This document shows, piece by piece, positions 1 to 64,000 of a stretch of DNA of 64,000 nucleotides. The notes beneath the pieces are model-generated. The model was given only the letters and a program-made list of their open reading frames with translations, ran no database searches and was not told the DNA's origin. The position numbers and the translations under genes are program-made. The stretch's first letter is position 1. The number at the start of each line of letters is the position of its first letter. Source of the DNA: an uncultured Candidatus Saccharibacteria bacterium (GTDB taxonomy: Bacteria > Patescibacteriota > Minisyncoccia > JAHISW01 > Tagabacteraceae); the NCBI GenBank assembly GCA_964601305.1, contig CAZRMW010000002.1, forward strand, positions 3,439 to 67,438, in the 5' to 3' direction.

Positions 1-3
1 TAT

Positions 4-38
4 AAAAACCCCTGGCGCATTTATGCCAGGGGTTTTTT
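4..38. terminator. bidirectional intrinsic terminator hairpin
   Basis: 8-bp stem CCCCTGGC (9-16) / GCCAGGGG (25-32) with 8-nt loop, flanked by an A-run (5-8) and a T6 run (33-38). Confidence 0.6.
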
Positions 39-44
39 GATTTA

Positions 45-482
45 TCAGTCACCTATAAATTTGTCAAATTCAAAACCAATCCTTCTTTCTATATTTTTAT
101 ACTCTCTTTGTTGTTCTCGTTGTTTTATAATTTTTTTTAATCCAAACACAGCATACAAAACCACATCCGATGAGTTTTTTTCTAAATAATTGTTAAACTC
201 TTTTAACATAAATTCCAAAACAAAAGGATCGAGCAATTTAAAACACAATGGTAGTGGATTATTTTCTTTTATACAAAACACTGTTTCTCTTTTACTTTCT
301 TCTCCTTCTTTTACATTAACTCTTATTTCATCTTTTGAAACTTTCTCTCCTGATTTTTCAGAAAATCTCCATTGAAAATAACCTTTTGCTATATCAACAT
401 CTTCTTTTGTTGTAATAACAGAATAATGAATATGTCCTTTCAAAAATCCTTTTTCTTTATCAATTTCAAACTCAAATTTCAT
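45..482 (-). CDS. hypothetical protein
   Basis: 145-aa ORF with no recognisable motifs; divergently arranged with the AbrB-like gene. Confidence 0.45.
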   Translation of the reverse strand: MKFEFEIDKEKGFLKGHIHYSVITTKEDVDIAKGYFQWRFSEKSGEKVSKDEIRVNVKEGEESKRETVFCIKENNPLPLCFKLLDPFVLEFMLKEFNNYLEKNSSDVVLYAVFGLKKIIKQREQQREYKNIERRIGFEFDKFIGD

Positions 483-560
483 TTTGTACTCCTTATTTGA
501 AGGTGTTAAAGAAATATCTACCTAAAGACTAATTTAATTCTTGCTTGTAGTCAAACAAAA

Positions 561-606
561 TAGTATATACGATAGTGTACACTATGATGTATACTATAGT
601 GTATAT
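561..606. promoter_or_regulatory. putative operator: perfect 14-bp palindrome ATAGTGTACACTAT (572-585) plus ATAGTGTA / TATACTAT repeats and an ACTATAGT palindrome
   Basis: Read directly from sequence; lies in the divergent promoter region and overlaps the 5' end of the AbrB-like ORF. Confidence 0.4.
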
Positions 607-775
607 GAAAGATAAAAAATATATTCACAAATTAAGAAAACTTTCTAAATATACTTATTCTTTAATAATTCCTAAAGAAATCATTAAAAAGTATAGTTGG
701 AGAGAAAAACAAAAAATAGAAATAAAAGACAAGGGTAGAGGTAAAGTAGAAATTAAAGATTGGAGAAGAAGATAA
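605..775 (+). CDS. AbrB/MazE-family (swapped-hairpin) small DNA-binding protein
   Basis: 56 aa from ATG at 605 (MKDKKYIHKLRKL...). The segment KYTYSLIIPKEIIKKYSWREKQKIEIKDKGRGKVEIKDW fits the MazE/AbrB pattern (S..IPK...... then G.V.I...G). The ORF-track start at 575 is a GTG inside the palindrome and is probably not used. Confidence 0.5.
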   Translation: MKDKKYIHKLRKLSKYTYSLIIPKEIIKKYSWREKQKIEIKDKGRGKVEIKDWRRR

Positions 776-896
776 ATACTATCTATTTACAAACTAGTTA
801 TTTTTTGCTATTATAAAGAAACAAAATCCTGATAAGGGTTTTTTATATAGGTCGGCTGATTTTTAAAATATATATTAAAATTAAACTTTTAATAAC

Positions 897-1127
897 ATGG
901 ACGAAGAAATGAACACAAACACAGAGGAGATGACAACTGACGCTCCTGCGACAGACGACGCTCCTACTACTGATACTCCTGTTGAGGAAACTTCTACAGA
1001 AGAAATATCAACAGAAAACCCTGTATCAGAAGAAACTACTGAAGAAGCTACACCTGAAGCCCTTGAGGCAACAGAAGAAGCCACTCCAGAGGCTACAGAA
1101 GAAACTTCTACTGAAGCTACAGAGTAA
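897..1127 (+). CDS. acidic Thr/Glu-rich low-complexity protein
   Basis: 76 aa with ATEEATPEA-type repeats; followed by a perfect palindromic terminator. The antisense Ser/Val-rich ORF 881-1132 is its mirror image. Confidence 0.35.
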   Translation: MDEEMNTNTEEMTTDAPATDDAPTTDTPVEETSTEEISTENPVSEETTEEATPEALEATEEATPEATEETSTEATE

Positions 1128-1132
1128 TTCAT

Positions 1133-1162
1133 AAAACATTCCGCAATATTGCGGAATGTTTT
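1133..1162. terminator. bidirectional terminator; perfect 22-nt palindrome CATTCCGCAATATTGCGGAATG
   Basis: Palindrome at 1137-1158 flanked by AAAA and TTTT; sits between the converging ORF 897-1127 and tyrS. Confidence 0.65.
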
Positions 1163-1165
1163 AAT

Positions 1166-2341
1166 TTAGAGAATAATTTTCACAAACTTTTTCTTACCAA
1201 TCCGGACTGTCCCGGATTTTTCTATTTTGTAGTGTATATCATCTATTTTTTCTCCATCAAAATCTATTGCACCATCCTTTATAAGTCTTCTAAAATCTGA
1301 AGAAGATTCTATAATATTATTATTTAAAACAATATCTTTTAATTCTTCTCCTTTTTTTACTTTAAATTCTTCTATATTTTCTGGTAATTCTCTTTTTTGA
1401 AAAGTATTTTCGAAATTTTCTTGCGCCTTCTTAGCTTCATTTTCTCCATGAAATATTTTTACTATTTCGTAAGCACATCTTTTTTTAGCATCCATTGGGC
1501 TTTCTTTTAAAACTTTTTCTATTTCTTCCAATTCAAGCCTAGTATTATTTATAGCAAAAATTTCTGTCATTTCGTCTGGTTGAGCCATTATGGCTCCAAA
1601 CATATCTGAAGGAGGTGTATTTATAAACACACCTTTACCATTACTTTTAGACATTAATTCTCCTGTTTTTGGGTTTTCCATAAGATTAACAGCTAAAACG
1701 AATTTGTCTTTATTTTTTAATTTCTTTAACAATGTACGCCCAACCATGGCATTAAAAATTTGGTCTGTACCACACATTTCTACATCTACATCCATAGCTA
1801 CACTATCGTACCCTTGCATAAGTGGGTACATAAATTCATTTAAATATATTGGTTTGTTTTCCTTCATTCTGTGTTCAAACATATCTCTTTCGAGCATTTG
1901 CTGAACTGTAAAATTACTTGCCAAATCAACAACTTCTTTAAAAGACAGTTTTGAAAGCCAATCATTGTTATATTTTATTTGTGGAGGATTTTCTTTTGCA
2001 TCAAAATCCATTAATGGTTTTACTTGCTTAACCCAACTTTCAACATTATTTTTTACTTCTTTTTCTGATAATTGTTTTCTTACAGCACTTCTGTCTGTGG
2101 GATCTCCAATTCTAGCAGTAAAATCACCAAAAAGAACTATAACCTCATGTCCTAGTTTTCTAAAATCTTCCAAAAGTAAGAAGTTTTTTGCATGGCTTAA
2201 ATGAAGCGCTGTAGATGTTGGATCAAATCCTATGTAAAATCGAAGTTTTTCTCCACTTTCAAGTTTTTTCTTAAATTCATCAATACTTGGAAGTACATCC
2301 ATAATAATCCCTCTACTAAATATTTTTTCTATATCACTCAT
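1166..2341 (-). CDS. tyrS: tyrosyl-tRNA synthetase
   Basis: Class I aaRS: GFDPTSTALHLSH (HIGH-type motif), KMSKS-like ELMSKSNGKG, and a C-terminal S4 domain (FRRLIKDGAIDFDGEKI) typical of TyrRS. Confidence 0.85.
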   Translation of the reverse strand: MSDIEKIFSRGIIMDVLPSIDEFKKKLESGEKLRFYIGFDPTSTALHLSHAKNFLLLEDFRKLGHEVIVLFGDFTARIGDPTDRSAVRKQLSEKEVKNNVESWVKQVKPLMDFDAKENPPQIKYNNDWLSKLSFKEVVDLASNFTVQQMLERDMFEHRMKENKPIYLNEFMYPLMQGYDSVAMDVDVEMCGTDQIFNAMVGRTLLKKLKNKDKFVLAVNLMENPKTGELMSKSNGKGVFINTPPSDMFGAIMAQPDEMTEIFAINNTRLELEEIEKVLKESPMDAKKRCAYEIVKIFHGENEAKKAQENFENTFQKRELPENIEEFKVKKGEELKDIVLNNNIIESSSDFRRLIKDGAIDFDGEKIDDIHYKIEKSGTVRIGKKKFVKIIL

Positions 2342-2410
2342 TCTTAAAGAGTACCAAAAAACTTGTTTTTTATCAATTTATAGTATAAATTTCGTGTTAT
2401 AATTAAAATT

Positions 2411-4579
2411 ATGAAAAAGAAAAATAAAATAAGAAATTTATTAGTTTACCTTACAACAGCTTTTGTTGTTTGTTTCTTGATTATTGGTTTTTTGTTTTTA
2501 TTATGGATTAAGTCCTTGCCAATACCAGATTTTGAAACTTTTAACGAAAGAAAAATCATCCAATCCACAAAAATATATGATAGAACAGGTAAAAATCTTT
2601 TATACGATGTTTTTAAGGATGTAAAAAGAACTGTAATACCATACGAAGAAATCCCTCTTCATATTAAAAATGCCACTGTAATAATAGAAGATGAAAATTT
2701 TTATCAACACAATGGTATAAGTATTGAGGGTATTTTAAGAGCATTTACAACCAATTTGAAACACGGAAAAATAAAAGGACAAGGTGGCTCTACAATTACA
2801 CAACAACTTGTTAAAAATAGTTTCTTAACACCAGAAAAAACTTTTACACGAAAAATAAAAGAAGCTATTATTGCACTCAAAATCGAAAGAGTATTTTCAA
2901 AAGAGAAAATTCTTACTCTTTATCTAAACGAAATTCCTTATGGTGGAACTAATTACGGAATAGAGTCTGCCTCTCAATCTTTTTTTAACAAACAAGCTAA
3001 AAATTTAACGTTAGCTGAATCAGCTTATTTAGCAGCTATACCACAAAGACCAACCTATTATTCACCTTATGGTTCTCATATTGATGAACTTGAAGAAAGA
3101 AAAACTTTTATTTTAGAAAAAATGCTTCAACTTGGTTTTATTTCTGAAAATGAATATAATAATGCAATTTCTGAAGAAGTAGTGTTTTCTAGTATACAAG
3201 AAAAAGGAATAGAAGCACCACATTTTGTAATGTATATAAAAAGCTATTTAGAAGAAATGTATGGGGCAGATTTTGTAGAATATGGCGGATTAAAAGTTAC
3301 TACAACATTAGATTTAGAATTACAAAAAGAAGCTGAAAAACTAGCTTTAGAGTATTCAAAAACTAATGAAAAAAATTTTAATGCAAAAAATACTGGTATA
3401 GTTGGTGTAGACCCAAAAACAGGACAAATAATTATAATGGTTGGTTCTAGAAATTATTTCGACGAAGAATATGAAGGAAAATACAATATAGCACTTGCAG
3501 AAAGACAACCTGGCTCCGCTTTTAAGCCTTTTGTATATGCTACAGCGTTTAAAAAAGGGTATACTCCAGAAACTGTTGTTTTTGATTTAAAAACAGAATT
3601 TAATTCTTCTTGTAATCCAGATAGTACCCCTAAATTTGGTACCGAAGAAGATGAATGTTATAGTCCTGGAAATTATGACAATATTTTTAGAGGTCCAGTA
3701 AGCCTAAGAAATGCTTTGGCTCAATCTATAAACGTTCCTGCTGTTAAAACACTTTATCTTGCTGGATTAAACGATTCATTAAACACTGCTAAAGATATGG
3801 GTATTTCTACTCTTACAGACCCATTACGATATGGATTAACCTTAGTTCTTGGAGGTGGGGAAGTAAGCTTGCTTGATATTACAAGTGCTTATTCTGTGTT
3901 TGCTAACGACGGAATAAAAAATAAGACTGTAGGAATTTTAAAAATTACAGATAATGAAGGAAATATAATTAAAAACTTCGAACCTCAACCAACAAGAGTA
4001 CTAGATCCTAATGTTTCTAGTATGATAAACGATGTTTTGTCAGACAATGTGGCGCGCACACCAGCTTTTGGAGCAAGATCCTGGCTTTATTTCTCAGACA
4101 GAGATGTTGCGGCCAAAACTGGTACAACAAACGACTATAGAGATGCTTGGGTGGTAGGATATACCCCAAATTTTTCTCTAGGTGTGTGGGTAGGAAATAA
4201 CGACAACACCTCTATGGAAAAAAGAGTTGCCGGATTTATTACAGCTCCTTTATGGAATGCAGTATTTAATAAAGTTTTTGAATCTTTACCAAAAGAAGAT
4301 TTTAAGAAAAATGAACAAAACAATATTCACAAAAACATAAAACCAGTACTACGTGGATACTATATGGGTAGTAAAACAAATTTAGTAGACACAGATAATG
4401 GACAAATAACAGAAAATATACCTACTCAAATTCATTCTATATTATATTGGGTAGACAAAAATGATCCAAACGGAGAAATACCAACAAACCCAGAAAAAGA
4501 TTCTCAGTTTTATTTATGGGAAAAACCAGTAAGAGATTGGTTGGCAACACAAAACATTATTGAAGAATATCAAAATTAA
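2411..4579 (+). CDS. class A penicillin-binding protein (bifunctional glycosyltransferase/transpeptidase, PBP1A-like)
   Basis: N-terminal TM; GT51 motifs EDENFYQHNGI and GGSTITQQLVKN; transpeptidase SAFKPF (SxxK), SIN (SxN) and KTGTT (KTG). Confidence 0.9.
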   Translation: MKKKNKIRNLLVYLTTAFVVCFLIIGFLFLLWIKSLPIPDFETFNERKIIQSTKIYDRTGKNLLYDVFKDVKRTVIPYEEIPLHIKNATVIIEDENFYQHNGISIEGILRAFTTNLKHGKIKGQGGSTITQQLVKNSFLTPEKTFTRKIKEAIIALKIERVFSKEKILTLYLNEIPYGGTNYGIESASQSFFNKQAKNLTLAESAYLAAIPQRPTYYSPYGSHIDELEERKTFILEKMLQLGFISENEYNNAISEEVVFSSIQEKGIEAPHFVMYIKSYLEEMYGADFVEYGGLKVTTTLDLELQKEAEKLALEYSKTNEKNFNAKNTGIVGVDPKTGQIIIMVGSRNYFDEEYEGKYNIALAERQPGSAFKPFVYATAFKKGYTPETVVFDLKTEFNSSCNPDSTPKFGTEEDECYSPGNYDNIFRGPVSLRNALAQSINVPAVKTLYLAGLNDSLNTAKDMGISTLTDPLRYGLTLVLGGGEVSLLDITSAYSVFANDGIKNKTVGILKITDNEGNIIKNFEPQPTRVLDPNVSSMINDVLSDNVARTPAFGARSWLYFSDRDVAAKTGTTNDYRDAWVVGYTPNFSLGVWVGNNDNTSMEKRVAGFITAPLWNAVFNKVFESLPKEDFKKNEQNNIHKNIKPVLRGYYMGSKTNLVDTDNGQITENIPTQIHSILYWVDKNDPNGEIPTNPEKDSQFYLWEKPVRDWLATQNIIEEYQN

Positions 4580-5676
4580 ATATTCTTCATCGGCGATATT
4601 AAATACTTAAATGAAGAATCTCCTAAACCTGTAACTAAGAGTGGTTTACCTTCGCCACTAAACTTAAAAATTATTTTTTCAGTACCAATAGAAGATAAGC
4701 ATTCCACAAGATAACGATAATTAAATACCGATGTTAAGTCATCACCCTCTATATCTCCTTTTATATTGTTAATATGTTCTCCTAGCTCAGAATTGTTAGA
4801 TAAAAATTCTAAAAAATTCTCCCCTTTATATATCTTTATTCTAATTTCGTTCAATTTACCACAAAACATTGCTGAGCTTTTTAAAACATTCAACAATTCT
4901 TTTTTACTTACTGTAGCAATATTTGTAAAATCTGTAGGTATTATTTGTTTATAATCAATGTATTTACTGTCAACCAATCTTGTTATGAATTGAATATTAT
5001 CCGACTCTAAAAGTATATTGTTATCGTCAATTTTTATTTTTAAATCACCGTCTTTGTTTTCAAAAATTCTCAAAATTTCAACAACACTTCTGTAAGGAAT
5101 CAAAAGATTGGGGAAATCTGAAAAATTATAATGAATTATTTTTTCAGCCAACCGGAAAGTATCAGTTGCAACAAAAGTTAAAGGGTTTTTTTCTGAAGAG
5201 TTTAAATAAACACTATTTAACTCTGGTTTCATTTCTGAAATAGATACTCCATAATATACAGATCTTAAACCAGACATAAAATCACTTACAGATAAGCTAA
5301 AATTCTTTTTTTCTTTTATTTCAGGAAGTATAGGGAAATCTTCAACCGGATACCCTTTGATTGTAGTAGAGCTACTATTTGTTATTACAACTAAATTTTC
5401 GCCTGAAGTAGAAAGTTTAATATTATCATCTTGAAGAGAAGAAACAAGATTTGAAAAAACTTTAGATGGTACGGCAATCTTACCTTCTTCTTTGATTTCT
5501 ACTGGTATAGTTACCCTTAAACCTACTTCAAGATTAGTACTTAAGAAATGAAGTTTATTTTTTCCTGTTTTTATAAGTACAGTATTTAAAATCGGTAGGG
5601 AAGGGTTTTTGTTTGGAATTTTTTCACTAAGAGAAGATGCTTCTTGTAGATATTTTTTTATACAATTAACTTTCAT
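4576..5676 (-). CDS. dnaN: DNA polymerase III beta sliding clamp
   Basis: 366 aa immediately downstream of dnaA on the same strand; three-domain clamp-like composition. Confidence 0.8.
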   Translation of the reverse strand: MKVNCIKKYLQEASSLSEKIPNKNPSLPILNTVLIKTGKNKLHFLSTNLEVGLRVTIPVEIKEEGKIAVPSKVFSNLVSSLQDDNIKLSTSGENLVVITNSSSTTIKGYPVEDFPILPEIKEKKNFSLSVSDFMSGLRSVYYGVSISEMKPELNSVYLNSSEKNPLTFVATDTFRLAEKIIHYNFSDFPNLLIPYRSVVEILRIFENKDGDLKIKIDDNNILLESDNIQFITRLVDSKYIDYKQIIPTDFTNIATVSKKELLNVLKSSAMFCGKLNEIRIKIYKGENFLEFLSNNSELGEHINNIKGDIEGDDLTSVFNYRYLVECLSSIGTEKIIFKFSGEGKPLLVTGLGDSSFKYLISPMKNI

Positions 5677-5898
5677 TATTTTATATATATTATATTAGTA
5701 ATATATTAATTAAATATTTATTATTACTATTAGCTTTGTGAGTATGTGTATAATTTTTTAATATTCTTTTAAAATATAGCTCAAAAAAATATTTGTTTAT
5801 AATAAGTTGTTGATAAATACACAATACTTTTGTTGATAACTTTTATGTTTTGTTTATTCCTTGTTTTTATACACAGTTTTGTTAGTAATTTATCAACA
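5677..5898. promoter_or_regulatory. oriC: putative oriC: DnaA-box cluster plus AT-rich unwinding element in the dnaA-dnaN intergenic region
   Basis: TGTTGATAA at 5808-5816 and 5831-5839 (reverse of TTATCAACA), TTATACACA at 5867-5875, TTATCAACA at 5890-5898; the consensus DnaA box is TTATCCACA. A >90% AT tract lies at 5681-5740. Confidence 0.6.
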
Positions 5899-7287
5899 TT
5901 ATTTATACAGGTAATCCCTAATTTTTTGTATATCACCTTTAATTTGATGATTGGTTTTTAAATCTCTTGATATTTTTTCATAAGCATGGATTACTGTGGT
6001 GTGGTCTCTTCCACCAAGTTTCTGACCAATATAAGGGTAAGATGCTTTAAAATCTTCTCTAAGTAAGTACATTGCTATTTGTCTTGGTAGAACATATTCT
6101 TTTCTTCTGGATTTTTCAAAAATTCTATTTTTTTCTATTTCATAAAATTCAACAATTGTTTCAATGATTTTATTGAAGGTAACTTTTTTTCTAGAGTAAA
6201 AAATATTTTTATTAATTAAATCTTTTAATTCGGTGGTTGTTAGATTTTTATCAAGAAGTTTTGTTTGCGCAGAAATAACATTTAAAGAACCTTCAAGCTC
6301 TCTAACATTATTTTTTATTATAGAAGCTATATATTCTATAATTTCTTTTGGTAATTCTATATTTTTTTCTGTTGATTTAGAATTTAAAATAGCCAATCTT
6401 GCTTCGTATTCTGGTCTTGATACATCGGCCATCATTCCTCCTTCAAATCTTGTTTTAAGCCTATCCTCAAGGTCTGGAATAGATTTTGGAGGTCTATCTG
6501 ATGAAAATATAATTTGTTTGTTGTTTTCATAGAGAGTGTTAAATATATGGAAAAACTCCTCTCTAGTTTTTGTTTTTCCAGACAAAAACTGAACATCATC
6601 CATTATTAATAAGTCATATTTTTTATATTCTTCTTTAAATTCGTATGTTTTGTATTTCTGAATAGATTGAACAAGATTACTTGTAAATTTTTCTGATGTT
6701 GTGTATTTAATTTTAAAATTTTTATTTTTTTCTCTTAATTTATTTCCAATAGCTTGAAGTAAGTGTGTTTTTCCAAGACCAGATTCTCCATACACAAATA
6801 GTGGATTATAAACAGATCCTGGATTTTTAGTTACTGCTATGGCCGCAGCATGAGCAAGTTCATTAAAAGAACCTACAATAAAATTATTAAATGTATATCT
6901 TTTATTTAAAGAACTATTATCTTCATATATATTAGAAAAACCTAATTGTGTTGTTGTATTTATATTTTTTTCTATTTTTTCATTTTCTTCTACAATTTTA
7001 AATATTTTATTTGTATTACTTTGAATATTAGAACAAATTATATATTCAACAGCTCTTATAGAAGGATCTATTTTTCTAAAAGCTCCTATTATAAATTTAT
7101 TATATTTGTTTTGTATCCATTCTTTTGCAAAACTATTAGGAACACTTAAAAAAACAATACCATTTTTTGTTTTATTTATATTAGTATTTTTAAACCAAGT
7201 TATAAAATTAGCTTTGGATATAATAGATTCTATTTCTAATAGAACTTTTTCCCAAACTTCATCTTTATTTGTCTGTTCTATAGTCAT
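5899..7287 (-). CDS. dnaA: chromosomal replication initiator DnaA
   Basis: Walker A GESGLGKTHLL, AAA+ core, and C-terminal DnaA signature helix-turn-helix (VLPRQIAMYLLRE...GGRDHTTVIHAYEKI). Confidence 0.95.
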   Translation of the reverse strand: MTIEQTNKDEVWEKVLLEIESIISKANFITWFKNTNINKTKNGIVFLSVPNSFAKEWIQNKYNKFIIGAFRKIDPSIRAVEYIICSNIQSNTNKIFKIVEENEKIEKNINTTTQLGFSNIYEDNSSLNKRYTFNNFIVGSFNELAHAAAIAVTKNPGSVYNPLFVYGESGLGKTHLLQAIGNKLREKNKNFKIKYTTSEKFTSNLVQSIQKYKTYEFKEEYKKYDLLIMDDVQFLSGKTKTREEFFHIFNTLYENNKQIIFSSDRPPKSIPDLEDRLKTRFEGGMMADVSRPEYEARLAILNSKSTEKNIELPKEIIEYIASIIKNNVRELEGSLNVISAQTKLLDKNLTTTELKDLINKNIFYSRKKVTFNKIIETIVEFYEIEKNRIFEKSRRKEYVLPRQIAMYLLREDFKASYPYIGQKLGGRDHTTVIHAYEKISRDLKTNHQIKGDIQKIRDYLYK

Positions 7288-7415
7288 TAAACTAATTATA
7301 TCAGTTTAGTATTAATAAGGTAAAATAATAAAAACTACTATAATGTTAACAAGTTGTGTATTACCTGTGAATATTGCTTTTTAATAACTTTGTTATATAA
7401 TAAGAAAATCTAATT

Positions 7416-7550
7416 ATGTCAGTCACATATAACCCAAAAAAAGGAAAAAGAAGTAAAACACATGGTTTTTTAAAAAGATCAAGTTCTCCTGGTGGTAAAA
7501 ATATTTTAAAAAATAGGAGAAGAAAAGGCCGAAAAAAACTTAGTGTTTAA
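7416..7550 (+). CDS. rpmH: 50S ribosomal protein L34
   Basis: 44-aa ORF MSVTYNPKKGKRSKTHGFLKRSSSPGGKNILKNRRRKGRKKLSV matches the L34 consensus (..KRxxTHGFxxRMxTxxGRxxLxRRRxKGRKxLxV). It is below the ORF-track size cutoff. It sits immediately upstream of rnpA, the canonical arrangement. Confidence 0.85.
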   Translation: MSVTYNPKKGKRSKTHGFLKRSSSPGGKNILKNRRRKGRKKLSV

Positions 7551-7556
7551 ATTATT

Positions 7557-7901
7557 ATGCTACCTCTTAAGAGTAGATTTAAAAAAGAGGATTTTGAAAG
7601 TATAAAAAATTTTAAGAGAAAAAGTTTTTCTTCTAAAAATTTTACTTTAAAATTATACGACTCTGCTTTTTCGCCGAGTCGTTTTGCTATTGTTGTTTCA
7701 AAAAATTTTTCAAAAAGTGCTGTCAATAGAAATAGAATAAAAAGACAAATTAAAGGAATTATAAATAAAAATATAAAAGAAATTAAAAATGGTTTTGCTA
7801 TAATTATTTATATAAAAAAAGAAGTAAAAGAAAAAATTAATTTTAAAGAAACACAAAAAGAAATTATAAATTTATTTAAAAAATCTAATATTTTAAAATA
7901 A
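7557..7901 (+). CDS. rnpA: ribonuclease P protein component
   Basis: 114-aa basic protein following rpmH in the conserved rpmH-rnpA-yidC-jag cluster. Confidence 0.75.
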   Translation: MLPLKSRFKKEDFESIKNFKRKSFSSKNFTLKLYDSAFSPSRFAIVVSKNFSKSAVNRNRIKRQIKGIINKNIKEIKNGFAIIIYIKKEVKEKINFKETQKEIINLFKKSNILK

Positions 7902-8698
7902 TGTTTTCTATAATATACAACACAATATTTTATGAACCTCTATATAATATATTAATTTTTTTAATTAACATATTACCTTTTCATAGTTTAGGTTTAGCTA
8001 TAATTTTACTCACAATAATAGTAAGATTAATTATTTTTCCATTTAGTCATAAATCAGTAATTACTCAAAAGAAAATTAAAGTAATAGAGCCAGAAATAAA
8101 CAAAATAAAAGAGAAATATAAGAATAAAAAAGAAGAACAAACAAGACAAATAATGAGTTTATATAAAGAACATGGAATTAGTCCTTTTTCTGGTTTTTTA
8201 ATGATTTTAATACAATTACCTATTTTTATTGCTTTATTTGTAATTCTTAAAGATATTTCAAATTTAAATGAAGATATTGTTTATTCATTCTTATTAATAC
8301 CAGAAAATATAAATACATTATTTTTAGGTTTTATAGAAATTTCTAAATCTAATCTTTTTATATCTATTTTAGCTGGTGTGTCTCAATTTTTTCAAATAAA
8401 ACTTGCAATGCCTATTACTCCAAAACAATCAAAAAACCCTTCTCTTTCAACAGAATTTCAAAGAAGTATGAGTATACAAATGAAATATATAATGCCATTT
8501 TTTATTGTATTTATTTCTCAAAAATTTCCTTCAGGATTAGCTCTTTATTGGACAACTTCAAATATATTTGCTATATTTCATGAAATTGCAGTTTCAAGAA
8601 AGTCTAATAAAATAATACAAAAAAATGACCCCGTAAAAGAATCTAAAGATTCCCACGAGGTAAAAAACCAACATGGAAGAGAAAATAAATCAAATTAA
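7901..8698 (+). CDS. yidC: membrane protein insertase YidC (short form)
   Basis: Multi-TM 265-aa protein with the conserved C-terminal YidC/Oxa1 region (ALYWTTSNIFAIFHE); position after rnpA. Confidence 0.8.
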   Translation: MFSIIYNTIFYEPLYNILIFLINILPFHSLGLAIILLTIIVRLIIFPFSHKSVITQKKIKVIEPEINKIKEKYKNKKEEQTRQIMSLYKEHGISPFSGFLMILIQLPIFIALFVILKDISNLNEDIVYSFLLIPENINTLFLGFIEISKSNLFISILAGVSQFFQIKLAMPITPKQSKNPSLSTEFQRSMSIQMKYIMPFFIVFISQKFPSGLALYWTTSNIFAIFHEIAVSRKSNKIIQKNDPVKESKDSHEVKNQHGRENKSN

Positions 8699-9131
8699 AA
8701 AATTAATAGAAGATTTATTAGAGAAATTAACTATTAATGGGAGAGTAGAAACAGAAGAAACAGTGGATGGTCCACAATTTATTATAAGAACTCCAGAAGG
8801 GGGATTGCTTATTGGTGAAAATGGAAAAAATTTAATTTCTTTTAATCATTTAGTAAAAAAAATTATATCTAAAGAAAAAAATAAAGAAGATTCTTTTTCT
8901 TTTTCTTTAGATATAAATGGTTATCAAAATAAAAAAATAGAAGACTTAAAAGATATAGCCAGAGTAAATGCACAAAGAGTAAGATATTTTAAAAAAGAAA
9001 TAATTTTAAAGGCAATGTCTTCTTATGAAAGAAGAATTGTTCATATGGCACTTTCAGATTCTCCCGATATTAGCACAGATAGCATTGGACAAGAGCCAGA
9101 GAGAAAAATTGTTATAAAACCATATCTCTAA
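8673..9131 (+). CDS. jag: Jag/KhpB-like KH plus R3H RNA-binding protein
   Basis: R3H motif region (SSYERRIVHMALSD) and its position after yidC. Confidence 0.7.
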   Translation: MEEKINQIKKLIEDLLEKLTINGRVETEETVDGPQFIIRTPEGGLLIGENGKNLISFNHLVKKIISKEKNKEDSFSFSLDINGYQNKKIEDLKDIARVNAQRVRYFKKEIILKAMSSYERRIVHMALSDSPDISTDSIGQEPERKIVIKPYL

Positions 9132-10312
9132 ATATCTAAACTCCAGAGAGTAAAATCTTTTTTGTTTTGAAAGAAAAGATTGTTTTCATTCTTATCTAAA
9201 AATATATTAATAATATCTAAATTAGAATTATTATAAAGATTTTCTGTTGAACCATCTTTTAAATCTATTTTCCAAATAGAATCATTAAAAGAAATTACTC
9301 CTTTATACCAATCGTCTGGATAATAAGCGGAAGGAATAAAAGAAGGAACTGCACAAAATATTACATCTGTGTTTAATTTACTAAAGATACATTTTTCAGG
9401 TAATGTTTTATAAGACAAAATAGAGATTTTTTTATCACTAGTATTATATATTTTTGTAGAGAGCTCTTTGTTTATTGACTCACTATATATAATTTTATTG
9501 TCATTTGGGGAATGAAGAGTAGTTAACCCTTTTATACCTCCTAATAATTTTGTAAAAGAGTTATTTAAAGGATTTAATTTATATAGAAACCCATCTAAAA
9601 AAGCAGAAGGTTTTGTTTGAAGGGTAATGGTGTTTTTTTGTGGCCAATTAATTAAAAAATTACTATATTCTATTTCTAATATTTCTTTTTTGTTTTTATT
9701 TTCAAAAGTAGAAGTAAAACCAGAAGTTATAATATCTTTCAATAAATAAAATATTTTATTTTCGCTTGATGATACTGTAATTTGAGATGTGTTTAATGGT
9801 AAAAAAACACCAGATGTAGAAGTTGCCAAAGAATTTATAAGAAATGTTTTTACTTGCTCATAATTTTCTTCTTCTTTTATGTCTGTGTATTGAAGTATTA
9901 ATTTTGTAGTATCTTTGGACCAAACGGCATTAAAAATTTTAGGAATTGTATTTATACTTATTTGTTTTTTTTCTTGACCATTATTGTTTATTTCATAAAT
10001 ATGACCAGTAGATTTTTCTATATATTTTATTTTATTCCCATCAAAAACAGCTCCAACAATAGGTAAATTAATAATTTGTTTTAATTTTCCAAATTGTTGT
10101 CCTTCAGAAGTATCTTGAGTTTCTCTTTCAAATACATCGTCTATGGAAATTTGATCAAAAGAAAGTTCTTCTTCATCTGTAGGAAACAAAGTAGAGAAAA
10201 AACCTTTTTCTTCTTTTTTTTCGTCCGATGGCCACAGCAAATAAACCGAAAGAATAGTTATAATAACTAATCCTGTGACTATTCCTATTATTGTTAAATT
10301 TTTTCTAGACAT
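9128..10312 (-). CDS. T4SS-like operon gene 11: N-terminally membrane-anchored extracytoplasmic protein
   Basis: Single N-terminal TM (LTIIGIVTGLVIITILSVYLLW) followed by a large beta-rich domain; last gene of the tightly packed minus-strand operon. Confidence 0.5.
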   Translation of the reverse strand: MSRKNLTIIGIVTGLVIITILSVYLLWPSDEKKEEKGFFSTLFPTDEEELSFDQISIDDVFERETQDTSEGQQFGKLKQIINLPIVGAVFDGNKIKYIEKSTGHIYEINNNGQEKKQISINTIPKIFNAVWSKDTTKLILQYTDIKEEENYEQVKTFLINSLATSTSGVFLPLNTSQITVSSSENKIFYLLKDIITSGFTSTFENKNKKEILEIEYSNFLINWPQKNTITLQTKPSAFLDGFLYKLNPLNNSFTKLLGGIKGLTTLHSPNDNKIIYSESINKELSTKIYNTSDKKISILSYKTLPEKCIFSKLNTDVIFCAVPSFIPSAYYPDDWYKGVISFNDSIWKIDLKDGSTENLYNNSNLDIINIFLDKNENNLFFQNKKDFTLWSLDI

Positions 10313-10323
10313 TTAAATTAAAA

Positions 10324-10896
10324 TTATTTAAAACAACATTCATTTCCCACCTGTGGTCCTGTGATATGTTTTATACATAGGCTATCGTCTGCAGGATTCC
10401 ATCCAGTACCTAATACATTATTATCACTACAACTTTCGTTATTTTGGGTAGAATAATTAGCCCAACTATAGATGTTTCCATCACTAGCTTTTGTTTTTGA
10501 CCCTTGGTTTTTAATTTCAAGTGGTGTAAGGCCTAAATCAAAATTTACTAAATCTGGATTTATAGTATTTAAAATTAAGTAAGAGCCTAAGATTAGTAAA
10601 ATCCCAAGTAAAGCTTGTGTAATCCTTGTTTTTGCTCTTCCTACTGTACTTTCATTTCCTCCGGCTGTGATATATTCAAAACCTCCAACTACTATCATAA
10701 CAACAGCTAAAATAGATCCAAGAACTATAGAAAATTGATATATCCTATTTGCATAGTCGGCTATACTTCCAACAGGTGCTGTTCCTCGCCCAGCGTATTC
10801 AGGGCTTAAAACACTAGCATAAACCAAACTGAAAGAAAAAAAGAATAATATTGTGAAAAGTATTGCGGATAATATGTTATGTGTTTTATGTTTCAT
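10324..10896 (-). CDS. VirB2/TrbC-like pilin-type protein with a Cys-rich C-terminal extension
   Basis: Signal peptide, then two hydrophobic helices separated by a short charged loop (…IYQFSIVLGSILAVVMIVVGGF…RITQALLGILLILGSYLILNTI…), the topology of T4SS pilins. An extra ~80-aa tail carries 6 Cys. Confidence 0.5.
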   Translation of the reverse strand: MKHKTHNILSAILFTILFFFSFSLVYASVLSPEYAGRGTAPVGSIADYANRIYQFSIVLGSILAVVMIVVGGFEYITAGGNESTVGRAKTRITQALLGILLILGSYLILNTINPDLVNFDLGLTPLEIKNQGSKTKASDGNIYSWANYSTQNNESCSDNNVLGTGWNPADDSLCIKHITGPQVGNECCFK

Positions 10897-10905
10897 GTTT
10901 TATGA

Positions 10906-11862
10906 TTAGAAACTTATACTTAATATTTCTTCTGCAAATTGCAAAATATTTGAAATGTTTTTTGAATTAAGATTTATGGTTGTGCTACCAGAAACATCAA
11001 TTGGTTTTTCTAAAAACAAAGTTCTTTTGTTTTTGCTTTCTAAAATTTCTTCATTATTCATATTCCATTCAAATGAAATATCTTCATCTTTTGTTTTTGA
11101 AAAGAAAAATGGTTCAGCAATTATATTAATTGTATCATTTAGTAAAGAAAAAGTATTAACAATGGGATTGTTGTATAAAACCCCTAAAAGTGGATGATCT
11201 TCATAAAAAATTACATTAGGCTCTATGTCGCTTGTAGAAATTCTAGTATTTTTTTCAAAAACAATACTTTTATCAGAATTTGAAATTTTAACACCTATGA
11301 CATTGTCGTTATAATTATCTATAGAAAAATTAAAGGTGTTTTTACCATACCCTGAAGCATTTAAAACTTTTTCATAATTTAAATACCACTCGTATTGTAA
11401 TTTAGATGTTGATAATCTTGATGATCCAGAGTAAATATATGGAATAGCTAACACATCTATTTGTGATTGTACTACTGGTAATGGGCTTCCTAGGTACCAA
11501 TAAGGGGTGTATGTATTTGGCTCTATAAGTATATCTATATCATTTCCTTTTATAGATAAACTTTTGCTAATATTTACACCAGAATCTGTTGTTATATACA
11601 CAGACAAACTTTTTGTTTTTCCTAGGTTTGGCATTTCAAAATTTATCATTTTCTCACCAACACCTTTTTTGACTGTTTTTCCACTTAAAACCCAAGTAAT
11701 ATTACTTCTGTTTACATCAAAACTATTGCTATTTATTTTTAGTGTAGCTTCTTTGTTTGGAAGAGGATAAGAGGGAATAAAATTAACACTAAAATCCTCA
11801 CCAATAGCATAGCTATGTTGAGCAAAGAAGATTAAAAATAATATTGTTAATACTTTTTTCAT
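10906..11862 (-). CDS. secreted protein (signal peptide), T4SS-like operon
   Basis: N-terminal signal peptide MKKVLTILFLIFFAQHSYA; no further recognisable motifs. Confidence 0.5.
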   Translation of the reverse strand: MKKVLTILFLIFFAQHSYAIGEDFSVNFIPSYPLPNKEATLKINSNSFDVNRSNITWVLSGKTVKKGVGEKMINFEMPNLGKTKSLSVYITTDSGVNISKSLSIKGNDIDILIEPNTYTPYWYLGSPLPVVQSQIDVLAIPYIYSGSSRLSTSKLQYEWYLNYEKVLNASGYGKNTFNFSIDNYNDNVIGVKISNSDKSIVFEKNTRISTSDIEPNVIFYEDHPLLGVLYNNPIVNTFSLLNDTINIIAEPFFFSKTKDEDISFEWNMNNEEILESKNKRTLFLEKPIDVSGSTTINLNSKNISNILQFAEEILSISF

Positions 11863-11866
11863 ATTT

Positions 11867-12235
11867 TTATTCTGTATATATTTTTATTAGCGTAGCTCCA
11901 ATGCAAACTGGTAATATTCCTATAAAAAAATCTGCGATACTTCCTAAACCAATTGTATAGGCGGTCTTTGAAATTTTCTTACCACCAAATTTTAAATAAA
12001 GCATTCCTCCCCATATAAAATTAAACACAATAGCAGTGTAGGGAATCAAACCTAAAATATCGAAAAATACTGCCCAAGCTAAAATCATCCAATGTTTAGA
12101 AATCTTTTTTCTAAAAGATAATATATTTATGGCCTCTTTTATTTTTTCAACTTTCTTACTTAAACTCTTTTTTTTCTTTCTAGACTGTTGGAGTTTGAGT
12201 AGGCGGTTGTTTTCTTGTTGTGTTGGTTGGGGCAT
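11867..12235 (-). CDS. small two-TM membrane protein, T4SS-like operon
   Basis: Two hydrophobic helices. The annotated start overlaps the VirB4-like gene by 56 nt, so the true start may be further in. Confidence 0.4.
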   Translation of the reverse strand: MPQPTQQENNRLLKLQQSRKKKKSLSKKVEKIKEAINILSFRKKISKHWMILAWAVFFDILGLIPYTAIVFNFIWGGMLYLKFGGKKISKTAYTIGLGSIADFFIGILPVCIGATLIKIYTE

Positions 12236-14072
12236 TTTGTTGTGGTTGTGTTAATGTTTGTTTGGCTTTTTTAATTGCCAAAAGTTGTCCAGGATCAGAA
12301 GTAATAATTTGGTCTTCAGTATAAGAAGCGATAACTTTTACGGCCACATGTTTTAGGCCGGCAAAAAATATTCCTTCACCCACATCAGATTCTAAAAGTA
12401 AAAATTTTTCTTCATCTGTTAATTTAAATATTTTTTGAAGACCATCTATAGCAGCGGGGGATTGTTTCAACAAAATTTGCATAGCTGAGTTTGTAATAAT
12501 AGGGCTTCCGTAAGGAGACTTTAAAAAATCTCCAACATCTTGAGTAATGGTGGCTAAACCTAGATAATATTTTCTACATCTTTTTGCAATATGTGTTAAA
12601 AAAGATGCTCCATCGTCTGATTTCATCATCCACCAAGCTTCATCAATAACCAAAAGTCTCTTTTTTAATTTTCTTCGAACAGAGTTCCAAATAAAGTGCA
12701 TAATAAGGTACATTGCTACAGGCCGAAGGTCATCTTCCATATCACGAACAGAAAATGTAATAAATTTTTGGTTTATATCTACATTTGTTGGTTGATTTAT
12801 AAATCCGGCCCATGTACCTTGAGTATATTTTTTTAAGTTTTGAGCCATTCTTTCTCCTCCCTCCATACTAGCCAAAACCAATTCTAAATCTGAAAGAATT
12901 GGAGGAACTTTATTTGTAAAATCAGACTCTGGAGTAATATCTCTAGAAGCATATGCTTCTGTAATCCCTCTATCTAAAATAGAATCTTCTTCTGGAGAAA
13001 GACCACCAAGCATTATTCTAAAAAGACCAACAAGATTTATAATATGAGACCTGAGTACATCTGAAGGAGACTCATCTTCTCGAGGCAAAGGCAAATCAAA
13101 AGGATTTATATGATGTTTAGATGTAAGAGAAATATTAAAATAATGTCCTCCCACTGTTTGAGTAAGATATTCGTACTCTTTTTCTGGATCAATAATAATT
13201 ACATCTATGCCATACATTAAAGATCTAAGAACTTCTAATTTCATAGCATAAGATTTTCCAGAACCTGCTTTAGCAAACGTTACGGAGTTATAATTTTCAA
13301 GAGAAAATCTATCAAAAAGAACTAAACTATTATTGTGTCTATTTATTCCATAAAGAATTCCTTTGTTTGAAGTAAGATCAAAAGAAACAAAAGGAAAGAG
13401 ACTAGATACAGGGGAAGAATTCATTTTATTGTGTACACTAAGTTTGTCTTCACCTAAAGGAAAAGATGTTTCTAATCCTTCTGCTTGTTGAAACAGAGCG
13501 GGTTTTGAATAAACAAGCTTTGATTCCATTGAAGATTTTACTTCTTTTTCTACAGAGTCTAATTCTTCTATACTGTCGGCATAAATAGTGATATATAATC
13601 CTAGATTAAAAAGTCTTTCTTGTGCTTGAGTTAGTTTATCTCTTAAATCTTCTAAATCTTGGTAAGCAGTGTCCAGCATAGGGTCTCGTATAAGACTTTT
13701 TTCTTCTCTTATACTAATTTGAGATTGGACTTCAGCAACTTTTTTCTGAAGTTGTTTAAGTACATAAGAGGTATCAACAGGATGAATAAATATAGAAATA
13801 TCAAAAATTTTATCCATATTTATAATTGGAGAAAACCACCCAACAGATAAAAATCTGGGATAACTAAAAACAAAAAGTGTTTTGGCTACTTTGTTTCCAA
13901 GGCGAACATAATTTGGTGTAATCTGCATTGCAGATGGAGCTATAATATCTTGAAGTTCTAGAACACTTTGTGAATGAATATCTTGAGGAAAAACCGGCAA
14001 AATACTTTCTTTTTCTTGCCCTGCTTTGAGAGGTTGTTGTTTCCCTTTTTTAAAAAAATCGAATAATGCCAT
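12180..14072 (-). CDS. VirB4/TrbE/TrsE-family conjugal-transfer ATPase
   Basis: 630 aa with Walker A FAKAGSGKSYAM, Walker B LLVIDEAWWMM, and the VirB4-type N-terminal region; Pro/Thr/Gln-rich C-terminal tail. Confidence 0.75.
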   Translation of the reverse strand: MALFDFFKKGKQQPLKAGQEKESILPVFPQDIHSQSVLELQDIIAPSAMQITPNYVRLGNKVAKTLFVFSYPRFLSVGWFSPIINMDKIFDISIFIHPVDTSYVLKQLQKKVAEVQSQISIREEKSLIRDPMLDTAYQDLEDLRDKLTQAQERLFNLGLYITIYADSIEELDSVEKEVKSSMESKLVYSKPALFQQAEGLETSFPLGEDKLSVHNKMNSSPVSSLFPFVSFDLTSNKGILYGINRHNNSLVLFDRFSLENYNSVTFAKAGSGKSYAMKLEVLRSLMYGIDVIIIDPEKEYEYLTQTVGGHYFNISLTSKHHINPFDLPLPREDESPSDVLRSHIINLVGLFRIMLGGLSPEEDSILDRGITEAYASRDITPESDFTNKVPPILSDLELVLASMEGGERMAQNLKKYTQGTWAGFINQPTNVDINQKFITFSVRDMEDDLRPVAMYLIMHFIWNSVRRKLKKRLLVIDEAWWMMKSDDGASFLTHIAKRCRKYYLGLATITQDVGDFLKSPYGSPIITNSAMQILLKQSPAAIDGLQKIFKLTDEEKFLLLESDVGEGIFFAGLKHVAVKVIASYTEDQIITSDPGQLLAIKKAKQTLTQPQQNAPTNTTRKQPPTQTPTV

Positions 14073-14074
14073 AT

Positions 14075-14743
14075 TTATTGTTGTTTATTAGTTTGTACTA
14101 AAGATGTTTTTTCTGTTTCCCCAGGATTGTATAAGCTGTGAAAAAGCTCTATAAGACCTTCTGTTTCTAATGGCATAGATCTTATGCCTACTCTTGCAAG
14201 TCCTTGTATTACAACGTCTGCTCGTTGTTGAAGTTGTATTTTTCTTTTTTCAAATTCTTCTTGAGGTGTAGTTGTTTGATCTTGTTTCTTTTTGAAAATA
14301 TTTGTAAAAAAATCAGAAACGGGATTTTTTTTAGTTTCAAGTATTGTTGGAGTATATGGTACTACTACATAGAAAGATTTAGTAACAATTTTTGTAGCAG
14401 TTACAAATTCTCTTATAAATTCTATATATTCTTTTGTCTGTATTTTTAAAAGTTCGTCTGTTTGTTCTTGTTCTTTTTGTTTTAAAATATCTATATAACT
14501 TTCTATATTTAATCCTCTAGATTGGATAAAAAATTGTATATGAAAATCTAAAGAGTTTAAAAAGTTTTGGTATTGAAGTATTATGGCTTCCTGCTCTTCT
14601 GTTGATTTTAGCGCGAAGTTTAAAGAAGAGGCCATAATTACCATACGAAGAGAATCGTCTTTTAAAATTAATACATCATCTTTTACTTCTTTTATAGAAA
14701 TAAGTTGTTGTGATGCTTTACTTGTTGTTTGTTGGTCTACCAT
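14075..14743 (-). CDS. hypothetical coiled-coil protein, T4SS-like operon
   Basis: 222 aa, no TM; immediately upstream of the VirB4-like gene with a 2-nt gap. Confidence 0.45.
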   Translation of the reverse strand: MVDQQTTSKASQQLISIKEVKDDVLILKDDSLRMVIMASSLNFALKSTEEQEAIILQYQNFLNSLDFHIQFFIQSRGLNIESYIDILKQKEQEQTDELLKIQTKEYIEFIREFVTATKIVTKSFYVVVPYTPTILETKKNPVSDFFTNIFKKKQDQTTTPQEEFEKRKIQLQQRADVVIQGLARVGIRSMPLETEGLIELFHSLYNPGETEKTSLVQTNKQQ

Positions 14744-15168
14744 TATTTTTCTTGTTTATTATCTGATTTTATATCTAAACTCCATGCTAAATCGCTAAGT
14801 TTTTCTTTTGTTAATTTAGGAGCTACAACTTGTTGTACTTGGGAAGGTTGTGTTTCAGGTTTCTTAATAACCTCTTTTTTAGGTGTCCTCGGTTGTTTTT
14901 TCCATGTATAAATTTTGTTTTTGGTAAAATAACTAAAAGCGTTTTCTAAAACTACTATAAAAGGTTTGTTGTTTATTTTGTAGAAGGCGAGTGCGGCTGC
15001 TAAAGCTGCAACAGGGATAGCAAGTAGTACAAATATAAAAAATGGGAAAATAATATAAAGTAAAAATATTATAGCACCTCCTCCAACAAGATAGATAAAT
15101 TGTTTGAGTGTTAGCGGCCCAAATATTTTATCTTCTACTTCTATAAATTGTGGCACTTGATATCTCAT
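14743..15168 (-). CDS. small membrane protein, possibly VirB3-like
   Basis: 141 aa with hydrophobic hairpin IIFLLYIIFPFFIFVLLAIPVAALAAALAFY, sitting upstream of the VirB4-like gene as VirB3 typically does. Confidence 0.4.
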   Translation of the reverse strand: MRYQVPQFIEVEDKIFGPLTLKQFIYLVGGGAIIFLLYIIFPFFIFVLLAIPVAALAAALAFYKINNKPFIVVLENAFSYFTKNKIYTWKKQPRTPKKEVIKKPETQPSQVQQVVAPKLTKEKLSDLAWSLDIKSDNKQEK

Positions 15169-15201
15169 TGTTTTATTTTATCACTAAATCTTTTAAATCT
15201 C

Positions 15202-15852
15202 CTAGTTTGTAGGTTCGCGGTATGGATCAGATCCTTTATATTTTGGTTCTGAAACAGGAGCTCGGTGCACTTCTTTTGTTCTTTTTTCAAAAATTTTATT
15301 GTCCCGTTTTTGTTTATTATTTATGTCAAACTTTTTAGGCAATGTTTGTGTGGGTGTAGGCTTTGTAGGTAGGGGAGATATTGGTTTTGATTCGGCAGTA
15401 GGGGAAGATTTTGGTATTTCTAAAACAGGTTCGCTTTTTTCTTCTTGATTTTTAACTGTAAATGTTTGTTGGGGTGTAATTATAGAAGACACAGGAGGTG
15501 TTGGTGTTTCTGTCTTCAGGGTTTCTTCTTCCTGACTATGAATTTTTCTTAAAGAACCTCTTATTTTTTTAAAAATCTTTTCGTTTATTTCGTGCGCAAT
15601 TTTTTTTGCTACCTCGTTGTCTATTTCCATTCTTGTAGCTAGGTTTTTTATAAAATTATTTGGGTGAGTAACTCCAAGCATAAATAAACCAGTTTCGTCT
15701 GTCATCGTGCTCGTTTTCATCGTTGTCAATTTATTTTCTTGCCCAATTTTTTGGAGAATTTCTCCTGTTTCTGAAGCCGAATAAGATCTCTGTATATCAG
15801 GAGGTAACTTACTAATTTTTTCTTGTAATTGTTGGAGTGTTAATTTTGCCAT
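15202..15852 (-). CDS. hypothetical protein with Pro/Thr-rich linker, T4SS-like operon
   Basis: 216 aa, no TM, low-complexity PT-rich C-terminal half. Confidence 0.45.
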   Translation of the reverse strand: MAKLTLQQLQEKISKLPPDIQRSYSASETGEILQKIGQENKLTTMKTSTMTDETGLFMLGVTHPNNFIKNLATRMEIDNEVAKKIAHEINEKIFKKIRGSLRKIHSQEEETLKTETPTPPVSSIITPQQTFTVKNQEEKSEPVLEIPKSSPTAESKPISPLPTKPTPTQTLPKKFDINNKQKRDNKIFEKRTKEVHRAPVSEPKYKGSDPYREPTN

Positions 15853-15853
15853 T

Positions 15854-17611
15854 TTATCTATATTGGTCTAATATGTTTGTTCCTTGTGGGGTGAGAGCCC
15901 AAGCCGCTGCAGATTTATTACCCGCTGTTTTTAAGGCTTGTGCTATCGTGTTAGGATCTCCCCCTAGACTATTTAAATGTTTGAACATAGTTTCAGCAGC
16001 GAAACCACCTTTGTTTGAAATATCAGAAAGCTCCTTGTTGCTAATGGTTTTTTGAAGATTACTAAGTTCGGATTGTGTAATTGTTGCTGCTCCAGCATTG
16101 TCTTTTTTTCCAAGTTTTCCAATATCTTTTCCTCTTTGTACTTTTCCATATTCTTTCTTTGTCTTTTCGAACTCTTCTATCCCTAATGCTCCAGTGTCTT
16201 TATGTGTAAGTTTGTCATAAGTTTTCTGGAAACTATCATCTGCTTCGACTAATTGCACCCTTTCTCTTGCGCTCATTTTTCTAAACATTTCGTCTCGGGC
16301 TTTTTTATCTTGTAAGCGCCCTTGCCCTAGTCTTGTTAAATACTCAGCTCTTTGTTTTGGAGAGAGAGTCATACCCCTTGCTACTAATTGATCTATTTCT
16401 TCTTTTCTTCCCCCAACCTCAGATATTTTTCTTAATCTGTCTGCTGTCCACCCACCAACAACAGGAGATCTTGCGGTGAGTTTTTCTAATTGTGGATTTA
16501 TGTATTTTTCTCCAGCTCTGGCAACAGTAGCTCTTGCTGCAAATTTACCAACATTTCCTGCATAGCCTTGGAGTTTTCCTTTAGTCCAATTTGCTGCTTG
16601 CACACCCATACTGGCACTTTTGTCTCCCATAATTTTAGCAATTTGTAGACACCCAAGCATTAAGATAATAAGAGTTACATAATTTACAAAAATTGCAGTG
16701 TTTGATGGGTCCATTATAAACCCATTAAAACCATCTTTGCTTCTGCCAAGTATTCCGTGTATTCCATTTGTAGACTCTATGGTTTTAACCACCAAATAAA
16801 ACATAAAAAGAAAGGCAGGGGCAAAGAAAGCTTGATTAAAAAGTCTTTTAAACCAGTCTTGGAAGTGTGTTTCAGTTTTTGGAAGTATGTTTGCTACAAA
16901 AGCCAAGGGAGCAAGAATCATAAGTATAGACAATACCACAGATCGTAAAATAAACATTATTCCTCCAGCAAACAAAGTGAACGCTGTTACAAGAGATATG
17001 GTGCATGCAAAAAGATAGGTTAAGATAACTCTCATCGTTGCTTGAGTTCCTGTTTGAAATGTATTTTCTGTTTTTGGAAAAACTGTCTGTGGTTCTATGC
17101 CACTAACAAAAGTTTCAGACAAACTCACATTTGCCGATGGTTTTATATTGTTGTAAAATTCTTGAGCCAAAACATTTGAGGCGCTAATAACTGTTTGGCT
17201 TATTATTAAACTAAAATTTACAAGAAGGGCTATAATAATTACTTTTACTAAAAGCTCTTTTACACCATAGCCACTAATTTGCAAAATTGTAGCAATACCA
17301 ATATATATCAAAATAAATATAAAACAGAGGTTTGCCAAATCTCTTGAAATTCTCCAACCATCTTCTACAAGACCCGAGCCTTGAAGTGCGGAGTTGTTTA
17401 TAGATACATTTATAGCTGCATCAAAGAAAAATCCAGAGGCAGCAAGAACCCAATTGCAGACAAGGAAAGCCATACTTCCGATGGCTGCGGGAAAATATGA
17501 AAATCCCTTATCAACCATATCCCAAAATCCAACAGCATGGGTAGTCTTTGGTCCTAAAAATACCCCAAGCGCAACTATAACTATTAAAATGTATGGTAAA
17601 TATTTTTTCAT
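15854..17611 (-). CDS. VirB6/TrbL-like polytopic membrane protein
   Basis: Signal peptide, more than 6 TM helices, and a long hydrophilic C-terminal domain. This is a VirB6-like topology; no sequence motif was checked. Confidence 0.5.
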   Translation of the reverse strand: MKKYLPYILIVIVALGVFLGPKTTHAVGFWDMVDKGFSYFPAAIGSMAFLVCNWVLAASGFFFDAAINVSINNSALQGSGLVEDGWRISRDLANLCFIFILIYIGIATILQISGYGVKELLVKVIIIALLVNFSLIISQTVISASNVLAQEFYNNIKPSANVSLSETFVSGIEPQTVFPKTENTFQTGTQATMRVILTYLFACTISLVTAFTLFAGGIMFILRSVVLSILMILAPLAFVANILPKTETHFQDWFKRLFNQAFFAPAFLFMFYLVVKTIESTNGIHGILGRSKDGFNGFIMDPSNTAIFVNYVTLIILMLGCLQIAKIMGDKSASMGVQAANWTKGKLQGYAGNVGKFAARATVARAGEKYINPQLEKLTARSPVVGGWTADRLRKISEVGGRKEEIDQLVARGMTLSPKQRAEYLTRLGQGRLQDKKARDEMFRKMSARERVQLVEADDSFQKTYDKLTHKDTGALGIEEFEKTKKEYGKVQRGKDIGKLGKKDNAGAATITQSELSNLQKTISNKELSDISNKGGFAAETMFKHLNSLGGDPNTIAQALKTAGNKSAAAWALTPQGTNILDQYR

Positions 17612-17614
17612 CTT

Positions 17615-19225
17615 TTATATATTGGTTACTCCTCCACCTCCCCCTCCTGGTGGTCCATCAGAGCCACTGTTAGAACCACTATCGTCGCTGTCATCACTTG
17701 TTCCCCCTCCGCCAGTGCTACTAAAATTCACAATGATTTTTTTAGTTTCTGTGTCGTAAAGTTCTTCGTTGTCTTGAACTCTTAAAATAATTGTCTTTTG
17801 TGTTGCTGATTTATATTTAATTTGTAATTCTCCTGGCTTAGCATCGCTTGGAATTTGAATTGAGAAGTCTCCTCCAGGGGTTGTAATACCAGCACCTTCA
17901 ACAATTTTTTCAAAAGTTCCATTTTTATCTTCATCTGTTGCCCACCAGTCGTATATTCCATCTCCATCAAAATCCCATTCATAAGAAATTATTTGGTTAG
18001 AGCTGTCGTTATCTTTAGAGTCCGATGGGTCTAGAGTAAAAAAGATACCTTCTGTTATTTGTATAATACCTTTTGGATTTACATCAAATTTTGCGATTGG
18101 TTTTGTAGATCCTCCTGTTGTTTGGGAAGTAGAAGAGTCTCCATTAGAACCGCTAGCTATAGCAGCCTCTACAGCAGCTTGATTAAATTCAAATGAAGGA
18201 GTTCCGTCGTAAAGTCCTGAGTTTTCTATGGCAGAAGCGTCACCACTACTGCTTATATCATCAGAGGTAAGGGCTGCAACCCCATCGTTTATAAGTCTAT
18301 TTATAAGCGCGTCTGTGATAGCTACCATATATGATTCCCACTCTTCGTTACTCATCAACCAGTCTACAGCACTATACGTGGCTTTCGAAAATCCTTCTCC
18401 TATTGTTTGAGCAGGTGTTCTTGTTTCCCACCTTGCGCAAGTGTATCCATTTGGTATATCTTCTTCTTTCCATGTGCCACTTTTGCTCCCATTTCTGCTT
18501 ATAACTTCTCTACAAACCTTATCATTTCTAAATCCTCCACCGGCCATCGCCTCATTTTTAGCAGCTTCTTCTGCTTCCTCTTCTTTTATAAACATTTCTT
18601 CCATTGTTATTAAATAAACTCCGTAAGGGTTGTTTTGATTTTCTGCAATTTTTATCCAAGCGTCCCAACCTCCATTTCCAAAATCGTTCATATAGTCGTT
18701 CCAAGCTACACCTATATCTGAAAGAGTACACTTTGTGGTGTTTTTAAATCTTTGCGGTGTGTTTAAGCCTATGTATATGTGTGGCGCCCAGTTTGGATTA
18801 CACAAACTATTCATTACATCAGGTCCAAGCATTTGCTCTAGTACTTGCCCTCCAGCCTGGTCTCCAATGTCTGTAAGAAAAGATTTCCAGTCTGAAACAA
18901 ATTTTGGTTTTCCACCTCCCTGTATCCAAGTAATTATTTCATTAGTAATTGTGTCTAGTAGGAGTTTTCTAAATTTTGCCATAGCTATTCTCATAAGAGT
19001 TTGGTCTTCGTCCCATGCCCATTTAAAAAGTTCAAACTTTTTTTTCCAAGCAAACTCTACAGCATCTCTTACTATTTGAGTAATTTGATCCCATACAGTT
19101 GCACAGTTTGAACAAAAAATGGCCTCTGTTTTTTTAGGATAGAGCAACCCACTTGTTAGAGAAAAACAGAAAAAAATCAGCAAGACTGTGGCAAAGGATT
19201 TTTGGTTGTTTTTAAAAAAATACAT
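17615..19225 (-). CDS. secreted protein with PKD domain and Gly-rich C-terminal tail
   Basis: Signal peptide; the PKD hallmark YEWDFDGDG; C-terminal GGGGTSDDSDDSGSNSGSDGPPGGGGGG. The start codon overlaps the upstream gene's stop by 1 nt (TAATG). Confidence 0.55.
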   Translation of the reverse strand: MYFFKNNQKSFATVLLIFFCFSLTSGLLYPKKTEAIFCSNCATVWDQITQIVRDAVEFAWKKKFELFKWAWDEDQTLMRIAMAKFRKLLLDTITNEIITWIQGGGKPKFVSDWKSFLTDIGDQAGGQVLEQMLGPDVMNSLCNPNWAPHIYIGLNTPQRFKNTTKCTLSDIGVAWNDYMNDFGNGGWDAWIKIAENQNNPYGVYLITMEEMFIKEEEAEEAAKNEAMAGGGFRNDKVCREVISRNGSKSGTWKEEDIPNGYTCARWETRTPAQTIGEGFSKATYSAVDWLMSNEEWESYMVAITDALINRLINDGVAALTSDDISSSGDASAIENSGLYDGTPSFEFNQAAVEAAIASGSNGDSSTSQTTGGSTKPIAKFDVNPKGIIQITEGIFFTLDPSDSKDNDSSNQIISYEWDFDGDGIYDWWATDEDKNGTFEKIVEGAGITTPGGDFSIQIPSDAKPGELQIKYKSATQKTIILRVQDNEELYDTETKKIIVNFSSTGGGGTSDDSDDSGSNSGSDGPPGGGGGGVTNI

Positions 19226-20322
19226 TATTGTGTCAGTTTTTTTTCAGCTAACTTTAAAAAATTGTTTATTAATTTTGACATTTCTTCTCTAATTTTTTGG
19301 TTTTCCTCTAGAGATAAGATTGTTCGTAGTGGGTCATCCTTAATTTTTTTAATATTTTCATATACTTTTTGTGTTGCTATAAAAAGCTCAACTTCTCTTT
19401 TGTGAATTTCTAAAAAATCAGATGGCACTAAAACTTTTTTCATATTTTTTGCAGAAATTTTGTAGTGTTCTATAAAATCGTCTATTTTTTTAAAATTTTC
19501 TGTTTGTATTGCTTCTTCTAAAATATCTTCTTCTGTTTCTTTGTGTGGTATTTCTGGAATAGCATCACCAACAGCTAATAGATATTTATTTATAGATGCT
19601 GGAGAATTATCTGAAGTAATTTTAAATTCAGAAGCTGGAATTTTTGTATAAAAACCAGATACAAAAGCAAGGAGTCCTTGATTGGTGTCTGAATCTAAAA
19701 GAGCAAAAACATTTTCTGTTTCAATTTGGTCTATTTGGGAAGGGTCTTTTATGTGCGAGCTAATAGTTTGCGCAAAGCTCTGTGTAAGATTTGAGTTTTC
19801 TGAGGCTGTTTTTGTATAAACTGGCGCCTTCTCAGATTTTTTACCGGTGTCTGGATTTGAGAGTGGGTCTAGCGGATCGTACCCAGATTGTGTTTCTTTT
19901 CCATCAGTGTGTCCGTCTTCGTCTGTGTCTGGATTATTTACATCTGTTTTCCAGAGAGTTTCCTCCCAATCTCTTAGACCATCTTCGTCGGTATCTAGAT
20001 TAACTTTTTCAACCATTTTAGGTGTGAGTAGGGCAGAAGTTTTTTCGTAAATTGTTTTTGGCTCTTTGTTTTTTACAAATAAAAACCAGCTTCCTAAGCC
20101 AAAAATGCCCAGCCCAAGCAGGATTACCAAAATAATTATTATTTTGTTTTTCACCCTTTTATTGTACCACTTTTTTATGGCTTTATTGTTGAGTTTTTTG
20201 GGGATAATTATTGTGTATTGACAAAATAAGCAAAAAATGCTTTTATGTGTAGAGAAAACGAGATAAATCTCGCCAGAGGCGAGTAAATTTTTAAAAAATA
20301 AATACAAATTTTTGAAAGCCAC
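19225..20322 (-). CDS. membrane-anchored protein with thrombospondin type-3-like Ca-binding repeats (first gene of the T4SS-like operon)
   Basis: TM segment IIIILVILLGLGIFGLGSWFLF followed by DTDEDGLRDWEE...NPDTDEDGHTDGKE (DxDxDG repeats). The annotated GTG start at 20322 and the first ~55 codons are doubtful; the real start is probably near 20160. Confidence 0.5.
   Translation of the reverse strand: MAFKNLYLFFKNLLASGEIYLVFSTHKSIFCLFCQYTIIIPKKLNNKAIKKWYNKRVKNKIIIILVILLGLGIFGLGSWFLFVKNKEPKTIYEKTSALLTPKMVEKVNLDTDEDGLRDWEETLWKTDVNNPDTDEDGHTDGKETQSGYDPLDPLSNPDTGKKSEKAPVYTKTASENSNLTQSFAQTISSHIKDPSQIDQIETENVFALLDSDTNQGLLAFVSGFYTKIPASEFKITSDNSPASINKYLLAVGDAIPEIPHKETEEDILEEAIQTENFKKIDDFIEHYKISAKNMKKVLVPSDFLEIHKREVELFIATQKVYENIKKIKDDPLRTILSLEENQKIREEMSKLINNFLKLAEKKLTQ
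20265..20284. repeat. hairpin repeat AAATCTCGCCAGAGGCGAGT, copy 1
   Basis: Identical 20-mer at 58495-58514; stem CTCGCC/GGCGAG. Lies in the leader of the T4SS-like operon. Confidence 0.6.
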
Positions 20323-20364
20323 GCCGCAAATTGTATATGCAGGCGGGCAAGGAGGTGTGAAATG
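20316..20364 (+). promoter_or_regulatory. conserved GC-rich leader element, copy 1 (AAGCCACGCCGCA ... TATATGCAGGCGGGCAAGGAGG)
   Basis: Near-identical to 45475-45527; ends in the extended SD AAGGAGGTG 8 nt before the ATG at 20362. Confidence 0.55.
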
Positions 20365-21123
20365 ACTTTTAGGTGGCAGGTTATACTGGCTATTTTCTTT
20401 CTGTCGTTAATGGCTGTAATGATGCTTGGTGGCTGTGCTGCAACTAAAATCCAAAAAGAGGCGTATGTTGGGAGTCAAAAAGCTGCTGAAATGTCGGCTA
20501 AGGTGGCTGCCATAAACAATGCAAAATTGGCTGGGGTTAATCCCGATTGGATTGCTGATCGGTTGGACATTCCAAGAGAGGCTATTAATTCTGGTGGAGG
20601 CAACGAATTTATGCCCGTGGTTTCTTCTTCAAGAAAAGCCTTTATGGGGCCTGTAAGAGAGGAGTTTAACAATATCACCCGAGGAGCTCTCGGCTCTGTG
20701 GGCGCTGCAGCTATTGGTGGATATTTCTACGAAAGGGGCCAAAAGGTTGCCGGAGAGTACTACGAAAAAGGCCAGGCGGCACGCCGTCCGTCTAATTTGT
20801 CGGTAAATACTGGAATAGGTGTAAGTGCTGGAATTTCTCCCAGTGTTACCAGTGGACAGTCTGGAGGCACAACAGTCTCAACTCAACCAACAGCACCTGT
20901 TGTTGTAAGTGTCCCAGGTTCTGGCACTAACACAACAAGCTCCAGTAATAATTCGTCTTCGACCACAACATCATCGACGACATATTATTACAACACTCCT
21001 TCTACAACGACTGGTCCTGGTGTTGTCATTTACAACCCGCCTATAGTGGGGCCCACACCAACGAGCCCGTCAACCACAACTCCAAGCGGTGGCCCTGCGG
21101 GAGGTGCAAATCACGAAGATTAA
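20362..21123 (+). CDS. lipoprotein with Ser/Thr-rich C-terminal region
   Basis: Lipobox MMLGGCAAT, a Gly-rich middle section, and an S/T/P-rich C-terminus; GC content is noticeably higher than the flanks. Confidence 0.6.
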   Translation: MTFRWQVILAIFFLSLMAVMMLGGCAATKIQKEAYVGSQKAAEMSAKVAAINNAKLAGVNPDWIADRLDIPREAINSGGGNEFMPVVSSSRKAFMGPVREEFNNITRGALGSVGAAAIGGYFYERGQKVAGEYYEKGQAARRPSNLSVNTGIGVSAGISPSVTSGQSGGTTVSTQPTAPVVVSVPGSGTNTTSSSNNSSSTTTSSTTYYYNTPSTTTGPGVVIYNPPIVGPTPTSPSTTTPSGGPAGGANHED

Positions 21124-21198
21124 AAGCAAGGGGAAGGCTTTCAAAGCTAACCCCTTGCATCTCATCTTGAAATCCTTAGTATTTACTTAATTAAGGAT

Positions 21199-22413
21199 TT
21201 GAATATGGGATTAATAATTATGAAAAATATGAATAAAATTAAATATATAGTTTCTACAGTGTTTATTTTCGCTGTTTTTATGGCGCCTACAAGTGTAGCT
21301 TTGGCCGATTCTTATATAAATTTAAATAGTCATCCATTAGATTTTGAGACCTTAAGAGTCGGAAATGTAACGCAAAACCCAAACACCACAAGCGCAGATT
21401 GGGGTACTTCAGTTTATGCAAATCCTGGAGATGTATTGTCTTTAGCTATTTATTACCACAATGCTACAGATAAAACTGCTCAGCATTTGAGGGTTCATCT
21501 TGTCCCTAAAAATAGTTTGGCAGAAGCAAAAATACATGTTTTTAAGGCAGAAATTTGGTCAAATCAACACAAACTTGTTTCTGGAAACATTACAATAAAA
21601 CTTTCAGAGCCAAGAAGAATTGATTATATAAAAGACTCTGTAGTATGGAGACCAAACCAAACTATTTATAGCTCACAAAACCTGCTTTTTGGTCAAAATC
21701 CAGACAATATTTTTACAAACGGAATAATTTTAGGAGATATTTATCCAGGATGGAGTACACAGGGAAATGTAGTAGTCGGTTTTAAAGTTGCTCAAAATGG
21801 AAACAGTGTAGCTCCTACAAATACAACTTCAAACAATTCTGTAAAAACAGTTTATGTGCCAGTAAACAACAATATTGGGTCCCCGTTTTTTATAGAAAAA
21901 GAAGTTGAGAATGTAGACAACCCAAACGGTACCGATTTAGAAGTAGCAGCCAAGAGGGGTGATCTTGTGAAGTTTAAAATTACCGTAAGAAATATTAGCG
22001 ATAGAGAACTTTACAATATAGAAGTAATAGATGAAATTTCTAATTTCTTAAGATTTGTAAACAGCGAGGAAGAAAATAGCGACTTTACTCAAAAGAAAAT
22101 TATTTGGAATATAGACAAACTTAGTCCTAAGGAAAAAAGAGAATTAGTTTTAGAAACTATTGTTGCTGATGACGCAGAATTTGAAGGTGTGATTAAAAAC
22201 GGGGGAGAAAGAACCACAGCTGAACTGAATGGGAAAATTCAAACATCAAACGAAGTGTTTGTGAGGGTTTCTAAAAGTGTAAATATTTTTGGGCCAATTG
22301 GTGGGTTAGCCGCTGGTTTGTGGAATTTTGGCTCTAATGTGCTTTATTATCTGGGTATTTTAGCCTTTATAATTCTAGCTATTTGGGGAACTCTAAAATT
22401 CGCCAAAAAATAA
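21199..22413 (+). CDS. cell-surface protein (signal peptide plus C-terminal TM anchor), DUF11-like repeat domain
   Basis: N-terminal signal peptide, beta-rich repeats, and a C-terminal hydrophobic anchor IGGLAAGLWNFGSNVLYYLGILAFIILAIWG followed by KFAKK. Confidence 0.5.
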   Translation: MNMGLIIMKNMNKIKYIVSTVFIFAVFMAPTSVALADSYINLNSHPLDFETLRVGNVTQNPNTTSADWGTSVYANPGDVLSLAIYYHNATDKTAQHLRVHLVPKNSLAEAKIHVFKAEIWSNQHKLVSGNITIKLSEPRRIDYIKDSVVWRPNQTIYSSQNLLFGQNPDNIFTNGIILGDIYPGWSTQGNVVVGFKVAQNGNSVAPTNTTSNNSVKTVYVPVNNNIGSPFFIEKEVENVDNPNGTDLEVAAKRGDLVKFKITVRNISDRELYNIEVIDEISNFLRFVNSEEENSDFTQKKIIWNIDKLSPKEKRELVLETIVADDAEFEGVIKNGGERTTAELNGKIQTSNEVFVRVSKSVNIFGPIGGLAAGLWNFGSNVLYYLGILAFIILAIWGTLKFAKK

Positions 22414-22417
22414 TAAC

Positions 22418-22528
22418 TATCGACATCCGATGTCGATAATTGAATATATGGCTTAAAATGGTAGAAACCACCTAAATGTAGAGCTACATTTAGGTGGTTT
22501 GTATCTGTTGGAAGCTAAGCTTCCAACA
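22418..22528. repeat. three consecutive perfect hairpins
   Basis: TATCGACATCCGATGTCGATA (22418-22438); a 17-bp stem AAACCACCTAAATGTAG...CTACATTTAGGTGGTTT (22465-22500); the palindrome TGTTGGAAGCTAAGCTTCCAACA (22506-22528). Confidence 0.7.
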
Positions 22529-22554
22529 GGTGAGAGGGAGTCTATTTGTGAGCT

Positions 22555-22581
22555 TGACAAAGTACATAGATGTAGTATAAT
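22555..22581 (+). promoter_or_regulatory. sigma70-type promoter (TTGACA, 15-nt spacer, TATAAT)
   Basis: TTGACA at 22555-22560 and TATAAT at 22576-22581, upstream of ORF 22671. Confidence 0.5.
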
Positions 22582-22670
22582 GTAGATAGAAAATAAAAGC
22601 CCCCGCCGAGCGGGGTAAATTGAAAACATAAATATAGATTTTTTGACAGCCTGCGGGCGGGGAGGTTCTG

Positions 22671-23081
22671 ATGAATTTTTATGACAGACCGATGAGTTCA
22701 TTGTCTTGGTTTATGGTCGGCTTCTGCCTCATTTTTGCACTTTTTGTACAGGGGTGTGGAGTACGTCTTCCTGTAGTAAGAATTCAGGAGGTACCAACAA
22801 TTTCGGGATTTTTTTACAACTACAAGGTTATGAATGGTCTTGGAAAACAAGTCCAGTTCACCTACAAAGGTCAGTTGTACACCTTGGATCCAGGAGCTCA
22901 TGCGAATATTCGTATCCCAATGCATGGGCGCAGACAGGAGATTGTTCTACCGATGATGGTCTATGATGGGCCAGACATGGTAGGAACGAAAGGTGTTAAA
23001 ATTTGGATTCCCAAGTTGTTTTCCAATGCATCAGCAAAGGAGGGATTTACCCATATTACGAGTTTTATAAAATTCCGGTGA
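22671..23081 (+). CDS. small putative lipoprotein
   Basis: 136 aa; hydrophobic N-terminus ending FALFVQGCG; preceded by the promoter and the GGGCGGGGAGG SD-like motif; followed by an intrinsic terminator at about 23105-23145; GC content is elevated. Confidence 0.5.
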   Translation: MNFYDRPMSSLSWFMVGFCLIFALFVQGCGVRLPVVRIQEVPTISGFFYNYKVMNGLGKQVQFTYKGQLYTLDPGAHANIRIPMHGRRQEIVLPMMVYDGPDMVGTKGVKIWIPKLFSNASAKEGFTHITSFIKFR

Positions 23082-23122
23082 ATTATTCGTTGGAGTTTCC
23101 CAAAAACAAAAACGGCTAGGTT

Positions 23123-23935
23123 TTACACCCGGCCGTTTTTAATTTTTTTATATAAACAATCCCAATCTTCTAAAGATAGATTTTCTGGGCGGGATTTTTC
23201 TGGAATGTTGCAACTCTCCAAAATATTGCCAGAAATATTTAAATTATTTTTTAGCATTTTTCTTTTTTGAGAAAATCCTTTTTTAATCATCTCAAAAAAT
23301 TCCTCCTCATCTATTCTGTTGGAAGCCGAGCTTCCAACACTTCCAACAAAAAAGTTTTTGGAGATATTTGATATTTTTAGTACTACAGAATCTACTTTTG
23401 GCTTTGGTATAAAATGTTTGGCAGGCACATTTTTTACTATTTTAGGCTCACCGTAAGCCCTTACGCTAATTGAAAGTACGCTGTTTTTTATTTTGCTTTT
23501 TTGTTTTTTTGCTTTTTTGTTTTTTTGTCCGACAATTCTTTCAGCAACTTCTTTTTGTACCATTAAAATTATGTCACTTGGCTGGTAATTGCTAGATAAA
23601 AATTTTTTGAGTATTTTGCCGGTAATGTAGTAGGGAATATTAGCGACAATTTTATAATTAGTGTACGGCAGTTCGCTGTCTTTAATATCTAAAATATCTT
23701 TATTTATCAACTCTAAATTGGTAATGCTAGAAAACTTTTCTTTTAGATTTTCAAAAAGTCTCTCGTCTTTTTCTATAGCAATTACCTCCTCGGCTTTTTT
23801 AATAAGTTCTTCTGTTAAGATTCCTTTGCCTGGACCAATTTCTAAAACGGTGTCGTTTTTTTCGACTTCTGCTAATTCAACAATTCTTTTTGCAATATTG
23901 GGAGATGTTAAAAAATTTTGTCCGAGTTTTGCCAT
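23123..23935 (-). CDS. rsmA: 16S rRNA (adenine1518/1519-N6)-dimethyltransferase
   Basis: KsgA motifs VLEIGPGKGILT, ANIPYYIT and FIPKPKVDS; contains the in-frame palindrome TGTTGGAAGCCGAGCTTCCAACA (23317-23339). Confidence 0.85.
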   Translation of the reverse strand: MAKLGQNFLTSPNIAKRIVELAEVEKNDTVLEIGPGKGILTEELIKKAEEVIAIEKDERLFENLKEKFSSITNLELINKDILDIKDSELPYTNYKIVANIPYYITGKILKKFLSSNYQPSDIILMVQKEVAERIVGQKNKKAKKQKSKIKNSVLSISVRAYGEPKIVKNVPAKHFIPKPKVDSVVLKISNISKNFFVGSVGSSASNRIDEEEFFEMIKKGFSQKRKMLKNNLNISGNILESCNIPEKSRPENLSLEDWDCLYKKIKNGRV

Positions 23936-24347
23936 ATAGTTTTAAAATACATCATCTCTTCTAAATCACAAGTTGTTTAACCCCGCCACAAAAACTAAAT
24001 TTCTACTAAAACACTCCCAAATTTTAAAATTATAGTCGCCTCATAACAAAAAACTCAAAACTCGTCTTCGATAAACTCAGACTCAAACAGTTGAGTTTTT
24101 CTATTCGTCTCCTTAATTTTTAAAAACTTTCCCGTTAAGTCGTAGAAATTTGTTTTTGTGGTGGTGTTTATAAAAAAAGAAAATAATACTAAATTTAAAA
24201 AATTTATCGCAGACCGAAGTGGGCATGGTTTTTTCTGGAAGAAAAAGAGCGAGGTCGAGATATAAGCAAATTTTTCCACGCTGGGGAAAAATATTGTGTT
24301 TTTTTAAATTTAGGTATTGGTTTCTTTGGGAAGGGGTAGTTTTATGG

Positions 24348-26300
24348 TTAGAAATCTAAAAAATTAGTTATTGTTACTTCATCGAAAGTTTCTTCGAAAA
24401 GTTCTTGGGGAATGTCGTTTATAAATCTGGAAGGTTTGTTTATTTGTCTGCCACCAAAAAGATTTCGGCTATAGGAAAAAGAAAGATGTAATTTTTCTTT
24501 TGCTCTTGTAAGGGCTACATAAAAAAGTCTTCGCTCCTCTTCCTCCTCATCTCTACCAAAAGACAACCCTTTTATATATGGGAAAAGCCCGTCTTCAAGG
24601 CCAACTATAAAAACATACGGAAACTCGAGTCCTTTGGCAGCGTGAACAGTCATAAGTCGAACACTCCCTCTTATTTTTTTATTATCATCCTTAATTTCAT
24701 CTTGGTCGCTAATTAAAGACACATCTTCTAAAAATCTTTCAACACCTGTTTCTGGGTCTAAGGTGTCGTATTTTTTACTAAGCACTAAGAGTTCGTTTAG
24801 GTTGTCTATTCTTGCTAAATCTTCTTCTGTCTTAGGGTTTAAGGTTTTTTTGTAGCCACTGTTGTTTATTATAAATTTTAGTGCTTCTGAAAGAGGCTTC
24901 TGTTGTAAAATTTTCTCTGTGCTTTTTAGAAAATCTAAAAAATCTTTCATTTTTGCTGCACGAGCTGGGGGGAGAGGATTACCGGCAATGTATGTTAGTA
25001 GGCTAGTTTTTCCAAGTCCGCGAGATGGTTCGTTTATAATTCGTTCCAAACTTACAACATCATCTGGATTAATGGCGGCCTTAACGTAGGCAACAATATC
25101 TTTTATTTCTTTTCTTTCAAAAAACCTTGTACCGATAACTTGATAGGGAATTCCACGTGTAATAAAAGCTTCTTCTAAAACTCTAGATTGGAAATTAGCT
25201 CTATAAAGCACAGATATTTTTGATGGTTGCAGACCATCTTCGATAAGCTTAAAAGATGTTTTAGCTATAAATTCGGCCTCTTCTTTTTCGTTTTGTGCGT
25301 CAAAAATAGTTAAGTTGTCACCTTCTTTAATCTCAGAAAAAAGATTTTTAGGCTTTCTCATTTTGTTTTTTTCTATAATTGCGTTGGCGGCTTCTAGTAT
25401 AGTTTGGCTAGATCTGTAGTTTTGCTCAAGCATTATTATTTTAGTGTTTGGCCAATCTTTTTCGAAGTTTAAAATATTTCCAAAATTAGCTCCTCTGAAG
25501 GAATAAATACTTTGGTCTTCATCTCCCACAGCACAAATATTTTTGTATTTTTGGGCGAGTAGTTTGGTAAGAACATATTGAGAGTGATTAGTATCTTGAT
25601 ATTCGTCTACTAAAATATATTTCCAGCGATTTTGGTATTTTTCTAGCACTTTTGGATGGTCTTCAAAAAGATAAACAGTTTTTGATATAAGGTCGTCGAA
25701 ATCGGCAGTTTTTTGTTTAACCAAAGATTCTTCGTATTTTTCCCAAATAGAAGCTACTATTTTGGGGAAAAATTTTACTCCCGCTTTTTGTTGATAATCC
25801 TCTAGTTTTACTAAATTTGATTTTTGTTTGGATATAATTCCTAGGATTTTTTTTGGGGAAAATTGTTTAGGATTTATTTCTAATTCTTTTTGACAATTTT
25901 TAATTGTCTTTAAAGATTCGTCACTGTTTAAAATAGAAAAATTTTGGGGCAAGCCCACCTTGCGTCCATTTTCTTTTAAAATTCTTAGGCATATTGCATG
26001 AAAAGTCCCAATAGCTGGAGAACTATCGAAATCCGATTTCAATAGTTGAAAAACTCTTTCTTTCATTTCTTTAGCAGCTTTGTTTGTGAAGGTGACAGCT
26101 AAAATTTGATTTGGCTTAACACTATTTTTAATGAGATTTGCAATTCTATGAGTGATAACCATAGTCTTTCCAGCTCCAGCGCCAGCTACAACGAGCAATG
26201 GACCATCTTTGTATAACACTGCTTCTTTTTGTTGAGGATTTAGATTTTTTAGGAGATCTTTCATTGGTTTAAGGTTAGTATAGTTTAGGTTAAAAGCCAA
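24348..26300 (-). CDS. pcrA: UvrD/PcrA-family ATP-dependent DNA helicase
   Basis: Superfamily 1 helicase motifs: Walker A AGAGAGKTMVITHR, the DEYQDT motif, and the C-terminal VALTRAKE. Confidence 0.85.
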   Translation of the reverse strand: MAFNLNYTNLKPMKDLLKNLNPQQKEAVLYKDGPLLVVAGAGAGKTMVITHRIANLIKNSVKPNQILAVTFTNKAAKEMKERVFQLLKSDFDSSPAIGTFHAICLRILKENGRKVGLPQNFSILNSDESLKTIKNCQKELEINPKQFSPKKILGIISKQKSNLVKLEDYQQKAGVKFFPKIVASIWEKYEESLVKQKTADFDDLISKTVYLFEDHPKVLEKYQNRWKYILVDEYQDTNHSQYVLTKLLAQKYKNICAVGDEDQSIYSFRGANFGNILNFEKDWPNTKIIMLEQNYRSSQTILEAANAIIEKNKMRKPKNLFSEIKEGDNLTIFDAQNEKEEAEFIAKTSFKLIEDGLQPSKISVLYRANFQSRVLEEAFITRGIPYQVIGTRFFERKEIKDIVAYVKAAINPDDVVSLERIINEPSRGLGKTSLLTYIAGNPLPPARAAKMKDFLDFLKSTEKILQQKPLSEALKFIINNSGYKKTLNPKTEEDLARIDNLNELLVLSKKYDTLDPETGVERFLEDVSLISDQDEIKDDNKKIRGSVRLMTVHAAKGLEFPYVFIVGLEDGLFPYIKGLSFGRDEEEEERRLFYVALTRAKEKLHLSFSYSRNLFGGRQINKPSRFINDIPQELFEETFDEVTITNFLDF

Positions 26301-26538
26301 ATTTTAGTTTTTTTGTGATATCCACAAGGTATTGATTTGCTATTGATTTTTTGCTTGTTTTGAGTACAATACAGAGACGGTTGAAGAGTCGATTATTTGA
26401 CAGAAATGGCTTAAATTAAGGCTTATTTTAACAAATTCACAAGCCCCAGAAGAAATAGATAGTAGCAAAAACAACGCAAAAATTTACAGATATACCAAAC
26501 GGGGCAACTTAAAACTTTTTATTATATCACTCACAGTA

Positions 26539-27522
26539 ATGGGTGTGTTTAGTCTTGCTAGTGCTGGTGTTGCAGAGGCAGGATTTTTTTCTTTCTTGGA
26601 CAAAGTTTTTGGTTTAGAAGAGGAAAAAATTGAAATCATTCAAAATTCTCAAACAGCATCTTTGCTTAAGCCAGTGGTAAATTCAGATTTAACTGCAGGA
26701 AAAGGTGGCGGTGGGCCGACCATTGTAGACAAGAGTGCGCTTTTGGCGGATACAGGGCCTTTGGGGAGTATTGCAGATGTTGAAGAAAAAATTGCTAATT
26801 CAGACAAGATTAGCATTTATGTAGTAAGAGAAGGAGATAGTTTGTCTGGCATTGCTAAAATGTTTGGCGTGAGTGTAAATACAATTATTTGGGCAAACGA
26901 TATTTCTAGAGGAGATTTAATTAAAACTGGAGAAACTCTTATAATTTTACCGGTTACGGGTATCAAATATACTATCAAGAAAGGAGATACTCTTTCTTCT
27001 GTTGCTAAAAAATACAAAGCTGATTCCGATGAAATTTTAGACTACAATGATTTAATAGATGGCAGTGAATTAGCTATGGGTGATGAAATTATTATTCCAG
27101 ATGGTGAAGCCCCATACAAACCTGTGATGAGGAGTTACGGTAAGAGTAGATTGAGAGGCTCTGGTGGACCAAACTATGTTGGGTACTATATAAGTCCAGT
27201 AAGTAACTCTAGAAGAACTCAAGGTCTTCATGGTTATAATGCTGTAGATTTGGCAAACTACTGTGGAGCGCCAATTTTGGCTGCAGCTTCTGGTGATGTA
27301 ATTATTTCTAGATCTTACGGTTGGAATGGTGGTTATGGAAACTACATAGTTATAAGCCACCCAAATGGCACACAGACACTCTACGCACACAATAGCAGAA
27401 ATATTGTAAGTCGTGGTTGGCATGTGGTGAAGGGGCAAGTAATAGGGTATATGGGAAGTACAGGTAAATCTACGGGATGCCACGTTCACTTTGAGATTCG
27501 TGGAGCCAGAAATCCATTTTAA
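26539..27522 (+). CDS. LysM-domain M23-family peptidoglycan endopeptidase
   Basis: Two LysM repeats (YVVREGDSLSGIAKMFGVSVNTI and YTIKKGDTLSSVAKKY) and the M23 motifs HGYNAVDL and GSTGKSTGCHVHFEI. Confidence 0.85.
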   Translation: MGVFSLASAGVAEAGFFSFLDKVFGLEEEKIEIIQNSQTASLLKPVVNSDLTAGKGGGGPTIVDKSALLADTGPLGSIADVEEKIANSDKISIYVVREGDSLSGIAKMFGVSVNTIIWANDISRGDLIKTGETLIILPVTGIKYTIKKGDTLSSVAKKYKADSDEILDYNDLIDGSELAMGDEIIIPDGEAPYKPVMRSYGKSRLRGSGGPNYVGYYISPVSNSRRTQGLHGYNAVDLANYCGAPILAAASGDVIISRSYGWNGGYGNYIVISHPNGTQTLYAHNSRNIVSRGWHVVKGQVIGYMGSTGKSTGCHVHFEIRGARNPF

Positions 27523-27591
27523 AAACGATAACAAGCAACTTATAATGAGTAACCAGTAATTACGTATTTTATACGTAGTTTTTTGTTGTGC

Positions 27592-27619
27592 TTGACAAAA
27601 TATATAAATAAGGTATAAT
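27592..27619 (+). promoter_or_regulatory. sigma70-type promoter (TTGACA, 16-nt spacer, TATAAT)
   Basis: Lies just after the M23 gene terminator (27560-27585) and upstream of the first Zn-ribbon gene. Confidence 0.55.
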
Positions 27620-27671
27620 ACGAACAGAAAATAAAGATAAACTTTGATATAAAGGATAAGGGAGGAAAATT

Positions 27672-27926
27672 ATGTATTCGGACAATCCAGCTTTCAAAAA
27701 AGGTCCTTACGGACAGTGCCCTGATTGTCGCTGGGTAGACTTAGAACTATCTGGCTTTGAAACAAAATCCTTGAGATGCCCAGTATGCAAAGAAAGGTTT
27801 GAGGCATCCGGGGAGGCCGAGTACCTCAAAAAATTGGCAAAAGAAAAGAGGGAAAAGGCGACTAAAAATTTTTTCAAAAACGCCTGGGGTATGCCCGGTC
27901 AGAAAAGGGTACAGCCTTCCCCTTAG
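27672..27926 (+). CDS. small zinc-ribbon protein, paralog 1
   Basis: 84 aa with CPDC...CPVC; SD AAGGGAGG; 33 nt identical to paralog 2. Confidence 0.55.
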   Translation: MYSDNPAFKKGPYGQCPDCRWVDLELSGFETKSLRCPVCKERFEASGEAEYLKKLAKEKREKATKNFFKNAWGMPGQKRVQPSP

Positions 27927-27952
27927 TATTCCCGTCCAGGGGGTAACATAAC

Positions 27953-28004
27953 ATCGAAAAGCCTTATGTACTATGCCAAGCGCGGCAAACATAAGGCTTT
28001 TTTA
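27953..28004. repeat. ~50-nt terminator-containing repeat, copy 1 (ATCGAAAAGCCTTATGTACTATGCCAAGCGCGGCAA...AGGCTTTTT)
   Basis: Second copy at 29124-29175, about 90% identical; hairpin plus T-run. Confidence 0.65.
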
Positions 28005-28073
28005 TTTGACTTTTTAGGGTCATTTTGCTTGAATGGTACTAAATTTGAAAATTTAAGAAGGAGATTGAAAAAT

Positions 28074-28328
28074 ATGGACGCAAATAATCCAGCTCTTAAG
28101 TCAGGTCCTTATGGGCAATGTCCTAAATGTCCCTGGACAGATTTAGAATTATCTGGTTATGAAAAAAAATCTTTAAGATGCCCAGTATGCAAAGAAAGGT
28201 TTGAGGCACATTGGGAAAAAATAGAAAAAGAAGAAGAGGGTGCAGAAGAAGCTGCTTGGGAGAAATGGATGTGGGCGAACAAGCCCTGGCTTCATAAATT
28301 AAAAAATCCCAAAAAGAAAAAACCTTAA
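28074..28328 (+). CDS. small zinc-ribbon protein, paralog 2
   Basis: 84 aa with GPYGQCPKCPWTDLELSGYEKKSLRCPVCKERFEA, parallel to paralog 1; SD GAAGGAG. The ORF-track start at 27966 runs through the terminator repeat and is spurious. Confidence 0.55.
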   Translation: MDANNPALKSGPYGQCPKCPWTDLELSGYEKKSLRCPVCKERFEAHWEKIEKEEEGAEEAAWEKWMWANKPWLHKLKNPKKKKP

Positions 28329-28348
28329 TAAAAAAGGGAGAAAATAAT

Positions 28349-28573
28349 ATGAATGAAAAAACAGAAATTGATGTTAGTGATTTGAAAGAATTTGTTCAGC
28401 TTACTTATGGTGGAATTAATAGTTTCAAAGACAGTTTAGCTTATTGGAAGCATCATCTGGAATACATAGACGATTCTGATAGTGTGCATAACAAAGAAGA
28501 GGTGGTAACAAGGATTAAAGAGATTGAGTTTTCAATAGAAAAAGCAGAAAATCTAATTAAAAAATATTCTTAA
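28349..28573 (+). CDS. hypothetical small protein
   Basis: 74 aa; SD AAGGGAG; own composite terminator (28596-28642) containing CCCCGCCGAGCGGGG. Confidence 0.45.
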   Translation: MNEKTEIDVSDLKEFVQLTYGGINSFKDSLAYWKHHLEYIDDSDSVHNKEEVVTRIKEIEFSIEKAENLIKKYS

Positions 28574-28715
28574 TTCGTTTTCGGGCGATATTGTAGAGCC
28601 TCATAAACCCCGCCGAGCGGGGTAAATATGAGGCTTTTTTATTGACTTAGAAACACAGAATTGTTAGTTTGTAATAAGAAAAACCTTGAAATATAACCCA
28701 AAAAGGAGACAACCA

Positions 28716-29102
28716 ATGAAAGGAATGGAAGATTTGATTAAAGTCCAAGAACAAATATTAACAGCTCAAAAAATATTGATAAAGCAAAATATTGAGGCAC
28801 AGCAGGTTCGTTTGTGGTCTGAGTATGGTGAAGAATTAGAAAGAATTAAGCAGGATAAGGTGAAAGACATAGAAGAAGGTGGGCGTGTTGAACAAGTCTT
28901 AGTGTTTTTACTTAATCTTTTTTTGGAGGTTCACGATGCTCAAGAAAGTTTATCCATAAGCTCCAAAGAAGAAAGAAAGTTTTTTGAAAGAAACTTTGCT
29001 CTTTGGATGAATCTACCAGCGATGAAAAAAATGTGGAAAAGAGTAAGACTCTGGAAGCATAAAGAGCATGTAAAATTTGTAGACAGTTTAATTAAAAAAT
29101 AA
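28716..29102 (+). CDS. hypothetical helical protein
   Basis: 129 aa from the ATG that follows SD AAAAGGAGAC; followed by repeat copy 2. Confidence 0.45.
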   Translation: MKGMEDLIKVQEQILTAQKILIKQNIEAQQVRLWSEYGEELERIKQDKVKDIEEGGRVEQVLVFLLNLFLEVHDAQESLSISSKEERKFFERNFALWMNLPAMKKMWKRVRLWKHKEHVKFVDSLIKK

Positions 29103-29123
29103 ATCAATTTACCTTAGGGTGAA

Positions 29124-29175
29124 ATCGAAAAGCCTTATGTACTATGCCAAGCGCGGCAAGTATGAGGCTTTTTAT
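29124..29175. repeat. ~50-nt terminator-containing repeat, copy 2
   Basis: See copy 1; its 3' half resembles the terminator at 28596-28642. Confidence 0.65.
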
Positions 29176-30701
29176 TTTTCTTTTGGCCTGTATTGCAATG
29201 CCTCGAAAATGTGTTTTTCTAAAATATCTTTGTTTTCATCAAGGTCCGCAATTGTGCGGGCTAATTTTATTACTCTATGGTACGCACGCGCCGAGAGATC
29301 GAGCTGTTTGGCAGCTTGGTCTAACGTTTCACGTACAGTATTTGAAATGTTTACAAATTTTTTAAGCTCGCGCACCCCCATTTCGCTATTTGTTATTGTT
29401 GATGTATCAGAAAATCTTTTCTTCTGAATTTCTCTGGCTTTTATAATTCTTTTTCTAACTTCACTTGAAGACTCGGAAACAATTTTGTCGTTTGAAAGTT
29501 TTTCAATTTCTATTTGAGGAACTTCTAACCACAGATCTACTCTATCTATAATTGGTCCAGAAATTTTTCTTTGATATCTTAAAAGTTCACCCTGTGAACA
29601 AATACAATCTTTTACAGTTGAAGTTAGGTTGCCGCAGGGGCATGGGTTCATAGCACAAAGTAAAATAAATCTTGCTGGAAACTTTAAACTACCACGAGCC
29701 CTGGAAATTGTTACTACACCGTCTTCTAATGGTTGACGCATAGCTTCGATGACCCTTTTTTCAAAGAGAGGGAATTCATCAAGAAAAAGAACTCCACGAT
29801 GACTTAGACTTATTTCCCCTGGTTTTGGCCATGTGCCACCACCAACAAGGGCAACATAAGAAGATGTGTGGTGTGGTGTCCGTAGGGGTCGATCTGCGCA
29901 ATATGGCCCGTCTAATGCGCCAGCTATACTGTGAATTGTTGTAATTTCTAAGGCCTCATCGAAAGATGGGGGAGGTAAAATAGCAGAAAACGCTTTTGCA
30001 AGCATTGTTTTTCCTGTGCCTGGAGGACCAGACATTGCTATATTGTGTCCGCCGGCTGCTGCTATCTCTAAACCTCTTTTGGCCGTTTCTTGACCTTTTA
30101 TGTCTGAAAAATCTAAGAGCCCACCCAGAAAATCTTCTGGTTTCATTTTTGTAGGAGATTGTTTTTCTAAAACCTCATCTTCATGGAGGTGTAAAATTAA
30201 ATCTTTTAGGCTGTTTATTCCATAAACATCAATATCTTTTATGAGGGCAGCTTCTTTGGCGTTTTCTTTTGGTAGATAAATTTCTTTAAAGCCTTTTTCT
30301 TTGGCAACTCTTGCAAGACTTAAAACTCCTTTTATTGGTCTAAGTGTACCATCAAGCCCGAGTTCTCCGAGAAAAATTTTTCCTTCAGTAGAAAAATGTA
30401 TTTGATCAGATGCTAAAAGAAAAGAAAGCGCTATAGCTAAATCAAAAACCGGTCCTTCTTTTTTAAGATCGGCCGGGGCTAGAGATATAGTTACTCGATA
30501 GTTTCCTTTTTGTGGTGAATCAAATCCATTGTTTTTTATAGCTGCAGAAACCCTGTCTTTTGCTTCGTCTACTGCCTTATCGGCGAGGCCTACAATAGAA
30601 AAACGATGAAGACCTTTTGTAAGGTCTATTTCTACATCAATGATTTTTCCATCTAACCCAAATGTTTGAGCAGAGTATATCTTTTTTGCCATTAGAGACA
30701 A
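29172..30701 (-). CDS. comM: YifB/ComM-family Mg-chelatase-like AAA+ ATPase
   Basis: N-terminal Lon-like domain, AAA+ core (Walker A GPPGTGKTMLAK, Walker B VLFLDEF), and the C-terminal ChlI-like region. Confidence 0.85.
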   Translation of the reverse strand: MSLMAKKIYSAQTFGLDGKIIDVEIDLTKGLHRFSIVGLADKAVDEAKDRVSAAIKNNGFDSPQKGNYRVTISLAPADLKKEGPVFDLAIALSFLLASDQIHFSTEGKIFLGELGLDGTLRPIKGVLSLARVAKEKGFKEIYLPKENAKEAALIKDIDVYGINSLKDLILHLHEDEVLEKQSPTKMKPEDFLGGLLDFSDIKGQETAKRGLEIAAAGGHNIAMSGPPGTGKTMLAKAFSAILPPPSFDEALEITTIHSIAGALDGPYCADRPLRTPHHTSSYVALVGGGTWPKPGEISLSHRGVLFLDEFPLFEKRVIEAMRQPLEDGVVTISRARGSLKFPARFILLCAMNPCPCGNLTSTVKDCICSQGELLRYQRKISGPIIDRVDLWLEVPQIEIEKLSNDKIVSESSSEVRKRIIKAREIQKKRFSDTSTITNSEMGVRELKKFVNISNTVRETLDQAAKQLDLSARAYHRVIKLARTIADLDENKDILEKHIFEALQYRPKEK

Positions 30702-30721
30702 TCTAGCACTCTAAGCGTGTT

Positions 30722-30976
30722 TTATGCAAGCCTTGTCTCTAAACTTGATATTCGTGTTTCTAGTCTATTTAAGTGCTCTCTCATTATGGTAAATTCTTGT
30801 TCTTGTTTTGTGTATAATTCTACAAATTTATCTATGCTAGAGCTAAGTCCTCTAATTTCAGTTTTAAATTCTTTTTTTGTCTCTTCTAGTCTTTTTTCAA
30901 CAGCATCAAGAATAACCACAGTTTGTTGCGAAAGTAATTTTTCCATTTTTTCAGATGTTATGTTTTCTTCTTTCAT
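30722..30976 (-). CDS. hypothetical coiled-coil protein
   Basis: 84 aa; heptad-rich. Confidence 0.4.
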   Translation of the reverse strand: MKEENITSEKMEKLLSQQTVVILDAVEKRLEETKKEFKTEIRGLSSSIDKFVELYTKQEQEFTIMREHLNRLETRISSLETRLA

Positions 30977-30986
30977 TTTTGTGTAT

Positions 30987-31340
30987 TTATTGTTTGTGTT
31001 TTATGCAAGTGGTGGCTGTGGGATCAGCTTCTAGTCTTTTTTCTTCAATTTTACAGCCCTCAGTACACATACCATAAGAATTATCTTCAATTCTTTTTAA
31101 GGCGTCTTTTACTTTGTTTAATCTTTCTTCTGTTTCTCTTTCCCTAGCTTCTTTGTTTTGAGATTCCTCAAAAACATCAGCCATTTCGCTTTGGTCTGTT
31201 GTCATTACATTTAAATCGTCTGGGGTTGTTTTCCAGTCATCTGGATTTTCTGGATCTGGTTTTGCAATACCTGAAAGTATTTTTTCTAGTTGCTCTTTTT
31301 CTTCTTCTAATTTTTGTTTAAAGTGTTTTGTGTTTATCAT
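30987..31340 (-). CDS. DksA/TraR-family C4-type zinc-finger protein (YteA-like)
   Basis: C-terminal YGMCTEGCKIEEKRLEADPTATTCIKH, matching the RLEAxPxATTC signature of the TraR/DksA family. Confidence 0.65.
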   Translation of the reverse strand: MINTKHFKQKLEEEKEQLEKILSGIAKPDPENPDDWKTTPDDLNVMTTDQSEMADVFEESQNKEARERETEERLNKVKDALKRIEDNSYGMCTEGCKIEEKRLEADPTATTCIKHKQ

Positions 31341-31346
31341 AATGAT

Positions 31347-32204
31347 TTAATTATATCCGAAAAGTGTAAATTGTCGAACAATTTCTTCAAAAGTTTTTGT
31401 GTCTTCAGTAATAATCAAAAACTTTTTATTAAAAAATGAATAAAGAAGAACGGTACCCTCTGCATTTTCTAAAATTCTCACATTCTGATTTTTTATTATT
31501 TTGTCTTTGAAGGCTAGAACCTCGTCTTTAGAAACTTTTTTGTTTGAAAGAAATCCAATGTCTTCAAAAATATTTTTTTCCCATTTTAAAATTCCAGAAA
31601 ATGCATTATCAAACTCACCGTCTTTTATTTTAAAAATTAAAGCAGGATGATTTTCTTGAAGAACCCAAAGCCCTAAGAAAAATTCATTTTCTAAAAATGT
31701 TGTTAGAAAAACAGGGACATTTGCTTCTAGTTCTCTTAAAAAATCTTTTGATGTTAAATATTTATCTGTTGAAAAGTCTAAAATAGGGAAATAAACTAAA
31801 TCTCCAGGAGTGAATTTTTTTTGAAAAACGTTAGTTAGTTGAGTTTTTAGGTTTTCATCCTCTCTTGTTTTTATAAGATTTTCATCTTGGCTTGCGATAA
31901 TTGGCGTCGGCACTGTCTCTATGGTTATTTTTGTTTCTTTTTCTTCTTTTCCTAAAAATAAAAATACTCCTAAAAACAAAACTGTTGTTAACAGAACACC
32001 TACAGAAATTAAGAATTTTTTATTTAGAAAAAAAGAACTTTTTATAGACTCTATTTTTTGCGTGGCCTGCTGTTTTTTATACAAGTCAGCGAGAGACGTT
32101 TTTCCTTTCTTTGCAGCTTCAGAGGCATCTGTTTTGAGTGTGCGAAGAGTATGAAGAGAACTTGTCTCCTTTTTTTCTTTGTTGTCTTGTGGATTTTGAT
32201 CCAT
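31347..32204 (-). CDS. membrane-anchored hypothetical protein
   Basis: 285 aa with a single TM (ISVGVLLTTVLFLGVFLFLG). Confidence 0.45.
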   Translation of the reverse strand: MDQNPQDNKEKKETSSLHTLRTLKTDASEAAKKGKTSLADLYKKQQATQKIESIKSSFFLNKKFLISVGVLLTTVLFLGVFLFLGKEEKETKITIETVPTPIIASQDENLIKTREDENLKTQLTNVFQKKFTPGDLVYFPILDFSTDKYLTSKDFLRELEANVPVFLTTFLENEFFLGLWVLQENHPALIFKIKDGEFDNAFSGILKWEKNIFEDIGFLSNKKVSKDEVLAFKDKIIKNQNVRILENAEGTVLLYSFFNKKFLIITEDTKTFEEIVRQFTLFGYN

Positions 32205-32217
32205 ATCGTTTTAAAAA

Positions 32218-34380
32218 TTAATTTTTATAACGAGGAATGTTTGGTTTTGTTGGGTGTTTTGGTTTTCCAAAGAAGTTTGGATCGGCTAACTTTACAGATA
32301 AACTTATTTTACCATTTATTTTGTCTACTTCTTTTATCTTTACAGGAATTGTGCCACCTTCTTTTACTAAATCAGTTACATTTTCAACTCTAAATGGGGC
32401 AAGTTCAGAAATATGCACTAATCCTTCTATTCCAGGCTTTATTTCTGTAAAAGCTCCAAAGTCCATAATTTTTACAATACGTCCAGTAAACATTTCGCCT
32501 ACTTTTGGTTCGTATGTTACATCTTCAACCATGGTTTTAGCTTTTTCTAAACCTTCCTTACTGTCTCCGGTAATAAATACTTGCCCTTCTTCGTCGATAT
32601 CTATTTGTACACCAGTTTCATCAATAATTTTGTTGATAGTCTTTCCTCCTGGGCCGATTAGCGCACCTTTCTTTTCTGGGTTTATAGTAAGGATTAATAT
32701 TTGCGGTGCATATTGAGAGGTTTCTTTTCTCGGTTCTGGTAGTGTTGTGAGAATATTTTCTAAAATTTCTTCTCTTGCTTTCTTACCTTGAGTTAATAAA
32801 TCTCCAAGCATCTTTGTAGTAAGACCCTTCACTTTTACATCCATTTGCAAAGCTGTAATTCCGTTTTTTGTACCAGCTGTTTTAAAGTCTGCATCTCCGT
32901 GGTGGTCTTCTGGTCCTTGAATATCGGTAAGTACTTTGTAAGAGTTGTCGTCTTTTACCATTATACCCATAGCGATTCCTGAAACAGGGGCTTTTATAGG
33001 TACTCCAGCATCCATAAGTGCTAATGTGGAGCCACAAACAGATCCCATTGACGATGATCCATTTGAAGACATTGTTTCAGAAACGACCCTAATTGTATAA
33101 GGGAAATCCTCTTTGTTTGGAATAACTGGCCTTAGAGCTTTTTCTGCAAGTGCGCCGTGTCCGATAGCTCGTCTATTAAATCCACCCAATCTTCCAGTTT
33201 CTCCTACAGAGAAAGGAGGAAAATTATAATGATGCATAAAACTTTTCTTTTCTCTTACTTCCATACCTTCGATTATTAGAAAATCACTAGGAGCTCCAAG
33301 TGTAGCTACAGAAAGCATGTGTGTTAGGCCTCTGTAAAAAACACCTGTTCCGTGTGTGCGGGGAAGTACCCCTGCTTTGGTAGATAATTGTCTTATTTCA
33401 TCTAATTTTCTTCCATCTGGTCTTACATCGTTTTCTAAAACATTTTTATGGATAGTATCGTCTATCATTTTTTCAAAATAATCACTCACCTGGTTTTCGT
33501 AAAATTCACCAAGGTTGTTTTCTGCTAGTTCTTCCCACTCTTTTTCAAGTTTTCCTAAAACAAAGTAATGCTCCTTTCTTTCTTCCTGGCTTACCACTGG
33601 TTCTGTAAGTGCTTTTTCAAGCCTCTCTTGAATATTTTTTTTGAAAAGTTCTTCCATTCCCTCTGGGTTTTCCTTTAGTTCTGGCCAAACTTTTTCTTTT
33701 CCAATTTCTTTTATTATTTTATTTTGAAAATCTGTAATTTTTTCCATCTCTGGCATTGCTACTTCTAAAGCCTTGAGTATATCTTCTTCTGGAACTTGGT
33801 TTGCACCACCTTCTATCATATTTACTTTCCCTTCTCTCCCACAAACAGCCAAATTTATGTCAGATTTTTCTTTATCTTCGTATGTTGGGTTTACAACAAA
33901 CTTTCCGTCTATTCGGCCTATTCTTACTGCTCCAATTGGGCCATCCCATGGAATATCTGAAGTAGACAAAGCCAAAGAAGCAGCAATAATTGCTGGTATG
34001 TCTGGATCGTTCTCTTCGTCTAACGAAAGAGGAGTAACGACAATTTGAATGTCGTTTCTGATTCTTTTATCAAAAAGAGGACGAAGTGTTCTGTCTATCA
34101 TTCGGCTGTTTAAGATAGCCTCGTCAGATGGCCTTCCTTCTCTTTTCATAAAGCGACCACCTAAAATTTTACCTGCAGCATAAAATTTCTCTTCGTAATC
34201 TACTGTAAGAGGGAAGTAGCTTATACCTTCTCTTAACCCCTCAGACATTACAGCCGTGGCCATTATGGTAGTTTCTCCATATTTTACGGTGACTGATCCG
34301 TTTGCCTGTTCTGTGAGGTCTGAAAATTCAGCAACAAGTGGTCGTCCACTAAAATCGAGTTCGTATTTTTTTGTTTTCAT
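32218..34380 (-). CDS. pnp: polynucleotide phosphorylase
   Basis: Two RNase PH domains plus C-terminal KH and S1 domains; lies downstream of rpsO. Confidence 0.9.
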   Translation of the reverse strand: MKTKKYELDFSGRPLVAEFSDLTEQANGSVTVKYGETTIMATAVMSEGLREGISYFPLTVDYEEKFYAAGKILGGRFMKREGRPSDEAILNSRMIDRTLRPLFDKRIRNDIQIVVTPLSLDEENDPDIPAIIAASLALSTSDIPWDGPIGAVRIGRIDGKFVVNPTYEDKEKSDINLAVCGREGKVNMIEGGANQVPEEDILKALEVAMPEMEKITDFQNKIIKEIGKEKVWPELKENPEGMEELFKKNIQERLEKALTEPVVSQEERKEHYFVLGKLEKEWEELAENNLGEFYENQVSDYFEKMIDDTIHKNVLENDVRPDGRKLDEIRQLSTKAGVLPRTHGTGVFYRGLTHMLSVATLGAPSDFLIIEGMEVREKKSFMHHYNFPPFSVGETGRLGGFNRRAIGHGALAEKALRPVIPNKEDFPYTIRVVSETMSSNGSSSMGSVCGSTLALMDAGVPIKAPVSGIAMGIMVKDDNSYKVLTDIQGPEDHHGDADFKTAGTKNGITALQMDVKVKGLTTKMLGDLLTQGKKAREEILENILTTLPEPRKETSQYAPQILILTINPEKKGALIGPGGKTINKIIDETGVQIDIDEEGQVFITGDSKEGLEKAKTMVEDVTYEPKVGEMFTGRIVKIMDFGAFTEIKPGIEGLVHISELAPFRVENVTDLVKEGGTIPVKIKEVDKINGKISLSVKLADPNFFGKPKHPTKPNIPRYKN

Positions 34381-34403
34381 AATAATGTTGTGCGACAGAT
34401 ATT

Positions 34404-34461
34404 ATTACGAATTCATGCGAATGACACTAATATAAATTGGTATAATTCGTATGCATTCGTA
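34404..34461 (-). promoter_or_regulatory. pnp 5'-leader imperfect inverted repeat (TTACGAATTCATGCGAAT / ATTCGTATGCATTCGTAA)
   Basis: 16 of 18 positions complementary, arms at 34404-34421 and 34444-34461 with a 22-nt loop, immediately upstream of the pnp start. Confidence 0.4.
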
Positions 34462-34513
34462 ATTTTTATGTCACTATTAATTTTTAATTTTAACAACTAA
34501 TAATTTTATTGGG

Positions 34514-35017
34514 TTATATTAAGTATTTTTTTTGGCTTTCACCTAAGTCTGTAAAATCGTCTGCACTTTCTTTTAATTTTGCAGAAGTAGATTTTTCAAA
34601 AGATATTATTTCTGTTTGGATGCCCTTGTTTGATTTTAAATATTCAACCAAAGGTACAAAATCTCCATCGCCAGTAACCAAAACCACAGCATCCATTTGG
34701 CTAGACAGCTTAATAGCATCTACTGTAATACCTACATCCCAATCGGCTTTTTTCATTCCACCATGAAATATTTGTAAATCTTTTACTTTTAGCTCTATCC
34801 CTATTTTTTCTAAAGCTTCAAAAAAAGATTTTTCTTCACCGCCTTCTGTTCGTATTACATATCCAATGGCTCGGATAAGTTGTCTATTACCAACTGCTGT
34901 TTTTAATACTTCTTTAAAATTAACCCTTTTTTTATAAAGGGCTTTGGCAGAGTGATACATGTTTTGAACATCTATCAGCACAGCAACTCGCTGATTTTTG
35001 TGTTTTGCTAATGGCAT
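34514..35017 (-). CDS. NYN/LabA-like (PIN-fold) domain protein
   Basis: VAVLIDVQNMY...VLVTGDGDF pattern typical of NYN/LabA nucleases; inserted between rpsO and pnp. Confidence 0.55.
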   Translation of the reverse strand: MPLAKHKNQRVAVLIDVQNMYHSAKALYKKRVNFKEVLKTAVGNRQLIRAIGYVIRTEGGEEKSFFEALEKIGIELKVKDLQIFHGGMKKADWDVGITVDAIKLSSQMDAVVLVTGDGDFVPLVEYLKSNKGIQTEIISFEKSTSAKLKESADDFTDLGESQKKYLI

Positions 35018-35036
35018 TTTTATAAAAGTTCAGAAA

Positions 35037-35366
35037 TTATTTAGAAACCTTTTTACTTGCCCCGCTCGGCGGGGTTTTTTTATCTGCAAGAGAACGGTTT
35101 CTTTTTAGTCCAAGTTTTTTGCTTATAGCTAAATAACTCTCTTCATTCTTTTTCTTTAAATAATCCATCAGTTTTTTCCTTTTTGAAACCATTTTAAGAA
35201 GGCCTCTCCTTGAATGATTGTCTTTTGGTTGGCTTTTTAAGTGACTAGTAAGCTCTTTTATTTGCTCTGTAAGCACAGCAACTTGCACCTCTGAAGAACC
35301 AGTATCTTTTTCATTAATACCGTATTTCTTGATGATTTTTTGTTTTTCTTGTGTTTTCATCGCCAT
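35037..35366 (-). CDS. rpsO: 30S ribosomal protein S15 with a C-terminal extension
   Basis: [52 protein letters not shown] matches S15. A 20-aa tail (…[14 protein letters not shown]) is encoded through the palindrome CCCCGCCGAGCGGGG (35060-35074). Confidence 0.85.
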
Positions 35367-35468
35367 TAATCAGTACTTTACTATACTTTAAGCCCTTTTG
35401 CAAGCCTACTTGATTGATGGTCGGGGAACAAGAAAAACCCCTGAAAGAGGGGTTTATTGAGGTAGAAG

Positions 35469-35864
35469 TTATTTTGGGGGAATAAAAGCTGTGAATTTTT
35501 TGCCACTTTTTTTGTATTTCATAGTGTCGATAGCATTAGTTATTGGAACTCCCAGATGAGTTCTTTTTCTCGGATATCTTTTTTGAACAAATGAATTAAA
35601 ATAGCCGTTATCGTCTATGACAATACCTTCCTGATTAAATACTATAATTCTGCAATTTCCGTGATTTTTCTTGCCACCATCTTGAATCAATATAGTAAAG
35701 GATTTGTTCTTACACCCAGTGAATTGTTTTAAAAGTTTATCTATTGTTTTGTCGAGAGGGTTTTTAAGATTGTTTCTGTTTTCTTTGTTCCACTCTTTCA
35801 TTTTTTCAAAAAACTGAATAATTTTTGGATGTAAACTTTCTCGCGTAGGCTTAAATGTTTTCAT
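35469..35864 (-). CDS. hypothetical protein
   Basis: Probable start is the internal Met (MKTFKPTRES…); the ORF track extends it to 35981. Confidence 0.4.
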   Translation of the reverse strand: MKTFKPTRESLHPKIIQFFEKMKEWNKENRNNLKNPLDKTIDKLLKQFTGCKNKSFTILIQDGGKKNHGNCRIIVFNQEGIVIDDNGYFNSFVQKRYPRKRTHLGVPITNAIDTMKYKKSGKKFTAFIPPK

Positions 35865-36029
35865 TTCTTCATTCCTTTCATTGTATCGTTTTTTATCTTC
35901 TTCTTCTTTTTTACCAATTTTAAAAATATAAAGCAACAAACAGCTTGAGAGTGGCGTGTAGTTGGTATGTATGGATACCAACGACCGTAGAACTTATACA
36001 TTTTTGTTTTTTGTGCTACTCTTAGAAAA

Positions 36030-36590
36030 ATGAAAAGAGAAACAACAATTATAGTGGGGAAAATAGTCTTAGCAACTGTTGCATCAGTTGGTCTTGTGAG
36101 TATGGCAGTATTGGCTCCAAATGCAGTTCAATGCTTGGAAATGTTTTGGGGCAAGGATAAAAGAAAATATAGTCCCAAATACCATGTTAATAAAACGATA
36201 TCTAAATTAAAACAACAAGGTTTAATAAAATTTGAAAATAAAAATGGTAAAAGTTTTGTACGACTCACCCAAAAAGGACAAGAGAGGTTGCTTAAATATC
36301 AACTCCAAGAACTAAAAATAAAAAAGACAAAAAAATGGGACAAAAAGTGGAGAGTAATTATTTTCGATATAAAAGAGAACAAAAGGTATATAAGAGATGG
36401 GTTAAGAATAGAATTAATTAGATTGGGTTTTGTGAGGCTTCAAAACAGTGTTTGGGTACACCCATATAAATGCGATGATGTAATAGCGATGTTTAAGGCG
36501 CATTTCAAAATTGGCAAAGATGTTTTATATATGACGGTTGAGAATATAGAAAACGATAAGTGGTTGAAGGAGGAGTTTGGATTAGTCTAA
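36030..36590 (+). CDS. winged-helix protein with PaaX-C/Cas2-like C-terminal domain
   Basis: N-terminal TM, a wHTH-like segment, then WRVIIFDIKENKRYIRDGLRIELIRLGFVRLQNSVWV (Cas2/PaaX_C-like beta-alpha pattern). The domain assignment is tentative. Confidence 0.35.
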   Translation: MKRETTIIVGKIVLATVASVGLVSMAVLAPNAVQCLEMFWGKDKRKYSPKYHVNKTISKLKQQGLIKFENKNGKSFVRLTQKGQERLLKYQLQELKIKKTKKWDKKWRVIIFDIKENKRYIRDGLRIELIRLGFVRLQNSVWVHPYKCDDVIAMFKAHFKIGKDVLYMTVENIENDKWLKEEFGLV

Positions 36591-36621
36591 CATTTCTCCT
36601 AATTTTTTAGTACTTTTGAGT

Positions 36622-36655
36622 GTGTATAAACCCTACGGTCGTAGGTTTTATACAC
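36622..36655. other. strong hairpin GTGTATAAACCCTACG / GTAGGTTTTATACAC
   Basis: 15 of 16 bp stem with a 3-nt loop and no U-run, just after the stop of ORF 36030-36590. Confidence 0.5.
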
Positions 36656-36711
36656 TATAACAATAATAGTATAATAATTAATAATTTGGGGATAACTGGC
36701 GAAAATAAAAA

Positions 36712-36745
36712 AACGTCCCCACCCCGGAGCAAGTGGGGTAGGGAC
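36712..36745 (-). terminator. intrinsic terminator on the minus strand (CCCCAC...GTGGGG followed by T7)
   Basis: On the minus strand the sequence reads CCCCACTTGCTCCGGGGTGGGGACGTTTTTTT; it terminates the small gene pair 36795-37240. Confidence 0.55.
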
Positions 36746-36794
36746 TTGGAGAGTTTGCGCCCGACGCAACAGCGGGAGCAACGCACTTTGTATT

Positions 36795-37022
36795 CTAATC
36801 TAGTAAAATCTCTTTGTAAAGCTTTTTGTCATTAAATATCCACATTCCAAGAGTTCCTCTATTAATCATTTCAATCAGTTTTTTTCTGATCTTTCTGTTT
36901 GAAATATAAGCGCTTATGCCTATGGTTGCACTTCTTGGATTTTTGTAAACAAAAGATATTGTTGTAAGGTTTAAGCAAAAAATAGTTTCTTCTTCTTTTT
37001 TATAAATTTCTAAAGATTGCAT
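36795..37022 (-). CDS. hypothetical small protein (downstream gene of an overlapping pair)
   Basis: 75 aa; start overlaps the stop of the upstream 72-aa gene. Confidence 0.35.
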   Translation of the reverse strand: MQSLEIYKKEEETIFCLNLTTISFVYKNPRSATIGISAYISNRKIRKKLIEMINRGTLGMWIFNDKKLYKEILLD

Positions 37023-37240
37023 TAGTCACCTTTTCTTTCAATTTCTCTCAAAAGATCACTAAAAGCTGTTTCAATTATTTCTACAGCTTCATTTTCTTTT
37101 TCAATATCTCTTAGTTTTATAACAACTCCTTTTGCAAGATCGTTGAGTAAATTTTCTAAGTTTTCTTCCTTATCTTGTCTTTTCTGAATTTTCCGTTTGT
37201 TTCTACTCGAGTTACCTTTCATATTAAACTCCTTTCTCAA
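37022..37240 (-). CDS. hypothetical small charged protein (upstream gene of an overlapping pair)
   Basis: 72 aa, Lys/Glu-rich; a toxin-antitoxin-like 1-nt overlap with the downstream gene. Confidence 0.35.
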   Translation of the reverse strand: MRKEFNMKGNSSRNKRKIQKRQDKEENLENLLNDLAKGVVIKLRDIEKENEAVEIIETAFSDLLREIERKGD

Positions 37241-37300
37241 AGTCGTCTAATTTCTTTGTATCAGTTTGATTGTGGTTGGTCAATATCGTAGAATTATTAT

Positions 37301-38182
37301 ATGTCGCAAAACATCAAAAAACTAAAAAACCAATATTTGGAATATATAGAAATAGAAAGAGGGCGTGCGCTTAAAACAGTTGAGAATTATGATAGATATT
37401 TGAAAAAGTTTTTTGATTTTTCTAAAGTTAAAAATCCGCAAGATATAAAAGATGAGACAGTTCGTAAATATCGTTTGTATTTAAATAGAGAGGGACTGAA
37501 AAAGAAAACACAAAACTATTATTTAATTGCGCTTAGAAATTTTTTAAAGTATTTAGCAAAGTTAGATATAAAAAGTTTGCCTCCGGAAAGAATAGAGCTT
37601 GCGAAAGTTGGGCAGAGGCAATTGGATTTGGTAAGTGGTGACGACCTTGAGAGGCTTTTGAGTTCACCGAAAGGCGCCTGCGAGGCTGATTTAAGAGACA
37701 AAGCTATTTTAGAGCTTCTTTTTTCTACAGGGCTTCGAGTGTCAGAACTCTGTGGTCTTAATATAGATAGCATAGATTTGAAGAAAGATGAGTTTTCTGT
37801 GAGAGGGAAGGGGGATAAAGTAAGATTGGTTTTTTTGTCAGGAAATGCTAAAAGTGCTGTGAAGAATTATTTAGATAAAAGAGCAAATATAGATGAAGAA
37901 GCAATGTTTGTAAATATAAGATCGGGAGGTCGGTTAACAGCAAGATCGGTGGAAAGAATCGTACAAAAATATGCCACTTTGGCAGGGATTTCTAAAAAAA
38001 TGACGCCCCATGTAATAAGGCATTGTTTTGCTACGGATCTTTTGGAATCGGGAGCAGACTTACGCTCGGTACAGGCACTTTTGGGGCATAGCAATATTAC
38101 TACTACTCAAATTTATACACACGTTACCGATAGACAGCTGAAAGAAATTCATAAAACCTTTCATGGAAAAAAGCGCCGATAA
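37301..38182 (+). CDS. xerC: tyrosine recombinase XerC/XerD
   Basis: The R..H..R..Y catalytic set: LFSTGLRVSEL, HVIRHCFATDLL, LLGHSNITTTQIYTHV. Confidence 0.85.
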   Translation: MSQNIKKLKNQYLEYIEIERGRALKTVENYDRYLKKFFDFSKVKNPQDIKDETVRKYRLYLNREGLKKKTQNYYLIALRNFLKYLAKLDIKSLPPERIELAKVGQRQLDLVSGDDLERLLSSPKGACEADLRDKAILELLFSTGLRVSELCGLNIDSIDLKKDEFSVRGKGDKVRLVFLSGNAKSAVKNYLDKRANIDEEAMFVNIRSGGRLTARSVERIVQKYATLAGISKKMTPHVIRHCFATDLLESGADLRSVQALLGHSNITTTQIYTHVTDRQLKEIHKTFHGKKRR

Positions 38183-38212
38183 AGGCGCTTTTATATTGGG
38201 GTATCTTTAATC

Positions 38213-38365
38213 TTACGAAGTTTTTCTGCCCCCATTTCTTATTCTAAAACTTTTTGCTTTTAGTTTTGCAAGTTTTTCTGCCGTTTCTGTATCTGGTGTG
38301 GGTTTTTTGTCTTTTTCAACGCAGAAAAACTGACACATTTTTTTTAAATGATCGATGGGCTTCAT
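38213..38365 (-). CDS. putative 50-aa Lys-rich small protein
   Basis: Strong SD GGGAGG 5 nt before the ATG; a promoter-like TTGACA-17-TAATAT lies at about 38470-38526 on the minus strand; unannotated because of size. Confidence 0.3.
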   Translation of the reverse strand: MKPIDHLKKMCQFFCVEKDKKPTPDTETAEKLAKLKAKSFRIRNGGRKTS

Positions 38366-38527
38366 TGCAACCTCCCTTCCCTCCGTAGCTTTATGCGAAG
38401 GAGGGTCTCTTTAAAGTTCTAGTTTTTCTAATTCGCTTTCAAAAAGATCTACTTAGGGTCTTTTCTGAAAATGAACTAAAACGTTTATCTAAAAAATATA
38501 TTAATTTAGCTTAGTACTTTTGTCAAG

Positions 38528-38551
38528 ATGAACATACCATGGTATGTTCAT
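38528..38551. promoter_or_regulatory. perfect 24-bp palindrome ATGAACATACCATGGTATGTTCAT (followed by the palindrome TGAACGTTCA)
   Basis: Lies between the tRNA-Ala 3' end and the minus-strand -35 element. Confidence 0.45.
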
Positions 38552-38579
38552 TGAACGTTCATTGATAGATTCATGAGGA

Positions 38580-38656
38580 TGGTGGACCCTACCGGATTTG
38601 AACCGGTGACTTCTTCCATGCCATGGAAGCACTCTGGCCAACTGAGCTAAGGGCCC
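38580..38656 (-). tRNA. tRNA-Ala (anticodon GGC), CCA encoded
   Basis: Manual fold: acceptor GGGCCCT/AGGGTCC with G3:U70, D arm GCTC…GAGT, anticodon loop ATGGCAT, T loop TTCAAAT. Confidence 0.8.
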
Positions 38657-38733
38657 CTAAATCTAAATTAAACTTAATTTAGATCGGGCGAACAATTTTG
38701 TTAACAAAATAGTTTTAGCCTTGTTAATTTTTA

Positions 38734-38805
38734 TGCCCTCACCAGGAATCGAACCTAGATCTGATCCTTAGGAGGGATCTGTTCTATCCGTTGAACTACG
38801 AGGGC
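38734..38805 (-). tRNA. tRNA-Arg (anticodon CCU)
   Basis: Manual fold: acceptor GCCCTCG/TGAGGGC, anticodon stem GATCC/GGATC with loop CTCCTAA, T loop TTCGATT; CCA not encoded. Confidence 0.75.
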
Positions 38806-38837
38806 TCGCTAAGTGTGATTTATCCCGCTCGGCGGGG

Positions 38838-39074
38838 TTATTTTACACCTAACAATTCTGAGATTTTAGCTTTGTCGAAACCAATTATTGTTTCGTCGCC
38901 AATCGTTATTACTGGTACAGCCATTTGGCCAGTTTTTTCTATAAGCTCGTTTCTTTTGGCTTCGTCTATAGATACATCAAATTCTTCGTATTCTATGCCT
39001 TTTTCTTTAAACCAATCTTTTGCCATTACACAGTAGGCGCAAGAAGGAGTAGAGTATATTTGTACTTTTTGCAT
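38838..39074 (-). CDS. glutaredoxin-like protein (NrdH/Grx family)
   Basis: 78 aa with the CAYC active site in YSTPSCAYCVMAKDWF and the thioredoxin-fold pattern. Confidence 0.8.
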   Translation of the reverse strand: MQKVQIYSTPSCAYCVMAKDWFKEKGIEYEEFDVSIDEAKRNELIEKTGQMAVPVITIGDETIIGFDKAKISELLGVK

Positions 39075-39148
39075 ATTTTTAAATTTTTAAAAATTAATAA
39101 TACACTAGTATTCTACACTAATTTATCTTTATAGCAATTTATTTTTTG

Positions 39149-39233
39149 TGCGCGGAAGAGGATTTGAACCTCCACGAGAGTAACTCTCACTACCCCCTCA
39201 AGGTAGCGCGTCTACCAGTTCCGCCACCCGCGC
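39149..39233 (-). tRNA. tRNA-Leu (anticodon GAG), class II with long variable arm
   Basis: Acceptor GCGCGGG/TCCGCGC, D region GCG-GAACTGGTAGA-CGC, anticodon loop TTGAGGG, variable arm TGAGAGTTACTCTCG, T loop TTCAAAT. Confidence 0.8.
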
Positions 39234-39237
39234 TATT

Positions 39238-39750
39238 CTACTCTTTAGTTTTTGTAGATTCTTCTTTTTTAGTTTCCGCGCCCAAACTTTCAGATTGAGG
39301 TGGACCCGCCTGAATGTCCTTTGGACTTTCGGCGGGTTCTTCTTTGTCTTCTTCTGGTTTAGCTTCCACTTTTGAAGCGTCCATAATAGTTTCTTTGATT
39401 TGTTTCATTTGCTTCATTTTCTTTCTTACTTGTCTTGCAGCCCTTTCTCTTAAGTAATAAAGTTTGGCCCGCCTTACTCTTTTTGGTCTGCTTATAAGCT
39501 CTATTTTTTCAATTTTTGGTGAATATAGAGGTAAGGTTATTTCTACTCCTACACCTCCAGAAATTTTTCTTATAGTAAAAGTGGCACCTGGCTCTGTGCC
39601 GTGTTTTCGTGCAAGCAAAAGGCCTTCAAAAGCTTGAAGCCTACTTTTTTTACCTTCTTGGATTCTTTGCCACACTTTTACTGTGTCTCCTGGGCGAATA
39701 TCCAAATTTTTTCTGTCTTCAGTTTTTACAGGTGTAAATTGCATTTGCAT
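39238..39750 (-). CDS. rplS: 50S ribosomal protein L19 with an acidic/Lys-rich C-terminal extension
   Basis: [31 protein letters not shown]…[10 protein letters not shown] matches L19; about 55 extra C-terminal residues. Confidence 0.85.
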
Positions 39751-40460
39751 TACTCTTTTCTATCACAGTTTTCTAGATTATTCAATACTCTTTGTAAATC
39801 TTCTGGTAAGTCGGCTTCTAACTTAATTTTTCCATTTTGGGGGAGAGAAAACTCTAAGGAAGAAGCATGCAAAAAGTGTCTTTGTAAACCAAAAGGGCAA
39901 ACAGGTGTCTTTGTATAAACTTTATCGCAAACTATAGGTTTACTTATAGCTTTTAGGTGGACTCTTATCTGGTGTGTGCGCCCTGTTTTGGGCGACACCC
40001 GTAAGAGTGTATATTCTTTATACTCTTGTTCGACATTATATTCTGTAATTGCTTCGCGGAGTTTTCCACGAGCTCTTTTGTGTGCTAGGCGTTTGGTCGG
40101 AGTTTTTGGACTTCGGCCAATTGGTATATCTATTGTTCCACTCTTTTTATTTATTTTGCCTTCAATAAGAGCCAAGTATGTTTTTTTAATTTTCTTTTCT
40201 TGGAACTGTTTTTTTAGGTATTCAAAAGTTTTTTGGTTTTTGGCAATTAGTAAAATACCAGAAGTGTCTCTGTCTAGTCTGTGTACTATACCTGGGCGTA
40301 TTTCAGGGTCATCTCCTACCTTTTTAACCTCAGGATAATTTTCTATAAGCCAATCGACTAATGTTTCATGTTTCATATTTTGTGCTTCATGAATAAGAAG
40401 CCCAGCAGGTTTGTTTATTGCAACAATATTTTTATCTTCATATATTATTTTTATATTCAT
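39750..40460 (-). CDS. RluA-family pseudouridine synthase
   Basis: [16 protein letters not shown] catalytic motif. True start is [10 protein letters not shown]…; the ORF-track N-terminal 16 aa run through tRNA-Val. Confidence 0.8.
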
Positions 40461-40461
40461 A

Positions 40462-40534
40462 GTGCGCCCTGCAGGATTCGAACCTGCGACCCCTTGCATG
40501 TCGAGCAAGTGCTCTGCCGGCTGAGCTAAAGGCG
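40462..40534 (-). tRNA. tRNA-Val (anticodon GAC) with an unusual C at position 33
   Basis: Acceptor GCGCCTT/AGGGCGC, D arm GCTC-AGCCGGCA-GAGC, anticodon stem CTTGC/GCAAG with loop TCGACAT, T loop TTCGAAT. Confidence 0.7.
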
Positions 40535-40564
40535 CTTAATTAAATACTATTATATTTGGCGTAA

Positions 40565-42298
40565 TTGGCAACGACGAGTATACTAAACTTTATGGAAAAC
40601 AAAAAATGGAAACTAAAAGAACAAATAGGGAGCGATTTGGAGGAACAACTTCTTCATTCTTTTGACATAGAACAAAAAGATAAAGAAAAGTTTTTAAACC
40701 CAGATTATGAATTAGGTTTGCGAGATCCTTTTGATATTCTGAATATGGACAAGGCTGTGGATAGAATTTTAGAGGCGATAGAAAAAGATGAAAAGATAAT
40801 TGTTTTTGGAGACTACGATGCAGATGGGGTTTGTGCTTCAGCAATATTTAATGATTTTTTTAGAAAAATAGATTTTGAAAATTTTGAAGTATATATACCA
40901 AATAGACGCACTGAGGGGTACGGTCTTAGTTTTGAAAAAATTGATCAGTTTGAAAAAGATGGAGTAAATTTAATTATTACTGTCGATTGTGGGATTACAG
41001 ACCATGAGGAAATAAAAAGAGCTAAAAATAAGAAGATAGATGTAGTGGTTACAGATCATCACTTGGATGCTATTGGTCCACCTTCCGATGCGGTGGCGGT
41101 TGTAGATCCAAAACAGAGTGCAGATAATTATCCATTCGATATGATGTGCGGTGCGGGGGTGGCTTTTAAAGTTGTTGAGGCTATTTTGAAGAAAAAAAAT
41201 TTTAATGTAGTCGAAGGCTGGACAAAATGGCTTTTGGATTTAGTTTGTATAGCCACAGTAGCAGATATGGTAGATTTGGTAGATGAAAATAGAGTTTTTG
41301 TAAAATATGGATTAAAAGTAATGGCGGTATCTCAGAGACCAGGACTTGTAGCACTTTATAAAAAACTAAAGTTAAAGCCTAAAAATATAACAGAAGATGA
41401 TATTGCTTTTTTAATTGCTCCACGTATAAATACTGCCGGTAGAATGGAACACGCAAATATTAGTTTCAATCTTCTTACAACAACCAATCCCGAAGAGGCC
41501 ACTTGGGGAGCGGGCAGACTCGAAGAAAAAAACATAGAGAGGAGACAGGTGGCGGAAGTGGTATTATCTGGCGTTGAAAAAAAGATGGAAAACATCCCGC
41601 CTAACAGCGAGGCAGGCAAAAAAATTCCAGAATTTTTGTTTTTTGGAGACGAGAGTTGGAATATTGGAGTTTTGGGTGTTGCCACGAATAGAGTTTTAGA
41701 AAAATATAACAAGCCAGTTTTTTTGTGGGGTAAAGGAGAAAACAAGGATATAAAAGGATCTTCGAGAAGTGACGGCACTGTAAATCTCGTAGAGGTTATG
41801 AAGATAGCAGCGAAAAAAAATAAAGGTTTGTTTTTAGACTATGGTGGGCATAAATTTGCGGCTGGTTTTACTGTTGAAGCAGAAAAAATTAAAGATGTAG
41901 AGAAAGCAATTCAGGAAGCTTTTAAGGAGGTAGAAAAAGAGGAAGTAGAAGATGAATTATTTATAGACAAAGAGTTGGAATTGGATAATGTAAATGTTGA
42001 TTTGTGGGAGGTAATAAACAAATTTAGTCCATTTGGTGTAGGCAACCCTAAGCCCAATTTTTTATTTAAAAATCTCAAGGTTCTAAATGTAAGAAAGTTT
42101 GGAAATGGAGGGATACATCTCGGGTTAGATTTTAAGACTAATAATGGTTTTGTGTCGGCAATAGGATTTTTTATGAATGGTAAAGATTTTGATGTGAAGA
42201 CTGGAGAAAAGATAGACTTAGTGGCAAATGTTGAGAAGTCGACTTTTAAAGGGTACGATGAAATAAGATTAAGAATAGTAGATTTTAAAGTTTTATGA
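40565..42298 (+). CDS. recJ: single-stranded-DNA-specific exonuclease RecJ
   Basis: DHH motifs (IIVFGDYDADGV, VVTDHH) and DHHA1 domain. Confidence 0.85.
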   Translation: MATTSILNFMENKKWKLKEQIGSDLEEQLLHSFDIEQKDKEKFLNPDYELGLRDPFDILNMDKAVDRILEAIEKDEKIIVFGDYDADGVCASAIFNDFFRKIDFENFEVYIPNRRTEGYGLSFEKIDQFEKDGVNLIITVDCGITDHEEIKRAKNKKIDVVVTDHHLDAIGPPSDAVAVVDPKQSADNYPFDMMCGAGVAFKVVEAILKKKNFNVVEGWTKWLLDLVCIATVADMVDLVDENRVFVKYGLKVMAVSQRPGLVALYKKLKLKPKNITEDDIAFLIAPRINTAGRMEHANISFNLLTTTNPEEATWGAGRLEEKNIERRQVAEVVLSGVEKKMENIPPNSEAGKKIPEFLFFGDESWNIGVLGVATNRVLEKYNKPVFLWGKGENKDIKGSSRSDGTVNLVEVMKIAAKKNKGLFLDYGGHKFAAGFTVEAEKIKDVEKAIQEAFKEVEKEEVEDELFIDKELELDNVNVDLWEVINKFSPFGVGNPKPNFLFKNLKVLNVRKFGNGGIHLGLDFKTNNGFVSAIGFFMNGKDFDVKTGEKIDLVANVEKSTFKGYDEIRLRIVDFKVL

Positions 42299-42738
42299 AT
42301 ATGAATAAAACAATTATATATACAGATGGTGGGTCTAGGGGTAACCCAGGACCGGCTGGTGTGGGGGTAGTGATTGCTAACGAAAAAAACCAAACTATAA
42401 AAGGTTATTCAAAAGCTATTGGAAAAAGAACTAATAATGAAGCAGAATATGAAGCTGTTATTTTGGCGATGCAAAAGACTAAGCAGCTTTTTGGTAAAGA
42501 AAAAGTTAAGAAAATGGATTTTGAATTTAGAATGGATAGTGAGCTTGTGGCGAGACAGCTTCGTGGGGAGTATAAAATGAAAGAAGAAAAATTAATTCCT
42601 CTTTTCATAAAAATTTGGAATTTAAGAACAGAGTTTGGTGAGATTGTATTTAAAGAGATTCCTCGTGAAAAAAACAAGACGGCAGATGCTCTTGCAAACG
42701 AAGCTATGGATACTAAAAAACAAGAAGGGTTATTTTAG
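42295..42738 (+). CDS. rnhA: ribonuclease HI
   Basis: IYTDGGSRGNPGPAG…EAEYEAVILAM…TADALANEAMD, i.e. the RNase H catalytic DEDD residues. Confidence 0.85.
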   Translation: MNMNKTIIYTDGGSRGNPGPAGVGVVIANEKNQTIKGYSKAIGKRTNNEAEYEAVILAMQKTKQLFGKEKVKKMDFEFRMDSELVARQLRGEYKMKEEKLIPLFIKIWNLRTEFGEIVFKEIPREKNKTADALANEAMDTKKQEGLF

Positions 42739-42763
42739 AATTTCAAAAACAGAAACTAATTAT

Positions 42764-43573
42764 ATGAAATCTAAAAAACAAAAAAATATAAAACCTATAG
42801 TTTTTCAAGATAAAGAAGTTAGACGAGTTTGGGACGAAAAAAAAGAAGAATGGTATTTTTCAATTATTGATATTATTGAAATTTTAACCGAAAGTCCGAG
42901 ACCAAGAAAATATTGGAATGCTTTGAAAACTAAATTAAAAAAAGAAGGCTCTCAGTTGTCCCAAGATGTGGGACAACTGAGAATAAAATCAGGAGATGGA
43001 AAACTTTATTTAACAGATGTTGCTGATACAAAAACTATTTTTAGGCTTGTTCAATCAATTCCAAGTAAAAAAGCAGAACCATTTAAATTGTGGCTTGCTA
43101 AAGTTGCTAATGAGAGAATAAATGAAATTTATGACCCTGAAATTGCTATAAATAGAGCAATTAAGATTTATCAAAGAAAAGGTTATGATGAAAAATGGAT
43201 AAATCAAAGATTAAAATCTATTGAAATCAGGAAAGAACTTACAGATGAATGGAACGAACGAGGAGTAAAAGAAGGGCTTGAGTATGCTATTTTGACAAAT
43301 GAAATTTTAAGATCTTGGAGTGAAATGGATACTTTGCAATATAAAAAGTTTAAAGGATTAAAAAAGGAATCACTAAAAGACAATATGTCTAATTTAGAAT
43401 TGGTTTTAAACATGTTAGCGGAAACTTCAACAACTGAAATTAGTAAAAAAGAAAAACCAAAAGATTTTAAGGAAAATAAAAAAGTAGCAAAAAAGGGTGG
43501 GAGTATTGCCCAAAAAGCAAAATTTGAACTAGAAAAAAAATTAAAACGGAATGTTTTAAAAGGCAAAAAATAA
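42764..43573 (+). CDS. Bro-N / DinD-like (phage antirepressor-type) domain protein
   Basis: The N-terminal region IVFQDKEVRRVWDEKKEEWYFSIIDIIEILTES fits the BRO-N pattern. Start taken at the internal Met to avoid overlap with rnhA. Confidence 0.45.
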   Translation: MKSKKQKNIKPIVFQDKEVRRVWDEKKEEWYFSIIDIIEILTESPRPRKYWNALKTKLKKEGSQLSQDVGQLRIKSGDGKLYLTDVADTKTIFRLVQSIPSKKAEPFKLWLAKVANERINEIYDPEIAINRAIKIYQRKGYDEKWINQRLKSIEIRKELTDEWNERGVKEGLEYAILTNEILRSWSEMDTLQYKKFKGLKKESLKDNMSNLELVLNMLAETSTTEISKKEKPKDFKENKKVAKKGGSIAQKAKFELEKKLKRNVLKGKK

Positions 43574-43586
43574 ATTCTATAAAATT

Positions 43587-44045
43587 ATGAATAAAAAAAT
43601 GTACAGAGCTTTTATAGAAATTCCAAAAGGAGATGATAGAAGAAGGCATATGAAATATGATAAAAGTGGCTTGATTGACTTAGGACCGATTAAAGATGTT
43701 ATTCCTGTGAATAATGGTATTATGCCCATTCATTATGGCTATGTTTTAGATACGATCAACAAAAAAGAAGACCCTCCTGAAGAATTAGATGTTTTAATCT
43801 TTTCAAAAAAACAATTTCAGATATCTGATGTTATAAAAATTAAACCAATCGCAATAATAAAAAGAGAAGACAATGATCACAAAATAGTCGCAACGGAAGA
43901 AAATGATTTAAGGGGTTGGAAGGAGATTCATGACAACGAAAAAGAACTAATTAAAAGCTATTTTGGTTACAAATCCAAAATTGTGAGTATAGAGGGAGAA
44001 AAGGAAGCTATTGATTTGATCGAAAATTCGTTGGTTGTTTCATGA
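43587..44045 (+). CDS. ppa: inorganic pyrophosphatase (family I)
   Basis: FIEIPKGDDRRRHMKYDK…YGYVLDT…DPPEELDVLIF matches family I PPase metal-binding motifs. Confidence 0.7.
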   Translation: MNKKMYRAFIEIPKGDDRRRHMKYDKSGLIDLGPIKDVIPVNNGIMPIHYGYVLDTINKKEDPPEELDVLIFSKKQFQISDVIKIKPIAIIKREDNDHKIVATEENDLRGWKEIHDNEKELIKSYFGYKSKIVSIEGEKEAIDLIENSLVVS

Positions 44046-45490
44046 ATTCTAAGCATTTTTTAATTTTTATAATTTTCTTTGGAGTCGGTGTTTTTGCTGG
44101 CTCATTTGTTAGTACGAGCTTATCTTTTTATTTGGGCTTGTTTTTCATTCTTCTTGCTATAGTTTTTCAACTAGTGAGGTTCAACCTCACTAGTTTGGTA
44201 TGGGTGCTAGGGGTGTTTGCGGTGGGGTGCGGTCTTGTCTATTTTGGTTTTGTGGCAGAGCCGGCGGATATGTCTTTTTTGGAAAGTAAAATTGGAGAAA
44301 GAGTTGTTTTGGAGGGTGTGGTGATAGACGAGCCAGATGAAAGAGAAAAATATACAAGATATGTTTTAGAGATAGATAAAGGGGTTAATGTTTTACTTAC
44401 TGCAAGACATTATCCAAAGTTTAAATACGGAGACAAGGTTGAAGTGAAGGGTGTTTTGAAGAAACCAAGTAATTTTAGTGAGTTCGACTGGAGGGCATAT
44501 TTAGCTAAGGATGATATTTATTTTGAAGTATTTTATCCAGAGATAAAATTTTTGTCTGCGCGTCAGGGGTCGGAAATTAAGTATCAACTTTTGGCTTTCA
44601 AGAAAAAATTATTAAACAACGTTTCGGCAGTAATTCCAGAACCTCACTCTGCACTTTTGGGAGGGCTAACTTTTGGCGCCAAGCAAAGCATGCCAAAAAG
44701 TTTGCTCGAAGATTTTAGAAGTACTGGGGTAATACACATAGTAGTGTTGTCTGGCTATAACGTAACAATAATTGCGGATTTTATAATGCGCATTTTTTCT
44801 TTTTTGCCATTTTATTTTGGTATTGGGTTTGGTGCGTTGGGAATACTTGCTTTTGCCATTATGGCTGGAGCTTCAGCGACCGTGGTGCGTGCTTCTATTA
44901 TGGCGATACTTGTGCTCTTGGCGCGTGCGACTGGAAGGATTTATGAAATTACAATTGCTCTTTTTGCAGCTGGATTTTTAATGGTGCTTCATAATCCAAA
45001 AATAATTCGGTTCGATTCTTCTTTTCAGCTTTCTTTTTTAGCAACTATGGCATTAATTTATGTGGCGCCTCTTGTAGAAACAAAACTAAAATTTTTGCCT
45101 AAAAAACTTCAGATTAGAGAAATTGCTACAGCTACTGTTTCTACACAGATTTTTGTGTTGCCACTTATTTTATATAAAATGGGTTTGTTTTCTGTTGTGA
45201 GCTTGCCAGTGAACTTGCTGATTTTATTTTTTGTACCGGCGACGATGTTTTTTGGGTTTATGACAGCAGCGACAGGTTTTCTTTCATATTTTATAAGCTT
45301 ACCTTTTTCTTGGATAACTTATGGGTTGTTAAATTATGAATTAAAAATTGTAGAAATTTTTGCAAGTCTACCTTTTGCATCTTTTGAAATAAGCAATTTC
45401 CCACTTTGGCTAATGTTGACAATCTATGTTTTTTACGCTATTTTGATTATCAGATTGAGAAACAAAAACCCAAAAAGCCACGCCGCATAA
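44042..45490 (+). CDS. comEC: ComEC/Rec2 competence channel protein (DUF4131 plus competence domain; lacks the MBL domain)
   Basis: N-terminal OB-like DUF4131 region, then a polytopic competence domain (HSALLGGLTFGAKQSMPKSLLEDFRSTGVIHIVVLSGYNV). Confidence 0.8.
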   Translation: MNSKHFLIFIIFFGVGVFAGSFVSTSLSFYLGLFFILLAIVFQLVRFNLTSLVWVLGVFAVGCGLVYFGFVAEPADMSFLESKIGERVVLEGVVIDEPDEREKYTRYVLEIDKGVNVLLTARHYPKFKYGDKVEVKGVLKKPSNFSEFDWRAYLAKDDIYFEVFYPEIKFLSARQGSEIKYQLLAFKKKLLNNVSAVIPEPHSALLGGLTFGAKQSMPKSLLEDFRSTGVIHIVVLSGYNVTIIADFIMRIFSFLPFYFGIGFGALGILAFAIMAGASATVVRASIMAILVLLARATGRIYEITIALFAAGFLMVLHNPKIIRFDSSFQLSFLATMALIYVAPLVETKLKFLPKKLQIREIATATVSTQIFVLPLILYKMGLFSVVSLPVNLLILFFVPATMFFGFMTAATGFLSYFISLPFSWITYGLLNYELKIVEIFASLPFASFEISNFPLWLMLTIYVFYAILIIRLRNKNPKSHAA

Positions 45491-45527
45491 TCTAAATATA
45501 TGCAGGCGGGCAGGGAGATCTAAAATG
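45475..45527 (+). promoter_or_regulatory. conserved GC-rich leader element, copy 2
   Basis: AAGCCACGCCGCATAAT…TATATGCAGGCGGGCAGGGAG…AAATG; overlaps the comEC stop codon and ends at the ATG of the small ORF. Confidence 0.55.
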
Positions 45528-45704
45528 CCCGAAGAAGAAAGATATACTTCAAAAGTTTGCAGAGAAAGAAGAGAGATTTTAGTATTTTTAAATGAAATAG
45601 GTCAGGATCTGAAGGATGTGAAAGTAGTTCCCTTTAAAGAAAAAATTGGTGTACATACCCTTGATAAATACGAAGTTATCTACGAAGACAAAGAAGAGAT
45701 ATAA
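45525..45704 (+). CDS. hypothetical 59-aa protein
   Basis: Sits directly behind the conserved leader with SD GGGAG; below the ORF-track cutoff. Confidence 0.4.
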   Translation: MPEEERYTSKVCRERREILVFLNEIGQDLKDVKVVPFKEKIGVHTLDKYEVIYEDKEEI

Positions 45705-45716
45705 AGGGGGTGTAAC

Positions 45717-45899
45717 ATGGATCAATTTGTACCAATGTTGCTTGATTCTCTTTGGGGAAAACTATTCTTTTCCTTCTTTGCTCTTCTTGGAGTTTTGTTT
45801 TTTTCGATGCTTGTATTTTCTGATTTTTGGATCAAAAAACTTCAGTTATCGATTGATTTTCTAGATAGTTGTATAAAAAAGCTTGAAGAATATAAATAA
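45717..45899 (+). CDS. hypothetical small membrane protein
   Basis: 60 aa with one TM; SD AAAGGGGG; a terminator hairpin follows at 45953-45985 (GCCCGATC/GATCGGGC). Confidence 0.4.
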   Translation: MDQFVPMLLDSLWGKLFFSFFALLGVLFFSMLVFSDFWIKKLQLSIDFLDSCIKKLEEYK

Positions 45900-46011
45900 A
45901 TATTGTCTTACTAAAAATAATGGTAGGGAAAAAGTAAAAAGTCTCTTGGTTATATAGCACAAGCCCGATCGGATGGTCGGGCTTTTATTTTTGTGCTAGT
46001 TTGTTTTTAAG

Positions 46012-46869
46012 ATGATAGATTTTTTGAAGAAAAATTTTGCTTACATTTTTGTTGGTGCGCTATTTTTAGGAGCTGTTTTTGTTTGGTTCATAGTTTTTAC
46101 AGAAGACAGAAGTGGGATAGAAGTAAGTTTTTTAGATGTTGGTCAGGGCGATGCAGTTTTTGTACAAGCTGAAAATGGCAACCAAGCTTTGATAGACGGC
46201 GGGCCAAACAAAGCTATCTTACAACAACTTGCGAGAGTGATACCATTTTATGATAGATCGATAGATATACTCATACTATCTCATGCACACAGCGACCATA
46301 TTGAAGGGCTTATCGAGGTGCTTAAAAGATATAAAGTTGGCATGGTGGTGGAGCCATGCTTGGATTACAAATCTGCAGAATATAGAGAATTTTTAAATAT
46401 TATAGAAAGTAAAAAAATTTTAAGGGTTTGTGGAAGTGGAGGGCAAAAAATAAATCTTAGTGAGGGTGTTTATTTTGATGTATTGCTTCCAGTAGGAAAT
46501 GTAGAAGGAAGAAAAGTTCATGATGCTATGTTTGTAGCAAAACTAAATTATAGAAAAACTTCTTTTTTGTTTACAGGGGATATGGAGAAAAACCAAGAAA
46601 AATATTTAGTGAGTGTTTCAGATAAAGATTTAAAAAGCAATGTGCTAAAGGTGGGGCATCACGGATCAGATACATCTAGCTCTGAAATATTTCTAGGCTT
46701 CGCTAGTCCAGAGTATGCAATAATTTCTTCTGAAGAAGGAAATAAATTTGGCCATCCACATAAAGAGACTCTAGAAAAATTAGAAAATTTTGAAATAAAT
46801 ACTTTAAGAACAGATAAGCTGGGAACAATAAAAATCTGGAGTGACGGAGAACAAGTTTTTATAAAATAG
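46012..46869 (+). CDS. ComEC C-terminal metallo-beta-lactamase domain protein (separate gene)
   Basis: N-terminal TM, then LDVGQGDAVFV…ILSHAHSDHIEGL (MBL HxHxDH) as in the ComEC C-terminal domain. Confidence 0.75.
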   Translation: MIDFLKKNFAYIFVGALFLGAVFVWFIVFTEDRSGIEVSFLDVGQGDAVFVQAENGNQALIDGGPNKAILQQLARVIPFYDRSIDILILSHAHSDHIEGLIEVLKRYKVGMVVEPCLDYKSAEYREFLNIIESKKILRVCGSGGQKINLSEGVYFDVLLPVGNVEGRKVHDAMFVAKLNYRKTSFLFTGDMEKNQEKYLVSVSDKDLKSNVLKVGHHGSDTSSSEIFLGFASPEYAIISSEEGNKFGHPHKETLEKLENFEINTLRTDKLGTIKIWSDGEQVFIK

Positions 46870-46923
46870 TATAAAAAACAAAAAGCGACGGGGAGCCCGT
46901 CGCTTTGAATTATTGATAATTAA

Positions 46924-47493
46924 TCAATAGTTTTTTGTTTTTTCTTGTAAAGCTCTTAAAACTTTTATAAAATTTTTACCTTCTATTTCTTCAGGAAACT
47001 GTTTGCTGTTTACAAAAACAATTTTTCTTCTCATGCCAAGTTTTTCTATAAGCATAAAAACCGCACCGTTATCGAAATTTATTCCTCTGCTGTCTGGTAC
47101 ATACCAGATGTGGATTTCATCAGCATCAAGCATCGCATAGAAATTTGTGTTTAAAATGGTGGTGCCAATAGGGTCTGTTTTTTGATGTGGATTATCTCTA
47201 AGTGGCCAGAAAACTTCATTTCCTTCTTTTTCAAGTTTTTTCACATAAGCACGGACTTTATCTATTTCATCTTGGCTTATAATATTATTGCTCCGTACTG
47301 GGCTAATAAAAAATACTCTTGTTTTTCTGGAAGCTCTTTCTTTTTCTTGTTTTTCTTTTGCCATTTTGATCATGGAATTTCTTAGTGGCTTCAGTTTTTC
47401 ATGAGTTTGTTGTTCAGCAGATTTTAACCAATCTGGCCTTGTGTCTTCTTTACCGTCATCTATCAAAAAAACTTGCCATATTTTCTTTCCCAT
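46924..47493 (-). CDS. hypothetical protein (possibly nucleoside 2-deoxyribosyltransferase-like fold)
   Basis: 189 aa; weak pattern similarity only. Confidence 0.3.
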   Translation of the reverse strand: MGKKIWQVFLIDDGKEDTRPDWLKSAEQQTHEKLKPLRNSMIKMAKEKQEKERASRKTRVFFISPVRSNNIISQDEIDKVRAYVKKLEKEGNEVFWPLRDNPHQKTDPIGTTILNTNFYAMLDADEIHIWYVPDSRGINFDNGAVFMLIEKLGMRRKIVFVNSKQFPEEIEGKNFIKVLRALQEKTKNY

Positions 47494-47684
47494 TTTTCAC
47501 CTCTCAACGTGCGTTTTTGTTTAAAATAAATATAGCAGAAAAATTTTTGGTTTGCTAGTTCTTTGGTTTTACTTAAAACTATCCAATTTCTGCGGTCGCA
47601 GTGTTTCGGATAATTTTGTTGTTTGTTGATAGTTCTTTAAAATTTGATTAGAATGATTTTATTGATATTTAACTAAAAATAAAA

Positions 47685-48305
47685 ATGGGAAAGAAAAATT
47701 TACCCGACAAGGCGGGAGAAAGGTCTCTTGTATTAATAAAACCTGATGGAGTTCAAAGAACTTTGATGGGAGAGATTATAAAAAGATATGAACGGACAGG
47801 ACTTAAATTAGTGGCGATGAAATTTATAGTGCCTACAGAAGAAATAGCAGAAAAACATTATTTAATAGATGATGGTTGGCTTGAAGCTGTTGGCACTAAA
47901 ACAAAAAAGGTCTATGAAGGAAAAGGAGAAAAACCTCCTTTTGAAAATCCTAAAGAAATTGGGAGGTGGGTTTTAGATAAAAATAAAAAGTTTTTAGCTT
48001 CCGGGCCTGTGGTAGCGATGATTTGGCAGGGGAATGAATCAGTAGCTATTATTAGAAAAATAACTGGTGGAACAGAACCAAGAACATCTGATGTGGGAAC
48101 AATAAGAGGAGACTTCACAATAGATTCGTACGCGATCGCAGATGGAGATAGTCGGGCTGTTAGAAATTTAGTGCATGCCTCAGGAACACCTGAAGAAGCG
48201 GAAAAAGAAATAAAAATTTGGTTTAGTGAAAATGAGATTATAAACTATCGTTTAGTTTCTGAACAAATTCTTTACGATGTAAATTTGGATGGAATTTTGG
48301 AATAG
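47685..48305 (+). CDS. ndk: nucleoside diphosphate kinase (long form with insertion)
   Basis: ERSLVLIKPDGVQR…, active-site region NLVHASGTPEEAEKEIKIWF; about 60 aa longer than typical NDKs. Confidence 0.8.
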   Translation: MGKKNLPDKAGERSLVLIKPDGVQRTLMGEIIKRYERTGLKLVAMKFIVPTEEIAEKHYLIDDGWLEAVGTKTKKVYEGKGEKPPFENPKEIGRWVLDKNKKFLASGPVVAMIWQGNESVAIIRKITGGTEPRTSDVGTIRGDFTIDSYAIADGDSRAVRNLVHASGTPEEAEKEIKIWFSENEIINYRLVSEQILYDVNLDGILE

Positions 48306-48330
48306 CTTCAAAATCGGATATTAGTTATTT

Positions 48331-48385
48331 CCTATTCTTCCTAAAATCCACGATCGTGAAAAATGGGTAGGATAGGTTTTTGGTT
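48331..48385 (+). terminator. terminator of ndk, member of a repeated terminator family (…CTAAAAYYACGATCGTGARAAAT…)
   Basis: Related copy at 62700-62756; hairpin plus T-run. Confidence 0.5.
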
Positions 48386-48608
48386 TATTTTTGTTAGTGG
48401 TATAATCAAAGTAGTTATTTGAAGATTTGTTTTTAGGTTAAATTGTTTTTCTAGGGAGTCTTATATTGGGCAGTGTCGACGGATTTGTTCTGGATATTGC
48501 TTCTGCGGGCACCCACCTGAAAAGTAGCTAAAAACACTCTTTTAAATAACTTGCCCCGCCAGGCGGGGTGAACCTCGCTCCTTGTTTTCAAGGGGCGTTG
48601 GTTTTTTT

Positions 48609-48673
48609 ACCCCCACACTTAATTTAGTAATTTTTTTGGCGCTTTGTGTCTTTGCTAAATTAAGTGTGGGGGT
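48609..48673. promoter_or_regulatory. perfect 19-bp inverted repeat ACCCCCACACTTAATTTAG…CTAAATTAAGTGTGGGGGT
   Basis: Arms at 48609-48627 and 48655-48673 with a 27-nt spacer, ending 15 nt before the RNase gene ATG. Confidence 0.6.
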
Positions 48674-48688
48674 GCTATACTAATCACA

Positions 48689-50056
48689 ATGACAAACAAG
48701 GCTAAACTTACATTTTATGGTGGAGCTCAAGAGGTAACGGGTGCAAATCATCTTCTGGAGACAGAAGGCAAAAAAATTCTTATAGATTGTGGGCTTTTTC
48801 AAGGTACGCCAAAAAATGAGGAAAAAAATTATGAAAAATTTGCTTATGACCCTAAAAGTATCGATATACTTTTAATTACTCATGGGCACTTAGATCATAT
48901 TGGTAGAATACCAAAATTAGTAAAAGAAGGTTTTTCTGGAAAGATATATTCGACTCCAATTACAAGAGATACTTCAAGACTTTCTTTGGAAGATAGTGTA
49001 AAGCTACTCACAAAAGAAGCTACAAGAGAAGACAAACAATCAATTTACAAAACAGAAGATGTAGAAAAATCTTTTTCTCTCTGGGAAACTTTTGAGTACG
49101 ACAAAGAGATTGTTTTTAACAATTTAAAAATTATTCCTAGAGATGCTGGGCACATACTCGGTTCTACAATGTATGAGATAATTTCTACAAGTGGCAAAAA
49201 AATTGTTTTTACAGGAGATCTTGGCAATCCACCCGTGCCGCTTTTAAGAAAGACATATAAAATAACAGAAGCAGATTATTTAGTAACAGAAAGTACTTAT
49301 GGAGACAAAGAGCATGAGGGAGCAAAAGAGAGAAAAATAAAAATAGAGCGAGCTATAGAAGATGTGGTAAAAAGCAAAGGTACTCTTATGATCCCAGCTT
49401 TTTCAATTGAGCGTACACAACAGCTTCTCTTCGAAATAAACGAGCTTGTAGAAAATGGACGGATACCACAGCTTCCGATTTTTTTGGACAGTCCACTGGC
49501 AATAAAAATCACTGAAGTCTATAAAAAATACGAAAGTTATTTTAATAAAAAAACTAAAGACATAATAAAATCTGGAGATGATATATTCAATTTTCCTGGT
49601 TTGCAACTTACCCGGACTGCTGAAGAATCTAAAAACATAAACAATGTTTCCGCGCCGAAAGTAATAATTGCTGGTTCAGGTATGTCTACCGGTGGAAGAA
49701 TTGTACATCACGAAAAGAAATATTTGCCAGACTCAAACAGTATCTTGCTTTTGGTGGGGTATCAGGCTGCGGGTTCTTTGGGGAGAAAATTGGAGGACGG
49801 TGCTAAATGGGTAAAAATTTTCAGAGAAGATGTGCCTGTAAAAGCAAAAATAGAATCTATAAAAGGATATTCTGCACATCCAGATATAAATAAACTTTTT
49901 GATTTTGTGGAAACAGCATCAAAAAATTTAAAAAAAGTTTTTGTAGTGCAGGGCGAGACAAAGGCTTCTTTGTTTTTTACACAAAGGATTAGGGATTATC
50001 TTGGTATAGATGCGGTTGCGCCAAAAATTGGAGATTCATTCGAGCTTGAGCTATAA
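48689..50056 (+). CDS. MBL-fold beta-CASP family ribonuclease (RNase J-like)
   Basis: LIDCGLFQG…ITHGHLDHIG (MBL motifs) plus beta-CASP and C-terminal RNA-metabolising MBL region. Confidence 0.65.
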   Translation: MTNKAKLTFYGGAQEVTGANHLLETEGKKILIDCGLFQGTPKNEEKNYEKFAYDPKSIDILLITHGHLDHIGRIPKLVKEGFSGKIYSTPITRDTSRLSLEDSVKLLTKEATREDKQSIYKTEDVEKSFSLWETFEYDKEIVFNNLKIIPRDAGHILGSTMYEIISTSGKKIVFTGDLGNPPVPLLRKTYKITEADYLVTESTYGDKEHEGAKERKIKIERAIEDVVKSKGTLMIPAFSIERTQQLLFEINELVENGRIPQLPIFLDSPLAIKITEVYKKYESYFNKKTKDIIKSGDDIFNFPGLQLTRTAEESKNINNVSAPKVIIAGSGMSTGGRIVHHEKKYLPDSNSILLLVGYQAAGSLGRKLEDGAKWVKIFREDVPVKAKIESIKGYSAHPDINKLFDFVETASKNLKKVFVVQGETKASLFFTQRIRDYLGIDAVAPKIGDSFELEL

Positions 50057-50064
50057 TATAAAAC

Positions 50065-50661
50065 ATGAACAAAATAAAGAAAATAAAACCATCGGAGCAT
50101 TCTCATATGAAGTTTAAGGTCTGTATTTCTGGTGCAGCAGAAACAGGGCATTGTAAAGATCCGAACACTTTAGAACTTGCAAAGGAGTTGGGTAAAGAAA
50201 TAGTAAGGCAAAATGGCGTGCTGGTAACAGGTGCAACAACAGGGTTTCCTTTTTGGGCAGCAATTGGAGCCAAAGAAGAGGGAGGGATTTCAATAGGTGT
50301 TTCCCCTGCATTTTCTGAAAAGGAGCATATAGAAAAATACAAGTTGCCTGTAGATTATTTCGATATGATTATGTATACCGGGCACGGGTATTCTGGCAGG
50401 AATCTCCTGCTTACAAGGATCTCAGACGCTGTGATTGTAGGATGCGGAAGAATAGGAACTGTAAACGAGTTTACGATTGCTTTTGAGGATGATAAGCCAA
50501 CAGGAGTACTAAAAGGAGAATGGGCGACAGATGAAGTGATAGAACATATTATAAAAGAGGGGCACAGGCCAAATGAAAAAGTTGTTTATGATACTAATCC
50601 AAAAACTCTCGTTAAAAAAGTTATAGAGCTTGTTCGAGAAGAAAAGGTAATAGAAATATAG
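50065..50661 (+). CDS. LOG/TIGR00725-like (SLOG) Rossmann-fold protein
   Basis: VCISGAAETG…VLVTGATTGFPFWAAIGA…AVIVGCGRIGTVNEF. Confidence 0.5.
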   Translation: MNKIKKIKPSEHSHMKFKVCISGAAETGHCKDPNTLELAKELGKEIVRQNGVLVTGATTGFPFWAAIGAKEEGGISIGVSPAFSEKEHIEKYKLPVDYFDMIMYTGHGYSGRNLLLTRISDAVIVGCGRIGTVNEFTIAFEDDKPTGVLKGEWATDEVIEHIIKEGHRPNEKVVYDTNPKTLVKKVIELVREEKVIEI

Positions 50662-50665
50662 AAAA

Positions 50666-51802
50666 ATGTATAAGTTTTTTGAGGGTATGGGTATCGTTGT
50701 TGGTCTAATGTTTGGTGCAGGTGTTTTTGCTTTACCTTTTGCAATAGCGCAGTCTGGTATTTTGTGGGGAATTGTTCATTTAATAATCGCTCTGACACTT
50801 ACTCTGTTTTTACTTTTTCTGTATTCTGGTGTTTGTTATTTCACAGAAGGAAAACATCGGTTTACTGGGTACACAGGGTTAATTTTAGGCAAGAGAGCTA
50901 AGTTTTTTTCTTTTTTAGTTACCATGGCGGCATACTATGGTTCGCTTCTTATATATATAGTGCTTGGTGGATTATTTCTTTCTAATTTTTTTACTAGTTT
51001 CTCTTCCTTTTATTTTACCTTGATCTTCTTTGGTGCTGGTGCGTTTTTTCTTCTTCTAAATTTAGAAAAAATTGCTTGGATAAACCTATACCTTACAATT
51101 CCTTTGTTGGGTTTTGTACTCTATCTTTTGTTTTCAGCATTGCCTTTTATTGAGCTTAATAATTTTCCATTAACTCTAAATGGCTTTACCACTAAGGGAT
51201 TATGGTTTTTACCCTATGGTGTGTGGCTTTTTTCTTTAGGAGCATTTGCTGCTATACCAGAACTTAAAGATATATATGCGAAGGATTCTATAAAAAAATT
51301 TAAAAAAGTTATTTTGGTAGGTGTTGTATTATCGGCATTCTTTTATTTGATGTTTGTTTTCTCGATAGTTGGTGTGAGTGGAATAAATACTACAAAAGAT
51401 GCTTTTTCTGGAGTTTTGCCAGCGTTGGGTCCGCAAGTTATAGCAATAGGGTCTTTGATGGGGTTTTTGGCCGTATTTACTTCTTTTTTAGCTTTAGGTG
51501 TGGATATGAGGGGGATATTTAGATATGATTTTGGTTTTTCTAAGTATTTAGCCTGGTTTTTGGTGGTTTTTCCTCCTGTTTTTCTGTTTTTATTAGGTTT
51601 TCAGGATTTTACCTTAATTTTGGGCTTGGTTGGAACTGTCGGGATGGGTTTTACTGGGATATTTGTGATTTTAATGGCTAAAAAATTGAGAGAAAGGGGG
51701 GTAATCACAGATGGGATAAAACTTAGTAAGACCAAGGAGTTTTTGGCTTCTTTGGCTCTTTTGTCGGCTGTTTTTTACGAAATATACAGTCTTTTATTTT
51801 AG
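50666..51802 (+). CDS. amino-acid permease-like transporter (aromatic amino acid/HAAAP-like)
   Basis: 10-11 TM helices; N-terminal GLMFGAGVFALPFAIAQSG typical of Trp/Tyr permease family. Confidence 0.5.
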   Translation: MYKFFEGMGIVVGLMFGAGVFALPFAIAQSGILWGIVHLIIALTLTLFLLFLYSGVCYFTEGKHRFTGYTGLILGKRAKFFSFLVTMAAYYGSLLIYIVLGGLFLSNFFTSFSSFYFTLIFFGAGAFFLLLNLEKIAWINLYLTIPLLGFVLYLLFSALPFIELNNFPLTLNGFTTKGLWFLPYGVWLFSLGAFAAIPELKDIYAKDSIKKFKKVILVGVVLSAFFYLMFVFSIVGVSGINTTKDAFSGVLPALGPQVIAIGSLMGFLAVFTSFLALGVDMRGIFRYDFGFSKYLAWFLVVFPPVFLFLLGFQDFTLILGLVGTVGMGFTGIFVILMAKKLRERGVITDGIKLSKTKEFLASLALLSAVFYEIYSLLF

Positions 51803-51928
51803 TTTGTTTGCTAATACTTGGTTTTTTTGTTTATTTTTTGTTATAATTCTAAGGAAGAAAGCGCAGAGAGTCGATTTTAGTTTCCGCCTGAGGCGGACAA
51901 GTTTATATAATTAATTTATTTTTTTAAT

Positions 51929-52300
51929 ATGTCTTTTATGGATAAAATTAAAGGTGTTTTTAGTGGAGCTAAAAATGAAGATACTTCTATGGGTGCAGGT
52001 GATGCAGGCATGCCACCAGTTGAACCTGCTTCACCAATGGGCGAGCCTACAACATCGGATGTTCCGGAAGTTCCAGTTTCAGAGCCAATGGCTACCCCAA
52101 CTCCAGCAGAGCCTGCTTCGCCAATGGGCGAGCCAGTAGCTGCTCCAGAGCCGGAGCCTATGGCTAGCCCAACTCCAGCTGAGCCTGAAGCTCCAGCTGT
52201 AACTCCCGAGACACCCCAGCCACAACCTTCGGATGTAGGCGGGCAGGCAGTTGAGGGTGGAGAAGAAAAGCCAGTAGAAGGTGGTGGAATGGCTTTGTAA
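51929..52300 (+). CDS. Pro/Ala/Glu-rich repetitive protein
   Basis: PAEPASPMGEP repeated; GC-rich; followed by terminator 52321-52362. Confidence 0.4.
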   Translation: MSFMDKIKGVFSGAKNEDTSMGAGDAGMPPVEPASPMGEPTTSDVPEVPVSEPMATPTPAEPASPMGEPVAAPEPEPMASPTPAEPEAPAVTPETPQPQPSDVGGQAVEGGEEKPVEGGGMAL

Positions 52301-52368
52301 AGTTTTTTTCTTTATACTTAAAAAACCCGGCGAGCTAGCTAGCTCGACGGGTTTTTGTTTTCATAGAT

Positions 52369-52860
52369 CTATGGCCAAAGAATGTGGCCGGTAATTTTGT
52401 CTTCAATTTTTTCGATAGAAGAGTATCCAAAAGTAAAAACTGTTTCAGAGGATAAATCGGTAATTTCAATTTGGCGTTTTTTAAATATGATAGAAGCTTT
52501 TTTTATAAATATCGTTTTGGGATTGGGGTCGTTTGCAATAACAATGCTTTCCACTTCCTTTATTCTCGGATATATAATAGCACCTTTTGTTAAGTGAATA
52601 ACTGCCTGCCCAACAAACTCTTTAAGATCGGACTTTATATTAACTTGTCCACCATATCTGCTAGCGTAAATATAAAACACTCCATCTTTTTTGTTTACTA
52701 CCGATTTGCAGAGCTGTACGGCTTGTTCAAAAGTGCTAACATCATCCCCACCAATTTGGTAATATTCTTGCTTAAATAATAAAATGGCTCTAAGTCGCCC
52801 GCTTTTTTCTGGTCTTAAATTTTTCTTAGAAATTTTTTTGAGCCTTACAAAGTCGCCCAT
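52369..52860 (-). CDS. hypothetical protein
   Basis: 163 aa, no recognisable motifs. Confidence 0.4.
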   Translation of the reverse strand: MGDFVRLKKISKKNLRPEKSGRLRAILLFKQEYYQIGGDDVSTFEQAVQLCKSVVNKKDGVFYIYASRYGGQVNIKSDLKEFVGQAVIHLTKGAIIYPRIKEVESIVIANDPNPKTIFIKKASIIFKKRQIEITDLSSETVFTFGYSSIEKIEDKITGHILWP

Positions 52861-53154
52861 TTCAAGCCTCCTTTTAGTAAATGATTATAGTTTTCAAATC
52901 TTTTTATCTGACAAAAAGATAGCATAGGAGTTTTTTGGTGTCAATTACCCTAAAACGGGGGGGGTTTTCACCAAATAGGATTAAAAATGCCTGCCTGCCG
53001 GTAGGCAGGGCTTAATAGAGCTATGTAATTTGCATAAATTCATAAAATTAAAACGGCTCTGTTGAGCTATTAATGTAGGTTTAATCAAAGTTGCGGTGAT
53101 ATCTTAGTGCTTTTGACCCCTTTTACTAAATTTGAGTAGTGATACACTAAAGAT

Positions 53155-53607
53155 ATGCCTACTTTATTAAACAACAAAAGAGCAGATTTTGATTATGAAG
53201 TATTAGAAAAGTTTGATGCAGGAATCAAGCTTCTTGGTTTTGAAGTAAAATCTTTAAAAATGAAGAGAGGAAACCTTACTGGCTCTCATATAATCATCAG
53301 GGGAGAAGAAGCATATATGGTAGGTATGGAAATACCGCCATACCAGCCAAAAAATACTCCTACAGACTATGATTCAGCGCAGACTAGAAAACTTTTACTC
53401 ACAAAAAAAGAAATAAAATATTTAGATGGTAAAGACAGCCAAAAAGGATTAACCTTGATACCATTGACTATTTATACAAAAAATGGTTTAATAAAAGTAT
53501 CTTTTGCAGTAGCAAAAGGGCAAAAAAGATACGACAAAAGAGAAAAAATAAAAGAACGTGAATCAAAAAGAGATATAGAACGTAAATTGAAATCACAGAA
53601 TATATAA
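53155..53607 (+). CDS. smpB: SsrA-binding protein
   Basis: FDYEVLEKFDAGIKLLGFEVKSL…TRKLLLTKKEI…VAKGQKRYDKRE matches SmpB; immediately precedes the tmRNA. Confidence 0.85.
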   Translation: MPTLLNNKRADFDYEVLEKFDAGIKLLGFEVKSLKMKRGNLTGSHIIIRGEEAYMVGMEIPPYQPKNTPTDYDSAQTRKLLLTKKEIKYLDGKDSQKGLTLIPLTIYTKNGLIKVSFAVAKGQKRYDKREKIKERESKRDIERKLKSQNI

Positions 53608-53954
53608 GGGAGTGATCGGCTTTGATAAGAAGCTTCTTTTAAAACAGTGCATATCGAGTATTCTAAAATCTCGTTAAACTTTTAGAGCTTCAAATAAATG
53701 CAAATTTATTTAAAACTCCAGCTTTAGCTTACGCTTAAAGCTCGTTCCCTTACTCATTCTCAATAAGTAAGGAAGAACGTCATCATTGAGATAGATAATT
53801 TTTATTGGGCTTTGAAAAATTATTGAAACAAAACAAAGCCAAAGCTAAGAACTTTTTGCTCGGTTTTTATTTCTTAGTCTAAACAAACCAAGCTAAATAT
53901 GTAGATACTTTTTAAAAATCTTTTTACACGGCGGTTCGATTCCGCCCACTTCCA
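53608..53954 (+). ncRNA. ssrA: tmRNA (transfer-messenger RNA)
   Basis: 5' GGGAGTG pairs with 3' CACTTCC including G3:U70; T arm GGCGG-TTCGATT-CCGCC. PK1 region CAGTGCATATCGAG resembles E. coli GGUGCAUGCCGAG. Tag ORF gca aat tta ttt aaa act cca gct tta gct tac gct taa encodes ANLFKTPALAYA (53700-53738); the GCTTTAGC core is conserved. CCA is not encoded. Confidence 0.85.
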
Positions 53955-54377
53955 CAAAATATTAATTCCCGAAGCGTTAGCTTTGGGGATTTTGATTTTG
54001 TAGGTTGGTGGCGGAATTGAACAGGCGGAGGCGGGCACCGTCGCCGACTAGCGAAGCTAGTGGCGCGCGGTCGCCGAGCCCGGGGAGGAAGTTCTTAGTG
54101 AAGACAAGTGCAAAGCACGAAGTCTGAGCTTAGAAACTTGACCCTCGATTCCGCCCACTTCCACAAAATATTAATTCCCGAAGCGTTAGCTTTGGGGATT
54201 TTGATTTTGTAGGTTGGTGGCGGAATTGAACAGGCGGAGGCGGGCACCGTCGCCGACTAGCGAAGCTAGTGGCGCGCGGTCGCCGAGCCCGGGGAGGAAG
54301 TTCTTAGTGAAGACAAGTGCAAAGCACGAAGTCTGAGCTTAGAAACTTGACCCTCGATTCCGCCCACTTCCACAACT
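53937..54377 (+). repeat. 209-bp tandem repeat (2.1 copies) beginning inside the last 18 nt of ssrA
   Basis: CGATTCCGCCCACTTCCACAA recurs at 53937, 54146 and 54355 with identical 188-bp GC-rich spacers. Confidence 0.9.
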
Positions 54378-54526
54378 TGAGAATAAGGAGCTTGCTTTTT
54401 TTATAGAAAAAATCTACTCTTTGATAAAGCACATTAACATTCGTGCGTGTCAAATATCCGTGCAACAATGGTACGCCAGCTTGCACATTTTTAACCCCCT
54501 AACCTCTTTAAAAAGGAGAATAAATT

Positions 54527-55465
54527 ATGGGTACGCCAAAAGAATTATTTCCACCGACAATTGCAAGAAAAATTGAATTACTCGAGTTTGGCAGAAAAAC
54601 AGGGAAAAGGTTAGATGTGAATGACTTTGCAGATGTTCTTGAAGAAACAGCGAAAACTATTCTTCCGCTTGTACCGTGGTTGGATAAACAGGTTTTCAAC
54701 AAGACCTTTGTTAAAAGGCACGATGTACCAGAAAAATACAGAAGAAAAAGGGGCTTGTTTTTATTTAGAGAAAGAGGTGTTGTAAGTGTTTATCTTCAAC
54801 GTTCAGGGAAATGGTTTTTGTGTTTCAATGACACTTTTCTATCAATATTTAATAATCCGTGTTCTATTTTTTGTGAAATCAACTCAGAGTTGTTCGCTAT
54901 GGTTTTTTGGGAACACTCAAAATATTTTTTAAGCAAAGGTGGAAGATTGGTTGAAAAAGAAGCTCCTTTTATGAAAGATATCTTTCTTTATCACGACATA
55001 GTCCTTAATTTTGTTTCTCAATGTTTTGAATCGATAAGAAAACTGATCGAAGAAAAAGAAAAGAGAATCAATACAATGAAAGATTGGATGAATTTGGGCA
55101 TTGATTTTTCTGAATCTCTTGACCCGCTGACTTCCACAGATAAAGAGATAGAAGTTGAGAGATTTTGCATGTGGAAAGACGAGATAAAAGGCCCAAGAAG
55201 AAGCCGGCTAACTGGTTCTTATTTTTGTCCGAAAGCCCTAGATTTGTTTTGGGAAAGTGTTAAAGATAGAAAACACATAGGAGATGGTTGGGATGTTGAA
55301 CAGACCGACATAGACACTTTTTCTCCAGAATCCTTGCAGAGATTTTTAGAAAAGATTTATTGGAATTTTGAAGAAGCAGAAAAGGAAAATGTGCTTGGCA
55401 GGGGGCCAATAACGGATTCTGAAATAGAAGTTTTGAAAAAAGTTGTTGAATCCTTGAAAAAATAG
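54527..55465 (+). CDS. hypothetical protein (cargo of the tmRNA-adjacent segment)
   Basis: 312 aa; SD AAAAAGGAG; no recognisable motifs; GC content is somewhat above the local average. Confidence 0.5.
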   Translation: MGTPKELFPPTIARKIELLEFGRKTGKRLDVNDFADVLEETAKTILPLVPWLDKQVFNKTFVKRHDVPEKYRRKRGLFLFRERGVVSVYLQRSGKWFLCFNDTFLSIFNNPCSIFCEINSELFAMVFWEHSKYFLSKGGRLVEKEAPFMKDIFLYHDIVLNFVSQCFESIRKLIEEKEKRINTMKDWMNLGIDFSESLDPLTSTDKEIEVERFCMWKDEIKGPRRSRLTGSYFCPKALDLFWESVKDRKHIGDGWDVEQTDIDTFSPESLQRFLEKIYWNFEEAEKENVLGRGPITDSEIEVLKKVVESLKK

Positions 55466-55475
55466 GATTTTTTAT

Positions 55476-55513
55476 AAAAAAGCGAAGCTCTGCGGAGTCT
55501 CGCTTTTTATATT
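55476..55513 (+). terminator. terminator AAAAAGCGAAGCTCTGCGGAGTCTCGCTTTTT, copy 1
   Basis: Near-identical copy at 56050-56088. Confidence 0.6.
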
Positions 55514-55773
55514 TGCATTAAAATTTGCATCGAATTTAAATATTTTCAAAACCTACTCTAACTAGTGCTATCACCTCAGTTAGAGTAGGTTTTAAACTGT
55601 CTCGCTAATTCAGCTATAGCAGTTTTAAGTAGATAGTATTAAGAGCATAGTATTAAGAGCATGGAATTTCAAATATTAATTGGTTTACGATTGCAAAAAA
55701 TTGACAAATAATAAAATTAGTGATATGTTGCTACCAACAGAAAATTAAAAATAAAATAAGGAGGACAGCTCGA

Positions 55774-56016
55774 ATGAAAAAAAATGCAAGGATAACACTT
55801 GAGAAAATAAGGAAATACTACGAAAAAAGAAAAAAAACTTCTGATCGTTTTGATTCTTTCGTTAGTGGAATTTGGTTGGCAACAAATGAAAAAGCTAAGT
55901 TAACAGAAAATCAAGAAGGTAATTTATGGGGGATAATGATGTCCCTCCATTCAGAAGAAAATCTGACGGTTTTGGATGAAATAACTGTTGCTACTTGGAT
56001 TAATTCTTGTCGTTAA
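55774..56016 (+). CDS. hypothetical 81-aa protein
   Basis: SD AAGGAGG before the ATG at 55774; followed by the duplicated terminator. Confidence 0.45.
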   Translation: MKKNARITLEKIRKYYEKRKKTSDRFDSFVSGIWLATNEKAKLTENQEGNLWGIMMSLHSEENLTVLDEITVATWINSCR

Positions 56017-56049
56017 GATTTAATGTTCCCATATTTGACCTATCTCTCA

Positions 56050-56088
56050 AAAAGCGAAGCTCTGTGGGGCCTCGCTTTTTTATATTGA
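56050..56088 (+). terminator. terminator AAAAAGCGAAGCTCTGTGGGGCCTCGCTTTTTT, copy 2
   Basis: Hairpin plus T-run. Confidence 0.6.
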
Positions 56089-56159
56089 CTAATTTAAATA
56101 TATGTATATAATGGTAAATAAGAATAAGAGGCCGAAGGGCCTTTTAAAAATGATTTAAA

Positions 56160-56345
56160 ATGTTTACAAAATTAGTCAATTATTTAAAGGGTACAAAATC
56201 AGAGCTTGGCTCTGTAAACTGGCCTACAAAAAATCAAACAATTAATTCTACATTGTTAGTAATTGGTTTTTCTTTGTTCATTGCATTTTTTTTGGGATTT
56301 TTTGATAAAATTTTTACATTTTTACTAAAAACATTTGTTTTATAA
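56160..56345 (+). CDS. secE: preprotein translocase subunit SecE
   Basis: 61 aa with a single C-terminal TM (LLVIGFSLFIAFFLGFFD); directly upstream of nusG. Confidence 0.75.
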   Translation: MFTKLVNYLKGTKSELGSVNWPTKNQTINSTLLVIGFSLFIAFFLGFFDKIFTFLLKTFVL

Positions 56346-56348
56346 AAT

Positions 56349-56963
56349 ATGGCAGAGGAAATAAAAAAGAAAAAAGAGAAAAGAGAAATTTCTGAGCAAG
56401 ATACTCCTAATGAAATAAATAAACAAGGAGGTGAGGAGGAAGGTAGGGCTTGGTATGCTCTGCACACATATTCTGGATACGAAGATGCAGTTGTTAGAAA
56501 TCTTAAACAAAGAATAGAATCTTTGGGAATGGAAGATAAAATTTTTAATGTAATAGTACCAACGGAGAAAAAAATAAAAATAAGAGCAGGTAAAAGAAAA
56601 GTAGTTGAAGAAAAGCTTTATGCGGGGTATGTTTTGGTAGAGATGGTTGTTACCCACGATTCTTGGTATGTTGTAAGAAATACGCCAAGGGTAACAGGTT
56701 TCGTTGGTTCTGGTACCGTACCGCTTCCTTTAGAAAAAGAAGAAATAGACGGATTGTTTAAGAGAATGGGTGTTAAGGAGCCAAAATACAAATTGGATGT
56801 TGTAGTCGGAGAGTCTGTTAAAATTACAGATGGTCCATTTAAAGATTTTGAAGGAAGAGTAGAAAGTACAGATGAGGAAAGAGGAAAGATAAAAGTACTT
56901 GTTTCTATGTTTGGTAGGGAAACTCCTGTAGAATTAGACTTTTTGCAGGTAAAGAAAATTTAA
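56349..56963 (+). CDS. nusG: transcription antitermination factor NusG
   Basis: NGN domain (WYALHTYSGYEDAV) and C-terminal KOW (VVGESVKITDGPFKDFEGRV). Confidence 0.85.
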   Translation: MAEEIKKKKEKREISEQDTPNEINKQGGEEEGRAWYALHTYSGYEDAVVRNLKQRIESLGMEDKIFNVIVPTEKKIKIRAGKRKVVEEKLYAGYVLVEMVVTHDSWYVVRNTPRVTGFVGSGTVPLPLEKEEIDGLFKRMGVKEPKYKLDVVVGESVKITDGPFKDFEGRVESTDEERGKIKVLVSMFGRETPVELDFLQVKKI

Positions 56964-56972
56964 ATTTTAAAC

Positions 56973-57164
56973 ATGTCACAGAAAACAAACAAATCATATA
57001 GTAAAAGACTCAAAGTTACCAAAAATGGTAAGGTTGTTCAGCGCAGACCTGGTATGGGGCATTTTAATGCCAAAGAAGAAAGAAAAGGGCAGTTAAAGAA
57101 AAAAAGAACAAAACATTTTAATATTTCAAGTAAAACATTAAGCGGATTTATACCGCACGAATAA
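56973..57164 (+). CDS. rpmI: 50S ribosomal protein L35
   Basis: 63-aa basic protein with a KR.K.T..GK…H… pattern; adjacent to rplT. Confidence 0.65.
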   Translation: MSQKTNKSYSKRLKVTKNGKVVQRRPGMGHFNAKEERKGQLKKKRTKHFNISSKTLSGFIPHE

Positions 57165-57168
57165 AAAA

Positions 57169-57534
57169 ATGGTTAGAATAAAAAGAGGTACAATTTCATT
57201 AAAGAGGAGAAGAAACGTTTTAAAACAAACGAAGGGTTATAAGTGGGGAAGGAAGTCTAAAGAAAGGGCAGCTAAAGAAGCAATTTTTCATGCAGCTACT
57301 CATGCCTTTCAAGACAAAAGAAAAAAGAAAAGAGTTTTTAGAAAATTGTGGCAGATAAAAATAAATGCAGCTGTTCGTCCGCTAGAGGTTTCTTACAGTA
57401 GGTTTATAGACATGCTTAAAAAAGCTGAAGTTGGTTTGGATAGAAAAATATTGTCGCAATTAGCAGAGCACAAACCAGAAGTTTTTAAAAAAGTTGTTGA
57501 AGAGGTAACCCCGCCGAGCGGGGCAAGAAAATAA
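57169..57534 (+). CDS. rplT: 50S ribosomal protein L20 (C-terminal tail encoded by the palindrome)
   Basis: MVRIKRGTISLKRRRNVLKQTKGY…RKLWQIKINAAVR matches L20; the last codons (…TPPSGARK) read through CCCCGCCGAGCGGGG at 57509-57523. Confidence 0.85.
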   Translation: MVRIKRGTISLKRRRNVLKQTKGYKWGRKSKERAAKEAIFHAATHAFQDKRKKKRVFRKLWQIKINAAVRPLEVSYSRFIDMLKKAEVGLDRKILSQLAEHKPEVFKKVVEEVTPPSGARK

Positions 57535-57543
57535 AATAAAATT

Positions 57544-58062
57544 TTGAAGAGACCAAAAATAAACAACGAAATAAGAGCAAAAGAAGTCCGTTTAATAGAT
57601 GAAGAGAAAGGAGATTTAGGGGTTTTTGAAATTTCAAAAGCTATAGAAATGGCGCAAGGGAAGGGGTTGGATTTAATAGAAATTTCAGCAAAGGTAAAAC
57701 CTCCTATTGCTAAAATGATGGATTTTGGTAAGTTTTTATATAAAGAAAAAAGAAAACAGAGAGATGCAGCCAAAAAATCGAGTGGATCGGAAATGAAAAG
57801 TGTAAGGATTGGGCTTGGTACATCTGGAAAAGATTTAGAGTTAAAGGCAAAAAAAGCCTCGGAATTTATAAAAGAAGGGAACAGAGTAAGAGTGGAGCTT
57901 TTTTTAAGAGGAAGAGAAAAATATTTGGATAAAGATTTTTTGAAGGAGAGATTAGAAAGGGTAATAAATTTAATAACTGAAGAGCATAAAACTTTGCAAG
58001 AAATTAGAAAAGGTCCACGAGGAATATTTACTATTATAGAAAAACATGGCAAAAGCAATTAA
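57544..58062 (+). CDS. infC: translation initiation factor IF-3 (non-AUG start: TTG at 57544 or ATT at 57541)
   Basis: [34 protein letters not shown]… matches the IF3 N- and C-terminal domains; no in-frame ATG is available. Confidence 0.8.
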
Positions 58063-58468
58063 AACAATTTTTAAGATTCAAATTCCTGCAGGAAAAGCTG
58101 CACCAGCTCCTCCTATTGGTCCAGTTTTGGGTCAGCATGGTGTTAATATTGGAGATTTTGTAAGTAGATTCAACGATGCTACCAAAGAAATGGGGAGCGA
58201 TATTGTTCCAGCAGAAGTGACAGTTTATGAAGACAGGACTTTTGATTTTAAGCTTAAAACACCGCCTGCATCGGATCTTCTTAGAAAAGCTGCTGGTATC
58301 GAGAAGGGTTCTGGTAAACCAAATGTAAAAAAAGCAGGAAGTGTTAGTAAAGATCAAATAAAAGAAATTGCTGAGCGCAAAATGGAAGATTTAAATGCAA
58401 ACGATGTAGATGCTGCAATGAAGATTGTTGAAGGTACTGCGCGTTCAATGGGTATTGATGTAAAGTAA
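58046..58468 (+). CDS. rplK: 50S ribosomal protein L11
   Basis: [25 protein letters not shown]…TARSMGI matches L11. Confidence 0.9.
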
Positions 58469-58494
58469 TTTAAGACTTTTTTAAACAGAAAACG

Positions 58495-58514
58495 AAATCT
58501 CGCCAGAGGCGAGT
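58495..58514. repeat. hairpin repeat AAATCTCGCCAGAGGCGAGT, copy 2
   Basis: Identical to 20265-20284; downstream of rplK. Confidence 0.6.
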
Positions 58515-58544
58515 GAACTTTGAAAATATTTAGGGGGATATGAA

Positions 58545-59096
58545 ATGAAGAAACAAGTAGAGCGTCTTTCAAAAGAAGATTATCAGCGAATGATAACTTT
58601 TTTTGTTGCAACCCGTGGTACTTGTGATCGTTTGAGAGCTGCCACCACTTTGTGGGATGAAGTAGGTAGAATGATATCGATAGGCTATAATGGTTCACCA
58701 CCAGGTGATTTACATTGCGATGAAAAAGGTCATTTATTGGTTGACGATCACTGTATAAGAACAATTCACGGTGAAAGAAATGCCATTTTTAATACGGTTA
58801 ATCTAAAAAAACTCAAAAGTGCTACTGCGCGCATGTTGGGTACGCCTTGTTATAATTGTGTGAAGGATTTAGTTACCAATGGAATAATTACCATCGATAT
58901 TCTTAGTCCATACAACAACTCGCTAGGAATAGAAAATGTTGAAGATTTATGTAGACGTAAGAATGTAAAACTTATATTTACTAAATTTGATTTTGTAAAA
59001 GTTTTACAACAATCTGTTGATTTTTTGCAGGGACCTGGTGGACCACTTAAAGACTTGCAAGATATTCAAGTTAAATACAAAGGAGAAAATAAATGA
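58545..59096 (+). CDS. deoxycytidylate (dCMP) deaminase, ComEB family
   Basis: Zinc-binding motifs HGERNAI and PCYNCVK. Confidence 0.75.
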   Translation: MKKQVERLSKEDYQRMITFFVATRGTCDRLRAATTLWDEVGRMISIGYNGSPPGDLHCDEKGHLLVDDHCIRTIHGERNAIFNTVNLKKLKSATARMLGTPCYNCVKDLVTNGIITIDILSPYNNSLGIENVEDLCRRKNVKLIFTKFDFVKVLQQSVDFLQGPGGPLKDLQDIQVKYKGENK

Positions 59097-59824
59097 TAGA
59101 CGAAAGAACGAACTATGTTGAAGGAAGAAGAATTGACGATGTGTGGCGTGACGCAATGTGGTTGTGTATAAAAAACGGTTGGGATTTTGTTGTGAAGGGC
59201 GGAAGTTACAAGGGGCAGATAAGAAAACAATTATCGAGGGCACAGTTAGTTATTACAGACCCAGGAGAAAGACCACTTACTCCTTTTATGCCTCCAAATT
59301 TGGATCCAACAACTTCTGAGGAAGAAATAGAAAAATATTTTTTGACGTATTTAATGAATGATGTACCAGAGCCCGGAGAGCAGTATACTTATGGAACATT
59401 TATAAAACCACAATTACCAAAAATAATCGATATTTTGATAAAAGCAGAGGGGAACACAAATCAGGCGTGTATAAGTGTTGGAGATAAAGAGTCTCCATTT
59501 CTTGACGATCCTCCGTGTTTACGCATGGTTGATTTTAAAGTTGTCGAGAGAAAATTAGAGATGACGGTATTTTTTCGTTCTTGGGATTTGTATGCTGCAC
59601 TACCTCAAAATCTTGGCGGACTACAAATGTTAAAAGAATATGTGCTTGTAAATTTGCAAAACCATTTTGATGTTGAAGATGGTCCACTAATTGCTTATAG
59701 TAGTGGTCTTCATATCTATGAACAATATTTTAAAATAGTAGATATGTTAAATGTAGACAAAATAAAAATAGGAGTACAGGCGATAAAAGATAAAGAAAAA
59801 TTTCTTTCTGAAAAAGGTATTTAA
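59093..59824 (+). CDS. thymidylate-synthase-family protein (divergent ThyA-like)
   Basis: DPPCLRMVDF (compare ThyA PPCH with the catalytic Cys) and FFRSWDLYAALPQNLGGL (compare ThyA Q.YQRS.D..LG.PFNI); shorter than typical ThyA; overlaps the dCMP deaminase gene by 4 nt. Confidence 0.5.
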   Translation: MIDERTNYVEGRRIDDVWRDAMWLCIKNGWDFVVKGGSYKGQIRKQLSRAQLVITDPGERPLTPFMPPNLDPTTSEEEIEKYFLTYLMNDVPEPGEQYTYGTFIKPQLPKIIDILIKAEGNTNQACISVGDKESPFLDDPPCLRMVDFKVVERKLEMTVFFRSWDLYAALPQNLGGLQMLKEYVLVNLQNHFDVEDGPLIAYSSGLHIYEQYFKIVDMLNVDKIKIGVQAIKDKEKFLSEKGI

Positions 59825-59865
59825 ATTAAAAAAAGCGTGCTCGCGTGAAATGCGAGGACGCTTTT

Positions 59866-60726
59866 TTACTTGTGGCCTTCTATATATTCAAGAGCTACTC
59901 TTAAGGCATCTTCATTTTCTTTTACTAAAATGTCTGGAACAATCTTGTTTTTACCGCTTTGATATTTTAACTCTGATGTTGTAATAGATATCTTAAAACC
60001 ATCTTTTATCTTATAAAAATCACTTTGGGTAAGATTTTTCCCAAAACTAGGCGTGCCTATAACAACACCTCTTTTAGTTCTTTGAATAACATCCGCAAAA
60101 ATTTCTGCAGCACTTGCTGTGCGACTATTGATTAAAACGAAAATCTTATGTTTCAAAAAAGCAGGAGACCGTGTAATGTACCCAGAAGCTCTTTTTGTTT
60201 TCGTGAAGATTATATTTTCTCCAGGAGGCAAAAAAAGATCTAATAATCTAGAAGCATTGAGTATAAAACCTCCATAGTTGTCTCTCAAATCAAAAACAAT
60301 AGTCTTTATTTTTTTATTTTTTTTAAGTAATCGTTTTATTTTTTCTTCTATTGGATAATTAAAGTCTGAGATTTTTGTAATATAGATCTCGTTTATAATA
60401 ATATTACTAATAAAAGATTGTTTTCTTGCTGGTGTTGCTTCTTTGTTTATTGTAAGTTTGTTATTTTTTATCGAAATTGTCGCGTAAGGATCTATTTTTC
60501 TGAATTCTTTTAAAAATCCAATCATAGCGGCTATCTTTAGCTTTTTCTTTTGTTCTTCACTTAGATTTTTAAGTCCATTTTTATCTATTATATCTAATGT
60601 CCTTTCAACTACACCAGAAACTTCGAAACTTATAAGAGGTTTGTTTAATCTTGATATACCTACAAAAACTCCAATAATCAAAAAAATGAGAAATATTAAC
60701 AAAGGATTAATTTTTATCTTTTTCAT
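59866..60726 (-). CDS. S41-family (C-terminal processing) peptidase, membrane-anchored
   Basis: N-terminal TM; VFDLRDNYGG…LINSRTASAAEIFADVIQ (S41 catalytic region). Confidence 0.7.
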   Translation of the reverse strand: MKKIKINPLLIFLIFLIIGVFVGISRLNKPLISFEVSGVVERTLDIIDKNGLKNLSEEQKKKLKIAAMIGFLKEFRKIDPYATISIKNNKLTINKEATPARKQSFISNIIINEIYITKISDFNYPIEEKIKRLLKKNKKIKTIVFDLRDNYGGFILNASRLLDLFLPPGENIIFTKTKRASGYITRSPAFLKHKIFVLINSRTASAAEIFADVIQRTKRGVVIGTPSFGKNLTQSDFYKIKDGFKISITTSELKYQSGKNKIVPDILVKENEDALRVALEYIEGHK

Positions 60727-60871
60727 GAGATACTCCTCTTGTTTTTCAAAGTTTACTTGCCTTTGGCAAGGTTCTCTGTTTTAACTGTCTCACAGTTTGG
60801 ATGTTTTTGCTAGCATATGGTATTTTTATAAAAAACAAAGCAATTTTTGACAACAAAATAAGGAGTTCAAA

Positions 60872-61579
60872 ATGTTTATAGTTATTGAAGGTACAGATGG
60901 TACAGGGAAAACGACCCAGTTTAATAAGCTAAAAGAAAAATTGACACAAGAAGGACATAGTGTTGCGGTTTTTGATTTTCCTCAGTATGGAAATCCTTCA
61001 GCTTTTTTTGTGGAAAAATACTTGAATGGTAGATATGGAAGTGCTGATGATGTTGGGCCAAAAAGAGCATCCGTTTTTTACGCAGTTGATCGTTTAGACG
61101 CTTCTTTTAAGATTAAAGAAGCTCAAAAATTAAGAAAGATTTGTTTGTCCAATAGATATGTTGGGTCAAACATGGGGCATCAGGGCGGAAAAATTAAAAA
61201 TGAACAAGAGTTGATAAATTTTTTGGTATGGGTACAAAACTTTGAGTATGGATTAATGGGGATTTCAAAGCCAGATGTTTCAATTATTTTGCATATGCCG
61301 GCAAAGGTTGCACAAACACTGGTTGATAAAAAAGGAGAGAGGGAATATATAGGTGGCAAAAAAAGAGATATTCATGAAGATTCTTTGAGTCATCTTCAAA
61401 ATGCAGAAAAAACTTATTTAAAAATAGCCGAACTGTTTCCGAATGATTTTGTCGTCGTTGAGTGTTTTGAAAATGGAAGAATTTTGTCTGAAGAAGAAAT
61501 CCACGAAAAAATTTATAGCATTGTGAAAAAATTCCTGAAGGTAAGGAGGGAAAGATATGAAAATAACAGAAGAAGATAG
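60872..61579 (+). CDS. tmk: thymidylate kinase
   Basis: P-loop IVIEGTDGTGKTTQ, DRLDAS (DRY-like) and lid region. Confidence 0.8.
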   Translation: MFIVIEGTDGTGKTTQFNKLKEKLTQEGHSVAVFDFPQYGNPSAFFVEKYLNGRYGSADDVGPKRASVFYAVDRLDASFKIKEAQKLRKICLSNRYVGSNMGHQGGKIKNEQELINFLVWVQNFEYGLMGISKPDVSIILHMPAKVAQTLVDKKGEREYIGGKKRDIHEDSLSHLQNAEKTYLKIAELFPNDFVVVECFENGRILSEEEIHEKIYSIVKKFLKVRRERYENNRRR

Positions 61580-62633
61580 TTGTAAAATATATACAGGAAA
61601 TGATCATAAAAAAAAGAAAACAAGAATTATTTGGGCAACTGGTTTACCTTGTAATGGACGAAAAAAAATTTTAAGGGCATGGAAAAAACAAGCTAAAGAA
61701 AAGAAAAAAAATGTCGAAGTTTTTTATGTTGGAGATATGATGAAAGAGCAAGGAAGAACTATTCAAAGAACATGGCCCTCAAGAAATGTTTTGCGAGTAG
61801 CTTCACGATTTTTAGATGAAAGAAAATCTGCTGTCTTTGAAAAAATTCTTAAAAACATTGCAGAAAATTTTTATGATACAGTTGTTATAGTAGACCATTT
61901 AAATTTTCTTTGGGATAACGATTTTTTGGAAGCTCATGCTTCTTTTTCTTATATTCCAGTTGTTCAACCAGATGTTTTTGTTTGTTTTGTAGATGGTCCA
62001 GAAATTATTTCAAAAAGGTTAGCAAAAAACGATATGTGGAAGACACAATCTTTAAGGGCTCAGAACATTATTCTTTGGCAAAGTTCCGAGATAATGCTCA
62101 CAAAGAGTTTGGCAGAATCTCAGAGAAAAAGATGGATAATACTTCCTACAGGAGAGGAAAAGGAAGTTTTTTATGAGATAGCAAAAGATCCAGATGTAGA
62201 ATTGTTTTATATTATGATACCGATTACACACTTACTTGGGAAAGAAGGGGAAGAGGGGAGAAAAAAAGTAGATGATCTTATAAGAATGGTAAAAAAGGCG
62301 TACCCAGCAATGATCAATCCATATACCCTCCCCGTCGGCGACATAAAGATTGCTGGTTATTCAGAAAAATTAAGAGCCATTCATGATCATGTGTTAAATT
62401 TAAACGAAAGATTTATGAATCAGGCGGGCAGTGGAATCGTGCTTATGCCTGACAAGATTCCAAGTGATGGTGTAGGTTATGAACAACCAACAATGTCTCA
62501 AGCGGGAAAGGATGTTTTTACATTTTATCCTCACGATAAAGCAGGTCCACACAAAGCTCGATTTTCGACAAAAATATTTAAAACAATGGAAGAAATGGTT
62601 GAATTTCTTGAAAAAAAAGCTCATCCTGAATAA
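61557..62633 (+). CDS. hypothetical protein (overlaps tmk by 23 nt); possible nucleotide-kinase-like N-terminal region
   Basis: 358 aa; weak P-loop-like IIWATGLPCNGRKK; no confident family. Confidence 0.35.
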   Translation: MKITEEDSCKIYTGNDHKKKKTRIIWATGLPCNGRKKILRAWKKQAKEKKKNVEVFYVGDMMKEQGRTIQRTWPSRNVLRVASRFLDERKSAVFEKILKNIAENFYDTVVIVDHLNFLWDNDFLEAHASFSYIPVVQPDVFVCFVDGPEIISKRLAKNDMWKTQSLRAQNIILWQSSEIMLTKSLAESQRKRWIILPTGEEKEVFYEIAKDPDVELFYIMIPITHLLGKEGEEGRKKVDDLIRMVKKAYPAMINPYTLPVGDIKIAGYSEKLRAIHDHVLNLNERFMNQAGSGIVLMPDKIPSDGVGYEQPTMSQAGKDVFTFYPHDKAGPHKARFSTKIFKTMEEMVEFLEKKAHPE

Positions 62634-62659
62634 ATTGAAGTGTAAAGCCTTAAAGGGCT

Positions 62660-62756
62660 TGCCCCGCTGAAAAAGTGGGGCTTTTATTTGTGAAAATTCT
62701 ATTCTTACTAAAACTTACGATCGTGAGAAATAACAAGAATAGGGTTTTTGTTTTTG
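62660..62756 (+). terminator. tandem terminators: GCCCCGCTGAAAAAGTGGGGCTTTT, then a CTATTCTT…ACGATCGTGAGAAAT…AAGAATAGGGTTTTTG hairpin
   Basis: The second hairpin belongs to the same family as 48331-48385. Confidence 0.55.
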
Positions 62757-62785
62757 AGTTGGTGTTTTTGTGATAATATAGTTTT

Positions 62786-64000
62786 ATGAAGACAATAAAG
62801 ACAATTTTGGAAAACGAGACCGGGAAAAAGGTTGTTTGGAACGACAATTTTAAGGTTTACGGTGTTAACCTGGAATCTAAAAGTGAGGCGGAAAAAATTA
62901 GTAAAAAAGTCCAAAAAGAGGGTTTCAGTACTTCTATTATAGAAAAAGCCAGTAGGTTTTTCCTAAATGTGACTCCAGATGAAAAAGTCCTAAAAAGCAT
63001 TTTTAAGGATCTTTTGAATAAAGATATTTTTAATTTCGGAGAAGAAAAAGTGCAGGTGGAATTTATTTCTGCAAATCCTACAGGTCCACTTACGCTTGGA
63101 AATGGCCGAGGTGGAGTGTATGGAGATGTGCTAGCAAATGTTTTAAAGAAAGCTGGGTACGATGTTACAAAAGAGTACTACATAAACGATGCGGGCGGGC
63201 AAATAGAAATTTTGGGGCACTCTGTGCTTGGCGATGAGGAGGGACAGTATAAAGGAGAATATATAGACGAGCTTTCTAAAAAATTTACAGAAGGCAGTCC
63301 GGTGGAGGTGGGACAAAATGCTTTGGAAATAATTTTTGAGGGAATTAAAAAAACTGTTTCAGAGATGGGTATAGAGTTTGACAAATGGTTTTCTGAGCAA
63401 AAAGAACTTAGAGACAAAGGCAAGGTAGATGAAATAATAAATTGGTTTAAAGAAAAAGATTTGGTTTATGAAAAAGATGGAGCGCTTTGGTTTAAAGCAA
63501 GTGAATTTGGAGATGTGGAAGACAGAGTTTTAATAAAACAAAATGGTGAACCCACTTACTTCGGGGTAGACTGTGCATACCATAAAAACAAGTTTGTGGA
63601 GAGAAAGTTTGATAAAGTAATAAATATTTGGGGTGCAGATCACCACGGCGACGTAGCCAGAGTAAAAGGTTTTGTGGAAGCTTTGGGATATAAAGATAAG
63701 TTAGAAATTATTTTGATGCAATTTGTAAGGCTGGTGAAAGATGGCAAATCTGCGAGAATGTCTAAAAGAGAAGGTAATTTCGTTTTGGTAGACGATATAC
63801 TAAAAGAAGTGGGTAAAGATGTTTTTAGGTATTTTATGCTTACGCGCTCTGCTAATACTCATATGGATTTTGATATGGATCTAGCAAAAGAGCAAAGCAA
63901 GAAAAATCCAGTTTATTATATTCAATATGCTGGGGCAAGGATGAGTAGCCTCTTGGAGAAAGCTAGCTTTCAAGAAAAAGCAAAAGAAAGTAGCGAGAGT
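62786..64000 (+). CDS. argS: arginyl-tRNA synthetase (3'-truncated by the window end)
   Basis: Open frame to the window end (405 codons); N-terminal add-1 domain; ISANPTGPLTLGNGRGG (HIGH-region equivalent of ArgRS) and RMSKREGNFV (KMSKS). Confidence 0.85.
   Translation, partial: MKTIKTILENETGKKVVWNDNFKVYGVNLESKSEAEKISKKVQKEGFSTSIIEKASRFFLNVTPDEKVLKSIFKDLLNKDIFNFGEEKVQVEFISANPTGPLTLGNGRGGVYGDVLANVLKKAGYDVTKEYYINDAGGQIEILGHSVLGDEEGQYKGEYIDELSKKFTEGSPVEVGQNALEIIFEGIKKTVSEMGIEFDKWFSEQKELRDKGKVDEIINWFKEKDLVYEKDGALWFKASEFGDVEDRVLIKQNGEPTYFGVDCAYHKNKFVERKFDKVINIWGADHHGDVARVKGFVEALGYKDKLEIILMQFVRLVKDGKSARMSKREGNFVLVDDILKEVGKDVFRYFMLTRSANTHMDFDMDLAKEQSKKNPVYYIQYAGARMSSLLEKASFQEKAKESSES

Follow-up and report, generated by a model that had tools for sequence, protein, structure and literature searches.

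Joined secE-nusG-rplK and infC-rpmI-rplT gene clusters at a locus without rplA in a Parcubacteria/Paceibacteria-type bacterium

The locus lies in a 64-kb stretch of DNA analyzed here in full (the window, to which all coordinates refer) and consists of eight co-oriented genes on the plus strand at 56160-59824, from secE through a ThyA-like gene. secE (56160-56345; PF00584, E = 2.4e-16) is followed by nusG (56349-56963; TIGR00922, 203 bits against a cutoff of 136), a divergent rpmI for L35 (56973-57164), rplT for L20 (57169-57534; TIGR01032, 116 bits), infC for IF3 (TIGR00168, 134 bits), which runs from a TTG at 57544 or an in-frame ATT at 57541 to 58062, and rplK for L11 (58046-58468; TIGR01632, 189 bits), which overlaps infC by 17 nt. 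Behind them come a gene of the dCMP/cytidine deaminase family (58545-59096) and the ThyA-like gene (59093-59824; PF00303, 25.6 bits; TIGR03283, E = 6e-21), for which the nearest model is the methanogen-type thymidylate synthase. The rpmI product scores 27.6 bits with PF01632, just below the cutoff of 28.9, and the call is backed by its place beside rplT and by an identical call in relatives; rplT carries a short C-terminal extension containing a GC hairpin. All eight gene names given in an initial annotation of this DNA proved correct, both in profile matches and in coordinates, and the gene calls bear out the order that it had described, secE-nusG-rpmI-rplT-infC-rplK followed by the deaminase and ThyA-like genes. 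Upstream on the same strand, smpB (53155-53607; PF01668) and the tmRNA gene ssrA (53608-53957; ARAGORN; Rfam RF00023, 115 bits; tag peptide ANLFKTPALAYA) mark the left end of a segment smpB-ssrA-secE-nusG-rpmI-rplT, and beyond smpB lies a flanking block, also on the plus strand, with Pfam labels for NDK, a beta-CASP/RMMBL nuclease, an LDcluster4 protein, and a Trp/Tyr permease (47685-51802).

From secE to rplK the intergenic gaps range from -17 to +9 nt. Pattern matching placed the best sigma-70-like promoter of the region at 56085-56112 on the plus strand (TTGACT, a 16-nt spacer, and TATAAT; 11/12, as a match to the consensus only), followed on the same strand, in the putative secE 5' leader, by a stable hairpin that carries a U-run (56125-56146; -13.3 kcal/mol, z = -4.0), and a strong bidirectional intrinsic-terminator hairpin, likewise a pattern match, occupies both strands at 59829-59867 (-23.7 kcal/mol, z = -6.7) and is likely to end the transcription unit. 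With their packed or overlapping frames, the genes are probably co-transcribed as a single unit from the promoter at about 56085 to the terminator at about 59830. The 76-nt spacer between rplK and the deaminase gene (58469-58544, plus strand), where L1-bearing relatives have rplA, contains a weak hairpin without a U-run on the plus strand. A permissive Rfam search (E <= 5) of 55400-59200 returned no ribosomal leader and no other credible RNA.

The canonical bacterial cluster reads secE-nusG-rplK-rplA(-rplJ-rplL), and IF3, L35, and L20 are encoded by the canonical operon infC-rpmI-rplT; the initial annotation had both orders right. As in the first cluster, secE stands beside nusG and rplK is found further downstream in the same orientation, and the genes that follow (deaminase, thyA, tmk, argS, and ileS) are those of non-rearranged relatives; unlike in that cluster, rpmI, rplT, and infC intervene between nusG and rplK, no rplA follows rplK, and rplJ and rplL are unlinked. 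As in the canonical operon, infC, rpmI, and rplT lie side by side in one orientation, infC starts with a codon other than ATG, and smpB-ssrA lies near these genes as it does in canonical relatives; on the other hand, the order is rotated to rpmI-rplT-infC, and no RNA of the L20_leader type was matched. The rearrangement comes down to two novel junctions, nusG|rpmI, where rpmI starts 9 nt after nusG, and infC|rplK.

Among the matches listed, the closest relatives of L11, IF3, and NusG bear Parcubacteria group, Paceibacterota, Pacebacteria, or Patescibacteria labels, and placement by ribosomal proteins, in an L11 tree and in an IF3+L35+L20 tree, puts the window with Parcubacteria/Paceibacteria-type MAGs, in keeping with the affiliation first suggested. 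By these proteins, the window belongs to a Parcubacteria/Paceibacteria-type CPR bacterium, one of the bacteria with tiny genomes. Within this group the new gene order has a narrow distribution. In all 74 species-level relatives with both nusG and rplK, the two genes are less than 1 kb apart, and the rpmI-rplT-infC insertion is found in none of them (0/74); the rearrangement is seen only in a small clade, in which IF3 is at least about 61% identical. Four of its members (L088, L120, L121, and L127; IF3 62-71% identical) have the contiguous arrangement seen in the window, and two (L126 and L128; IF3 61-62% identical) have a split arrangement, rplT<rpmI<nusG<secE<(smpB) infC>rplK> (arrowheads give gene direction). 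The nusG|rpmI junction is common to the window and all six of these loci; the split loci also have infC|rplK but lack rplT|infC, a junction restricted to the contiguous type. The spacing of infC and rplK varies from the 17-nt overlap of the window to gaps of 1-43 nt in relatives. Canonical smpB-ssrA-infC-rpmI-rplT appears at IF3 identities of 59% or less (L122-L125 and L131). The rearranged loci are monophyletic in neighbor-joining trees of IF3+L35+L20 and of SecE+NusG+L11, in which the branching order inside the clade is without support. Judged from this distribution, the insertion is rare and young.

The reading that we consider probable is that a clean deletion of rplA came first, and that in a small clade two inversions later fused the two operons. 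In a much older ancestor, common to the large L1-lacking group (the OD1-L1 trait), rplA would have been cut from between rplK and the dCMP deaminase gene. Later, secE-nusG-rplK would have recombined with (smpB-ssrA-)infC-rpmI-rplT in the small clade. A first inversion in a head-to-head ancestor, with breakpoints at nusG|rplK and infC|rpmI, would have made both new junctions together and yielded rplT<rpmI<nusG<secE<smpB>ssrA>infC>rplK>, the split type that survives in two relatives; a second would have flipped the segment smpB-ssrA-secE-nusG-rpmI-rplT, bringing rplT before infC and giving the contiguous string of the window.

Several features of the relatives point to this route. The segment occurs in both orientations among them, and turning it around in L126 yields precisely the order of L121 and L127, smpB orientation included, as flipping it in L128 reproduces the order of the window. 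The split locus L128 retains the outgroup condition of L122 and L125, in which rplT adjoins the LDcluster4/beta-CASP/NDK block, and the split locus L126 retains the nearness of rplT to PolX that is seen in L123, whereas in contiguous loci these flanks adjoin smpB instead; in the window, the block at 47685-51802 lies on the smpB side, whereas it adjoins rplT in canonical and split relatives. Because both new junctions are common to split and contiguous loci and the ancestral rplT flank is kept in the split ones, the pattern fits two successive inversions. As the trees do not settle the branching within the clade, polarity comes from flank synteny alone, and a route by two inversions is the most likely, its direction, its number of steps, and its head-to-head ancestor being what we infer from gene order. 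The predicted ancestor, rplT<rpmI<infC<ssrA<smpB< secE>nusG>rplK>, was sought without success in the nearest canonical relatives (L124 and L131) and in the DNA preceding secE in L012: canonical relatives have ftsH, argS, a glutaredoxin gene, or a PALP-domain gene on the far side of smpB and never secE, and in L012 the 1.2 kb before secE contain no smpB. A search for inverted repeats where the flipped segment ends, in the window and in L121, L126, L127, and L128, gave AT-rich chance matches only; a site-specific or repeat-mediated inversion is unsupported, the breakpoints having no such repeats.

The events may also have run the other way, with infC-rpmI-rplT first transposed between nusG and rplK and the block then rotated, as tandem duplication with random loss would do, so that the split order of L126 and L128 would stem from later inversions. 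The five contiguous lineages against two split ones, the unsettled branching, and the absence of the head-to-head ancestor that the inversion model demands all leave room for this course of events, and one inversion converts either type into the other. However, it requires more events and leaves the universality of both novel junctions in the clade without explanation; the outgroup flanks of rplT in the split loci, the LDcluster4/beta-CASP/NDK block and PolX, must have been regained by chance; and no remnants of a duplicated infC, rpmI, or rplT were seen in the synteny comparison. We regard it as possible but rather unlikely and prefer the deletion of rplA followed by two inversions.

As the initial annotation stated, rplA does not follow rplK. 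The spacer of only 76 nt leaves no place for rplA or a pseudogene, and in the 64-kb window tblastn with three L1 proteins as queries gave a best E of only 3. An HMM of L1, trained on 39 sequences from related loci (17 of them CPR-like) plus three reference L1 sequences, had no match at E < 10 among the window's stop-to-stop ORFs of 35 aa or more, nor in L129, a contig of the same locus that extends about 4 kb past the window and brings the genome covered to about 68 kb. Among 80 species-level relatives, L1 comes directly after rplK in all 39 L1-bearing loci, and none lies within 1.2-6 kb in 41 loci of CPR type, among them all the closest of the matches listed. The L11 tree nests the window among loci without L1 after rplK, such as the Nealsonbacteria loci L038 and L048. 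The order L11-L1-dCMP deaminase in the L1-bearing CPR loci L025, L034, and L061 argues for a clean deletion of rplA; another such locus, L074, reads L11-L1-tmk-deaminase-ThyA, and L012, with secE-nusG-L11-deaminase-ThyA-argS-ileS, equals the window without the insertion.

L1 has been described as missing in a Parcubacteria subgroup, "OD1-L1" (Brown et al. 2015, through its citation in PMC5220378), and Jaffe et al. 2020 (PMC7304191) and the preprint by Tsurumaki et al. 2022 (bioRxiv 10.1101/2022.01.07.475337) confirm the loss; the literature on it covers complete genomes, including a closed 1.16-Mb Nealsonbacteria genome without L1. Some lineages are reported to have an altered or reduced L1 stalk (23S rRNA helices 76-78), although the loss of helix 78 and that of L1 do not always coincide (Tsurumaki et al.); the 64-kb window contains no rRNA gene. 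The window resembles the OD1-L1 Parcubacteria in its Parcubacteria/Paceibacteria relatives, in an rplK without rplA behind it, and in its nesting among L1-less loci, Nealsonbacteria included, so that the relatives, the L11 tree, and the literature agree with the proposal that the missing L1 is the trait of this known subgroup. It differs in the infC-rpmI-rplT insertion, which lies outside the published trait and which most L1-less relatives lack. The published absence is genome-wide, whereas about 68 kb of the present genome was read, and the caution attached to the first description, that local gene order is no proof of genome-wide absence, stands; from the relatives we infer that L1 is absent from the whole genome. 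On this comparison the loss of rplA is an old and broad event, known beforehand, and L1 loss and operon fusion are separate events of very different ages.

Were rplA instead to have moved elsewhere in the genome, the missing L1 would be a local change in gene order only. The coverage of the window plus about 4 kb would allow for such a move, as would the absence of rplJ and rplL from the same locus, the classical rplKAJL cluster being already split up in CPR. However, L1 lies directly 3' of rplK in 39/39 L1-bearing relatives, and in the 17 CPR-like ones L10 and L12 never follow it, so L1 travels with L11 and not with L10; the window is nested among 41 L1-less loci in the L11 tree; and genome-wide absence is documented in such Parcubacteria, complete genomes included. 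A relocated rplA is therefore very improbable. Although the sequence derives from metagenome assemblies, a chimeric assembly or binning artefact can practically be discounted, because identical junctions occur in at least eight contigs (L001-L006, L129, and L130) that were obtained independently, with different assemblers and from different samples, the order recurs in four further species with IF3 62-71% identical, and reading frames abut or overlap at each junction.

The fusion also bears on the control of these genes. E. coli infC has an unusual, non-ATG start codon through which IF3 controls its own translation, and in the same species rpmI-rplT is repressed by L20, for which Firmicutes have an L20 leader; in E. 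coli and other model bacteria, translation of the L11 operon is repressed by L1. At the present locus, the 9-nt gap between nusG and rpmI leaves no space for an L20-binding leader, the start of rplK inside infC leaves none before rplK, and with rplA missing there would be no L1 repressor, so that L11 would be without feedback control once L1 was lost. The infC start codon is non-ATG in all 11 lineages examined, the ten relatives using TTG, CTG, or ATC. It is conceivable, if doubtful, that the fusion is a regulatory replacement, not neutral shuffling, and that an inversion hot spot lies beside ssrA. If the former were true, the joining of rplK to the 3' end of infC would have coupled L11 synthesis translationally to the start-codon autoregulation of IF3. 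As to the latter, all four combinations of segment and smpB orientation occur, which implies that at least one inversion was recurrent, and on this basis the segment adjoining ssrA appears to flip recurrently; with a hot spot there, infC-rplK would be switched back and forth between a promoter of its own and read-through that starts at the secE promoter.

The locus opens no major question, and the absence of L1 is nothing new in itself, the organism joining a group with a documented L1-less ribosome. What is new is that two clusters usually held near-invariant in bacteria have been broken at nusG|rplK and infC|rpmI and joined anew, and that related genomes still preserve the final arrangement as well as its putative intermediate, which makes the locus a clean natural example of inversions remodeling conserved ribosomal operons. 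The junctions nusG|rpmI and infC|rplK provide a simple synapomorphy of a small Paceibacteria clade, and the string offers a test case for autogenous ribosomal protein control in which L1 as regulator is gone together with the leader contexts of L20 and L1.

The order proposed in the initial annotation, secE-nusG-rpmI-rplT-infC-rplK without rplA, is confirmed: secE, nusG, rpmI, rplT, infC, rplK, a dCMP/cytidine deaminase-family gene, and a ThyA-like gene, eight in all, lie on the + strand of the window at 56160-59824. The ribosomal and translation genes score well over threshold against Pfam/NCBIfam models, with the exception of the divergent L35 (63 aa, encoded by rpmI; 27.6 bits versus a cutoff of 28.9), whose identity is backed by the basic pattern of the family, the adjoining rplT, and an L35 call in all relatives. 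Spacing in the secE-rplK stretch is very tight, with gaps of 3 nt (secE to nusG), 9 nt (nusG to rpmI), 4 nt (rpmI to rplT), and 6-9 nt (rplT to infC) and a 17-nt overlap of the infC and rplK reading frames; a 76-nt spacer separates rplK from the deaminase gene, which is preceded by a strong GGGGG ribosome-binding motif. Because pattern matching places the top promoter-like site of the region upstream of secE (56085-56112; TTGACT, 16-nt spacer, TATAAT) and finds no + strand terminator-like site between the genes, and because a very stable bidirectional terminator hairpin (59829-59867; -23.7 kcal/mol, z = -6.7) lies 3' of the ThyA-like gene, the stretch from secE to the ThyA-like gene is predicted to be a single transcription unit. 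A stable hairpin with a U-run (56125-56146; -13.3 kcal/mol, z = -4.0) separates the putative promoter from the start of secE and may be a leader stabiliser or attenuator. Directly upstream of this promoter, two copies (81% match) of a 36-nt terminator-like hairpin element, at 55473-55508 and 56049-56084, flank a small ORF (55720-56016). A further GC-rich hairpin, CCCCGC-CGA-GCGGGG, sits within the 3' end of rplT (57509-57523; the 49-nt stretch 57498-57546 that includes it folds at -11.4 kcal/mol); it encodes a C-terminal L20 extension of ~6-7 aa missing from the relatives. Its position is the rplT|infC junction, and it could be what is left of a captured terminator.

The insertion of rpmI-rplT-infC is the rare part of the finding, and the absence of L1 is the common part. 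Among the listed matches of the L11 scan described below, all 74 loci holding both nusG and rplK have the two within 1 kb of each other, and in none of these are rpmI, rplT, or infC found near the pair. An IF3 protein search followed by contig look-ups of the matches gave three arrangement classes (handles denote loci of relatives; percentages, IF3 identity): a contiguous type, with rpmI-rplT-infC between nusG and rplK, in L120 (71%), L127 (63%), and L121 (62%); a split type, in which rplT< rpmI< nusG< secE< points away from infC> rplK> (arrowheads, gene direction), in L126 (62%) and L128 (61%); and canonical smpB-ssrA-infC-rpmI-rplT in L131 (59%), L124 (57%), L125 (55%), L122 (53%), and L123 (51%, Giovannonibacteria). 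A metagenome scan with IF3 returned two contigs at 69% identity, one reading nusG-rpmI-rplT-infC-rplK and the other, shorter, showing the infC-rplK junction; the remaining matches, at 46% identity or less, carry canonical infC-(rpmI)-rplT or infC alone. In a tree of IF3, L35, and L20, the rearranged genomes form one clade, well supported by bootstrap and distinct from the canonical genomes; the tree does not settle the branching inside it. All members of this clade share both novel junctions, nusG|rpmI and infC|rplK; the rplT|infC junction is confined to the contiguous type.

With regard to L1, tblastn with three reference proteins found none in the window (best E = 3), and an HMM built from 39 L1 proteins of related loci (17 CPR-like) and the three references gave nothing at E < 10 against stop-to-stop ORFs of at least 35 aa in the window and in L129, a separately assembled 69-kb contig from this organism that runs ~4 kb past the window. 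The window holds no rRNA genes, and hence no 23S rRNA site for L1 binding. A scan with the window L11, one genome per species, returned at least 80 loci at 57-76% identity, which were annotated by phmmer. Among the matches listed, the L1 gene immediately follows rplK in the same orientation in 39 of 39 L1-bearing loci (22 non-CPR, 17 CPR-like). The 41 others, a wholly CPR-like set to which all of the closest relatives belong, have no L1 gene in the 1.2-6 kb of sequence available beyond rplK. The L1-bearing CPR loci read L11-L1-deaminase (L025, L034, L061) or L11-L1-tmk-deaminase-ThyA (L074), and the L1-less L012, L016, L033, L038, L083, and the window read L11-deaminase; the shared deaminase context downstream indicates, at the level of gene order, that rplA was excised cleanly and its downstream context conserved. 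Relocation of rplA together with rplJL instead of loss is unlikely, since L10 and L12 never follow L1 in CPR loci among the matches listed, so that L1 travels with L11. The window sits inside the L1-less set in the L11 tree. OD1-L1, a large Parcubacteria group, is described as lacking rpL1 (PMC5220378), an absence re-confirmed in ~1000 CPR genomes (PMC7304191) and again in complete CPR genomes (Tsurumaki et al.). L1 is likewise missing from a closed Nealsonbacteria genome of 1.16 Mb, and the Nealsonbacteria loci L038 and L048 belong to the L1-less loci of the present scan. This literature and the nesting in the L11 tree support the cautious view in the initial annotation that the gene order is consistent with a known trait, and establish that the missing L1 is real at this locus but already known and much older than the insertion. 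Genome-wide loss of L1 in this organism is highly probable.

Behind rplK, genes for dTMP synthesis (dCMP deaminase, ThyA-like, tmk) cluster at 58545-61579 of the window, as they also do in L121, L126, and L128. The nearest model to the window ThyA-like protein is the methanogen-type TIGR03283 (E = 6e-21, below cutoff), and the form varies among close relatives: L121 encodes 283 aa with PF00303 (Thymidylat_synt), L128 encodes 219 aa, and L126 encodes a 479-aa protein in which ThyA is joined to a PterinBD-DUF4346 domain. Between tmk and argS, a 358-aa protein without a Pfam match (61557-62633) is kept in relatives, including L038, with two tandem paralogues in L120 (3708-5835).

How the two operons came together can be approached from the split loci. 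L126 reads permease> UDG> PolX> rplT< rpmI< nusG< secE< smpB> ssrA> RNHCP> infC> rplK> deaminase> thyA> argS>, L128 reads beta-CASP> LDcluster4> MgtC> permease> x> rplT< rpmI< nusG< secE< ssrA< smpB< infC> rplK> deaminase> thyA> tmk>, and the window reads NDK> beta-CASP> LDcluster4> permease> .. smpB> ssrA> .. secE> nusG> rpmI> rplT> infC> rplK> deaminase> thyA>. Starting from a head-to-head ancestor, rplT< rpmI< infC< ssrA< smpB< | secE> nusG> rplK>, inversion of [infC..nusG] would produce the L126 order gene for gene; one inversion makes two new junctions and no more, which fits nusG|rpmI and infC|rplK arising together. Flipping [rplT..smpB] would then convert L126 into exactly L121/L127 (PolX> ssrA< smpB< .. 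secE> nusG> rpmI> rplT> infC> rplK>) and L128 into the window order. The outgroup flank of rplT, with convergent LDcluster4< beta-CASP< DUF2238< NDK< after it in canonical L122 and L125 and PolX< near it in L123, is kept in the split loci and adjoins smpB instead in the contiguous ones; with polarity taken from this adjacency, split first and contiguous second is the shortest path. The right-hand rplK-deaminase-thyA-argS-ileS of the window matches non-rearranged L012, and argS adjoins smpB-infC in L123 and L124, which places both operons in one neighbourhood in relatives. The head-to-head ancestor was not found among the smpB flanks of canonical relatives or upstream of secE in L012, nor were inverted repeats found at the breakpoints. 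Segment and smpB orientation occur in all four pairings, which implies that some inversion happened more than once. An inversion history of the fused operon is plausible; we lean slightly toward the two-inversion route, split then contiguous, and the broader claim, that the two operons of a small clade were recombined by inversions once L1 had been lost, is more secure.

In model bacteria, three of these proteins serve as repressors: L1, which acts on translation of the L11 operon; L20, which acts on rpmI-rplT by way of an upstream RNA; and IF3, which acts on the unusual start codon of its own gene. Unlike the model L11 operon, that of the window lacks L1 and has the rplK start inside infC; in contrast to model L20 control, just 9 nt separate nusG from the rpmI start, and a search for leader RNAs at the window locus detected none. 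What has been kept is the infC start, non-ATG in 11 of 11 lineages (window, L088, L120-L128): TTG predominates, outgroups use CTG and ATC, and the window has TTG or the in-frame ATT directly before it (57541-57546). Control through a start codon is self-contained, which may account for infC tolerating relocation. That coupling rplK to infC supplies a substitute feedback for L11 is very doubtful.

Other features lie nearby. The 3'-terminal 22 nt of the tmRNA gene (53608-53957), TCGATTCCGCCCACTTCCACAA, occur in three copies at 53936-54375, bounding two exact 209-nt units whose core is strikingly GC-rich against the ~33% GC genome; L129 and L001, other assemblies of the same organism, have one unit each. 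The units have no Rfam match; candidate readings are the remnant of an att site left by an element that integrated at ssrA, a small RNA, or a copy-number polymorphism. G+C falls to 23-24% at 6001-10000, against 30-38% elsewhere in the window. In the same organism, ~3 kb beyond the right edge of the window, argS and ileS are separated by a toxin-antitoxin pair of the RHH and HigB-like kinds, respectively antitoxin and toxin (L129, 16859-17341).

In the fused operon, two highly conserved operons take a form that is real, rare, and confined to one clade; the locus is no new kind of system but illustrates operon evolution neatly.
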